From Microthyrium microscopicum (lineage: Eukaryota), in NCBI GenBank assembly GCA_010405405.1, contig MU004231.1, positions 4,204,884 through 4,268,883 of the forward strand: 64,000 bases of DNA, in the 5' to 3' direction. Made by a program: the position numbers and the translations under genes. Every line of letters starts with the position of its first letter. The stretch's first letter is position 1. Under the pieces are notes generated by a model that searched no databases, was not told the origin of the DNA, and saw only the letters and a list, made by a program, of their open reading frames with translations. This document shows positions 1 through 64,000 of this stretch, piece after piece.

Positions 1-2445
1 CTTTGGAGTTGCTGGTAGCCTTGACCGGTTTGGTCCTTATTTGTCTAGACTCTGTTGATTTGGTCGGCTTGACGGGCTCCACATCCTCGTCGTTGTGTTC
101 ATGGCCTTCACTGTTCAAACGAGCCTCATCTAACCTCTTCTCCAAAGTTATTGTGTCCACACTATCCATGCTGACCAATGGAGGCTTCGTTTCCTTATCT
201 AGCGCCTTTGAAGCTTTGGAGACTTGCGCTGGCGTGGATTCTTCCAATATTCGATCAAGACTCGCAAACCCACCGTTGTCGAAATCTTCTTCAGCATCCT
301 CATAAACACTGTCATCATCTTCAGAGGATGATTCGTTCGGCTCCTCAACGATCGTTTGTTTCGAGATGGTGGGTGTAACAAAGGTCACACTTGGCTTCTT
401 TTCATGATGGGAAGACGAAGCAGTTTCAGGTTCTGCAAAAGTCTCTGGAAATGCGCCAGGAATAGCCCAATCTTCAATCTCGGTAGCGGGTGTTGGAGGT
501 TGCAACGTAATATCTGGTGCTGTGAGAGCAATAGACACAGCGGTCGTGGTCGATTCTGCTTCCGCGGCTTGCTTTACAGGGTCAGCAATAGTAGAGGACT
601 GTGCCGGCTCCTTTTCGAATGTGTTGGTCTCTGGCTGACGACCTTCGCCGCTTTCGTCATCAGAGGATTGAGCATTCTCTCCAGGAAGCAATGGGCTATG
701 ATCTCCATCAAGATGTTTTGTCCCATCAGCATCTTCGCGCCTAGCTCCTTTTCCAGCAAGCAAGCTTTGTCTAAGAATGCCGTTAGATCCGGACTCTTTG
801 GAGTCCGCGTGAGCACTCAATAGACCTCCAATCCTTTCATCTGCAGACGCCTCTGTCTGTTCACGGCTAGGGTCTCGAACACTTCCAAATGATGGTAGTG
901 CTCGTCTTGGTTTCATGATTTCATCCAAATCCTCGTCAAAGGTGTGATGAAGTTTGACTGGCGTAGGCGGCGCATATCTCGAAGTTTTCATCCCATCAGA
1001 TCTCTCGGATTCTTCGCCTGGAGTGACTTCAAGATTGATTCTCACAGATTTCTTCCGCTTTGCCTCTGTAGGACTTTGCGCCCTGGGTGAGTCCAGTTTT
1101 GTTGGCACCAACATAGGCGATTGTCCTGCCTTTTTCAACGCCGACTTGGCTGGTGATGCTGTTCGCTCTGGAGGTATATGACGTTGACCGTTCATCAAGA
1201 CTGTTGCGCCATCAAAATGTGCTGCGCGTGGTGGACTCATTGAAGGCGTTCGTGATTTGGAGGTTCTCTGATTTTTATCTTTCACAGGACTTAGTTGTGT
1301 GGTGGGCAATTTGAAATTCTCTCCTATTTCCTCAGCATGACCTTGTGGTTTGTCCTGATGATTGCCATCTGTAAGAACATCCTGGTGTGAGAACTTTGCG
1401 CCAGTCATTTGTGTATCTCCATCACCCGCATTATCGTCGATTATAAGTAGTCGTTGCGATGGCTGAGGGGCTATCGGATCAACTGCAGTTGATTCACTCC
1501 ATCTTGAAGATTCCAATCCACTTGTTTCCGATACAGGGCTGCCAGGTTCTTGAATGTGAGTTACCGGCTTTGGCTCAAAAGCAGGTGCTAAGATGCCACC
1601 TGACCTGAGTATTTGTTGTTTTGGCTGAGGCGCAGCTATGGCAGACTTCACAGATGGCGTGTCATGCCTTGGTGCATTTCCAGTGACGACGGGCCCAGTA
1701 AACCAGCCACCCCTTCGAGGCGGGCGCTGCGCGACACTTGAGCTTGTTGGTGAAGAGTTTTGTGGTGACATGGGGCGTGAGAAGTTAACCGAGCGCCTAC
1801 TATTCTCTCGAGAAAGCTCCTGCAGTTGTGGTAAACGATTTACAGGCTTCGTTGTTGACCTGCGGCTTCCTTCGTCCAAGCTTGTTCCACGTTGATTCGA
1901 CCTTCCTGGGGAAGAGACGCCTTTTGAGGTCTGCTCCAAGCTAGATGATCTAGGTCGGCCTCCTCCGTATTTTCCCTGCAACTGCTGAGGTATGGACGGA
2001 ATTGGAGGGTGCGATGTTGATAAGCTTGTAGATGGTCCACGCGGAGACGGACTACGCCTAAACGTTCGCTCCGTAAGGGACGCGTTACTGCCACGGCGCT
2101 CAGGGAGATTTGGACGATGGGGAGAACTTGTTCGCGACCCTGCTCGCGACCCTGGTAGTGATCCATTTGAGGCTTTATTGGTCATCCGCTTCGTTTGTAC
2201 CTCGCCGACATTTATCGGAGTAGACGGGTGGGCCTGGAGCGCGGCCGCTGCTGCAGCGGCAGAGAGGTAGGCTTGAGTGGCAGCACTTGAAGCTGTAGAG
2301 CTTACAGGCTGATTCTGCTGAGTGTGGTTTCTAGGCTTGACGCGCCAGGTGGTTAGAACTAAAATCCAATCGGTGATAGGCGTAGACATACCATGTGAAC
2401 GCCAGTGGAATGGCGGCGATCATGGCCGCGTTTAAACACGTTCAT
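1..2445 (-). CDS. Conserved Ser/Pro/Arg-rich low-complexity protein of filamentous ascomycetes (3' end lies outside the window); exon 1 2445-2392, intron 2391-2336, exon 2 2335 to <1
   Basis: ATG at 2445 (MNVFKRGHDRRHSTGVHM), then GTATGT..CTAAC..AAG intron, then in-frame 'SAATQAYLSAAAAAAALQAHPSTPINVGEVQTKR..SLTERTFRRSPSP', a motif I recall from an uncharacterised Pezizomycotina family. It is missing from the ORF track because the stop codon is off-window. Confidence 0.75.
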
Positions 2446-3929
2446 GATGTCTTCCGGCAAGCAAGAAGCGCTCGATACCAGGATGATGTTTAAATAGAGA
2501 GTCTCATGGCGACGGTAGTGACATGAAAAACAACAGACGTTTCCCCCAATGGGTTAGCTTCTGGCGTCGCTCGGGAGTTGGGCGGATGGTCGTTAGGTGG
2601 GTATTGTTTCGTAACTTTGGGTCGCTTGATGAGCAGTCTATGCGCGGCTAGATATTAAGATAGCAGAAAGACGCCAGATAATGCGCGCAAAATTAGAAAA
2701 TGGGAAAATTGGGAAGAAAGAAGATGGGAAAAGAGTTGAAAGTGACGATATGGTCTGGCTGGAGAATAGTAGCCAATGATTTGTCTGGTTGGTGGTTCAG
2801 AAACGGGCCTGCGCGTCATCATCGATCAACTTGAGATCCACCGGGCACTTGGCCCATTGTTCCTTTTGGAATCTTCTCACGCGTGACACGGCACCATCCT
2901 CTACCGTCTGTACTACTGATATCTAGACCATCTACTAGTATTTCTAGTCTGTGTTCATTGTGGAAGTGGAACTTCATCTTTTTTCGAGAGTCGAGAGCCC
3001 AGCACCTCCAAGATATAAAGTCACTTCGTTACCCGCATCACCCATGAGCCCTCTCCACCAGGTCAATTCATATATCAACCTAGCGTCTATCCCATCACCC
3101 TTGGAGCATATCAATAGTTCGAGCCATGCGCTGGATTGAACCATCAATTTGTATATCAGACACGTTATTGTACGACAGTAGAGCAATGGTCGCCCTCTCG
3201 AACCACCTCACCTTTCACTTGACGTCCACAAAACCATTGATATAACAAATGGAGAGAAATCCAGGCAAAGATGAACTCCGATTAGAACCGTGGTCATCAT
3301 CCTCGAGCGTTTTCTGTAAATATTGGCAGGCTTGCCGGCCGTATCGTTACACTTCTACCATCGATATATCCATCATAACCTGGCAAAATCTGGACGTGCG
3401 CTATCAATGTCCTTCAAATCGCTGACCGACCAATATAGATGTGGTACTTTCTTCGATCAATGGCTGCGATCCGCGGCAGATAGACCGCAGAGATCGATAC
3501 ATTTGTCTCTCAAATTGAGGACTACCCAGAATGCTCTTGTTCAAGTCCTCAATGAAGGAAGCTCCCTTCATCACTTGAGCAATCGAGAACCTAGAACGTC
3601 TGATCTGTGAAAGAGCACGAGTATCAGTATCAGGCTATCAGCGATCATTACTCTCATAAGCTGTGTTATTCCCTATTCCCGAATGTGGCATATGATTGAC
3701 TCCTATACACTGCAGACTTCACGGAGTCACTACCGAGCTTAAGACTACATTTATATCGAGTCAACGGCCATTCATACTTCCCAAATATCAGATTTCCCGT
3801 TCCTATATCCAGAAATCATTGACTCCCTACATTATAGGAAACCCACCCAATATACCACACCAACACCCCCCATACATCCATATCCCATCGCAAACCCACC
3901 TCTCCACCATCCCAACTTCTTCCACAATC

Positions 3930-5090
3930 ATGACCGCCAAACCACAACCACAACCAACACTCCCCCCTCTCCCCCTCCCCGCCACAATCTCCCAATCCTA
4001 CATAACCACCCCCTCCACTGGTCTAACAATCCACTACCTCTCCGCCGGCCCCCCTACCTCACCCACCATCCTCCTCCTGCACGGATACCCCGACCTCGCC
4101 TATTCCTGGCGCCACACCATCCTCCCCCTCGCAAACGCCGGCTTCCACGTCCTCGCGCCCGATCAGCGCGGCTTCGGCCGCACAATTGGCGCAGATACAA
4201 GGCCATGGAGACAAGTGGATGTTGGCAGTTTCACAATGACGAATCTGGCACGCGATATCCTCGCCTTCTTAAACGCGTTGGGCTTGAAGGAAGTGCATGG
4301 GATTGTCGGGCATGATTTTGGGGCCGTGGTTGCGTCGACGTTGGCGCTTGTGAGGCCGGATGTGGTGAATCGGTTGGTGCTGATGAGTCATCCGTATAAA
4401 CCGATCCCTGAACTGGACGAGTATAAGAACGCTACAGGCACGGCGGGACAGGGACCGGATATCAATGCGGAGTTGGCGGCGCTGGAGGAGCCACGGACTC
4501 ATTATCGCGTTTATAATTCTAGTGAGAAGGGCGCATATGATTGGGATCATCCGGAGCAGGGCGTTGAGGAGTTTTTGCGGGGTTATATTCATGTCAAGTC
4601 TGCGACTTGGGCGCGCAATCAGGCTGCGGGCACACTGGGCGCGTATACGGGGGCGGAGATGGCGAAGATGCCGGGGTATTATATCATGCCGCAGGGATCG
4701 AGCATGCCAGAGGTAGTTACCTCGTTGATGGTCGGCGAAGATCCGGATGCTACAAAGGCCTGGCTTAGTGATGAGGAGCTACAAGTTTATGCTTCCGAGT
4801 GGACGCGGACAGGCTTTCTGGCTGCTTTGACGTGGTATCGAGCTAAGACGGAGGCAGCGTATGCGGATGATATGGCGCTTTGGGCGGGTAAGGTGCTGAG
4901 TGTGCCAGTGGCGGTTGTATCGGGGAAGCAAGATTGGGGAAACTATCAAGAGCCTGGGGCGTTGGAAAGCATGGAGAAATTGCCGCATTTGAAGGGCATT
5001 ACGCTTATTGATGGAGCGGGTCATTGGCCGCAGCAGGAGAAGCCCGAGGAGGTGGTTAAGGGAATATTGGATTTTCTATCTAAGTGCTAG
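3930..5090 (+). CDS. Alpha/beta-fold epoxide hydrolase-like protein, single exon
   Basis: HGYP oxyanion motif, DQRGFG, GHDFGA (Asp nucleophile), WYR tyrosine, AGHW catalytic His. First ATG is at 3930; the ORF track start at 3696 is a TTG. Confidence 0.9.
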   Translation: MTAKPQPQPTLPPLPLPATISQSYITTPSTGLTIHYLSAGPPTSPTILLLHGYPDLAYSWRHTILPLANAGFHVLAPDQRGFGRTIGADTRPWRQVDVGSFTMTNLARDILAFLNALGLKEVHGIVGHDFGAVVASTLALVRPDVVNRLVLMSHPYKPIPELDEYKNATGTAGQGPDINAELAALEEPRTHYRVYNSSEKGAYDWDHPEQGVEEFLRGYIHVKSATWARNQAAGTLGAYTGAEMAKMPGYYIMPQGSSMPEVVTSLMVGEDPDATKAWLSDEELQVYASEWTRTGFLAALTWYRAKTEAAYADDMALWAGKVLSVPVAVVSGKQDWGNYQEPGALESMEKLPHLKGITLIDGAGHWPQQEKPEEVVKGILDFLSKC

Positions 5091-5319
5091 TACGGTATCT
5101 AGGCTAAGAAGTGTGGATTGTAAACACGACAAGAGGTAGGAGGAAGAATATCATGTAGCAGGAAGGAAGCATATAAAACCAAGAAGAGTATAACATTGTA
5201 GTATAAGCGCATGAGAATTCATAACCAAGCATCAAATTGATCGCTATAAATAATGACTTGACCAACAAGAATAATACAACGCTAAGTAATCAAAATTGGA
5301 CCATCACCACCACCATCTA

Positions 5320-7984
5320 TCAAGTTCGTCCAAAAAGGCGGCCAACACCTTGTCTCGCGTTTCTTCCAGCCCGTCCAGTGATACTATCCGCATCATCATG
5401 AGGCGCTGGAGTTGGGCGCTGTGGCATAGGTGGAGCTTGTTGTGAATAACGCGATCCACGCGCAGCTTCACGCTTGCTCTCTTCAATGGCGCGTTGAAGC
5501 TGTGCTTCTTCATCATCTGCGCTCGTGGGAGTTGCAACCTGGTTAGGCTCGCCGTACCCACTCACGGGTCGCTGCTGTTGACTTGACGACTCTGCGCTCG
5601 CATCGACATACTCCTCCGTCTCCCAGGCAGGAACGGATTTGCGCGCATATGACTCACCAGCAGCAAATGGATTGCGTACTGGAGCTGAAGCTGGTGGCGA
5701 CGCGGATCGGTGCGAGCCGAGTGAGAGTGGGCGATTTCGAGACGGCATATCATAGCCATGAGTGGAAAGAAGGGAGGATTCGCCTTGCTCATATGGGCCG
5801 AGATCAGGACGGCGGGCAATATCGCGGCAGATATCGAGACCAGATTCGAGCACGAATTCTTGGTCGCGGAGTTCGCGGCGTTTGGCGGCGGTGACGTTGT
5901 CTTCCTCCATGAGAGCTTTGACTTGGCCGTCAGAGAGACGGTGGACACGCTCGCCTTCGAAGATGTCCTCCATGCTGTCAATGAGATGGCGTTCAATGAC
6001 TTGGGTGATGACATTGGCAATGAATGCAGGAAGTTGATGCTAGGCGGTTATTAGTATGACAGAATCTAATGAGTGGGACGGATTGACTTACTTCATAGTG
6101 GAGCAACATCTTGTTTAGTGTGTCTTCGTATTTGTTGAGAGGGGAGGATTGCTCAGTGTTGGCCTTGGGCTCGGAGCGCTGAGCATAGTAGCTCTTTTCG
6201 AAAGAGCTGTGATATGTTCGCACGTTTCGGAAACGATCTTTCTTGAGTTCATTGAGCTCTTTTGCAGCTTCCTTGAATCGGTCTTCCATTGATTGTTGTA
6301 CAAAGCTTCTCCAAGCACGACTTCGTAGACGTGTAGGCCATGCATATGCCATGACTTCTGCCAAAAACTCTTCACAAAGATTTTGAACAATCTCCACATG
6401 CTTATCGGCCAGATTTGGCCATTTTGAGGAGTAAGATTGAAATAAACGATAGACCAAACGAGGGTTGATATCGACTGACAACTCCTGACCCGGATTGTCA
6501 CGAATTAAAGGTTGTACTTCTCGTTCGATAAACTCCTTGCGACTGATGTTTGGTGGTACGCTACCAGCAGGATGCTTAGACTTTGGAGGCGATAGTTGAG
6601 ATTGAGTCGCATTCTCCTTTATGATAAAGGCAGCTCCCCATTTCTCCATGTTGTCATCGAAAGCCTCGTTCATAATGACCACCCGGGATCTAAGATTTCG
6701 AGCAAACTTGCGCGATCGGTCATTGAATTTGGGGAAGAAGTCCTCTCCAAGTGGGTTGATGCCATGACCTTGAACAGCTTCTCGGGTGAGTGATCCAGAT
6801 CTTTTGCACAGACTCTGGAGTTCGGCTCTCATTTCTTGGATGGTGGTAAATCCAGGGCCAAGCTCCTTGAGTTTATCTTTAACCTGATTGAGTTGGCGCT
6901 CAATATCTCCTTGAACCTTGAAGACTTCGTTGGCGATATGTCGAATCAGCTGAGTGCTGAGCTTCTTGCGCAAAGCTTCCACACCAAGCTGACTAGCATC
7001 CAACTCCTGACCCCATCTTGAACTGGCAAAGTATTTCTTCTCCTCTGCATCACGTTGGCTAGTGGAAAATCCCATTTCATTGTGAGCACGATTCTTCAAT
7101 ACGTTCCAGCCGAGCTGGAGCCTGTTTCGTTCGTCTCGGTTGCAAGCTAGATCGATGAATTCGTTTTCACGCTCGGCAGTCAAGGTCATGTCGGGCTTCG
7201 TGAGTACACCCAAAGTTCGCATTCCCATAGGATCCGCTTCTTTGCATCGCCGAACAATAATTTGACGAGCATACTCGGAGTCGCAACCAACAATAGGTAG
7301 GATGATAGTCCGCTCCTTGTTCATGTAGAACTGGGAAAGATCCGAAATAGCTTCCACATCAGCCACTGTCTGGGTTCGGGTTGGATTATGGATTATGCCA
7401 GGAAGATCGACAATTGTCAAGTGTGGTAGATCTGGTCCATTTCTCTCGATGCTAAGAATATCTCTTGACAGGAAGTTGGTGACACCTCCTGAGAAGATCA
7501 GCTCAGTCGCACGTTGAAATATTTCGCCAAAGTCCGAGCCAGAGTCGATTGTATGCGCAAAAGACTCAAACTTTCCCCGATCTTTCTGCTTATGTGGTAT
7601 AATGCTGACTTTTGTGACCGTCTGCTTCAAGCTCGTATCGCGTCGTAATCGAATCTGGGTTGCGAATCTCGTGCAGGCAATGCTTGCTCGTGGGAAAGGG
7701 ATTTGAGTAATGGCTTCGAGTACGGAGGATTTGCCAGAACTTTGATCACCAACAGCAACGACTTGCGGGAGATCGATGAATTGATCCACGCGGCATTCTC
7801 GTAGTCTATCGATGAGATCTAGAAGTTTGGAGTTCTCCGCGTCGGTGCCTAGCGGTACTCTATCAAGAGTCGCTGACATTGCAGGTTGTGCCGCAGACTG
7901 CATATTGTATTGCTGTTGCGAGGGTTGTGCTGGATAGGCTGGTTGGCCATTCGTGTATTGTTGTTGGTTGTAGGCCATCGTCAT
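5320..7984 (-). CDS. Mx-like dynamin-related GTPase with GED domain and disordered tail; intron 6040-6091; start at 7984 or 7978
   Basis: G1 GDQSSGKS, G2 CTR, G3 DLPG, G4 TKPD. Splicing the GTAAGT..CTAAT..TAG intron joins 'LLHYE' to the GED-like 'HQLPAFIANVITQVIERHL' and continues into the 5320-5973 ORF. Confidence 0.9.
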
Positions 7985-9195
7985 AGGCACTTGGTGGCTG
8001 AAACGCACGAGCTTGCTGGACAGACTCTCAAGTAGAAGGTGTGAAAAGCTACTGCGAAGGACAACGGCAACGTCGATTTAAAAGGACGATGGTGAAGGTA
8101 AAGCGAAGGAAACCTCACCGGACTCCTGAAGGAAGGCTGGATATTTGAATGCGATCAGGCAGTGACCTCAAGCTAAAGTTCTGGCCCTGCACTGGGATCA
8201 AGTTGGAAGATCGCTGCTGCACAGCCTTACGCCACAACTCTGCGTTTCCACCGCGTTCGCCGACGTCGCGGTTGGTGGCAATTTCACCGAATAACCAGGT
8301 GGTTGGTGAAACACAGCCCACTGTCTGCACTTTTCACGCTGTTTCTACCTTTCAAACATAAATGCATACGATGCGTTTGAACTCAATGCCGAGCAACTAC
8401 TACTAATTCTATCCTCTTGATGGCTGCCTTCACTGGCTGACGTACACAGGTATCGGGACGTAGCAGGCTCAATGCAAAGTGCCATTGGGTACCAGGCAGC
8501 CGAATTCGCTGCTTTGATACTGGTACAGCCCTTTCAGACCAGTGAATCATATGAGGCGGCGACGCGTATGCCGCTCTTCAGAGATTGCGTCTTCGCCTAT
8601 TTCACTTTGCACTACATTTTGTGAAAACTGAACGTCAAAGTTGATATTTTGTAGAAGAAAGGGATGTACTATAAATAGACTTTGCACGTGTAAGGCTGCC
8701 AAGGCGTGAGGATACTGACGTCACATAGGCACATAGCCAATCACACCGCGCAAGGCTGAATATTCAACATCGTTGTAAGAGGTGGCTCCGTGCTGCTTCT
8801 CAGGATCTCATAGACTACTATCGTACTATATTCAAATCTTATTGCGAGGTGACTAGCTTCCCAGAATGAGTGATCATGAGAGGAAGGCAGGCATTCAGTG
8901 CTCCTACCGAAGTCTGATTATATGCTCCCCCCAATCTTCATGCTCAATGTTCCGGTACACACTACATGTATTGGTGAAAATGCTCGCTAGCTTTGACCCT
9001 ATCATTGGGGACTCTCTCAATGCTGAGGTACCGTTAGAAATTCTCAGTTTCCCGATACAAAGTCCCAAATAAGAATTGCCTAAATAGGAAAGTCCGTTGA
9101 CTTTCCATACAAAGTTGGTACCTTTTTGTGGGTAAATATCCTCAGCTTTAGTCTATTGCAGATAAAGGTTTTAGTACACCTGAAACGCTGCTATC

Positions 9196-9716
9196 CATTT
9201 TTGCAATAATTTACGGGACCTAGGCACATTCCAGGCCGAGCCAGCAATGAGCATTTCAGACTCGTTGCCAATGACAATGGAAGAGGAGGCGATGGTATGC
9301 GATTCCACGATTCTTCCTTTCGAGGCTAGAGTAGCCATCGCGCATCGAAATTTACATATGCGACTTCGAAGAATTCAGTGTAAGGTCTCGAGACAGCCTC
9401 TTGATATTGTTTTTCAGCTGTGAGTCACAGGATGGCAAGTCAAATGAACAGATTTAGCTTGTCTTACTTCCAGTCCACTGGTACTGTTTAGTCAAATAAC
9501 GGGATGCTGCGGAGAAATTCTCCGACCTCGTGGTGTAGCGGATTTTCTGGATCAGCTTATCAAAGTCTGGTGGTAGAATGGACCCTTCTCCTTCAAATTT
9601 TGGTATTTAGAAACCTGGCATCCTAAAGAAATTATTAGATTTGAGTCAGCGTTCAAGTCCGGTACCAGCTCTATTGGTACCTACCTAGGTAGGTCCCGTA
9701 AAAGCCTTGCAGAATG
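9196..9716. repeat. Imperfect 27-bp inverted repeats about 520 bp apart (possible MITE/foldback relic), with a 16-bp perfect palindrome at 9679-9694
   Basis: TTTACGGGACCTA (9210-9222) is the exact reverse complement of TAGGTCCCGTAAA (9690-9702); the flanks CATTTTTGCAA / TTGCAGAATG extend the match imperfectly. ACCTACCTAGGTAGGT is self-complementary. Confidence 0.4.
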
Positions 9717-11941
9717 TGTAACCGATGGTACATATCTTGAAGTATGAGCCGCTATAAAACAGACCTCCTTTCCCAAACTAGCTCTTAAAAATGAACCTCC
9801 TGTTAGTACTGGTAGATTGAGGGTCCACTGACAAGGCAGCCGCATTCATCATCAATGCGCTTGAGTAGGTGCGCCGGGCCTGTTGGTAAATCAGCGTAGA
9901 CATGTGAACGAAACTGATCTCATCAATGCGCTAGCATTGCGAGATTCTCACCTTTTCCAGCAACCTACCGTCTGGTTCGAGGACTATGCTCTGGATCAGG
10001 TTAGTGCAGTATGTGAACTGGGTGGTGTTTGTATTTGCGTTCACATTGCGAACTCTACGGACCATTGAGATTGCTCAATGGGCCAAGCACGAAGCAAAAG
10101 CCCGTCAGAGAATAAGGAAAGTCATTGAAATTTTACCTAGTGGAAGTTAAGCGGAATATCATGCGCCTCCGGCACTCCTCCAGCGCCGCGCTGAAACGAT
10201 GATACTCCTTCCTATATTAAATACACTTTTGGTGGTACAGTATTGAACATACATTGCGTGTCAATATGCCGTCTCGAAAACTAGTAAAGTTAGTTACAAA
10301 TGATCAACTCCTTGGGACTTACCATCTCATAGTCGTTAGTGGTAGATCCACTGTTGATCCTTTACCCTCTCCGTTTTTCAAAGACCGTGACGCTGAGTTG
10401 AATGTTGATCCAGGCATTATTGATTCGTGATATGCTAGTAGTCATTCTTTCGAAAGAATGGCTGAGCAAAAGTCCGGCGCTTTTGTACATTGTCAGATGT
10501 CTGTATAGACGGGTGTTAGTAATACTCGGACACTATGGAAACATACCTTGGCTGTTCTTGGAGAACATGGACTCTTGACTTGTCCACCTGAACAAAATTA
10601 CAGAACCCTGGGTGTTAGTGAATATCGAAACTTTTGGACGCCTGCATAACGCTTCGCAAAAGAACTGTACGCGTAGCGGTAGAATGGTGCTCTGCAAGGT
10701 GATGTCGACGCTGTACGAGGCAAGTGCTGAAAAGAGCGTCGTGTGGAATATCAAGCGATGCAAAACTGGCGTCATAACACTGAGCGAAACTCGCAGTACT
10801 GGCAGAACAAGCATAAAAGATAGTAGCAAAAGTGCGATATGATATTCAGCGCGGCACCCAATCACTCCATAACAGAGTAAAGGAATCGCCAATGCTGAAA
10901 AACTCAAATCTCAGCAGCCGAAAATCCAACGCGGCAATAGCATAACAGTCTAGACCTTGAGCTCTTTAACGATAAAACAATGCAGAGCGTAGTAAACAAC
11001 CCCTCCTAGCCTAGTATAAGGCTGCTTTTGGCGAATGCCCCGGTTTCTTTGAACCTGTTCGTAACCCACAAGGCATGCTATTTTCACATCCGTTTTACCA
11101 GCCTGAGCCACACGCCGCGCTACCCGTACATGCTTTGAAATAAACATCGAACGATCTGAAGTGAAATAGAGAAGGAAGGGATGAAGGGGAAGATGGGAAG
11201 ATGGGTAAAAAGAGGCACAAATTGGTGAGACCACAAGAGCTGATGGGTGCAACGAAGACATAGCGGTATTGAGGTCAGAAAAATAGAAAAAGACAAAGAC
11301 AACAATGAACTCAAAAGAAACATAAACATTGAAAAAACAGGTGATTCGCAAATTGATAAAAAATACAACTTTTTCTTGTGACATTCAAGCCACTAACGAT
11401 ACCGTCAGAGAATACTCGTCTGAGAATAACAATAAATGACACAAGAGGAGAACAACAAGACACACAAGTGAGCAAACAGCCACCATGCCAGTATTGAGAA
11501 ATCCTTAGGTTGTCCACTGATCCAGAACCCACCGCGCCCACTCGTAAGCCTACGATTGCTGAAAGTCCAGATTCGTCCAGTATGTGTAATCAAAACCGTT
11601 TGTCCACAATGATACGCTCACCCATACCAGCGCGGTCCACGCTCATAAACCACAAAACTCCGAAGCATAAACCAATTGGGGATATTGGCTGTAGAATCCC
11701 GTGTACGCCATGCACTCCTTGCTAGAAGTCTCACACAAAAATACAAAGGCGGGATGGTTGTTTTTGCTGAAGAATGAATGTAGTCGTGTGTCGAAATGTG
11801 ATGCAAAAAATATTTGCAAGAAGGATGGTGGGATGATTGTAATTGTTTTCGAAGCAAAAAGATAGTGTTGATTCACAGAATTGAAGAGTGTCGCAGGATG
11901 TCACTGTTTCTGATGTACACGCTGACTGAAGATTCGTATTT

Positions 11942-14466
11942 CTAAGCAGCATTCTTGCCAGTGGGTCCACCGCCATTGCGGCGACTGTCATCAATATTGA
12001 GCGATCCAAGTCCTGGGGTAAGGAAGCTGAATGGGTCATTTGGGTTTTCGTATCCGGCAGAACCACCGCCATTGGAGAATCCGCCAGGCTGGGGGCCACT
12101 TGGCTGATTAGCACCTGGACCGGCATTGCCGCCAGGTGCAGCTCCAGAGAACGCAGCTTCCGCGCGCGAGTCAAATCCGGTGGCAGGTGGAAGACCGCCA
12201 GCTGGTCCTGCAAATCCACCCATAGGGTGAGGATATGGGTTTGGTCCGGAGGGCATGCCATAGCCTGGTGGTCCGAAAGAAGCAGCACCTGGGAAACCGC
12301 CATGGTTGCTTGGAAATCCACCTGGGCCAGGCATTGGGGCTCCCATTGGGCCAGGATGTCCACCAGGTCCAGCAGACGGGTCATGTGGTCCCATACCAAA
12401 TGGAGGTGGATAAGCTGGCTGAAACTCGTTGATGGTCGGTCCATTGGATACGTGAGCACCGGAGCGAGAAGCACCGCACCGCAGACAATTTACGTTCTTG
12501 GCGAAATTGTGATACAGGCAATCTTGCTGGCCGCAGCGCCAATCACCGGGACGAAACGGGGCCGATCCACCAACACGATGGTTCGCATGGCCACCAGGTC
12601 CGTAAGAAGGCATGAATTGGGGCTGCGGGTTGTATCCGTAGCCATATCCTCCTCCCATGTTAGGGTCGCTCTGTCCACCGCCAGCTGACATTGCCGGGTA
12701 TGAGCATCGGAAGCATTGAGTACGACGTTGGAAATTGGAGAATCCGCAGGAAGGGCAAGTCCAATCACCTGGGCGAGGGCGATTCTTGGATGGCGGGAAA
12801 GGAGTCAAAACTTCAGCGGCACGGTCCAAGACGTGATGAGAAGACGGAGAGACCTCGATGGCCTTCTCACTCAGAGCACGACCGTTCATGCATAGGGATT
12901 CGGCAGCCTTGGAGTATTAGAGGGTAAAGAGCAACATGCATAGAAAATTACTTACCTCTTCATGAGAAGAAAAGATGGCAAATCCAGAGCCAGTTGGTTT
13001 GTGCTGGTCAGGAGTTCTCATTGTCCAAAACGCAATTGGACGTCCACCATATTGAGTGAACCAGCTTTCCAGTTCGGACTGAGTAGTATCGTGAGGCAGT
13101 CCACTCATGAACAGCACCTTAGACCGTTCAGCCAGGAAAGAACGAACGTCAGCTCGAGCGTCGAAAGGATGCATTAGGACGTCGGGATGATCGTGATGAG
13201 GTTGTGATTTTTGGACTAGACCTTTGAGAACACGAGCGAGAGTAATGGCCTCTTCGAGAGCGCGACGTGGCGAAGCTGGTGCTAAGGCTTGCAAATGGAA
13301 TGGAAGATTGTGTTTGATTGGTGGCGACGTTTGAAGCGGCTCAACCTCCAGAGCAGCACAAATGTTTGAGAGGCTTGAGGCTCCAAATGGAAGAGATTCT
13401 GGATGATACACCTGCCAGTGTGTGTATTCAATTTTAAGGTCAAAGAGCCTCGAGTGCTGAAGGTAGGCTGGAAGAACCACCGCTTTATCACGAGCCTCTC
13501 GCGGGAGTTGAACGCGAAGGTCCCAGTTCTCGAAAGTCACAAAGACAAACTCGCTGTTGCCCAGTTTCTCGCTGACGAATTGGTCTAACCTTGTAATAGC
13601 CTCTCTGAACGTTCCAGCGTTACGGACGTTGTCCCAGGTAAGGGTAGTCAAGGACGCTGTTTGATGTTAGCAGCTGAGTTGATGGTGGCTTTGATGGGAC
13701 AAAATCGAAACGCAAGGTCTGAAGAGAGTGTATGGAACCAATTTAAAGGAGACGATATTTGGAAAAGAAAGGTGTAAATGACAAGAGGGGGAGATATTTT
13801 GCGGTGAAGTGGGTATGAAATCATGGGTCCTCAGCAGCTCGGCAACCTGCTGTTCTAAACAGGCAAGACTATTACACCCTCTCGTATTATACACAATGGA
13901 GCTTCTCCTTTCAGAAGCGGCATACATACCGCCCGAGACGTATGGCCGCATATACCAGGTACTGCAGTATCCAGTACTAGTAGGCATCCAAGCTTCTTGC
14001 CGAGCACTGCAGGCACCCGATTGACAGATATAAAGAAAACGGGCTTTCAAAGTGCAACAGGAGCGGTATAGAGGCGGGAGGAATGGTGGACTAGCGGGAG
14101 CGTATTGTTCTTGGGAGGGGTTCGATTAGGGGCAGTACTCACTGCATAGAGGTGTGATGGGAGTATTCATCGGCTTAACAAGAACACTCTCTCGGTATTT
14201 CTGAACAGGAACATTGAGTATCAGTTACAGAGCCATATACGGGGTGGCAGGGTGTATGAAAACTTTTCGAAACTCACCTCGTCCAGCGTCTTAGCATCGA
14301 CCAAAACCCATCCAATTTCGATTACTTCGGCAGAGTCTTTCGTGACATATACCCCGTGTTCATCGCAGGTCGTGGCCACATGAATAACTAGATAGTTGTC
14401 GACATTGTTAGGAACCACCGGTACAGGAGCTCCTGGCTTGCTGGTTTGCTGTTGTGAGCTGGCCAT
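11942..14466 (-). CDS. NRP1: Nrp1/ARP-type RNA-binding protein (exonuclease-like N-domain, RRM, two RanBP2-type zinc fingers, G/P/N-rich tail); exons 14466-14278, 14200-14143, 13656-12956, 12907-11942
   Basis: 'YLVIHVATTCDEHGVYVTKDSAEVIEIGW', RRM 'SKVLFMSGLPHDTTQSELESWF..GSGFAIF', fingers 'RPGDWTCPSCGFSNFQRRTQCFRC' and 'RPGDWRCGQQDCLYHNFAKNVNCLRCG'. All three introns keep the frame. Confidence 0.88.
13819..14022 (-). ncRNA. Candidate structured intronic RNA element in NRP1 intron 2
   Basis: Long-range stem: sense GGGUGCCUGCAGUGCUCGGCAA (14018-13997) pairs with UUGCCGAGCUGCUGAGGACCC (13845-13825), including 9 perfect pairs. Internal hairpins GCGGUA-UGUA-UGCCGC, GCUUCU-GAAAGG-AGAAGC and CUGUU-UAG-AACAG. 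Folded by eye only. Confidence 0.4.
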
Positions 14467-17400
14467 GATGAGGTATTGCAGGATAATGAAGATGAAGCTG
14501 AGGATTGACCAAACTCTTCGAAGTTTCTTCCTAGCTCTTGATCTGACGGGGACCCAATCCGCCAGAGAGCTCAATTGATTTGTTGAGGTGAAGGTAGATA
14601 AAGATAACGCCGACAACGTTGTTAGGAATATGGAGTTGGACGAAAGTATGATGATAGACCTAAGTAAAGGTAGCATCGAGGACGGAAGCTTTGCAAAATT
14701 AGTCCAAGGACTCAGGACTTGGAGCTGACCTCGCACGGACGGCAGGCCAGGGGTTGTATTATTTGGGAGATGTGAGACTTCAGTCTGCGCCTCCTCGAGA
14801 ATCTCCTTGTGAGTTCGCAATTCAACGCCCACATAGGAATAGTTACCGAAAGATATCAATTGAAATAATCCAGAGTGTCTTAGCTGCTTAAAGTGAAGGA
14901 GGTAGTGACTGTGAAAAGCGTGCCAGAATTTTATCCAGGTATGTACAGACTTCATGGTTATAAAATTCGAGTTGACTACTTGTATTTATAGACAAGCAAG
15001 CAAGGCTTCCAGACGCAAAGTGTGCGGTGGATAAAACCGCTGAAAGGATTGGCGAAGAAGGCTACCAGAGTTACTTTGCAGCTGCATTGTATTCTAGCAA
15101 CCATTGGAAACTACTAAGGGACAGTAAGTACTGGTCGTGTACAATACGGATAGGAACCTAGACCGTGACAACATTGGCAACTACCGTAAATGCAACGAGA
15201 ATGAATCGGGAAGCGTTGAGATACGGGTGATTCAAGTGGAGCCCTCGTAGTGATATATTTCCTTGAAGCCACCAAGCTCGGCGTTGACCTGTTATTGGAG
15301 CCACAGGTTGATTTGACATGGCTATTGTGTCAGAATTCTTTGGCAAAGTCGTGCAGTCTGAAGTGGGAATGAAGGCTGCGTTTAAGTGGAGGCATAAGTT
15401 ATGGACTGGAAGAGTATTTAGTAAAGTTGAAAATAACTTAGTACCACCAAGAAGATATGGCTCCCCAAGATTTTGCTCAGCCGGGACACGGAGATAGCTC
15501 AATAATAGTGCATCAACTGCACCGATATTTTATGGAGGAGAGGTAGAGAAGAAAGCGGTACTCAAGGCAGCATCACATTCTCGTTCAGCGAGTATTATCA
15601 TCATCACACATCTTGAAGGTGGTTTTCCATGATACTTATTGCCTGTGGCCAAGGCATTTAGTAGATATCTCTTTCTCTGAGTGTTAGGGAGGTCAGTTGA
15701 GAGTTTATTAATGAGGTTATCTTTACAAGCTGCTGGACTCTGGCTTTCCGATCTAAAAGGCATTTCTTGGTGGCTTGAGAAGTAGCGCCTTCGATCCGTC
15801 TTTTTTCGAGTCACAATTTGTTCATATTCTTCTAAATTCTAAATAGATTCTTGCTAGTTTCTCAATCTCCAGAGTTCACTACCAATCAGAAAGTAGACAG
15901 ATTATTCTATCATTTAGTTGGATTTGGAGATGCGCTATTGTACGATCAATACCAGAATTGCATTCTTGAATCCAAACTCTGCACTGTGGTCTACCTTAGT
16001 CAGATCCAACTTATCGCACTTCATAATTTCAGATAACCCACAATGAATTTAATATTACAACAACTCAGATGCATGAACTCTGAGCCGATATCAAGATGTC
16101 ATCTCGCTAGGTCTCTCTATCAAAACCCTATCGTCTTACCAGAAAACTGGAGGGATCCATATGTATGTTGCTTCGCGCGTTACATGCCATTTGCAATCGT
16201 TGATTCTTCAATCAGATCCAAAAAACACCAGACGGTTTGACCTGCCTAAGTCATGATTGAAATACACTAAGTCATGCTTGAGAAGAAGAGAGAGCACTGG
16301 CGAGTATCAAGAGACTGAGGAAGATTGCACGCAATTCATCCCAATTACTCGGGAGAGCCACGAGCACGTTGAGGCTCTGATAACGTTTCTTTTAGGATTC
16401 CCAGCAAATCGGAAGCTGGCACGACGGTCCGTCAGACTAGAACAGGAACGAGCTATTCGAGTAGGGCCTGTGCATGCCAATTTGCGCCTGATACTGCTAT
16501 AATATCGCTTTTATTACCCAGACTAACTGGCCAATCAGCTCAATCATTGTAAAGTCAAGTTCCCTTTTCGGCCTTCCAATTCCTTGTCTCGGTACTCCTT
16601 CGCACCCATTTCCCGATGGTATACTCTAGAACTGTATTGGAGCCAGGAGCTGATCATCTAATCCGGTTTTCTAAGAAGATTTTCTTAACACGAGAAATTG
16701 TATATTCTGCTTGGAGGATGATAAGCTTCCATCACCTCGTGCTGGACTCGGCTTCAAAGCCGGTTGGACAATTTGTACCACTCCTTATGCACCTTCGCCC
16801 TTACCTTTGCATTAACCGTAAGCTATGGGTAGCACAATAAAGGCCCTATTCGCCACAACAACCGCAAGTGGACATAAAACTGTTCTGGAGATTAAATATT
16901 GGTCCTCGGCAAGTTTACGAAGTTGTACAGGCGGTAGTGTAAGGGGGGAGTGTTTACTCTAAAAACAGCCTTATGGTAAGGAGTGTGGCTTTCTCACAAT
17001 CTTGAAAATGGCTGGTGGTTTTGAAACTGTAAGACACTGGATACTAATTCCTCGAATCCGATGAGTTGTGGCTGGATGGACTTGGGTTCCTAATCTCCTC
17101 ATAATGTTCACCAAGTTCTTGAAAATTCATAATTTTCTGGTACGACCTTAACGGCCCTTTTGGATTTGTGGTTCGCTTTTGCCTTGGCCTCTTCAGCCTT
17201 CTCCGATTTATGATTTTATGCATCATGTCTGACCGCAAGGACTTTCTGAGCACAACAGCTTCTGGCACCAGCTGGCAGCATTTGAGTCCATCCATCGACT
17301 CTCATACTATTAATCAGAACAGAAATCTCACGTAACACTCACTTTCCTCTCATCTCTCATTCATCCGAGAATTTGGTTCATCTTTCAGCTTGGCGATTTC

Positions 17401-18747
17401 CCACCCCCTATTTTCCAAACACTGAACCATAACTTTCCACACCAGTTACCAAAATCCCGCCTAGCCATCAAAAACCCGACAATAAGGCTGCCAGCAAATC
17501 AGGGCCGATCGCACGAACCAATGACACCCCGTTCTCCATCAGCCTTACGCTCGTTTCAAGACTAGTAGACAAAAGGAAACAAGCCCGGGTCATCATATAC
17601 ATAGATAGCCTTAATATGTGCGGATCTCAACAACATCTATAAAACCCTCCCTCTGTGCAATACCGGACCAAGAAATTTTGTGAGGCTCTAATGCAACATC
17701 TAATAAGGACAATGTAATAAGGGCCAGTGCTAGTTCAAGGCACAGACCGCGGCATTAAGGAAGGTAATCTACCCGCTGCTTAGGTACATGATACTTTATA
17801 GAACGGTCAATTTCTCGCAATTAAATACGCTTGAGATACTTGTGACGAGGTTCATGGTTTGGTTGTGCCTTGGTAGATGGTGTTGGCACGCACGCGTTCG
17901 CACGCGACTGTCTGTCTTAACTGTCACTTGTCGCAAACAGGGCCCTCAGATAGTTGGTTTGGCCCACAGACTTACGTGTCATGCACTGTATATGTGGCTG
18001 GTGTTTCTAGTTGGCGAAATGGCGGAGAGCGTACATGACTGCAGTTTGCTGCAGTTTGTTTGATGGATTCATATCCAGTGGGATCGGTGATGGAGTGAAA
18101 ACAAGCTAGAACAAGGCCAGCAAAGTTTGATGTGAATATAAGACATATGGACCAAGACAACGGCTAAGCAAGTAACAATATGCTACATTATTTTACATAG
18201 CGAAAAAATATAAAGTGAGATGGGATTTTCCAGAAACAGAAGCAAGGGCGGCCACTAGCGCACACGTTGTTTGCCCCTAGACTACTCCTGGAAAAGCGTC
18301 CGTTACTCTGAAACGCAGTTGTTTGACCAGTTAAACGCTGGTAAGGCTGAGATGGAGTTCACTTGATATTCTGTTGGTTATGGTGATTGTGCAACAAGTC
18401 GTTTGATGATTCCTTTGATTAACAGGTAATACTTTGCCAATTGCCTGTCCCAATCTTATAGAGCTTTAAAAACCCAATGGCAATTTGATAAACTGTGATA
18501 CAAAAAGGCAAGAATAGAACTGCAACAAGGCAAGAGCAATCCACCTTAGCCCAAGATCCCTGCCAGTTCCCGCAGCTTGCAAGGCTGTGGAGCCTTGTCG
18601 TACACGTTGTGCTCCAACACTCCACAGTGTCATCCCGAACATACAGCTGCATCTAACACATACTTTTCCTATTCTGATATTTGGTGGATTGAGTCAACGA
18701 TTCTGAAAAGGCTTGGCCACAGCCTCTGCAACACATAACCTCTAGCA

Positions 18748-21700
18748 ATGGATCCAATAATGACGCACTATAACGACCCGGAGGCACAGGCTGCTCCGAC
18801 CGCTGTCACCAACGATAGGGTGCAGCAGAGCACCAAGAGTACCGACCATCGGGCCATACAAAGTTTTAACATGGATTCTCAACCACAGATCCCTGAGTAT
18901 GGTCGCTCTAGAAGACATGGAATGGAAACTTACCTTTTTCCAGTGAAACTGTTGCACAAACCGTCCAACAAAAAAATGTCCCACCACCATCTCTTGTTCT
19001 GTCAAAGCAACCAACACCATCTCTTCCAGCAATTGCCATTCTAGACACTTTTCAGAGCGAGACATCAGCGACAGATCCCAATCAGGCTGACGAAAACGCT
19101 GTTGGTACATCTAAAACCGCCCTGAACGCAGATCCAGTTCCAACCACTGACTCTGCTCCTGGTCACTCTCAGCCTCCACCAGCTCATCAGTCGCTTACAT
19201 CGTCCAGCATTATTGGTGACGAAGCAGCATCGAATAGTACACTGGTAGCGCCAAAACAGGCAGATCTGCAAATGCAGACCTCGCGACCTTATGATGCCAC
19301 CGGTTCCTGGCATTTAACTGCGCAGCATGCATCTGCGCGGCCAGGTACTGCGCGTCCAAAACACATTCCTATCACTCTCCCGGCGGATGCAGCAGCGGTC
19401 TTGGAAAGCAGACCTTCACAAAAGACATCCGGCAACCGACAGAAATCAGGGTAAGTCGTTGTCAGTTACTGTTTCATACTTTGACAGCCATATTATCACT
19501 TCTATTCTGCCCTCAGTACCTTTTTATCAATCTATTACACTCTGGCCAGCACAAGACAGTCACTCTTGGCTTGTGTAACCGTTCCGTCATACACAATCCA
19601 CTTATCCTTTCCTACATATCACCATGGCTCTCGATGTGCTAACTCACCCTCGTCACAGCTCACTCCAACGATTCTTCATGGGGTTTTTTCGACATTTTCG
19701 ATCAAAATCATCCAGCGATGCCAAAGTCAGAAGCAACGTCAACGGCAGTGCTCACCGCATCGCTAATGGCAATGCTAATGGCACTGCTAACCGCGCCGGC
19801 TATTACAACCCCTCTGCGTCGGGAGGAATTGATTGGACAAATAGACTCCCGCATGCAGTACTACAACGCATATTCTCGTTTGTCTGTCCACACTCGTCGG
19901 ATTCATCGTATGACTGCATAGAGGATGTCGACCTGGATACTTGCTTCCTGTGCGATCTGAGAGATCTCGCAAACTGCGTTCGTGTTCGAAGAACGTGGTA
20001 CGCTCCAGCCTCACAACAACTGTAAGTATTTGTCTAGGATTCGTCAAGTGGAGAGTCGAGCCTCATAAGTTCTTTGCGAGTTCTGACATGGAGGTCAATG
20101 TTCTTATGGGCTTGAAATACACTTCCTTCACAAACCTCCGAAAAGGTTACTGATGTTTTGCTAGATATCGATCGATACGGTTAGATCAGATACATTACTG
20201 TTACTTGGAAGACGAACTGAAAGAACAGCGACGGAAGAAAAACAAACGACGAACTCGGCGTAGAGACGACGACTATGTGTATAATCCAGAAACAGATGTG
20301 GCCGTAGAACGGTTGCATTTGCTGGTGGGCATCTTGCGAGACAACAGTTATCTATCTGGCCAAGTTCTATTCATCAAGCTACCATATCTGCTGCGGACTA
20401 GCGGTCACCCAGATCTGGCTCGCCTGGTGCAAAGCTGTCCTAACTTGCGCTATGTTGATCTACCAGATGAGTTTTACCGAGCAGATCTATCGACGAGTAG
20501 ACTTCGTCTTGAACTCACTCATAATTGCCGAAACCTTCGTTTCATGAAGTATTACCACGGCTCTGGTCAGAAATTTGAACAACTCAAGCACCATAATCCC
20601 TGGACAAATCTTGAGCATCTGACTCTGGATGGCATATCCGTGGACCATGGAGTATTTCGACAAGTTATATCGCGGATGAAGAATCTTAACACGCTGATTC
20701 TGACCTCAATGCCTGGCGGAAATGATGATCTCTTCTCTGTCGCATTTGGTCTGCCAGAGATCCCACCAGTACGAAATCTAGAGCTTCACGATCTTCCAGA
20801 TGTCACCATTGATGGTGTCCTGAGATACCTTCTCAACCAACCAGCTCGAGACAGACTCAGGAGCCTAACAATGGACGGCACAGGCGTCGAGATAGCAGAT
20901 CTTCACAAAGTTCTCGCCAATGCCCACAGCCTCCTATCTCTCACGGTAATCTACGAGCCAAAACAAAGTCTACCTCTAGACCCACTCCCTCCATTGGCTT
21001 CCCTAAGCCTACAAAACATGCACTTTGAAATCAAAGACAACTCCCACCAGCGAGTCCGCCATCCGCCTGGCGACAGCTACCACCGCTACCTCGCCGACTC
21101 CATCCTCGACCTCAACCTCCCCTCCCTTCGCGCCCTCTACGTCCGCGAACCACGCTTCCCCCAAGCTCTCCTCTCCCCCAACCCACCATCCGCCCGAACC
21201 TCCATCATCAGCAACCGTAACTCCGTCGTCTCCACCATCGACGCCAGCCAGCTAAACTTTGGCATCGACGCCAAAGACCACATGTCCATGGCCGCCAACC
21301 CCTTCCTCTCCGTCGCCAACTACGCCACCTTCGGCTCCCACTCCCAACCAGCCTCCGCACGTAACAGCCCCTCCCCACCAGCTCTTACATCGCCCGCCTT
21401 CCTCCAACAAGACCCGTTCGCTCGTCATGCACGCCCAACTCCTCGGCGACGTCCACTGCAGCAGCCGCTGGAAGTATTCACGAAAAGCCACGGCGATGAT
21501 CTGGGCGAGTGGTTATCACGACCACTAGATCCTAGTCCACCGCCAGGCGCAAGTCCAAGACCGATGAGCACATTTAATGCGGGGTGGGCGGCGAGTGCGA
21601 GACGGAGTGTGATTGTAGGAGATGGAGAGGGCCATTGGGCGGAGGTGCCGGATTATGAGCGCGAGGCGTCGAGACCGAGTTCACGGGCTAGTATGGCGAG

Positions 21701-21779
21701 TTTTCGGTCTGAGAATCCGACGAAGAAGAAGAGACGCAGTCGGTTTGAAGCTGCGAAGGTTGGTGATTTGTGGGGATAA
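18748..21779 (+). CDS. F-box/LRR-like domain protein; exons 18748-18896, 18944-19450, 19659-20021, 20165-21779 (a shorter form could start at ATG 19678)
   Basis: F-box-like 'RLPHAVLQRIFSFVCPH..CDLRDLANCVRVRRTWY', spliced to 'LYRSIRLDQIHYCYLE', and LRR-like 'CPNLRYVDLP'. All three introns have GT/AG ends and keep one open frame. Confidence 0.8.
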
Positions 21780-22534
21780 GGATGTGTTTGTGTTGAAAAT
21801 TTGGGTCTGTGTGTAGAGCGGCTGAGACGGGAACACTGGGTGATGTTGAAGGTTTTGTTTTGCTGTTATTTTAGATGTTGTGGTCTAATGTGTTGGTTGA
21901 AAGGGTAACTGATAATGACACTTTCTCATATGTACGGTACGGTATACTTTTCGAGATATCTTTTGGAATACTGTATGAACTTGGCTACAGTAATAGGATC
22001 AGACGTGATCCTCAGCAATTCATGGTTCTATTCGATCTTTCATGGATTACTCTTGTGACACACCCTAGCTACCTTCTATACTTGGCTACAGCGCTAGCTA
22101 AGGTCAACTGAAGTTTGACTTGCCCAAGTCGGATAGGCTTTAGACTTGTTTCCAGTGATGGAAACAACCTACCCGAAGAAACATCAGGGCCGCACCCTCG
22201 AAGCCAAATCTCAAATTCAATTACAGTTCATCACTGCCCTTCGAAACATCAAGTAATCAAAAAAAGTTTGTGAATTGATATTGCTCGGTATCTTCAATAT
22301 ATGTGTGCTTCCCTCAGCCGGAACCAAGCCGGACTGTACGATAGCGTCCTCGACTCTCGTTATCTGGCAACTTGAGGCTCAAATGTTCGTAAATAGTAGT
22401 ACCTAGTGGTAATGATACATAATAAAACAATCAACAGCAGAACTTGCTTCCATACTCCAATCCCGCGCCGTGGTGAAGCCAGTCATTAAGCTCCCTTTGC
22501 TTTTTTCCCCTCAGCCTTATCCTCAGCCTTATCA

Positions 22535-24049
22535 TCACCCAACCGGCAAATTCGACCTCCCCTTCTCAACAATCTGCCCCCTCATCAAATCCAACTCATC
22601 AACCGTAATCGGACACATCCCATCCATCTCCCCCGCCAACCTGACCATCTCCCTAACATTCCTACTCGCCCCCAACCGTTCCACCAACGTCCGTATCCCA
22701 CACGCCACATTCGGCGTCCCCCTCGCCCTCGCCCTCGCCGTATCCTCCGCACTCGGCGGCGGCTCATCCGGCACACCAAATTCCTCCTTCCGCGCTACAA
22801 TGCCAGCAGGTTTCGGCCCATTGACGTTGGCAATCTCAGACGCTTGGTCATCGAGATGGTGGAAGAGTTCGGGGTTGGCGGACCAGCATTTGAAGCCGAG
22901 ATCGCGGCAGGCTTCGAGGATACGTACGTCGTAGGCTGCTGTCCCGTGGTTTTCTTCCTCGGTGCTGAACTGTTCTAGGATTTTGCGTGCGGATTCTTTC
23001 GTCACGGCGTACGCGAATGTGCAGAGTGGTCGCAGACTTTGGTGGATTAGGCGGTGGCGCGGTGGGATGCCAAGGGGGTTGAGGAAGCGTTGGGTGTCGA
23101 TGTGTAGGCCGGTGGGGGAGGGCATGTTGGGGTCGGGATAGGTGTTGTGGAGGATGTGGGAGAGCTTGTCGGCGGGATAGAAGTCGCCGCAGTGGCCGAG
23201 GTGTAGGATTTCCCAGTACTTGGAGTCGGGCCAGAAGGCGGTTCGCTGGTAGGGGCCGGAGGAGATGGCTTTGGATTTGAGTTCGAGAGTGGAGGGCTTG
23301 GGGATGGGTGTCCAGGGTGTTGTGCGGTTGTGGTCTTTGTCTTTGACTGGACGTATGTAGCCGTTGGTGCGCATTTCGCGCTCGAGGAGATCGTGGAAGC
23401 CGCGGGCGAGGAGGGGGGCTTGTTTGGTGCGGAGGTGGATGTCCCAGTTGATGTCGTCTTCGATTATGACTGCCGTTTCGTATGGCTGGGTCATGAACCT
23501 GAAATGGTTAGTTGACATAAGAGTTTTTGGGATGGCCATTAGACTCACCATCGCAAGGCGTTTAAGTGGCCCATCCATGCTAGAGCTGAGCCTTTCTTTA
23601 TCATAGACTTATTCTTGGCTTTGAAGTTGGCCAAGTCTGCGTCTGTCCATGCTGGTTGGTCTGGAATGGAGATCTCGAGACCTGTTAGATCGGCTGATAT
23701 TGAAAGTGATGTCCGTCTGTGAGAGGTTCTAGTAGACACTGCGATGATCCGACCAAACTGTTCAAGATTAGTCTGTAGTATCTCATTATGATGTGGTGAT
23801 ACTTACGCCTAGAGTCGCATTTGCTGCCTTATTGCGCTCATCTTCGATGTTTGGATCTTGTTGCCATGCTTCCGTCGGGGACTGGATGGGTGTCTGTGAT
23901 TTTTGTGTCCAATGTGTTGCGGCTCCTGATACCGCATGGTTGTTAAGGTGATGTAGTTGAAGCCATATAAAGATCGTGAGTGTGCAGACGGAGAGAAGAA
24001 AGAGATCACGTCGACGGCATGGTATCGTTCCCATTTCTCTGACGGTCAT
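22535..24049 (-). CDS. Glycosyltransferase family 25-like type II membrane protein; introns 23806-23758 and 23548-23499
   Basis: N-terminal TM anchor, 'GSALAWMGHLNALRWF', 'AVIIEDDINWD' (DxD-like), 'WEILHLGHCG' and 'PLCTFAYAVT..ARKIL', all typical of fungal GT25 proteins. Confidence 0.8.
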
Positions 24050-26643
24050 CTCATGACCAACGTAAAGTGTGTGCGAGTGTTTGCGCAGTGAAAGGATCGA
24101 CAGAAAAAGTTGAAACAGATGAATTATACAAACAACATGAGAAATGAGCGTTATCTTGACTCCTCTGCACAGATATACAAAATTCTGAAGACGTGGTGAA
24201 ATACAAGTAAAGGAGTGATACTGGAAAAGCGATTGACAAGGTCCAACCAGGCTTGTATAACCTGTGGAGTAATGACGAAGGCAAGGAAGTCAACGAGCGA
24301 CAGGAGGCGTAACCAGACAAGCTAGCGATATGCTTGTCTAATGGAGGCCCATCTGGGGCAGCGCGGTTATATGAGATCCTCGTGCAAAGGCTGTATATTA
24401 CTCGCTCTACAGTGTTTAAAACAGCACCTGCACCAAACCGCTTCCCACCCAACCTTGGCTCAACCAAAGACGGGAAAACGCTCGACAACTCCACTCTATT
24501 TCGGACTACCAAGACCCGACTTGCTTTATTTTTTTTGCCATCAGTTTTGTATCTGTGCTCTTTTGCATGGCCATGTACCAGGCGGGTTCCAAGGCACGGA
24601 TGTCAAATCGAGGCACTCCGCACGCGACTTGAGCCATCAGAAAACCCAGTATTCTGTTGGCCACTGAGGGGAAGTAGCTCGATACTGTTAGTCGGTGGCC
24701 AGATACCCTCAGAGGGCACCATCAATTCATTCCAAACCGCCGAACAAGACCTGGAATCCAGGTCCAAGGGCTCGAGTCGGGTGTGGTTGGTGAACGTTCA
24801 CGGGCTCTGAAAGGCTAGCCGCTCACAAGAATAGCATTAAAAGGTCTTGGCTGGATGAGAGCAGAAACATTAGAATGACAGATGGGTGCGTCAGGGGTTG
24901 ACATGCAAGTCTTTGCCGTTGTTGGGTTTGATGAAGCAGTTGTCGTTACAGAATCCCGCAACGTACACCAAGCCAAAGCAAGGTTTGCTAGATCCGACAT
25001 GACACACCGCTAAATAATCGCCTACCAACATGTGCTTGTTTTTATTTTTCGGAGAATAAAATAATCGAGAAAAGAAATTGCATGCGGCTCTGTACCAAAG
25101 TTTGCTTGGCACATAATGTTAAAAGATGCTTAGTATAATGCCAATATGGAGAAATTGGCCCAGGTACAAATATCCTCATATACCGTAGCCGCTGGACCGC
25201 TTGCAAGCAATATTAAACTGCCAACCTTGTTGCTTTTCGATCATTAATAACTCTAATTCGCCAACAGCTTGTCAAATGCTCTTGGCCTACGTTCTCTTAA
25301 TTCGTCTTGATACTTCACTCGATCGTCAACACTGCTTGGCCTGATATCATATCCAAGAGGACAACCCCAAAGCTAAGAATCGGCCACTAATAATATAGTT
25401 TCGCAGTTCATTCTCAAAATAGCTTCATCTATCTGAATCTACAAGAAAAACGTTCAATCATTCCGAATTCTTGGCTAAGCATCCCCATTAGCACTTAAAT
25501 TGAAGCAACCAGCAGCTCTAGTCTCAACGCTAACACTCCACACTCCCCTGCTTTATAGCCCACTATCACGCTATAATTCAACAAAATTGTAAAGACTCTA
25601 AAAATATTCTCTTGGATCCAGTTTCAGAAGAACAGGATTGACATTCTTCCACGTACCATTTCTCTATCCTTTTCTTGGTTTGTGGTAACCAATGAAAATC
25701 ATATACTGTGCGATCTGCAATAGCTTGCTTCAACTAACGACTACATATCAGGCGACATAAGGAAAAGCTTCACGATAAAAATATCTATCTTTTGAGTATG
25801 GGTACTTGGAGTTAAAGCCAAGTCGCATTGGATGTGATCCCTTCATTTATTTTGGTGGCATTGTGGTTTGATGCTGACTGGCAATCAATCCGCCATTTCT
25901 TGGTATGTTTATCAGTCTTACTATCTCAAGAACGCAACACATCTTGGCTTTCTGACCTTGCCTGAATGGGAGCCCTCTTCCGATTAAGTCTTGGGCACGA
26001 TCGTATTAAAAGATAGCTAGTCACTGGACTGGATGTTTTGTTCTAAAAACAAATCTGACTATTGTCAAACATTGGAACATCATATTAGCGGCGATTCGTT
26101 CTATAGCTTCTATTAAGGACTCCCACGTTTATAGCACTTCCAGAAGTGGAATGGTTTTGTTTCTTAACAACTAGTATGATGCTTGAGTTCTTGTTGTAAA
26201 GTAATTCTAGAACTTCATCTGCTGTGAGAAAATTGTGTTTGATAATTTTGATTCGTGATATCCTACGGATATCTACGTGCAATGTCAAAAAAAACTGTTG
26301 CTTTTTTGTACTCCTGCACAAGAAAGATCAGAAAATCCATTGCTAGATGTATCTATGTCACTCCGATTCCCAAATGCCAATCAACCATCGACAAAGGAAT
26401 TTGTCGTAATGAACGCCGAGCCATGATTATAACGCTCAGTCGATTGTTTTTTTGTTTGGCAATCTGGCGTTTTTGGCCGATAAGGAATGCCTGGATATGA
26501 TGTTTGCTTTAAGCAGTACTGACGAGAGTTATTGTGTTCAGATTTAGGTTCAGAGCAGAGTCTTTGGATCTGTTATATCTTTCTCCACTGTATCAAGTGG
26601 CATAAGCTATTGTTACTTTTGGACTGGTGGAGAATGATCTCTT

Positions 26644-27740
26644 TCAGAACCGGAGGGCCGTAAAGTCCAGAGGAACATCATCGCTCGGTTCGTCACCCTC
26701 CTCCATCCATTTCTGGCCATTGGCCTGCTCCTCGACTGGAAACACTTCTCTTGCATACTCTTCCATCGATCTGTTGCCTTCCCAGAGTTCAATCGCAATA
26801 GCTGTGCAGTTTGGCTCCAGGTCTGGTCCGAAATATGGAGCTTGTTTGTCACCAAGAACTTCCTCAAGTATGGCCAGATGGTCTCGGTAGCCTTGCGGAA
26901 TTCTAATCTTGATGTCGATTGGTCCTTGCACGTATTCCACCGGTCGATTCAGAGCTCTGCTAAAAGCAGCACATACCTGTCGTGGAGTAAGGTATTCGAA
27001 TGCAATTGGGATTTTCTGACCGCCCCATCTCGCTGGTCCATCTTTGAAAAGTTGCAAAACGACTGGGCCAACGTCGTGTTCTGCGTCTAACCAAGGAATT
27101 GGCACGTCCGGGTGGAATGGAGCTTGCCATTCGAAGCTCTCGTCATCTTGAAGTGCCATGTTGAAAAGCGGATATGGTAGGCTGGTGAAGTTGTTGTGGT
27201 AGGTGCCACAGTAAATGAAGGTCGCGGGAATTCCAGTCGATTGTATGTATTTCTCAACTTTGAACTTGTTGGCCCAGAGAGGCAAGGCTTTCCATCCGTA
27301 GCCAAAGGAGGAATGATCGGGCATACTGCTGTAAATGAGATGTTTCACACCTGCTCTAATTGCAGCATTGACGATCGCTTTGCCGATAGCAAACTCGTCG
27401 CCCCAGTGCGTTGTGTTGATGAATGCCACGTCCACAGGCTCACTGAAGAGTTTGTCAATGACTGCTTGATTTCCTAAAAAGCCTTCAATGACAGTGACAT
27501 TGTCGAGGCTGGAGATGTCCTGGGCAACGATACTGATGCAATCCTGCATATGTGCTCGAACCTGCTGCAATGTTAGACTACCACCAATTCTTCATTCTAT
27601 GCTAGATAATTGGAGACTCTGGCCCAAGCATTTTGGCTGAGTAGGAAACGTACCTTCCATCCTACAGCAGCTGCCACACGGGTGAAGCTGGCGGCCTGCC
27701 GACCAGATGCATTGACCGTGGCGACTGTTATTCTCTTCAT
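26644..27740 (-). CDS. nmrA: Nitrogen metabolite repression regulator NmrA/NMR-1; intron 27653-27562 (alternative in-frame ATG at 27827)
   Basis: 'NASGRQAASFTRVAAAVG', 'AFINTT', 'YSSMPDH', 'NNFTSLPYPLF', 'PWLDAEHDVGP' and 'MEEYAREVFPVEEQANG' closely match Aspergillus NmrA / Neurospora NMR-1 as I recall them. Confidence 0.92.
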
Positions 27741-27911
27741 ATAGTTTGATTGTGCTGCACAAATCTCGCCAGAATCAAACGACTGACGCAGGGCACCGAG
27801 TGGTGGTGTTGGTTGAAGTAGAAGCATTCAATCCAGGTGCTGAGTAATACTCTTAAAGTATCTCCGAGACTTTTCAGCGCTCCCGCCGTCTGGTGAGTTG
27901 ACGCTTCCTAT

Positions 27912-28351
27912 TTGCGCAATTTCGCCAAATTAGGCAGTTGCGATCAATTGTCAATGCCTTGACCCGTTTTATTGATTCCTATCTCCACCAGTGTTTGAGC
28001 TTGACAGAATTGACAGAATTGTCAAAGAATGGAGACTGTCCTGTTTTCTGGAACCGATGCAGAAATAGTTTTAGATTCGTACCACCCCGATAAGCATCCA
28101 AGACACTATCAGGGCCAAGGTAACCTGTAAAAAGTAATGCCTGGCACTTTTAGCAGACTTGGATGAACTGCGCGGTTGGGAAGTGTTATCTAAATAAAGT
28201 CGAATATGAGCAGTATGACTTTCCGGTTTTAGATGATTGTGTGAAAATAGTTCATTGATAGACTTTGGCGTTGTTGATGGCGGAAAACCACAAGATGTTT
28301 GGAATAAAACAGATTACGGTAGAGGTAGGCAAACAAAGAATCGTAAGATAA
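27912..28351 (-). promoter_or_regulatory. nmrA upstream region with six HGATAR sites, a TTGCGCAA palindrome and TGACA repeats
   Basis: CTATCT 27979, CGATAA 28088, CTATCA 28106, TTATCT 28186, TGATAG 28256, AGATAA 28346; TTGCGCAA 27912-27919; TTGACAGAATTGACAGAATTGTCAA 28001-28025. Confidence 0.45.
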
Positions 28352-29953
28352 AATATGATGATGACCAGCCCTTCTTAAAGTATCAGGTTACACGAGAATT
28401 GGCGCGATGACTAAATGGTAAGCCAGAGCAATCAAGGCCGGGTGACCACGAATCCGCAAGGTTAGATGAAATCATCTAATGCTGCATCGTGTTGTCGGAA
28501 TCGTAGAGTGTGTGCAGCGGAGGCTCATCATCAGAAGAGAAGACGCAGTAATTGCGAGCAAGTTGACGATGTCACGCAGCGACAGTGTCCAGCTAGCCAT
28601 TACCTAATGTATTGGCATATAGCACGAATGGAGACTCGCCTTGCCGACGGGCGAAGAGCAATGGCCCAGGAAGACTCATAACCACAGCTCAGATGGTGTC
28701 TTCGCCCTTTTCTCTGCACGTCGGTGTCGGTAGACTTCTAAGGCGCCAGATTATACAGGTACTTATTTAGCTTGAGATCCTGCCCAGCCTGCCTTGCCTG
28801 CCCATGTGGTTGTGCTTCACCGCGTTGTTCCGAAGCACTGGGATTGGTGAGACTGGGCTGGCTATCACTGCTACAAGATTACCGATTGGGCTTTGATGCG
28901 GAAAGGCATTTTGCGTCCGGCAAGAAGCAAACCAGTGGATTCGAGTGGATATCCACAGAACATGCGGTGATGGAGGGTGGTAGAGCTGGAATTCCTACAA
29001 ATAATAACGGTTCGTTTGTTATGCCATGTCAGATATGACCCGAATTGCGAAATTTTCGACATGACGTCTGGTGCATATATGACAGCGGTTTCCCGTCTTT
29101 AGTGTATAGTACATCGGCTATCCTAGGCAGAATTCGGTAGGGTGGTACCGAGCGCGTGAATGTAGAGGTAGAAGTCATTGATCTTTGGTCATAAAAATCA
29201 GAACAATGCAGGCTAGTAGTACTTTGAAAAGACTTTTCTAGAAAGTTTATGGTTTTGGATTTTTAGGTAGATTGAAACCATGAGACATTCATGCACAATC
29301 CATGCTAGCGGCTTGCAAACCGAATTTACTTTGGTCACAACATGTCGCATAGGTCGATCTATCTTTCATCAATCTCCGCGGAGCCTAGGCCTTGTGGGTA
29401 AATATGTAGTCCAGTTGTTCACCACGTGTTTATTTGACGTTGAAAATCCAGAAAATGCCAGTAGGGTGCGTCTGCTGGCATCAAAGTTCAAGAGAATGAT
29501 GTTTGAAGGGTTGCATGACTAGACCATTCACCAAGGGCTGACCAGGCACGTTGATAACTTGATCCAGGCAGTTCGGATAAGAGATAACAACATATGCATA
29601 GCCTGACGTCTGGCCTGGACCCTGAGTGGTTGAGCCTCCACCGCTGGATCAAAGGAGAGATCCGGGGAGAGCTCTAAATGGTCTGGGGATATCGGTTATG
29701 CATGCCCCAAGATAGGTAGGCATATGCTGATAGCCAATTCTCTGCGCACTACTGGGCTCCTTTACATTGACACTCCTTTGGCTCCATGTTGGCTAGAAAA
29801 CGTTATCAGATTCACCAGTTTCCATAGCCACGAGACTTGCGTCCACTACTCTGAGACTTGCCTTACTAGTCCATCATATGCTGTTGTTTCTTTTCTCTAG
29901 AGGATATTCTATTGATCAGTTCATGTTGTGTATGAGCAAAATTCAGACAACTT

Positions 29954-32027
29954 CTAATCAGTCCCCCGAGCCACTGCCCAACACTCCTTAACAACCTCCG
30001 ATTTCGTGTCAAGATCTGGCTTTGCCAGCTCATCGGGATGAAGATGTGCACCAGCATTGGCTAACAGCACAACTTGATCTTTAAGGCCAGAGGTTGCGGC
30101 AAGAAACAGTGGCGTATGCCCTTCTCGATTTCGAAGATGGACAGATGCACCTTGCTCGAGAAAGTCTCTCAATATCTCGACGTTTGGTCCAGTTGCGGAA
30201 AGATGCTAAAACAAAAGTTAGCGTTTTCAAAGCAAGTTAATGGGCAGGAAGCAAGTCTTACCAGCGGAGTATTTCCGGAATAATCTGCATCGTTCAGCAA
30301 GAACTTGCCATCACCTCTCATAACATCCTTGGCGGCCTGAAGGTTTCCGTCTCTTATGGCGTAGCCTAGTGCTGTCAAGGAAGTTCGCTCAGGAGTCAGA
30401 GCACCACCAGGATCTGAATGTCGTTTAGTATATGTTATCGGATCCATTTGAGTTTACTCACGAGTGAATTGTGTTTGAGAAAGTTCAGTGAGCTCTCCAC
30501 ACAATGATAAGCCCATCTGCGCCGATACTTCAGCAGGCGTTAAGCCAGGCAAGGACAGTAAGTAGGACAGTTTTGTCAAGGCCGCCTCAGTGGTCATGTC
30601 ATATCCAAGCACTACACCAACTTTGCTGAGTATGAAGCCTACATCTCATCAGTTTCGCAAAGCTCATTTAGGAACAGACAACTTACCAGACGCATATAGT
30701 GGACTGACGCTGCCGCTGAGGCATTGAGTCACGTTTACGATGACGATTCCTCGTTGAACACCTTCTGATAGGACACGTGTCAGAGCAGAATCCGGGCCGC
30801 CAGGCGTGTTTCCTGCACCGAAGGTTTCTAGAATTAGACCTTTGAGTCCTTCAACTCTTAGGACGGCATCTATCATTTGCGGTTTGATACCTAGCAGATA
30901 TTAGCATGGGCATTTCGAACAATGATGAGGAACACGAACCTGGAAATATCCGTAATGCCGCGACATGGCTTGTGTCGAGTCTAGTCTTGATGGAAAAGGG
31001 ATGTAGTTGCGTAGAGCGGTAGACATTTCTCCAATTGACTTTAGTTTGTTGTGATGTGATAGTTGCTAGTGGTTCAAAATTGGGACTCGCGAATGCAGCA
31101 AAGTCGTCTGCAGATACTTTGGTTGTTCGATTACCTGTAATTCTATTAATATACGACTTACTAGAATCAAGCTTGACTCTCTTACCGCGGTATAGCTTGA
31201 AGTTGAAGAACAGACAAACCTAGCTACGTTAATGCAGTGTTCTGCCAGGAAAACCGAACCAGCTGTCATTCTAGCTGGCCTACAGGTAATAATAGATCTT
31301 ACCTCAGGAATCATAAAGTGTCCAGCAATGATCAACGAGCCTAGTAGATTGTCGGATGCATCTGATTGTAGCTGGACCATAGGTGCTTGAGATCCCGTCA
31401 ATATCACTGGCTTGCCGAGATCTTGAAGCATGAAGCTCAAGGCAGAGCTAGTATATGCCAGCGAATCCGTGCCGTGAAGAATGACAAAGCCATCGAATAA
31501 CTGGTAGTTGCGATAGACCGCTTTTGCGATTTGGTCCCAACCTTCGGCATCAATGGAACTACTATCCAAGAGATGTTCAAATTCAAAAACAGCATACCGC
31601 ACTCGCCGCTCATACGCACTGATTGGAGTTCTGAGTGACTGGACAGCTTTACGCGTGCCATTATCGTCAACTACAATCTCTAGTGGCTCTGGATATGAGC
31701 CATCGTTGAACGATGGTCGGGGAGCTAGTCCGAATTTGAGAAAGTTTCGAGCCTGTGTCTGAATTAGCATCCCATCTCGGCATCTGCATGAGCGCTCAAG
31801 TGGTAGACAGGGATTAGTGTAGGTACAAGAGCAAGTTGGGTTGTTATGCAAGGCTGATCAAATCCAACGTACAGGAACTAGACCATCTTCAGACTGTTTC
31901 ATGCAAATCGTGCCACCTGTCGCAAAATTTAGCACGATAGCTTCGTTACAAACAAGGCCAACAAACCTGTGATGATGATAAGCACCTGTGATTCTGGATA
32001 GTTGAAATCGGGTATTAGGTGTGCCAT
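29954..32027 (-). CDS. Type I L-asparaginase / 60-kDa lysophospholipase-like protein with C-terminal ankyrin repeats, multi-exon
   Basis: ATG 32027 'MAHLIPDFNYPESQVLIIIT|GGTICM', 'LDSS', 'GFVILHGTDSLAY', 'PVILTGSQ', 'ETFGAGN', 'VTQC', and ankyrin motifs 'DYSGNTPL' and 'GHTPLFLAA'. Confidence 0.9.
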
Positions 32028-32764
32028 GACTTCTCAGTGTTGTAGTATGATATCAAGGCTTGTGAGGTAGCAAGATGTCAAAAGTAGTAGACAGAAAAAA
32101 GAAAAAGCAAGCGGAAAGCCGTTGGCTCCCGTAGCTGTCAATAAGGCGGAGACTTTGAGACTCGTTGCTGAATCGTCAAATGACAGGATGCAGACTTCTT
32201 GGTGAGGTGTAATAGCGGTGAGCCAATCGTTGAATCGAATGTTTTTTCAAGACAGAATACCTTAATCTGACAAGTTTCTCTTTGTGTTGTATATCGATGT
32301 GAGGCTATAGATAAGGCACATCCCTTTATCAGTACATTCGCAAGCCGGTGTATTACCCGAATGTCAGGTTTGCAGACACTTGCAGGTCAGAAATTTTGCA
32401 GTGAAGAAACTTCAAGTAAATCTTGTTCTCTTTCACTTGTTGTAAGGGTAATTCCAACAGGTCAAGTCAATACACGAGAGTGGATATTTGGTGGCGGAAG
32501 AAGTTCTAGTGTGTAGAGGTAGATTACCCCATAGGAACCACAAAAAAATCGTGATATTGGATCCGTGGTTTTGGTATGGTCCCAAGACCTTGGTTCACCT
32601 TGAAATTTTCTCACCAATCATTCACGATTTAAGGAAGGATTCAAAATGTCTGAGAAGAATTTGAAGAACGCAAGCTGAAACTCAAGCATTGCGGCTCCGA
32701 CTTTACCCTGTTATTGAGAATTTTCAAAGAGAAGAAATGTCGGTTGGCTATGCATTAGCGCCAT

Positions 32765-33318
32765 TCATGTATCTCTTGCAAGAATGTCTTCTACAACTTT
32801 GAGTTTCTCAGCAAAGTGTTGAGTCTTATCGGTTCTCGTTCCAATTCTGATGCTGCTATGTACACGAACCTAGGTAGTTGTTTCAATTAGAACTAATGAT
32901 ACACTTATTGTCAAGAGTGAAGGAAAAACTCACAATTCCATTCTGATGAAGCATTTCGTGAGCTTGACCAATAACTTTGGTCACATCATCCCACGATCCC
33001 TCTATTATTCTATTAGTCTCTTTCCACCATACAGAGCAATGGCAGACTTTGTGAGCACGGAGTAGTATTGCTTAAAATCATGTAGCTAAACGACAGAGTG
33101 TAGAGTCAATCGCTAGGTCATGATGTCTTACCAACTGTCGTTCCCGCAGAGTGCAAGTGATATTTTAGACCTGACTGCTTCAACAGGCGTTGGACTTCAG
33201 CGACTTCTTCAGAAACTGAAGCTGTTGCTGTCCCCATGGGAATGAGGCAAAAGTCTGCGATACAATGTGACGGAGTAGGGATCGAGGAGGTGTCCGAGGT
33301 GGCACTTGCAGTCGCCAT
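32765..33318 (-). CDS. ECM15: UPF0045 / thiamine-binding (Ecm15-like) protein; introns 33131-33002 and 32933-32870
   Basis: Spliced product 'CIADFCLIPMGT..SVSEEVAEVQRLLKQSGLKYHLHSAGTTVEGSWDDVTKVIGQAHEMLHQNGIVRVHSSIRIGTRTDK'. Confidence 0.88.
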
Positions 33319-33576
33319 CTTCTCTGATGCTTTGATTGATTCTACTTGATCTACACCAAGCAAAATTGACTTGAATGAACGGAGGAAGTTGTTGAGCAGA
33401 AGACTCAGAAGTGATGCAGAGAAGTTGGAAGTGAAAGACGCGACTGTTTGCAGGTCTTTCACGCGTGGTGGCATGACGCCACTTTTCCCCTTCCTTTAAG
33501 ACGACTGAAGAGTTCCTTCATCCCAACAACATCATTTTGATCAAAATACAGGTGGTGTCTCGGTACAAGGACGATC

Positions 33577-34842
33577 ATGAGCATCCCAGTTCTGGAAAAA
33601 TTCTACGAAGTCCCAACTCCATCTGTAATCGCGAGTGTGCATGAAGTGGAACGGCCAAGGGGAGGCTTACGTCTTGGTGAAGCGCAGGAAAATTCTGAAG
33701 ATGTAGTCCAGGTGGAATTGAGATACATTGCTGAGGGAGCAGCAAATGTAATCTTTTCCATTGAAATCTTGGGGCATGCGGGAAAGAGCAAGGAAGACAT
33801 ATCACCGCTATGTCAACGGCTGGAGGGAATGCTTTTGCGCCTCAGAAAGGGGTCTCAAGCTCTGCCAAACATTCAGGAAAATCCGACTGTGCCTCCTCCG
33901 CCTTTTGTACCAGCGCAAGAGATTGTCAAGTTTATCAATGAGCGTTTGCCTTGGTCACTAACTCAATCGTTCATGGTTGTCCATACCCTGATTCAAATAC
34001 AGCCTGAAGTGCTTCAGCTCTGCAATGCGCTATTGATGACGTTGGAAGCAACAAACAAGCGTATCTCCAAACGAAGAGGCTGGTATTTGAGTGCCGAAGA
34101 AACGCATGGTATCTTGGTCACTGACATGCGACCCCAAAAAGAAGGGGACATCACAATTGAGTTCAAACCGAAATGGCTTGAACAATCTCCAATGGCCCCG
34201 GATGGAGCACGCCGCTGTCGTACCTGTGCATGGCATGTCAAGAACGGTGTAAAAGCCAGTAAAAGGTATTGTCCTTTGGCAATTGCTTCTCTCAATCGCC
34301 CGCAGAAGCGAGCACATATTGCGAAATTCGTACCCAAGGCAGATTCTTTGCCCGATGGCTGGGACTACGAAACTGTGCTGAACGAGTTCACATCATATTT
34401 CTGTGATATAGACAGCGGCCTTCAACTGCTGAACAGGCTTCGAGCTGCCCAAAAAGAATACGATCCTGATGGAGCTTTGAGCGCAATTGGAATTTCAGAT
34501 GACAATTATAGCCCCGAACCTACCCCAGAGTTGCTGGAACTCGTGGACTCAGCGCTACAAGATTCTCATAACCATGGTTTTCTACGACTCGCATGTGCCA
34601 TGACGCTTAGAGACTTAATCATTTTTGCCCGTCTGTCAAAGGCGAAGACCGTTGATGCTGTATGTATAGAAGGTAGGATTGCCGATTTGGATTTCAAAAA
34701 GGTGGAAGCCGAGAAACTCTTGAAATGGGCACTTGACGAAGCAACTTTGCTAAGAGGAGGATATTATATGGGCACTGAGAGCAGATCCGATTCTGACACT
34801 GCAACAAAGGGCGATATATGTTTCTTATGGCAGCAAACATGA
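33577..34842 (+). CDS. IPK1: Inositol-pentakisphosphate 2-kinase, single exon
   Basis: 'YIAEGAANVIF', 'LLRLRK', 'EFKPKWLEQSP', 'CRTCA', 'YCPL', 'MTLRD' and 'ADLDFK' motifs of Ipk1. Confidence 0.88.
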   Translation: MSIPVLEKFYEVPTPSVIASVHEVERPRGGLRLGEAQENSEDVVQVELRYIAEGAANVIFSIEILGHAGKSKEDISPLCQRLEGMLLRLRKGSQALPNIQENPTVPPPPFVPAQEIVKFINERLPWSLTQSFMVVHTLIQIQPEVLQLCNALLMTLEATNKRISKRRGWYLSAEETHGILVTDMRPQKEGDITIEFKPKWLEQSPMAPDGARRCRTCAWHVKNGVKASKRYCPLAIASLNRPQKRAHIAKFVPKADSLPDGWDYETVLNEFTSYFCDIDSGLQLLNRLRAAQKEYDPDGALSAIGISDDNYSPEPTPELLELVDSALQDSHNHGFLRLACAMTLRDLIIFARLSKAKTVDAVCIEGRIADLDFKKVEAEKLLKWALDEATLLRGGYYMGTESRSDSDTATKGDICFLWQQT

Positions 34843-34866
34843 GTTTCGCTCCACCCGACAGCAATT

Positions 34867-35698
34867 TTATGCACCTTTGCCACCTTTGCCAGCAAGCGCT
34901 GAAAGCTGATCCTTCGTTCCGCCCAACATAACTCCAAGCTCAGACAACGCCGCCTCGTTCGCAGCAGTCGCCTTATCCTTCTCACCACCATTGGGACTTG
35001 GCTTCGGCCCAGCCTTTCCACCCGTCTCGAGCTGCTTCTGGATATACGCCACACTATCGCTAATCCACGGATTCTCAACATATACCAAGTGATCCGCCAC
35101 CTTTGTCCCTGAGCCCGTACACACTGGATCACCCGGCGCACAATTCTCCATCAACTTCTCCGCCAACTCTTTTGGCAGCGGCGGCACAGTTCCACCCAGC
35201 GGAGACCGAACATTTGGTCCACGATTTCCTGGATCTCCAAACAACACAAATCCGATCACGCGAGGATACATATCGGCCTTGAGTTGTACGGAGGCTCCGT
35301 GCATTACATCGGCTCCTTGGCTGTATCCTACGAGCACGTACTTCTGGTCTGGACACGTCTTGCTTTGCGATTCGAGGTGGGCGACTACATCGGCGGCGCC
35401 TTTGACTTTGCTGTCGAGGGCGAAGCTGGCGGGATAGTTGACGGCGTAGCCGGTGACTTTGGGGTCTTTCTTTTGGAGGGCGTCGAAGAGGGGGTCGCCG
35501 ACGACGATGCCGTAGGGTGATCTGGGTTCCATGGTACCGCTTGCTGGTGGTGAGTTAGCTTTTGGTAGGCGAAGATGCTTCGTGTTTCTTACCGATGATC
35601 AATTCGAGTGGAGAGCAGGCGGCAGACGAGACATTAGCCGTTGGCGCTGCCCATGTGGCATGGGCTAGCGCAATTGATGTTGCGAGATGGCGAAGCAT
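34867..35698 (-). CDS. Secreted cutinase (CE5); intron 35592-35544
   Basis: Signal peptide 'MLRHLATSIALAHATWA', 'CSPLELII|ASGTME', 'VNYPA', GYSQG nucleophile, 'LFGDP', 'CAPGDPVC', and catalytic His in 'DHLVY'. Confidence 0.9.
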
Positions 35699-36161
35699 AT
35701 TTGAATCTAGAATGTGCGAAAAGAGTTGTTTGTGGACTCAGACGCAACCAAACGAAAGAGTGAAGATTGGAAGCAGAGGTCATCGTAGGTAGTAGCTGAT
35801 TCACATGAGCTTACGAAAGCAAATTAAAGCCGATTCGTAAATTGCACTAAAAGCACAAACCATCTGTCTTCATGCCGAATTAGATCATCTACGAAGAAGC
35901 TAATAGCAATAACATAAAAGCTCGGCTCAGTTGTTGGATCGCCAGCCCTGGATACCAGATGAGGAATCCAATTCGAAAATCAACAATGGTTGTGGGAAAC
36001 TTTCATGTTCGAAGATGACATCTTCTGATTGTCATTGTGTAGAAGCAGTCTAAATCATTTGATGATATTGTAATTGTATTTTACTTTATATGCAATGGGT
36101 AGTATTCAAACACCAATGCGGTCCACCATGTTTTCTTATATGTACAACAACTCGACCATTC

Positions 36162-38206
36162 CTAGCCGCTTGGTCCACGATCCATAGGGATCCAACCACC
36201 TTCAGCAGTCCATGTACCAGCTTTTGTATAATCCTCAGTTTGGCCGCCTTGCAAATAGGCAAAGCGGAAGTACTCTGGTAGGTCCTCGCGTGTCCGCGTC
36301 CATGTCCACTGGTCAATGCCTTGGTCACGGTATGCCTTAAATCGCTCGACCTCATTGACAATGATGCTTATGCCGTCATATGGATCACCATCAGGCTGTT
36401 TATCTTCCGGAGGAAACGTCCATTGGAAGGTAATGTTCGTGGGCTTTTGAAGAATAGGATCTATGCGGATCATGGGAGGTAGGATGGTGGGTAGGGCGCT
36501 GTTCAATGGCGCATCGCCACGAAGTTCGAGGGGTGTTTGAAGAAGAGAATCAAACCCCCAGCGCGCAATGCCGTTGATAAAGAAGCCAATGAGCAGACCT
36601 TGGTACAGCAGACTAGGTCGCATTTGTAGGCGTGTTCCTGGGATGAATAGGAGGCCGAGAATGTAATGATGGATACGAATCTTGAGCTCTGGAACGGCCA
36701 AGAGTAGTAGGAGAGTACCACAGAATATGCCATATACAACAAGATATTTGGGCATCAATCCTTCTATTCTTATAAACCAGGCTTGTGTAAGCGCAATGGT
36801 GAGGATGACGGATATGATTATGAATAAAGCCGGCAATGCGCCTGCTTGTGCTTTGAGGTCGTCAGGTGTGAGGCGCTGGATGGGAATCTTGTCAAAAGTG
36901 TAGTTGTTCAGACTTCCAACCCAGCAAGCTCCAAGCCATAACACAGTCTTTTCAACTTGCGCTCGCAGGCCACGGAGAGAGTGCCGTACCGCGACATTAT
37001 ACATGATAGCAGCACAGAATGCAGCGGGAAGGAATCGGCCAGACCCCGTACTGATCAATGACTTATAGTTTGAGTGTCCAGGCGGGTCAGACACCAACGC
37101 GACATGGATGAACAGGCCAGTAAAGATAGACCAGAAGAACACGCCGGGAGATGTCGTAAATAACGATAGTACCGTACTGAAGAAGACCGATACAGCTAGG
37201 AGCGGCCATCTCAGATCCTGGCATTGAGCAGAACTTCCTTTCATGAACGTAAAAGACTGCGGAAAGTAGGAATCGAATCCAATACTGTTAATCCCATGTT
37301 GTTTTACACTGGGATATTTCGATCGTTCGCCCACAAGTTTAAGCACTCCGCAACCTCCTTGTTCATTTTTCAGAAAACCAGAGTGTACAGCGGCGCCACA
37401 GATGAAAGAGTCTCCTCGGTAGACAGAATCCCCATATCCTCCAGCAGAGTCTGCCATAGGCCCTCCAACCACTAGAGACCGGTAATTTATTTGTTGAGAT
37501 CCGACGGGATATGGATCCGTCAATTGGACTTTGTTACAGCTCGCAGGGCATCGAAAAGGATATGGAACTTCATTAGAACTCCCACCGAAAGGCCTACATA
37601 TGTCTCCGTGAAGTCCGCAGGTGTTACCTCGTCCCCTAGAGTTACAATTAGCCAGGTCTCCAACCACGATTGATTCCAAAACACTTACCAGAATCTCGCT
37701 GCGCAACTGATCATATTCGGCGGCCCAAATCCAGGAATCTCAGACGCAAACGCCGACCTCTTCAGCACCAGGCTGAAGGTAAGCAACCACAAGCCATACC
37801 ACGCAATCAACAAAAACACCTTATGTCTCTTATTCGGGCAGTAGCGATCAAGTAGTTTTATCGGTAGCGTCTGCACGTCCTCGAATATCGGCGTTATTCT
37901 CCACGGCCGCGCTGGTTGAGGACCTCTGGCCCAGTGCATGGCAACTTTCCAGCCTCGCTGGACACGCGCAGGAAACCGGCGCACCTGCGACTTTATCTGC
38001 CAGGGCGGCGCAAAGGCTGCGTCGGTGCTTTCGAGGTCTTCGCCATCGATGCGCATAAACGACAATGTGTCGTCTTGTCCGCCATCGAGTGTCTCTGTAG
38101 AGCTCAAGGTCGCGGCGCGGGGAGCGGCATCGGGGTCATCGTCGTCGTAGGCGTCGCGGTATGGCTCCGAGGCGTGGGGATCGCGGCTCGATCGCGGTGG
38201 AGCCAT
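36162..38206 (-). CDS. LCCL-domain multi-pass membrane protein; intron 37688-37636
   Basis: 'CGLHGDICRPF', 'FRCPASC', LCCL core 'YRGDSFICGAAVHSG', several TM segments and 'RIHHYILGLL'. Confidence 0.85.
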
Positions 38207-38726
38207 GTTGGTTCCGTGGAGTAGGCGGGGTTCTCGGAGGTACTGAGAATCCCGATGCAGAATTATGATGGATAAATATACTTGTGATGAACCAGATGGC
38301 GAGTCTGGAGAACCTGAGTCCCTCGGGAGAGGTGGAAAAGGTACATTGATGTTGGATGCAAAGAGGACGGAGTCGAGTTGAGTTGCTGAGTCGTCGTCAC
38401 CACGTGGAGACTGGGCAACCTCGTCAACTCCTCAATTTCGAAGCTTGATCTGTTTCCAACACCCTTAATGTTACTCTAAACTGTTGCTTTTCTGATTGAC
38501 AACGTGTCAAGCATGACTTCAATCGACGCGCAAATAAGCGGTTCGAAATCACTTTTTCGCGGCTTTGAGAGTTAAGCTCAACGCGTTTAGTGACGGAAGG
38601 CAGTTGGAGATATCACATCTATCAGTTATTCTCTGCAATAAATATTAGAGTAGTTCTCTAGTAGGTGATCAGTACAAGTTTACAATCGCTAATTGGGCAT
38701 TAGTCATTCTTCTATTGTGTATAATT

Positions 38727-41033
38727 CTATGATCCTCTAAGAAGCCTCTGTTCCCGCCATCGAGGCCCATACGTTCTTTCTATTACCACTAGGAATCCGC
38801 TCAAAGCCGCCAGCACCGCAAGGACCAAGAACGTTATTCCCCCATGAATTCTCGATATAGCCTGTTCGATCAATGCAACACCGAGGCCGCCCAAGGTGCA
38901 GCGAACCAGATTATTCTATACCATGTTAGTAGATGTTCTTCAAATGCAGATTTTTGGAGGTAACTTACAACTGCGGTTGCCGAACTGGCTTTTGAAGGGT
39001 ATAGATCGATCATCAGTGTTGAGTTGATATTGAAGATCGCAGTCGCCGTGAACGCCGTGATAAATTGAAGCGTCAATGGCACGGCCATGTGCCATTGTAA
39101 GGCGAATCCGTATAGACCGGTCGCAATACAGAACATAGCAAGCAACCACCAAGTGCTCTTAAGTCGCGCGCGTTCTATCGAAAAGCTTGGGTATATATGC
39201 TGTTTGAGCTCCGTTTCTGCCGGTAGACTATGGAGCTGTCGGAACTGTGTCGCAGCTTTCGCGTAGTCCGAATCCATGATCTTGCCAATGATGAATGATC
39301 CGGACATGCAGCCTATACCATTTGGAAGGAATATCAATCCAGTCTGCCAGCTTGACAAATGATATCCGTTCGTGAAGAGCGACGATGTGCTCGAAGTCTG
39401 CATCGACCAGATTGTATAGATGATCCCGCCAAACATTAAGGTAACGAAGACATCTTTCTCAGCCAATAGCCGAAACGACTCGAGTAGCATCTTCCAAGAC
39501 AGTTTCTTTTCTTCATAGCTCTTGTTGAGAGTCGCCCTCGACGTCATCATGGCGTGGTGTCTCTTCGTGTATACCAGCGGCCTATAAATGCCATATAGTT
39601 GTCGGCTGCCGTCTCCTGCGATGCTTCGTAGTGTTTCCGGCAGGAATAGGGTGATGAGGACTACGACGATAACCGCGAGGCATAGAAGGAACCAAAAGAT
39701 CGATCGGAAGCCGAATTGAGCCAACACTCCACCAAATACTGGTCCAATAGCTTGCTATTGTTTAGTTAGTATCTTCTCTGTTGATAGTAAAGTATTTCCG
39801 TCTTTGATCTCGCAAACGGGTTTCTTGGTCTTTGGAAATATGCCTGGAAAAGAGGGAACTTACTCCAAACATGCGAACTGATTTCTCGTTAGTACTTTGT
39901 GACTGAACACATCGAGAATGCAAACTTACTTCCAGCGAAGTGGCCCATGAATCCTCCCCGCTCAGCAGCAACAGAAACATCTCCAATTACACCAGCACCT
40001 GATCCTATTAGTCCCATTCCATCATGTTGCCATCTTGGTCACTCACCTATCGCAATAGTTGCACTGCTCCCTATCGCTTGAATCCCCCGAAACACCATCA
40101 ACGAGGCATAGTTCTTCGAAAAGCCGAGACCTAAATTGGCAAGAATGTATACTAAAGCAAGTAAGCGTTGTGCCACATTATCGAACCCGTTTAACCTACC
40201 ACACAATGTAGCTATCAGAATCGGCCGTCTTCCAAACTGATCTGCCAAAGGTCCCCAGAAACTCGGAGCTTCCTCATAGTTAGCTTCAAGCTTGCATTCA
40301 ACATCAGTAGAAGGCTTACCTAAGCCCTGAAAGAGCATATAGATAGTAATAGTCAACGTAACCAACTCTATCGGCGTATGCAACGTCTATCTCCATATTA
40401 GCAAACCCACCCATATATCCACCAAATCCCCAATTTCTTTTTTTCAAAACTCACCTCCGCAATAGTAGGTAGTGCCGGAAAGTAGATATTACTCGACAAC
40501 GGCGAGAACATTGCCGCCAACGAAACCATATACACCAGCCACTTCTTCTGCTCCCTTGAAAACACATGGTGCGGCGGCTCCACAAATGGATCGCCAGGGT
40601 CTTTCCCTTCCAGTAGCGCCATTTCCGACTGTGGGCTTCTAGGCCAGACGACTTCTTGATAGACTGCTGTGTTTTTCGAATATGATGTGCCCATTTTGGC
40701 ACTGTGGTGTGGTGTGGTGTCGAAAGAGCTCCTGCTGGAGTTTATGATGGAGGAGGAAGATATGCTGGAGATGTTGCTGGGCGGGTCGTCATTTTGTTCT
40801 TTGACGTTGTGGGTGTTGCCACTGGGTATGGGGATTCTTGGGTGAGTGCGCTCATAGGACCCGTTTTTGTGAGCCTCGAGCTTCTGATACATCGAGGCTA
40901 CCACTACTGGCTCACCCAACGTAGTTGTTGGCTGCCCATTCGTTGAGGGTGGGATAGTTGGGTTAACTATATCTTGAAATTTTCCATCGAGCCTTTGGAG
41001 AGTGGGATTTTCCAGCACGTCATGGGTGGACAT
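38727..41033 (-). CDS. MFS multidrug (DHA1-like) transporter, multi-exon
   Basis: 'SPLSSNIYFPALPTIA', motif A 'GPLADQFGRRP', 'FRGIQAIG', 'FGFRSIFWFL', 'LPETLR', 'DLYPSKASSATA'; stop TAG at 38727-38729. Confidence 0.9.
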
Positions 41034-41947
41034 TGGCCAGATCTTTACACCACTTGAAATATTCCTGCTGCTAGAAAAAAGTATAAAGAATGAACTGCTT
41101 TCCAGCTGCTCAGATAGTAGCCATGATCGCGGGTGGAACGGGCGAGGGGAGAGCGCTAGGGTTGTATAAAATTGACAAAGAGATCTAAGCGTTTGCTAAG
41201 GATTATTTGAAAATGGGTTGGCCAGACCCGGTAAACGTGGGCACGCAAGGCACTTTACTTTGACCTGTTGGCATATTTTTGGTAGCACGCAAGTGGCATT
41301 TATATTGTGCCGCAAAAGGTGCTTCGGGGCTGGCGAACAGGAGTTTGCGGTTGGATCCGATCGTTGTTTCAGACTGATGAGTTTCTGGGTTGACGAATGA
41401 TAATGGTGGAAAATATGTTTCATAAGAGTACTATTTGCCAATCGACAAGACCAGGCACAATAGTTTGAACTGCTGGTGTCGGTGCGCAACACTTTGTTGT
41501 TGACCGCGATTGGAATTAAGATCAAGTTGCTTACTCTCAACCATGAAAATAAACAAACCTTACCAAAACAGTCGAGTGTTCGTTTGGATTCTGAGACTTG
41601 GCATGGTTTGGACGGTGGGATTTTGAAGGATGATTTATCGCATGGAGGATTTGATCCTCGATGTCAGTTGGTGGTAGAGTAAAACGTAAGGACACTTTTG
41701 AAGATAAACGAAACTTGAGTATAGAAAAGAGGTGTGGATTATTTAGTCGTAGACACAAGGTAGTGTGTTCCTACCTTATATGCATCAGCCTCAAGAGAAA
41801 TAGGAACAAAAGAGATGGGTATCGCCTAGAATCAGGTGGTCGAATACAACATTACCGTCCTGCTGACCCGTATCGACTCGTAGCAGCAAATGGTTTTGAC
41901 CTTTTCCATCATAGACGATCATGAATCATACCAAAACAACGCTTTGA

Positions 41948-44010
41948 CTATTGCGATGGTCGACCCCGCCCAGCGCCAGCAGACCTACCAACGTTAGTAA
42001 ACATCGAACATCGAAGCGGTCGGTATAACTTACAGGCTGATTCTTCTTGCGATGCCTTTCAGTTCTTGGTCGTTATCCGCCTCAGTCCCAGCTCGTTCGA
42101 GAGCTTCCGTTCGATTCACATCTTGACTCCGTCTAACTTCTTCACCACTTGGAGGGAGTCTTTCGTTCTGAATATCAACCTTTCTCGCGTCTTCGAAACT
42201 GTTAATTGCTTGCTTGATACCCTCCGCGCCAAGCATCAGAGTGCCAGCTGGTAGACGACCGCCAGTAGCAGTCTTCAACTCAGTTACACTCTCAGACTCT
42301 TCACGCAAGACTTGGAAAACACGAGATAGGCGACCAATGGCCAAAATCTTGTTCTTGATCGCACGACGCTTAAATTCGATACTTTCGGGGTCCGATGAGA
42401 GACCGGCAGATAACGGAGGTGATGCCGGACCAGACGTGATTGAGCTGGGTGTATCTTCAGGTCCGAGTTCGTCCTTGGAGCAAATGTTCAGCATTGCGAT
42501 TAGCATGTCTGTAATCTTCTCGCCCACAAATGGCAGTGACCAGGTGAAAACGTCCATAAAGTTTGGAAGCCAGTACGGATGAGGGGTGCAGTTGAATTGT
42601 CGGATGTTCATGACATTGTTCTCATATTTCAAGACGGCAGCTTTGTTGTTGTAAACGTCCAGGTAGTTGGGTGCGCTGAAGATGGTCATGACACTTGGGA
42701 ACCCGGTCGTCATGGTCTTCCGATACATGCGGTATCCAGCATCTTGCGCTTCATGCGCGCGAATAACTGACAAGAGATTATTCTTCTCCAAGAAGTTGCA
42801 TGCAGCGTTGTATGAGAAGAAATACGAGCATCCTCGAACGTGGTTGTGTATAAAGAACTCTGATGTTTTTTCTTGGCCAAACTCTTCCAGTGGATCAGCC
42901 CAGAGGATATCACACATCAGTCCATGTGTAGGTGGTTCGCGGAATCGATCAATCTGCTATTGTTAGTTCAAATCCAGATTTGCTTCGTTGGTTACATACA
43001 TTTCTCAAGTCGTCCAGAGTATGTAGTTCGGGGCTGAGGCCGCCATGGATGCACAGAAACTGTTTGTTCATAACTGCAGCCAGTGGCAAACTACAAAACG
43101 ACTCCATACAAGCCTCGTACACATCTTCAGAGTACTTGTGCTTGCATTCTAGCTTGAAAGTGAAGTAATCGGTCAAATGTCGACACTCATGGTTTCCACG
43201 AAGTAACCAGAGAGTATTAGGATACCAGATCTTCAAGGACCAGAGGTATAGAACGCACTGAACTTGTTAGAATGCACTATTTCGGGATTCGCGTGATCAA
43301 ATACCTCAATGCTGAAATAACCTCGATCAACGTAATCGCCCAAAAAGAGATATCTTGTTTCGGCGGGATCGCCACCAACTTCAAAAAGCTTCATCAAATC
43401 ATAGTATTGCCCGTGAACATCACCGCAAACAGTGATCGGCGCATCCATCTCCAAGAGATTTGGCTCCGCTCTCAGAATCTCTGTCCCCTTGCGAATGATC
43501 CATAGCGCTTGTTCTTCGGTGAGGCGACCCTCACGATAGAAGTGGTTCTTGAGAAATTGGAGATTAGGCTTATTGCGGTCGTGAGGCGAAAGAAATTGCT
43601 CTTGAGTTGGAGGTTGTGTCGCAGGCGCTTGAACATCTAAATCTCATTGTCAGCTTGACGAATTGTAAATCTTGGCGTTGTGCCGTCTGTGCTACGGTCA
43701 TAGCGCAGCTGAGTGGGATGGAGAAGCGGTGGAGGGCATTGTGACATTGGATTGCAGGTAAAGTGCCAGAGATAAGACGAATTGTCGCAGAAGATCAAGA
43801 AATGATTCTTTGTCAAAGATCTGGGGAAGTTGCCATACCTTTGCACACTCTATCTTGAGTATTTACTTGAGTGCCATCATCCATTGAGTGGAGGGTGAAA
43901 TCGATCTCAGGTGCAGGCTTTTTGTTTCTGACAGCGCGAATAGCATTGTCAAAAGCACCAACTTCTGGCCCAGGTGGGCTCTGTTGACCTTCTTCCCAGG
44001 ACTCGTCCAT
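41948..44010 (-). CDS. cnaA: Calcineurin A, catalytic subunit of PP2B; multi-exon (intron 1 43838-43637, last intron 42033-41985)
   Basis: 'GDVHGQ', 'GDYVDRG', 'RGNHE', 'SAPNYLD', CnB-binding '[19 protein letters not shown]', CaM-binding '[19 protein letters not shown]', autoinhibitory '[17 protein letters not shown]'. Confidence 0.97.
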
Positions 44011-44782
44011 TTTGTTGGTGGCAAAGTATTAAAGAGGTAGAGGAGAGAGGAGAGAACGGATGGCGAAACCCAACAGGGCGGCCTCAGGTGGGCGGTTAGG
44101 AGGGGAAGTTGAGAGAAGGAATTTGTGAAGTCGGAGAGAACAGGTCGATTACTACGAGGCGCAGAAGATAGATAAAGAGCACGATAGAGGTTGGAGATAG
44201 GAATGAAAGAAGTCGCGTGCTTGCCACTTGGTGAGACTGGATTGCGGGGAGTTGCAGAGGACTGAAGTTGAGTTGAGGCTGCTCAGTGAGATTCCTGAAC
44301 CGTGCCTGCTCCTTTTGTGAGCTCTTGATGCTGCCAGGATGGGCAAGAACGACCCAACCGGTGAGCCTAGCTCGCACTTGCCAGTTGCCTCCGTCAGCCC
44401 TGCTCCTGCCTTTTCCTTTTTAGGCAGTAGCCACACTGTTGAGCCACTTACAATCATGTGCCACTTGGTTTGAGGCAATGGCAAGATCTCTTGCGCAATA
44501 TTGTGATGATGATCTTTAAGCTCTCGGGTTGATACAAAATAGTAGTACATTGCGTCAAATCTATCATTATCAAAAGTAAGATACAAGAACGCCAGCGCTA
44601 GTCTCCTGAGTACAGTACGTAGTGAACTCCTGAAAACAATTCCGGGTCAGTAAGATATCTGCCATCGCGTCCAATCAAGAAGAGATGGCCTATGGCTGAA
44701 TCGTGTTGTCTTGAGTGCACTCAATCCAATTGGAAGCATCCGAGACAGCGTAAAAGACGGCAGCCAGACAAGCAATGCCACT

Positions 44783-45671
44783 TTACACGTTGTCTCTCAC
44801 CACACCAGTCTGCTGCTGCTTATGCCCATCCCGCATCTCATATCGTCCTTTCAGGAACTGGGCCCCCTTTCCATGCTCATGGTCACCAGCTTGAATCGGT
44901 GGAGCCAGCAATCCGGCTGCGCAATATATAGCAAAGAGGAAAAATTCCATCAATGTCTGCATAAACGATTCGACATAGATGTCTGGCGCTGTCGCGCTGA
45001 ACTTATTGTTGATGTGAAACGCGGTAAAGACCAAGTAAAACACTCGGATGAGTAGGAATGGCGTGCTGATCGCGGCGCAAAGGGTGAGTTTCTTGTCTGT
45101 TACATAGACGCGGTGGAGTTGGGCGACGAATACGAGAGCCATGCCGATGTTCAAGACGGCGGTGATTAGGAGGATGATTGCTGATGCTTTTCGAAGAGAC
45201 GTGACTGTCTGCTGCATGCCTACATCTGTCGAGCTCGCCATGGACGCTGCTGCGATTCCGAGAGCAGTACCGGCGACGATAGCAATGTGAATGAATTGAA
45301 ATAGGCGTGGTGGCTGGAGTTTGTTAGCTTAAGATCGCTGATACTGGTTGTTTGGAGCGGATTCTTACCATATGGCCACTCTGGAGTCCATCATTTATGC
45401 GCTTGACGATTCCATTCAAGCAGAGTAGGAGAGGTATTAGACCCAAAGCACTGAATACAAGCGCTGCGACATATAAACCAGTGCTGGGGTTGTTGTCTGC
45501 TGCGAGTCGAAGACTAGAGCCATTGATTCTAACCAGCGCGAAACTAAGCAGATAGAACCATCCTGCATGTCGTCCGAAGCCTTGTTTCTTGCAAACCCAT
45601 ATTGCGACTGGAAGTCCAAGAATGAAGTATATAAGGATGGCTATTGAAAGCTTTCCATAAGATGTGAGCAT
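44783..45671 (-). CDS. Fungal multi-pass (about 7 TM) membrane protein of unknown function; intron 45368-45314
   Basis: Spliced ORF of alternating hydrophobic helices; 'GFGRHAGWFYLLSFALVRI' and 'PFLLIRVFY' resemble a common uncharacterised fungal membrane family. Confidence 0.75.
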
Positions 45672-47250
45672 GGTCGGAAAAGTCGAATTGTGTAGTAGGT
45701 AGGTGTATGATAGGAATTATACGGAAAATTGCGTTATGAAACTCTCAATGGTATCTGACGGGCATGGAGAGCTATTTAAATTCCAAGGCGTTGTGGTATG
45801 CCTCAGATGTGATGAATGGAAATAAAGGAGCACTGCCACCAACTAACACTTTCGCGCCTACCTAAACATTGAAGGTGATCTGCTTTGCATTGCAGAAGTA
45901 GGGATAATGGATAGAAGGAGCAGCTCTTTTGGAGGAAATTACACGCTAAAAAGCTTGAAACAAAGTCTGAGTCGGTTGGAAAGAGGCGCACTGCCATCTT
46001 GAACTCATCCACTCCTTGATACAGACGCTGGCAATGGCACGACAAGATAAATAAGTACACAAACTGAACTACACGCCTCCCATCTCGAAGCCCTTCTTCG
46101 TCTCAGACATACAACAATGACATTAACTTCCACTACGATCAACGAAAAACTGCAACCGCAATTGCTGTATCAGAAGTACAGAGACATATTTCTTCATCTT
46201 GAAAGATTATTCCCGTTTGTGTCTTCATGACGCGGAATGGTCAGATTAAGCGCGGCCGTAGTTCAGCACCTCGCTCAATATTTACGCAAATGGAAGCATT
46301 GAGCGGGTGGCTGACGCCCCAGCCCAACTGGGAAGTCAACCAACCAGCCAACGGCTTGCCCGTGAGACGTCCCTTTTGATCCTCTTGATCTGAAATTCTG
46401 GATGCGACGAATGCGATCTGCCTTGCTTGACATTCTCCACTCACCTTCATCGGCATCAATGTCCGTACTGATAGTCTGATACCAGCGTCTTGATAATATC
46501 CGATGCTGACTTTACGCGATTTGCCTCCCGAATCAACTATGGGATAAGAACCTTCCGAGCGCTCTGATGCTCTTCTCTGGTGACACAAGTGTTCATCCTT
46601 CGCAAGGAGACTTGATCATGCCAGCCTTGGTGTCTCCGGTCGTCAGGTCGCATTCATCGGATTGCTGATTTCTTTATGAAGCGTAACAATCGTGGTGTGA
46701 GGATGAGTTCACTGAGCATAATACAGGTACTTAGTACCTAACTTGTATCATTATGGGCGAGCTAAGATACTAATACATATTTGGTACGGATGTAAGCATG
46801 CCTTGCTCATTGAGACAAGTCAACCGAGCCATATATTGACGCTTGATGAAGAGTCGCGAGCACATTGGCCCAAGTTGCTTAAAGTCTCGATATCAGAAAG
46901 CCGAATCACGATCAAACAGTCGTTCATGGACAACCATCTTTACGGCTCGCTCTAGGCGTGTAATAGGCTTCAATAGACTAATATATGCTAGACAGGCGTT
47001 CTGAAGAACTTGTTAAAGTTTTCTTCAAGACCAACACAGCACGCTATGCCAAGTACGAGATGTGATGAGAATATTGATCTACTTCACATTCAAGGGAAGT
47101 TCAACATTTCTACTTGCTCAGCCTCAACATTCATAAGTCTTTTCACCCACATCTATGCGATGTCCAAACGAAACCCCGTTGGTCTTCAAAGCCAATGTAT
47201 TCAAGTCAGCTAAATGCTGATGATCATACGCCAACTTGACAACTCCACGA

Positions 47251-47541
47251 CTACCCCATCCAAGCTGGCGCGTTCTCAAAATCATCCACGACCCAATAGA
47301 TCATCTTCATAAGCAACCAAAACATCAAGCCTAACAGTACTTCCTCCGCAACAGCCCCGTTGTAAAATCTTGAGCCTGGCTGTCTGACCACCTTGATTAT
47401 CTATAGCATCTCATCAGCTTATTGTGTCGTTGTAATGGTGGGCAAGCTGGGCAAGCTCACCTCGAGGAATTCTTCCCATGTATGGGCCATTGTGTCGTAG
47501 TCGGCGAGCATAGCCTCTACCGCGGTTTTCGTTTCGTTCAT
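47251..47541 (-). CDS. Putative 76-aa microprotein with one hydrophobic segment; exons 47541-47461 and 47400-47251
   Basis: ATG 47541; 60-nt GTGAGC..GCTGAT..TAG intron in phase 0; product MNETKTAVEAMLADYDTMAHTWEEFLE|IIKVVRQPGSRFYNGAVAEEVLLGLMFWLLMKMIYWVVDDFENAPAWMG*. No homology recognised. Confidence 0.55.
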
Positions 47542-47996
47542 TGCGCTTGCGAGTTCGATTTGTGGGTTCAAGCCAGCGACGTTGTTGTGACGGCGTTAAG
47601 TAGCGAGTTTTCCGCGGGTTTGTAGATGTGCCAGGCAAGTTGATGCAACTTTTAAACAAACGTGGCCGGTAAGCCTATTTTAATTGCGTTGAGATAGGCA
47701 AGTCAAATATTGGTGAAGTCGGGGATATGATCATCACAAGTCCAGTGATGGTCAGTTACGGAGGTGTCTAAAAACCACCTCAAAATGTTCCTGAAAGGGA
47801 AGTTTATCTGAACCACAACGGCTGCTCTGCATCCGGGGCTTCTTGTTGCCTCTAGTAGCTGTGCAAGTTTAACATGCTACATCGCAAATCATGGATCACT
47901 TGGTATTCTTGTCATTATCGGAAAGGCAGATTCATTCCATTTCCATAATCCCCTCCCTACACGTCCCCTAGCACGCTGTTTGCCATCCACCTTTCT

Positions 47997-48298
47997 CTAG
48001 TAGTATCCCTTGATGATGTTCTTGCGGATACCAATCTCAATCTGAGCAGTGGCAATTCGTCTATCAAACTGGTACATCTGATTCTGGAAGAAGTGGGTGC
48101 TGAGCAAGCCTTCATCGGTGTGGAATCGGATACACTTGGCGCGGACTTTCGTGAAGAAGTGAACTTGATGCTAATGTGTCTTTAGTGCATGGCGGCTATG
48201 TTGTTGGAAGAGTAACAGGCTGGGCTTACCTCGAGTTCTTCTAGAGACATGGTTGCCATGAAGGGCACAGTTGCCAGTTCAGTAGCGTGCGCGGTCAT
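47997..48298 (-). CDS. Putative 80-aa microprotein; exons 48298-48230 and 48170-47997
   Basis: CACCATG start; 59-nt GTAAGC..CTAA..TAG intron in phase 0; product MTAHATELATVPFMATMSLEELE|HQVHFFTKVRAKCIRFHTDEGLLSTHFFQNQMYQFDRRIATAQIEIGIRKNIIKGYY*. No homology recognised. Confidence 0.6.
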
Positions 48299-49016
48299 GG
48301 TGTTGGATTGACGAGAGAGGTTCGATAAAACTTGTGTGAATAGTAGCTATCTGGGTAGGTAGCTTCGGAAGACGTTTTCGAGTGAACACGGGCGACTGGG
48401 CGTGTGACTGATGTGAGGATGACGGCTGGCTGGTGGTTCACGGTTGAATTTTAAACGACTCCAGGCGGTCCTATCGTGCGAAAATGAAGTGGGAGTGTTG
48501 GAGACTTGGCGCCCCAGCCAGTTGGCACGACGATAGCAAGCTTTATTTGCCCCTGATTGTAGCAATCAGTAAACAGAGATTGTCTGTATCTCGACCAGAA
48601 AGTTCAATATACGGTAGTCCGAATGATTTGTTGCTTGAAGTCACTGGCGTACTATGGGCGATATCTTATGCTATCATTGACACTCTAAATCTTCATGGAT
48701 AGACTATTGCCTTCGCTTCAAGATCACACGGATCAAAAACAGAGTGTTCATTGGACCTCGAAGCGTTGTCACAATAAGACCTGAGTTGATCAACAGATGG
48801 GCAACTTTGTGTTGGAGTAAATATGCATTATGCTACTCAAGGTAGATACTATTGTGAACATGAACATTAAAGAATCTAATACGCGCCAAACACCATATCC
48901 TCCTGTGAATCAGGTCTCTTTATTTTCCAACGCCCATTCAATGTCCATTTACAAAAACGCTGAAGACCGAATCAATGCGGTATTGCCCTTACTATCCTCT
49001 TCCCACTCCTCTGCAA

Positions 49017-52000
49017 TCACAAAAAACCTTTCGTATTGCTTATCTTTCGTGATAACCTCGATGCCGAGGGCGACAAAGCATTAGCTCCTGCAATAGCGGC
49101 CGCATCAGGGGCTGGTGTTGCCTCTTTGGCCGTCGCACTGTTCTGGCTGGCTCCAGATATATTTCGTCGTCCGCGTACACTGCCGTAGCTGGGCACTCGT
49201 AGAGTACCTGTACCATTGCTTCGTACTGTGCCAGCTCGTTCAAAGCGGAGACCTTTCCAGCCTTCTAGTTCTCGCTCGAGCCGTAGAGAGTGCTCTTTGG
49301 CCTCGCGAAGCTCACGCTCTGCTCGCTTTGCGATGAGCTGGGCGGCGGAATCGGATGTTTGGAGTTCCTCGATGGTTTGTAGAAGGTTGGAAATCTTGTC
49401 CCGAGATTTAGTGAGATCTTCATTCAGTGAGTTGACAGTCTTATCCCGTCGATCGATTTGAGTTTGAAGATCTCGAACGCTCCGGTCGTGGTTCCGGTTG
49501 GAACGGTTATTGGTATTGAGATTTGATTCTGCAGTCTCAAGTGCGTTTTCGAGCTATAATTTTGTCAGTATATCGAGATTTTTCTGGTTTAGAACATGAC
49601 ATACCTCTTGAATCCGGCCATGAAGGAACTTGACATCGTGGCTCGCTGTCGAGTAACCTTTTGTCTCAAGATCAACCACCTTGAGCTGCAATTCCTTGAC
49701 ACTCTTTTCTATCGCCGCCTTCTCCTTGTGCAGCTGCACATTTGAATCACGCTCGCCTTGCAGATCCTTTTGTGACTCTTGCGCGAGAGCCTCAGCCCGT
49801 CTCATCTTGCCCACTGCCGCCTCGACAATGTCTTCCTGCTGCGCAAGTTTGCCCTTGAGATCGAGCAAGTCGCGATCAATGGCAGCTGCATTGCGTACCG
49901 ATGGAGATTCGTCTTTGCTGAGATCATCGAGACGCTCCACAGCATCAGCCAAACGGTTCTCTAGCGTCTTCTTCTCGCGAAGAATTGCATCGCGATCGGC
50001 GGCGGCCTCGTCTACGTTTTGGCGCAGACTGCGCACTTGCCCGAGGAGAGAGACGATCTTGCCTTGAGCGTCATTGTGTGCGGCCACAGCATCATCTCGT
50101 GAGCTGTTGAGTTCTTGCATGACCATTTCTAGGCGAGACTTTTCCTTCGCCCAGGTGGAGCTGTTGATAACCTCGTCATCCCACTTTCCGTGCAGCTCTT
50201 CGATTTCGTCGCGTAGACGAGCATTTTCTTCGCGCTCATGGAGGAGATTATCACGTTCAACCTCCAATTCATTGCCGAGGGAAGCAAGCTCGGTTTGATA
50301 CTTCTTGCGTGTCTGCTCAAAAGACGTTTCCTTGTCTTCAATATCGATGGCACGCTGGCTACGATAGTCTTCGACCTCATTTTGAAGGCGGCGTCTGGCT
50401 TGGAGTACTCCTTCGTGGTCTGCCGCAAGGTCTTCCAGGCGCTCCTCGTATTGCTGGACTTGTCGTTGAAGATCCTCTACGTTAGCATCAAGAGTCTTGC
50501 GTTCAGACATGATGTTGGCGCATGTCTCTTCAACCTCGCGAGCTTGCGTCTTGGCGAATTGTTCGGCGCGGGTAGCTTTCAGAACTGCTATTTCCGCTTG
50601 CTCGAGCTTACTGAAATACTCGTCCGCGCGAGCCTTGTAGAGCTCTAAACTGCTGGTAACATCGACCAGCTTGGAGGACTCACTGTCAAGGCGGATTTGA
50701 AGATCAGCAAATTCCTGCAAGAGCTGAGAATGGCCAGCTGATTCACGCTCGCGTTCATATTGCAAGTCATTGAGCTCAGATTTCACATCGCGTAATTCAA
50801 CGTCAAGATGTGTCTTTACGCTCTTGACTTCATCAAACGCAGTCTTGGCATCAGCAAGATCGTTAATGGCTGCAGTATGCGCCTGTGCTAAGCTCTTGCG
50901 CGCGTTTTCTTGCGAGCTGATGAAATCGTACAACTCCTGGTGTGACTTAGCTTGAACTTGATCGAGGCTGAGTTGACCAGCACGGAGGCTCTTCTCAAGG
51001 ACAGCTTCTTTTTTGGCACTGCTGTCGAGTTGAAGATGCAATTTGGTGTTCTCGCGTTCGAGCTTCTGTAGACGGCGCGTGGAAGGCGAACCATCACTTT
51101 CCCAGCTCCTAACGGTCGAGTTACGCTCAATTTGGGTTTGCAAGTGACGGTTGCGCATCTCACTCATTTGAAGTTGGTTCTGGACTAATTCCAATTCTGC
51201 CTCAAGATCCATCTTGCCGATTTGTGTGATGGTGTCAGTAGTGCGATCCGATCGTGCTGAAGTATCGGTAGCATCGCTGATATGGCGTTGATTCTTGGGC
51301 GTAGTCGTAGGTGAGAATGGTCGTCGGTTATCAGTGTTAGAGAGACCACGGAAATGGCCCGGTGCTGGAGAGCTTCGAGGGTTGACCTGTCCATTAGACA
51401 TTTCATCCATAAGAGCACGTTTTGATCCAACATGGCGAGCCTCCAGATCTGTGATTTCAATTCCGTGTCGATCGCGAAGAGTCTCCAGTTGAGTTTCTAG
51501 CATCTCACATCGTTCATCGGCAATTCGGAGAGCTTGTTCGCTGGAGTTTAGACGCTTGGCAAGATCGACACTCTCATTGATTGATGATTTGACGGCCTCA
51601 TATGAAGTTGGCTGTGATGAGGCATTTGGATCGAATACTTTACGAAGGAGGACCAACTGATTGCGAGTTTCCTCGAGCTCGTGGTTTGCCTGGTCAAGAG
51701 AAGACTGAACGGTTCGTGTATTTGTCTGTGCTTGAGTTCTTAGCTGGCGCTCAGTTTCGAGTTTTCGATTAGCTTCTGCGAGTTGAAGAGTAACAGTCGA
51801 AGATTGCTTCTCGGCGTTACGACTCGTCTTGTGCTCCCGAGTGACTTCGTGCGTCAGATCCTCGAGATTAAGCGAAAGCTTTTCCTTCTGCTTCTCTAGG
51901 GATGAAATTGTAAGCTGCGCATCAGCAAGTTGGCGTTGTAGCTTTTTGTTATCTTCGTCCGTCTTGGACTTTTCGTTGGTAAGAGTCGATATCCGCCCAC

Positions 52001-55000
52001 GACTAGCATCACCAGCGCGAGAGTTTGATCGTGCAATGTCAAGGTTCTTTTGCTGGATCTTGTTTAGAAGTGCGCGATTGTCATTTTCAGATGCGGTTAG
52101 TCGGCCACGAAGAGATACCACTTCTCGCTCAAGTCGCTCCTTGTGCTGGTCGTCATGTGTCCTAAAATTATCCGACTCGGCCATCATCTGGGTGAGACCT
52201 TGGACTTCATCAGCTAGCTTCGCGCACTCCTGGTCCAGCTCCGCTATCTGGCGATCCTTGGCTTCAATCTCGCGCCGTAACACAGCCTGGCGTTCGCTTG
52301 CAACCTTCATGATGCGCTTTTCGGCTTCCGTATCCGCCGCGAGTTTTGCTTCTTGAGCATGAATGTATTGCTCCCGGACTTGACGCAACTCCTTGCGGAT
52401 TTCATTGCGCTCGGTCTCAGCAGCATCACGCGACTCGATTGTGCGGCGAAGTACGTCTTGTTGGTTGTATAGCTCTTTCTCAATCGTAATCTTGCTCTCG
52501 TTAAGAGCATCGAATTTCCGCTTGAGTTCGCCGAACTTGTGGTCTCCGAGCATTTGGACATCGTCTCTAGATTGACGTTCGCGAGTGAGATCTGCTTGGA
52601 CTTGCTGTAGCTGTTCTCGCAGCTCTCCGACTTGCTTCTCTAAGATTTTTCGCCCTTCGTCATCAGTTATGCGTTGTTCCAGTTGTCGTTTTGCATCCAC
52701 AGCATCGCGCTGAGCCTGTTCTTTGTGAAGCTTATGAGATTCCACCTCAGCTTGGAGACTTCGTAGCTGGGTTTGTATCGAATCATGTCGAGTTGTGAGA
52801 GATCGCTTCTCGAATTCAAATGCTGAACGCTCTGAGTCGTGCTTGCGAACATCAGATTTCAAGAGAGCAAGCTCTGATTCCTTTTGTCGGATGACATCTT
52901 CGAAGCTTGTGGATGTGGAAGATAAGTCTGCCATTTGTTGACGAATTTGCTTGTTCTCTTCCTGCAAGTCTCGAGCTTGTTTCTTTGATGCGGCAAGTTC
53001 CTTGGAGGAAGCTGCTAGCTTCACATCGAGGTCCTGAGCAGTTTTCAGAGTTCGTGATTCCATGTCAGCATTCTTGCGCTCTGCCAGAGCTATTTGACTC
53101 TCAAGCATGTGAACTTCTTGCGTCAGACGTTCTTCTTGCTCAGATCTCTGGGATTTGGCCTGTTCCAACTCTTCTAGTTGCTCTTCGAGCTCTTGGATCT
53201 TTCCGGCAAGTTGCTGTTTCTCGCCTTCAAGCGCCTTGATCATATCCGCGGCCTTCAAAAGCTCTTCTTGCCAAGTATCAGCCTCGCCTTCGGATTTCTT
53301 CTGAGATTGGATTATAGCGTCGAGCTCCTCCTCGAGTTTATCTTGATCTTCCAGAGCGGCTGCGAGTTCTTCCGACAATTGCATCTCACGATCTTGCAAT
53401 CGCTTGAAAATTTCATCTTTGTCCAGTGCCAGAGCTCGCTCGCTCTCGAGGGTTTGCTGAATCTTGTGAATTTCGCCTTCGGCCCGTCTCCGCTCGTCGT
53501 CTAGGCGCTGCTTCTCGGCGGCTTCAGCTTCAATCTTGTGTTGGAATTCTTGTATCATCTCATCGCGACGCTTGAGCTCTGCCGCTTGTCGGGTTGCGCC
53601 TAGTAAAGGCTTCATTCGAACAAACAGTCGCCACCAGGGATTGGCCTGCAGGTCGAGGTAAACTTGAAAATTACGCTGTATGATCCGAGTAGCTTCCGCT
53701 CGATATAGCTTCTTGTGAGCAATTCTACGCTGAACAAAACCACGAGATAGTGATTGAAATCGAGTCATGATGTCACTAATGAGCTTGTCACGACGTTCCT
53801 CAAGGTCCGCAAGGACACCTGCGCGGAAGAAAACTTTGGTGAGACCCACGCGGTAGAAGGACGTGTCCATGTTGAGCTTTTCCAGCATTATCTTGGCTGC
53901 CACTTGGCCCTCCAGGTAAGTATTTGGCATGTCGTGACACAGTACTTCGTATCGCTGTCGAAACTCGGTGAAAGAGAGACGATTAGGGAAACCAGTTCGA
54001 GCAATCCGTATGCCTTCAAGAACGCCATTGCATCGGAGTTGATCGAGGACAAGTGGCGCGTTAAACTGCTTGGCTTTCTTTTTGTGATTGGGCAAAATAC
54101 ATCGTACAAAATGTGGATGGGTGGAATGCAGTTGGTTCATGAGAGTGCCCAATTGCTCCTTGTGACGTTGAGCAACTGTTCGGAAAAGGCCCTTCTTCAC
54201 ACGGTTCTTCGTTGAGCCAAAATCATCCTCAGTTTCAGCGCAGTCTGCGAATAGAGTGGCGATGTGCTTGTCAGAGGAGGCAGCCAAAAGTCGAGTGACA
54301 TTGTCGTTCAAAGGGTCCTTGTTCTTCTCCAACCAGCCCTGCGTTGAATATTCAACTTCTGCAGCGTAATGGGTCAGGATGAAACCCTGTGATCTCAATG
54401 CCCGCCTATATTTTGGAGTCTTGCGATCCCAGAGTTGATTCAGCTTATCAGTAAAACTTGCATCAGTTGCCTTTGGCATGACACTGTCTTCATCCAAGCA
54501 GGAGAAGATACCAATGGGGTTTGATACTTCGATCAAGTCAATCGTAGGTTGTAGATCCTTTCCAAAGTCGATGAACTTCCACTCAATTTGTTCTCGAGCA
54601 TATTCCTCTTGCTCTAGCACGAACATGTGATGATTGAAAAATTGCTGGAGCTTTTCGTTGGTAAAGTTGATGCAGAGCTGCTCAAAGCTGTTTTCTTCAA
54701 AGATTTCGAAACCAGCAATATCGAGCACTCCGATGAAATGGGAGTCATCTGAACCAGCACCATTGCGATTGAGCTGGCGATTGATACGGGTAACCAGATC
54801 CCCGAATTGACGCTCATAGATACCCTTGGCAAGCGCATCAATCGCGAGTCGTACTTGCTCAGGCGTTTGAACTTTCTGAACCCATTCACGGCCAGCTTTG
54901 ACACGAGGATGAAGCAGACCGTTGATGAATGGCTCGGATGGAATATTAAGGAGATAGGCAACGAGTTCGGCTTGTTTGATGCCGGCGGGATCCATATATG

Positions 55001-56476
55001 CCTGATCAGCACGCATGCTTTCTTTCACGACAGACATGTTGCCTAGATGAAGAACTGCTGCCACGGTCCGCAGTATCGATGCTTGTTCTTTTTCGGAGAA
55101 GCCCATGATATGAAATGCCTCTATCAGGTAGTTCCATTCATCCTGATCAGAAACTCCAGATATTGTGTCGTTGCCTTGCCGGGTGTAGTCAAAGTCCTCG
55201 ATATCTAGGTTTCCGAGTCCAAGGTCACGCTTCATTTTGGAGTCGGCTCCTCGAAGGAGCTGGTAAAAAACATGGTAGCTCCGCTCTGTGGAATTGAGCC
55301 GTACCACTCGGGACTTCTCCAGTAGATACCAGTCGATATAAGCTCCTGCGATTTGGCCAGAGCGAGTAAATTCGATTCGAATGAACTTGCCAAAACGTGA
55401 AGAATTGTTGTTTCGCACGGTTTGCGCATTGCCAAATGCTTCCAGTATGGGATTGGCGCGCAATATTTGCTCGGAGAGAGTAGATATGTGTTTTGTGCCT
55501 GACTTGGCAGCTCGAGGTGTATCGGTCGTTGCAACCGCGGCCAGATATTGAATGACCTTTTTTGTATTCTCGGTCTTTCCGGCACCAGATTCTCCAGTAA
55601 CTAGGATGCTTTGATTCTGCCCTTCTTCAACCAAGTTTCTGAATGCCTCGTCTGCAATGGCGTAGATATGTGGCTTCGTATCTTCGCGGCTCCGGCCTCG
55701 GTACATATTTATATATTCTCGGGTATATATGGGTAGGGGGCAGTAAGGGTTTATCGTGACGAGGAAAAGTCCGGAGTATGTCTATTGAGATGATTAGAAC
55801 TGATACAATCGTGGCGAAAATAGCTTACGTAGATCAAATCCGCTTGATATCGCATATGAAGATTATGGACCACAGAAGCCTCATTTAGGTGTGTCAATTC
55901 AGCCATATCATTGGCTTTATCGAATTTCGCAGGATTGACGTTATCAACATCATCGCTGTGAGCTTCTCGTTGCTACGCAATATTAGCATTTGTAACTCCA
56001 ACCAGAGCGGCCTTCATTCTTACAGATCCGTCATCGCATTGAACCACCAACACGTTGTTGTCGAGTTCTTCCACTACCCATCCTTTGACAAAGGCGGTAG
56101 TTGGATCTTTCAACCAGACATATCTCTTGCCTGAGAAATCATTTTCGCCTTCTATGCCATCAATTTGCGCCATTGGCTTTTGCATATCCTCGGACTTGAT
56201 AAATGTAGGGGCAAAAGTACCCGTGGCTGGTGTAGTACTTCGATATGAGTTTGAACGCTTGCGTAGCGAGTTTGTCCGTCCAGGGCCATTCTGGAGTGCC
56301 GTCAATGGCGAAAAAGATTGGTTTCTAGCATGTCCGGATGGCGACGAAGTGGGGGATGACATGATCATGGAAACAGGGCGTGTGTTGACATGCGCGGGAC
56401 CGGGAGAAGGGGATGGAGAGGCTCTACTAAACGGGCTGTTCCGCCATTTTGGACCTGAGGGTGCTGGAGCACTCAT
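49017..56476 (-). CDS. myo2: Myosin type II heavy chain; introns 56023-55973, 55828-55782 and 49604-49554
   Basis: P-loop GESGAGKT, '[21 protein letters not shown]', 'DIAGFE', '[13 protein letters not shown]', IQ region, long heptad coiled-coil tail, C-terminus '[10 protein letters not shown]'. Confidence 0.97.
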
Positions 56477-56669
56477 TCTGGGAGTTGAACTTGTTGTTTG
56501 GCACGAACGGATGTAGGTGGTGAGGGTTACTCGAACATTTCAAGAGGAATTTGAAGAACAGTAAATTCTTGTGGGGTTAGTATCTGGCAGGATGAAGGAC
56601 TGGTCGTCCAAGAAAGTCATTAATTCGTGATTGATGTGGTGGTGAGTATAGGATCTGCCTGTTGCATGG

Positions 56670-56727
56670 TGTTTACTTGCATTGTTTACTTGGTCGTCAA
56701 GAAGACCTCCCCCTACACGCGACGCGT
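56670..56727. promoter_or_regulatory. Tandem forkhead sites and an MCB-like element in the myosin II / Red1-like divergent promoter
   Basis: TGTTTAC at 56670-56676 and 56683-56689; ACGCGACGCGT at 56717-56727. Confidence 0.5.
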
Positions 56728-57144
56728 CCAATCGGCCTCACCTCGGCTTTCTAAGCGCCCTGCTTAGCGCTCTCCACCTCATCTCTGCTCCCGATGGAAG
56801 TTTGAACTTTCCTGATCACTCAATCTTTCCAACTCCTGGATTCTGTCGCATTCCTTCGCGTTATCTATTCGGCGTTATTCCGATCGACTCCATCATCACA
56901 TCAACTGGAACTTTCCCCTTCATGACCCTTACGATCCTCTTCATCTAGTAAACGCGACAGACCTTCTTGTCTGTACAACATTATTCCATAACCGTGAACT
57001 GCTTTAACATTGAGGCGCGTTGCACCCAAACGAAAAGAGCCTGTTTGACCAATTTCGACTCCCACCCTATATCACATATGTCCCTATGCTCAAGCTTCGA
57101 TATATCACGTTGGATAAGAGACATAGGAGCTAAGAGCAGTAGTC

Positions 57145-60100
57145 ATGGACCCTTTTCAAGCAAACAACGATAATATACCGCTGGGATTTGCGCCGCCACC
57201 AAATCGCATGTCAAATCGCATGTCAGAGCATCAGTCGCCTAGTAGCTTCCCGAGTATTATGCCCTCTGCACTGGGACAGTTAGGTGGAGTCGTTCCGCCT
57301 CCGCCTCCACAATTCATGAACGGGCAAATGGGTGACATCAACCCATTGATGTTGCAACAGTTTTGGCGTATGGCATCTGGCCAATCGCCCTTTCCCGGAA
57401 TGCCATTTGATTTTCATAATCAGATCCAAAACTCGCCTCATGGTTTCCCCGGGGCTCAATCTCCCCCAGGAAGTCAGAGCTATTCTATGATAGAGACCTA
57501 CAAGGGAAACGAGACGAACATGGAAAGCTTGCCGGGCAAGCCAGGGAGCAATGGATTAAACCAGAGATATGGCGGCAACAATGATCCGCCAAAAGGTACC
57601 TCCATCGAATCTCGAATAAGAGGTTCGGAGGTGGTTCCTCTAGATCAAGGTATGTTTTCTTTCCCTCAGTGCGCGCATGCAACAATTATCCCGTTCTTAT
57701 TACTCGTCTTGTATCGTCCATATTGGTCATGATCCTTGTTCATTGGACTATGATCTTTTCATGACCTCGATTGTACTTGCCACAGTTTATCCTTACTTTC
57801 TGAAGTGCCTCAGCAAGCCACTGTGGGAGTAACCTTGAGCATACTCACTTGTATCGGCTCATGTATTTTCAGAAGTGACTGCCAAATCTGTAGCTAGTAC
57901 CTCCTTCCTCTACTTTCTGCCAAGCTTCAACGACCTTATGCACATATCACGCAGCATCTTTCTTCTCCCAACACTTCTTTTGCAACTTGAAGGCTCTAAT
58001 TCTCTCCTAGAAACCACCCGTGCCGCTAATCATCCCCCCACAACCGAAGCCAAGGCTTCGCAGAACTCGTTGCTAAGCAGCATGTCAGAATTAAATAGAG
58101 TATCTCAAGGAGACTCGAGTCAACCTTCTGAAATTGTCAATCGGCCGAAAGTCATTGAGTACCTTCATCAACTGAACAAGCAGGGTGTTGGGTTCAATCG
58201 ACTTGTTTCTCTTCTCGGCTTGCAAGGTGAGCAGCTTGACAGATTCCGACAAACGTGGATATCCGAAGGACTTCTTGGTGCGACTGATCCATCTTTTGCA
58301 CCAGCCTCATCTGGAAAGGCTCTTCCACAACAATTTCCACCTGCGGCTCAGGTTCAAAATCGCTTTCAAACTCCTTCCGTGGATCCAAATGCAAAACCTT
58401 CGCAATACACCCCAAGCCCCGGGCCGAAATCTGCGCCAAAGCCTCTTGATACTGTACAACGAGATGCTGCAAAATTCGTGCCTAAGAACACCGTCTCTGT
58501 CATTAAGCCACCTGGATTGAAACCTCCACCTCCAGATAAGGATTCCGTAAACCGTCCAGCATATCTTGCCCGTTTGAGCGCTGCTAAAAAATCCAAACAG
58601 GCCAATGGTGGTCCCGAACCAAACCAAGCAACAAGATCGGCTTCCATGAGCGAGGCCAGCCCAGTGATTCCTCCCAGAACCTTGAAGGACCCATCAAGCA
58701 TTGAAGATCAGATAAAGGATATCGCACTGGTAGCAGGTCTAAACAGTTCCTCAAGCACACCAATTCAACTCAAGCCGCAGATTGCGCCAATTGCTAAGAA
58801 TGCCAAAACTAATAATGAAGTCCTACTTCAGAGACTTGCTTTACTCAAACAGCAACAAAATAAAGCAACCGCTGCTCCAGCCCATCCCAAAACCAGTTTG
58901 ATCACTGAGAAGTCTGGTGCATCGACGCCTTCAAGCATTGATTATGCTTCCACGAATGCCACCAACACACCGATTCAGCAGCCGAGAAAGCTGCCAGTTC
59001 AGGACTCTCCGACGCTCACAATAACATCCCAATCTCCAGCACCCATACTCTCTATCCCGGGTCTCTTCATGGCGCAACCCCCAACTTCGACTACGGTTGA
59101 CTCACCTGTAGTGAATACTACATTGGCCCAGTCAGAGGCTCCTCCGTCTGTGCAGCGGCATAATGGTGCTGATCAACCAGTTGTTTCTAGCAACTTAGCA
59201 TCATCAGGCTATGCTACTCCCAAAAATCGATTCACTCCATACACTCCATATTCGTGGAACCGCCAAAAAGCTCCAGAGACATTGATCATTGATCTTAGTA
59301 GCGATGAGGAGGAAATGGATATAGATGTCGATGATGCAGGTCGATCTCAGCCGTTAGAGGTTAAGACGATGATCAAGACAGTCCCAGATAAGTCTAAAGC
59401 AAGCACGTCGACGCAGCCTGCGGTACCCGAGACCCAGCCTCAAGGTCCTGTTGCGCCGAGTGTTCCATCATCGGGAACGCAAACACCAAAACAAATCAAC
59501 GACATACTAGTCCAGAAGGAAGAAGCTATGGCTGCCATGAGGAAGGCTATCAAGGAACGCATGAAGGCTCAGCGACAGAACAAGGCTGCTTCAAGCTCAA
59601 ACTCCAAAACTTCTAATATGCCTTCAGCTATCCTCGAGCCCTCTGCAATAAGTTCCCCCATCACGCCTGCGGCTAACACAGCGAACAGAACATCGCTTGA
59701 GGTCGACTTGCGCTCAGTTTCTGCTGTTCCTGCAATATCTCCTGTTGTCGATTCATCAGCAGATGTCACTACAGGTGCTGCGAAACCAGCTCAGCCACTA
59801 GATGTAGTAGCACAAGAGCCTCCGCCAAAATCTCCCGAACTTTCTGCCAGAGCAAAACAACTCGAACGAAAACGTCAAGAGATTGATGATGAGCTGGCCG
59901 CAGATGATGCGAAATTGGCAAAAGCCATGGCTGATATGGAACGCCTTCAAGCATCAAGACGGTCTAAACTGGAGGCAAAGGCCAAGCTCGCCCAGGAACT
60001 AAGTGATAAAGGCGTGGATGCCACAGGGATGTCTCATGATGACATGCAGGTAAAATTGGAAAAGATGGAAGAGATTCAGACCCAACAGGCGCCAGAATCT

Positions 60101-61398
60101 ATACAATCCTTTCCAGCACCCTCTCCTGTCGTTCCACAGCCTGAGGAATCTCCCATCGATGTTGATGACGAACCGACGTTTTCGACGAGCGTTTATTCTA
60201 TCAGCAATAATCCATCAAGTCAACCCAGTGGCATGTCGCGGGATCCTGATACCAACAGTCACCCTCCAGTCAACGAACCGCCTGGTCTTGGTCCTTCAAA
60301 GGCCACCGGTGTTGTTCAAGAGCATGTTGATAACAACGCCACGAACGCTGGGGGCGACATTGAGGCTGTATTCGATCCCGTGGAAGAAAACTCCGTTCCA
60401 GCTGAAGCAGCTTCTCCACACGATAGTGTTGAATCCGGTGAAATTGAGGAAGAAGACGATCGCATGATAGGAGATGCAGTGGAGAATGCCGACTCTCAAT
60501 TGAATGAAGAAGAGGAATATGAACCCATGAGTTCTGCCCTCGAGGCAGATGACTCTGAAGAGGAGGACTACACCCCAGACGATTCAGAAATGCCTATGGC
60601 ACTTGATTCTGAAGTAGAATCACTCACATCACAGGATGAAGAAGAAGACTATGATCCTCTTGTTTTAGAACCTGTGGATGGTACTCTGCATAACACAACC
60701 CCTCATACATTTTCTTATCTTACTGCTGACCAGCTAGTCACGGAGGGGTCGAATCAAGACCAGTCAAGTAGTACTACAAGCGAAGTAAGTGGTTTGCCCA
60801 ATGAGTGTACATCGTTGACAATTTTTAGGAAGTTCATCCTACTGGTTTTACTCCCTACGAGAGCCCATTGAAGATATTCAAGGGATATCGTAACCATCCG
60901 GAGTTTCTCAAAAATGTCAAGGGTGGTTACAAATCTCAGACTTACTCCAACAATATTGAGCCTCACATGGTTGTGTGCCCGAGCGAGCTAAGCTGGGGCT
61001 TCTGTAGTACTCCTTCGTGTGGTTGGCAACATTTCAAAGACATGGAACTAAGTGGTGCGTAAAGGGAAAATGCACTCAACCGCCTTCATGTTATGTCCCC
61101 AATGGTTTCACCATTACTCCTCTTCCTGCTTTTATTTTACTTTCAGTCGTTGGCCACGTTTGCAAACTAACCCCGAGTCTAACCTCCAGATCAACATATT
61201 CTCGTTCAATTAGGCACTGAATGTCCTACCAACGATCCAAAGGATCAGGAGAAATGGAACATTGGCATTCGTGCTATTGTCGAAGACTTCCAAAAGTCGG
61301 GTAACCAAGATCCGAACGTTATCGCGTCAAAGATTGCCGATTACCGACGAGTTTTTGTGGGGGATTCCACTCGAATCTTGAATTTGGGGTTCCCCTGA
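57145..61398 (+). CDS. Red1/ZFC3H1-like zf-C3H1 protein; exons 57145-57649, 58011-60784, 60829-61054, 61190-61398
   Basis: Long disordered and coiled-coil body, 'LIIDLSSDEE', and spliced C-terminus 'FTPYESPLKIFKGYRNHPEF..SQTYSNNIEP..CPSELSWGFCSTPSCGWQHFKDM' (C-x7-C-x4-C-x3-H finger), typical of fungal Red1-like proteins. Confidence 0.78.
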
Positions 61399-62796
61399 AT
61401 TGCAAAGATTTGAGCTTTGCTGTACAATGGTAAGCGCCTGAAAGCCACGGTCTCAAGAGACGTGTAGCTTCCAAGCGGTGTTTTAATATGTGATTTCAAC
61501 CTATTCTTGTCCGACTATATTTCGATACCCAGCATATTCAGCGGCATGGCCAACTTGTTTTTCAGTGCTACTGAGCGAAAGACGGCAGATGATTGAACAG
61601 ATCAGCCGATCAATGACATAGCTCATTGGCAAGCCTTTATTCTTAGAACACCAACCATCAAGGAGCAAAAGTGTAAACTCTACAAGCGAGTTTCTTGATC
61701 CTTTACGACGATTCAATGGCTGTAGAACGCAGTGACTGTACTAGCAGTTGCAGGGAATTCATTGCCTGGTCCGCGTTTGCGATCGAAGACAAGGAGTCGA
61801 ATCTGCCCAGAGCAGCTGGCGACGAACTCGAGGAAGAGACAAAAAGAAAGGAGTCTTGTGATGAGTTTTCGAGCCTTATGGACCCAGTAACAGGGCCATC
61901 CAAAGTGCTTTGCGGTTATGAACTTGCCTATTGCTAAAATAGCTAACAGTAATTGATCAATATTTCAAAATCTCCTTCTTCTCGTCTTGTGAATTCGTTC
62001 TTCAGCCACGTTGATACTGATTCCATTATGGCACACTGGCCCTGGAGTACTTTAGAATAAGCTTTTATAGTTTGCCTTGTGCCAGTATCTGGCGCCTGGA
62101 TGGATTTCCTGGGTTGCGGTTCAATGTAATCCCCTTTAGCAGCGCTTTCTGGCAGATCAATCCAGCATTAACGTTAGCACATTATAAGTCTAAGTAGTAG
62201 CCATGATCAGTCAGCATTACGGAGTATATGCTGATGCAGTTCTTCCGCTCAGAACCGCACCAGATTGTTAGTCGCCTTAGCCTCAAACCCGCTAGCTGCA
62301 CTTCTGGCACTTCTGCATGCAACCTTTGTTCTCGTCCATCTGTTTCAACACCATCTACAATTAATGAAACGACTCCAGAGGTGCAGGCCGTGGTTGGTTA
62401 ACTACAATCTGTTACCCGTGAAACCCTGCTCGTACCAGCCACAAGCTTCGACGACATTGGTGTCGCCTCTTTCAAATCCCAATTGAGTATCGAACCCTGG
62501 AAAGCTCCATACATAAACCTACTACTTCCTGTATAGTGGAGTTTTTGATTCTCTTGGCTTTGCAAGCTTTGCATTGATCTTTTCTCCGCCCAAAGCCTAG
62601 AGCCTGCTCTGATCCCTTCAATACCGTCGCCAATATGGCCTGCTGGTGGTGAGCTTCGAACAATCGTGTTGGCGCATTATAAGTGCAATACTCTAATTTT
62701 CAATGAGATATCGAACCACCTTGATTATCTAGTGCCTATTAGATCAGTTGATAATCCCTTCGTATCACCAAGCTTCTGTGTTGGATCAAAACGACA

Positions 62797-64000
62797 ATGG
62801 AAAACAGATCAACCGAGAATCCCAGCGTTTTGGGTACGACTTCACAGCACGATCAGATCGATCGGACAGACAATGCGCCTTCAAACGCCGACGCTCAACC
62901 ACCAGTCCCAGGAACACAAAATGAACCGTCTCTAGGATCTACTCCGTCCAGAGCGCCTAGGCCGATCTCTCCCGCCAATCCTGCAATATCTGGCTCTTCC
63001 GCCATCCCCGCCTCATCATCCAGAGCTCCGTCCACGCCTACACAACTCACACCACCAAGCATAGAAACAACAAGGCCCACATCTCCACGGAGATCGCCGC
63101 CTGGACTGGGTCGCAAACGGACAAATAGTCCACCACAAGATGCAGGTAGTAGTCGCCCAAGTTTGCGAGCGAGCGGACGGCAATCAAGCATTCGCATCCG
63201 TAGGTCTGCGCAGAACGTGCCTACCATTGGCGCAACACAAACGGGGCCATCGACAGGCACGGCCTTGAATTCTGTGCAGGAGCCTTCGGAGGACACGACT
63301 GGGAGGAGAAGGAGTACGTCGGATCCATCGCGAGGAGATCCTTCGCGGGGAGGACTTTTGCCTGGGTCTTCACCATTGCGAATGAGTAGATCAAGTGCTG
63401 TGCTAGATTCCAGAATGCCAGCGGTACAGGAAGAATTATCTGCACAGGGATCTCGTTCGGCGCGTCAGGATGGGCCGGAGTATGAGGGGATGACACGAAC
63501 TGATATACACGACTTTGAGGGCAGTGGCTCAGGCAGCATGCCGTCGGATCTAGGGGATGAGTATCGATCCGATCTGGTTGATGTTCTGGATACCATTGGT
63601 ATTTGGGTTCTTATCCGTAAAGAAAAGCCGTTGCTAACTTGGTGCTCGTAGATCCTGAAGTTTCTACGCTCACGACCCTTACGAACCTCCAGAATTCGCT
63701 ATTTGTTCCTGATTTAGGACGATTTCTCTCGCGCCGGCCTGTATATACGTTGACACCGACACCCACAAGAACGTCGACGTTTCCTGCACCTGCAAAACCA
63801 TCTCCTCCTATAGCGGAAGCTCCTACAGACATTGAGCCTGAGCCTGAGGACAGACGGACTCTTCAGCGCACTTCAACGATCGATTCGACGCTGAGCGAAT
63901 CTCGATATGCTGTGTTACCGCATGGGAGAGATTTGGCTGGCTGGTCGCGAATAGAAAAAGACGAAGTTAATGACCACGTCAGACACATGCTACACTCAAG
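62797..64000 (+). CDS. DUF2985-like membrane protein, 5' part (runs off the window); intron 63599-63651
   Basis: Spliced 'DLVDVLDTI|DPEVSTLTTLTNLQNSLFVPDLGRFLSRRP..YAVLPHG..LAGWS..NDHVRHMLHS', motifs I recall preceding DUF2985 in ascomycete proteins. Confidence 0.7.

Follow-up and report, generated by a model that had tools for sequence, protein, structure and literature searches.

A gene on the minus strand of the window (the whole 64,000-nt stretch of Microthyrium microscopicum DNA analysed here) encodes an Mx-like dynamin with conserved short motifs of docking type in a likely disordered tail behind its GED. The motifs belong to two evolutionary layers. A class II SH3-ligand-type motif is a family-wide feature of the relatives, while a helix of the ubiquitin-interacting (UIM) type and an [ND]PF motif are additions of one subclade. 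The set resembles the arrays in epsin and Eps15 tails and may help to direct this GTPase to particular sites in the cell.

Gene model and dynamin body

The coding region comprises two exons separated by one short intron:

5320..7984, minus strand: whole coding region of the Mx-like (MxF-type) dynamin gene, two exons, from open reading frames, translation and an NCBI protein match
7984..6092, minus strand: exon 1 (gene model)
6040..6091, minus strand: intron of 52 nt, GT..AG, with an ACTAAT branch site (GTAAGT...ACTAAT...TAG), from the X1 contig join and relatives
6039..5320, minus strand: exon 2 (gene model)
5320-5322, minus strand: stop codon (translation)

The product is 870 aa long when read from the first ATG, at 7984, and 868 aa from the ATG at 7978, which is the start in the NCBI/JGI model. 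The 868-aa NCBI protein, hereafter P0003, is an exact suffix of our spliced translation at a two-residue offset; it is BT63DRAFT_422012 of M. microscopicum, a hypothetical protein, identical in sequence. A 5045-nt contig from the public run X1, covering positions 5000-7983 of the window, joins 6039 to 6092 and lacks exactly the 52 intron bases, which read CT..AC on the plus strand. X1 and X2 are presumed RNA runs (no listed run is on record as RNA), and what X1 contributes is a contig junction, not depth. Seven relatives have unspliced gene calls in which a V follows '...LLHYE' (in two of them '...LYE'), as expected of read-through into the intron, and P0123, P0124 and P0130 run across the junction uninterrupted as '...LLHYEHQLP' or 'LLYYEHQLP'. 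With the 52-nt GT..AG intron, and nothing else, missing at the contig join 6039|6092, the reading frame continues into the tail. The two-exon model is correct, and the splicing of 6040-6091 on which the preliminary description had made translation of the tail depend does take place.

Upstream of the tail, the protein has the layout of a dynamin body:

7196..7762, minus strand: GTPase (G) domain with the motifs GDQSSGKSS, DLPG and TKPD; Pfam Dynamin_N, E 5.9e-28, above cut-off, residues 75-263 of the exon 1 product
6764..7126, minus strand: Pfam-matched part of the dynamin middle/stalk; Dynamin_M, E 4.1e-16
6695..6769, minus strand: loop between stalk helices, P0003 residues 404-428; G404, F414 and F415 invariant in the family alignment A1, no regular secondary structure in the AF2 model
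5839..6021, minus strand: GED / bundle-signalling helix; Pfam GED, 18.5-19 bits, under the cut-off of 21.4, with AF2 helices at 614-704

With a G domain, a stalk and a GED, the protein is a dynamin-superfamily GTPase. The P-loop residues are invariant in A1, an alignment of 81 family members, and the stalk helices extend to about residue 654 (AF2 helices 333-654, pLDDT mostly >85). Loop 404-428 is a candidate site of contact with a membrane or target. Neither a PH domain nor a transmembrane segment was found, Pfam returning only dynamin domains and P-loop look-alikes and the AF2 model placing only loops between the stalk helices.

The body is closest to Mx, as the preliminary description had proposed. 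In a phmmer search of the PDB, the best solved relatives are human Mx1 (1.4e-33) and Mx2 (2.4e-31), ahead of Vps1 (1.7e-23), dynamin-1 (1.6e-21, about 1e-20), Drp1 (~1e-17) and Mgm1/OPA1 (~1e-15). In Foldseek, full-length MxB, MxA and dynamin aligned over ~670 columns with E-values of 1e-24 to 1e-20, and MxB took ranks 1-2 (best 1.3e-24). In their source records, relatives bear the name 'interferon-induced GTP-binding protein Mx'. By its ranking in the PDB phmmer and Foldseek searches, the lineage is Mx-like, with Dyn/Vps1, Drp1/Dnm1 and Opa1/Mgm1 all more distant than Mx.

Conserved motifs in the tail

Behind the GED lies a tail whose motifs and islands are distributed as follows:

5323..5790, minus strand: low-confidence, likely disordered C-terminal tail, P0003 residues 713-868 (~156 aa), from AF2 pLDDT
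5665..5673, minus strand: NPF, candidate EH-domain ligand ([ND]PF in relatives, often after PxLPVR), from conservation; RNPF occupies 5665-5676
5623..5646, minus strand: island ARKSVPAW (consensus RKPV..W), meaning unassigned; R133, K134, P135 and W139 at least 90% conserved in the tail alignment A2, mean identity 0.50
5464-5517, minus strand: UIM-type helix DDEEAQLQRAIEESKREA, built as DDEEAQ, then L-QR-A-IEE-S, then KREA, from Pfam UIM and conservation
5413..5433, minus strand: PPMPQRP, class II SH3-ligand-type motif (PxΦPxRP), from conservation
5323..5343, minus strand: extreme C-terminal basic/hydrophobic motif GRLFGRT (consensus RRRGLFGRG); F236 and R238 invariant, R230, G231 and L235 at least 90% conserved in A2

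In the AF2 model, pLDDT is <50 at residues 713-802 and 825-868. The sole secondary structure in residues 713-868 is a helix at 803-827, with pLDDT 58-72, which coincides with the UIM-type segment. Measured from the end of 'ICRDI', the tail is 165 aa long. The preliminary description had given it about 170 disordered residues, and the NPF, UIM string and PPMPQRP that it reported are present in the minus-strand frame at essentially the positions it listed, its interval 5665-5673 covering NPF only. An ESM Atlas look-up of the tail gave no usable match; the structural rows, with TM 0.23-0.33 to unrelated families, are meaningless for a disordered tail.

Single matches in such a tail carry different weights. 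In shuffles of this tail, the UIM regular expression arose in 19 of 2000 (10-33/2000 for each orthologue tail) and NPF in 5 of 1000, whereas PxxPxR arose in 203 of 1000 and is not significant alone. We therefore turned to A2, an alignment of 19 orthologue tails comprising this M. microscopicum protein and 18 from metagenome or assembly records. When the exon 2 product was used as query for longer proteins, it matched 6, all of them already known. Mean column identity in A2 is 0.50, with islands of higher identity. NPF, the UIM and PxxPxR lie beyond chance because they are conserved across these tails, the result on which the preliminary description had made its proposal turn: the UIM signature occurs in 19/19, [ND]PF in 15/19 and PxxPxR in 18/19.

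The UIM-type helix is one of the two additions of the subclade. Its core, LQRAIEES, lies at 5476-5499 on the minus strand within a predicted helix spanning 5446-5520. UIMs have as their consensus an acidic run followed by Φ-x-x-Ala-x-x-x-Ser-x-x-acidic. The segment has the acidic run and Φ-xx-A-xxx-S and is predicted as a single free helix. Across A2, the signature sits at one aligned place, with E177, L181, R183, A184, E186, E187, S188 and R190 invariant, and identity of the island is 0.77 against 0.50 for the whole tail. When a 36-aa piece was searched against the PDB with E up to 10, both of its two matches were UIM peptides, from ataxin-3 (E 0.064) and Vps27 (E 0.57), and three of the four PDB matches of the tail profile were UIM entries.

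The Pfam score falls short of this picture. An HMM scan had been suggested as a check, and it aligned the complete UIM profile (PF02809, positions 1-17/17), yet the score was 14.8 bits (E 0.026) where the cut-off is 21. Orthologues score 14.4-17.7 bits, all below the gathering score of 21, and UIM was reported at E <=0.05 in four of ten clade proteins scanned whole. Because the Pfam model has 17 positions and all are aligned, the shortfall is a score limit and no residue is missing. With the score under the cut-off, UIM membership is unproven, and we therefore use the name UIM-type helix for what appears to be a putative ubiquitin-binding element.

The second addition is better described as [ND]PF than as NPF. 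[ND]PF occurs in 15 of 19 tails where shuffling predicts 0.7, made up of NPF in seven and DPF in nine, with one tail holding both. Two of the DPF motifs stand at the aligned place of NPF, and the rest are one or two columns off or upstream. P0014 has no [ND]PF in its tail but carries NPF at residues 4-6, at the N-terminus. Since NPF alone is found in only 7/19 tails and DPF in 9, the conserved unit is [ND]PF, which widens the motif proposed earlier. NPF and DPF prefer different partners, so the exchange of N for D may mean that [ND]PF is not an EH ligand.

The third motif reaches far beyond the subclade. Class II SH3 ligands have PxΦPxR as their consensus core, and PPMPQRP is, judged by its sequence, a conserved motif of this type. 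P832, P835, R837 and P838 are the only tail columns at least 90% conserved across the 81 family members. PxxPxR falls within the last 120 aa of 80 of the 81 full-length family proteins (16.8 expected) and in 18 of the 19 clade tails (3.9 expected). These 81 full-length relatives share 34-81% identity, and those named by their source are Pezizomycotina; proteins that their source records assign to Fusarium, Trichoderma and Pyricularia also have the PxΦPxRP form. In a FastTree phylogeny of the first 720 residues only, the UIM clade is a single branch that comprises 18 rows and has support 100; identities within the clade are 63-84% over exon 1 and 58-81% over the whole length. On the basis of these motif counts and the tree, the SH3-ligand tail is family-wide, and the UIM and [ND]PF are subclade additions to it. 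The preliminary description knew of no typical fungal Mx-like protein that carries the set. That statement is now limited to the UIM and [ND]PF, because PxxPxR is a hallmark of the Pezizomycotina subfamily.

Other elements of the tail were surveyed alongside. A conserved TPT[ST]AE island, resembling a phosphorylation site, precedes the UIM-type helix, and Lys/Arg-rich stretches follow it. Proteins of the wider family end in a manner similar to GRLFGRT, for example in RKILGRG or ...MRMG.... Among the 19 orthologue tails, clathrin box, F.D.F, W..[FW] and LIR-like motifs each scored 0, and a PY motif occurs in three.

A proposed docking array and its rivals

We propose that the tail is an epsin/Eps15-like motif array through which the Mx-like GTPase is recruited to endocytic or endosomal sites rich in ubiquitin. 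This reading is drawn by analogy, and we hold it tentatively, at a probability of about 0.45. Fungal endocytic adaptors (the epsins Ent1/2 and Ede1/Eps15) combine NPF/EH, UIM and SH3 ligands. By the same logic, the flexible post-GED tail would string together short linear motifs for docking: [ND]PF, once or twice, as a ligand of EH domains or adaptor ears, one UIM helix for ubiquitin, the PxΦPxRP motif as a class II SH3 ligand, and then the basic C-terminal end. Each motif would be weak alone. Jointly, they could concentrate the GTPase where ubiquitinated cargo, EH scaffolds of the Ede1/Pan1/End3 type and SH3 proteins coincide, which in fungi might be ubiquitin-sorting endosomes or the actin patches of endocytosis. 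At such sites, stalk-mediated oligomerisation and GTP hydrolysis would act on the membrane or the coat. Such a mechanism would parallel the recruitment of classical dynamin through its PRD and the working of the epsin and Eps15 tails. It is from the motifs and the dynamin body that we infer which partners the tail may bind, where in the cell the protein may work and what it may do to membranes. The ubiquitin sensing, the recruitment to endocytic or damaged membranes and the viral targets suggested in the preliminary description are conjectures of the same kind.

Several observations count against the endocytic reading. The UIM is sub-cut-off, its PDB E-values are weak (0.06-3), a clathrin box is found in 0/19 tails, and the protein has no ENTH, PH or other lipid-binding domain. 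Langley et al. (2025; PMC11789081) moreover describe animal Mx proteins as membrane-independent in their action. The gene neighbourhood, surveyed through open reading frames of at least 130 aa up to 24 kb and at least 150 aa beyond, gave no functional hint, no functional cluster and no ubiquitin gene. The gene is flanked by a convergent α/β-hydrolase, and farther off lie genes for RanBP2-zinc-finger/RRM, NmrA-like, asparaginase, IP5 2-kinase, cutinase, LCCL, MFS and class II myosin proteins.

The motifs could instead serve the GTPase itself. UIMs also act in cis-regulation, a point against reading this one as a recruiter to cargo, and the UIM proteins Eps15, Hrs and epsin undergo coupled mono-ubiquitination. 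In the same way, the UIM-type helix would bind ubiquitin and direct coupled mono-ubiquitination of the dynamin, leading to its turnover or auto-inhibition. We regard this as unlikely, though a real contender: it draws on the same motif evidence as the endocytic reading, and the TPT[ST]AE island before the helix and the Lys/Arg-rich stretches after it would fit a regulated module. However, a PY motif for an Rsp5/Nedd4-type ligase is not conserved (3/19 tails), and the conserved [ND]PF and SH3 ligand beside the UIM are left unexplained. Cis-regulation and recruitment by a UIM can also coexist.

A different kind of self-control would dispense with ubiquitin altogether. The charged helix and the extreme C-terminal motif would fold onto the G domain, BSE or stalk and control assembly, the likeness to a UIM being incidental. 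The conserved extreme C-terminus, with its two invariant residues and the similar ends across the family, speaks for such a role, as does Drp1, in which a six-residue disordered C-terminal SLiM exerts allosteric control according to the available text of PMC10761769. We nevertheless find it improbable. In the AF2 model neither the helix nor the C-terminus is docked on the body, both being free and of low confidence, and the exact Φ-xx-A-xxx-S with flanking acids in 19/19 tails goes beyond what a generic amphipathic helix would show.

The kinship with antiviral proteins raises the idea of ubiquitin-guided defence or quality control, in which the GTPase would assemble on ubiquitin-coated mycovirus replication sites, capsids or damaged organelles, not on endocytic sites. 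Antiviral Mx1 and Mx2 are its nearest relatives by sequence and fold, the UIM is conserved, and Langley et al. report, in the text available, copy-number turnover of MxF that they take as a possible arms race (PMC11789081). Against this, the tail islands and the whole protein are strongly conserved within the clade, a pattern that does not suggest an arms race, [ND]PF and PxΦPxRP suggest housekeeping endocytic machinery, and we found no link to mycoviruses in the open-access literature. We consider this reading a long shot. In its fullest form, which strikes us as a bold and improbable conjecture, one fungal lineage would have gained a UIM and thereby aimed a self-assembling, GTP-driven coat at ubiquitin-tagged virus sites, capsids or damaged endomembranes, with PxΦPxRP as an ancestral handle tying all Pezizomycotina Mx-like proteins to SH3 scaffolds. 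If true, a ubiquitin-guided Mx would give fungi an equivalent of the cell-autonomous immunity that is based on GTPases and directed by ubiquitin.

An artefact, whether chance matches in a low-complexity tail or a tail that is not part of the protein, is barely credible: the high frequency of PxxPxR in shuffles and the sub-cut-off Pfam UIM would favour it, but the splice junction appears both in the public contig and in relatives' proteins, and 15-19 of the 19 tails carry the motifs in aligned positions, where chance would give 0.7-3.9 for [ND]PF and PxxPxR and ~1% per tail for the UIM.

Relation to known proteins and significance

The endocytic reading leans on epsin (Ent1/Ent2) and Eps15/Ede1, whose C-terminal regions have the same disordered array of UIM and NPF/DPF. 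Here, in contrast, there is no ENTH or EH domain, no clathrin box in any of the 19 tails and a single UIM, and the array sits on a mechanochemical GTPase instead of an adaptor. The protein is not an epsin; only the logic of the tail is alike. The epsin-like tail of the preliminary description is apt as a likeness to epsin and Eps15 tails. The UIMs of Vps27 and ataxin-3 (PDB 1q0v, 1o06, 2klz) are the only solved chains that resemble the UIM piece. They share the acidic run and L-xx-A-xxx-S, yet the E-values are weak (0.06-3), and this protein has a single copy, not a tandem.

Among dynamins, the PRD of classical dynamin is likewise a disordered segment behind the GED with SH3 ligands of PxxPxR type, here a family-wide feature. 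Unlike classical dynamin, the present protein has one or two PxxPxR motifs, no long PRD and no PH domain, and its body is nearer to Mx. To our knowledge, fungi have no classical dynamin that carries both a PH domain and a PRD. Fungal MxF and animal Mx1/Mx2 share the G domain, BSE and stalk and, like this protein, lack a PH domain, as far as the available text of Langley et al. (2025; PMC11789081) describes them; what sets the present protein apart from MxF and Mx is the ~156-aa post-GED tail with UIM, [ND]PF and PxΦPxRP. In Langley et al., the main text contains none of the words 'ubiquitin', 'proline-rich', 'tail', 'PRD' and 'SH3'. The C-terminal SLiM of Drp1 is similarly a conserved, disordered extreme C-terminus of a dynamin-related protein (PMC10761769, in the text available). 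Its counterpart here, RRRGLFGRG, differs in sequence and lies ~160 residues past the GED.

In the open-access literature, judged mostly by title and the start of the abstract, we found no description of a dynamin-family protein with a UIM. Fungal Mx-like dynamins (MxF) are termed uncharacterised in the text available from Langley et al. (PMC11789081), and the protein described here is one of this large group. The family now gains its first concrete handles: a near-invariant SH3-ligand motif behind the GED and, in one subclade, a UIM-type helix with [ND]PF. Should these motifs bind the partners that textbooks assign to them, endocytic or endosomal sorting that depends on ubiquitin would include an Mx-type GTPase, recruited much as the PRD recruits dynamin. 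Such a link would bear on what Mx-like proteins did ancestrally, membrane traffic or defence. As conserved docking motifs, they hint at the cellular workplace of an uncharacterised Mx-like family.

An Mx-like dynamin gene with a spliced tail

Reading of 4800-9500 together with its stop-to-stop frames gives one gene on the minus strand, with the following parts.

7984..6092, minus strand: exon 1, 631 aa (P0002)
6091..6040, minus strand: intron, 52 nt, GTAAGT ... ACTAAT ... TAG
6039..5323, minus strand: exon 2, 239 aa (P0001)
5322-5320, minus strand: stop codon, ending the exon 2 frame

The spliced translation is 870 aa long, and its exact suffix is the 868-aa NCBI protein P0003 ('hypothetical protein BT63DRAFT_422012 [Microthyrium microscopicum]'), whose annotated model begins at the second ATG, 7978. 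As for the choice of start codon between 7984 and 7978, a matching contig from the public sequencing run X1 stops at 7983, within the first ATG, and a relative's contig from a second run, X2, extends to 8093.

The preliminary description held that the tail would go untranslated if the intron at 6091..6040 were retained, and the unspliced frame indeed reaches a stop after 32 codons and loses the GED. Splicing is borne out by the X1 contig (5045 nt, 0 differences from the window), which bridges the junction minus exactly 52 bases and is placed on 5000-6039 and 6092-7983; the skipped bases end CT..AC on the plus strand, which is GT..AG on the gene strand. Such an intron-less contig is what spliced RNA gives, X1 being only presumed to be RNA. 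The contig also extends 2113 bases past 5000 into the neighboring α/β-hydrolase region, so the two gene regions are fused in this assembly. Independent support for splicing comes from relatives: unspliced gene calls of seven relatives end '...LLHYE' ('...LYE' in two) followed by V and a few junk residues, and P0123, P0124 and P0130 continue across it as '...LLHYEHQLP...' or 'LLYYEHQLP'. The X2 contig spans 7691-8093 and derives from a relative 95-99% alike; its loose ends look like adapter sequence, each the reverse complement of the other, and resemble a cDNA-synthesis primer.

A second intron directly after the GED ('...RPDLGP') seems to exist in some relatives: the P0013, P0015 and P0018 calls pass from 'DLGP' or 'DIGP' to V and junk, and P0014 carries a 16-residue in-frame insert after '...RPDLGP', probably an intron left in place. 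In Microthyrium this site is not interrupted by an intron.

The protein body is Mx-like. Pfam reports Dynamin_N (5.9e-28) and Dynamin_M (4.1e-16), with the GED at 18.5-19 bits, slightly below its cut-off of 21.4. Among 43 matches in all PDB sequences, human Mx1 (1.4e-33) and Mx2 (2.4e-31) rank best, and Vps1 (1.7e-23), dynamin-1 (1.6e-21), Drp1 and Mgm1/OPA1 are far weaker. An AlphaFold2 model from an alignment of 81 full-length relatives has a mean pLDDT of 77 and a confident body at residues 40-712, for which Foldseek places MxB on top (5uot 1.3e-24, 4whj 3.4e-23), followed by dynamin-1 and MxA. Fungal proteins of this type are named MxF (MxF1, MxF2) and called uncharacterised by Langley et al. 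2025 (PMC11789081), in whose main text the terms 'ubiquitin', 'proline-rich', 'tail', 'PRD' and 'SH3' do not occur. In a predicted stalk-helix loop (residues 404-428; window 6695-6769, minus strand), the 81 relatives share invariant G404, F414 and F415 and nearly invariant N408, P409 and G411, and we conjecture that this Gly...Phe-Phe loop is a candidate membrane or target contact.

The surrounding genes are unrelated housekeeping genes.

3696-5090, plus strand: α/β-hydrolase gene (Abhydrolase_1 7.8e-27), convergent, its end 230 bp from the dynamin stop
11945-13666, minus strand: adjacent frames coding for RanBP2-type zinc fingers (4.9e-17) and an RRM (2.5e-07), probably belonging to a single spliced gene
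26647-45328: ordinary fungal genes (NmrA-like, asparaginase, inositol-pentakisphosphate 2-kinase, cutinase, LCCL-domain, MFS transporter, DUF7702)
49557-56539, minus strand: gene for a class II-type myosin heavy chain (Myosin_head 4.5e-252, Myosin_N, coiled-coil DUF7491)

Motif islands in a divergent tail

The modeled tail has pLDDT below 50 at residues 713-802 and 825-868, and its sole secondary structure is a helix at 803-827 (pLDDT 58-72) that coincides with a motif of ubiquitin-interacting (UIM) type. All three strings from which an epsin-like tail had been proposed lie where they were first placed: NPF at 5665-5673, DDEEAQLQRAIEESKREA at 5464-5517 and PPMPQRP at 5413-5433. They also prove to be conserved islands. 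Nineteen orthologue tails, from 10 full-length proteins (63-84% identity over exon 1) and 9 exon-2-only gene calls, align divergently (mean column identity 0.50) around distinct islands, with the UIM-type motif in 19/19, [ND]PF in 15/19 and PxxPxR in 18/19; a twentieth sequence, P0132, ends before the tail.

The UIM-type island reads '[T/P]PT[ST]AE-EEDEDL[KR][KR]AL EES[KR][KR][ED]' or 'DEDAQLQRAIEESKRE' in every tail, at an identity of 0.77, with E177, L181, R183, A184, E186, E187, S188 and R190 invariant in an alignment of the 10 full-length proteins. A UIM regular expression matches by chance in 10-33 of 2000 shuffles per tail; over 273 proteins it matches the 19 clade tails and 7 others, 5 of those within the protein body. 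The remaining two, P0118 and P0231, match 40-65 residues from the C-terminus and lack the clade's motif. Abutting the acidic run on its upstream side is a TPT[ST]A[ED] island (window 5518-5535, minus strand) with an invariant Pro in the 10-protein alignment, which resembles the target of a proline-directed or acidophilic kinase and could tune the UIM.

Is the helix a UIM? The motif agrees residue for residue with the UIM consensus. Pfam aligns its full 17-position UIM profile to the motif; scores across the proteins scanned are 14.4-17.7 bits, all below the gathering cut-off of 21. Whole-protein scans at E up to 0.05 report a UIM in 4/10 clade proteins and 0/6 outgroup proteins. We count the sub-cut-off scores and the 4/10 detection against UIM identity, and the lone predicted helix in its favor. 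Searched against 177,635 PDB sequences, a 36-aa piece spanning the motif finds just two chains at E up to 10, both UIM peptides (ataxin-3 2klz, E 0.064; Vps27 1q0v, E 0.57), and a tail profile finds four, three of them UIMs (1q0v 0.079, 1o06 1.7, 2klz 3.3).

As a conserved element, the NPF originally described stands only in widened form: the exact tripeptide occurs in just 7 of the 19 tails, but [ND]PF far exceeds the 0.7 tails expected from shuffling, with DPF in 9 and two copies in some. The Microthyrium subgroup fuses [ND]PF to a second SH3-type motif (P.LP[VI]RNPF), decayed in M. microscopicum to PASAPVRNPF. P0014, one of the four tails without [ND]PF, bears NPF near its start (residues 4-6), a feature shared by P0013 and P0015 (MT(A)NNPFRD...), gene calls that end before the tail. 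Judged from sequence, NPF may have been relocated to the N-terminus rather than lost in this lineage, where P0014 is the one known tail.

PxΦPxRP follows the UIM-type motif by ~8-15 residues in 15/19 tails, and PxxPxR anywhere in the tail compares with 3.9 tails expected. A further island is RKPV..W, and clade tails end in basic RRRGLFGRG. The extreme C-terminus (window 5323-5343, minus strand) is a basic/hydrophobic motif conserved family-wide (P0003-P0122), replaced by RKILGRG or R..LA.AMR.G in Sordariomycete-named relatives. Motif search of the 19 tails found no clathrin box or LIR-like motif, and PY in only 3/19; the Pfam scan and the AlphaFold2 model place neither ENTH nor PH in the body. 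Lacking these, the protein does not qualify as an epsin or as a classical dynamin.

A proposed history: an old SH3-ligand tail and a later UIM

The two kinds of motif differ in reach. Across 81 proteins of at least 780 aa among the 120 matches listed (34-81% identity to the query over the whole length), PxxPxR lies within the last 120 residues in 80, mostly as PPPPPRP, against 16.8 expected from shuffling. The only columns past residue 709 conserved at 90% or more in the 81-sequence alignment are P832, P835, R837 and P838. PxxPxR is found in only 3 of 90 more distant proteins, each a 50%-identity representative of at least 700 aa.

A FastTree phylogeny of 127 rows used the first 720 residues, which excludes the tail trait, and left out rows under 600 aa, keeping one in four of the near-redundant proteins P0061-P0122. 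One branch (SH-like support 100) holds all 10 full-length proteins with a UIM, along with 8 truncated calls whose tails are not covered. Its sister group (support 90) takes in proteins labeled Geoglossum, Bisporella and Cladonia, and has the UIM in 0/3 known tails. Neither FastTree support nor midpoint rooting is a strong tool; the simplest history would be an old SH3-ligand tail to which the UIM and [ND]PF were added later in one lineage.

What the tail may do

Combining a UIM with NPF/DPF and an SH3 ligand along a flexible stretch is how endocytic adaptors such as epsin Ent1/2 and Eps15/Ede1 are built. The motif set of this Mx-like dynamin may be likened to theirs, and it sits after the GED, where dynamin carries its PRD. 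The anatomy is firmly established, and conservation is striking; for function we infer, by analogy and at a probability of roughly 45%, that the three motifs together would bring the GTPase by avidity to endocytic patches or sorting endosomes rich in ubiquitin. It is rather unlikely that the UIM instead serves regulation in cis through coupled ubiquitination. An intramolecular regulatory tail, modeled on the Drp1 C-terminal SLiM (as presented in PMC10761769), which the basic/hydrophobic C-terminus may recall, is improbable, and an Mx-style defence role guided by ubiquitin has a similarly slim chance. An artefact can be dismissed as extremely improbable.

Among the open-access papers searched we found no description of a dynamin-family protein with a UIM, nor of fungal Mx-like proteins with an SH3-ligand tail after the GED. 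These motifs give an uncharacterised Mx-like family testable handles.
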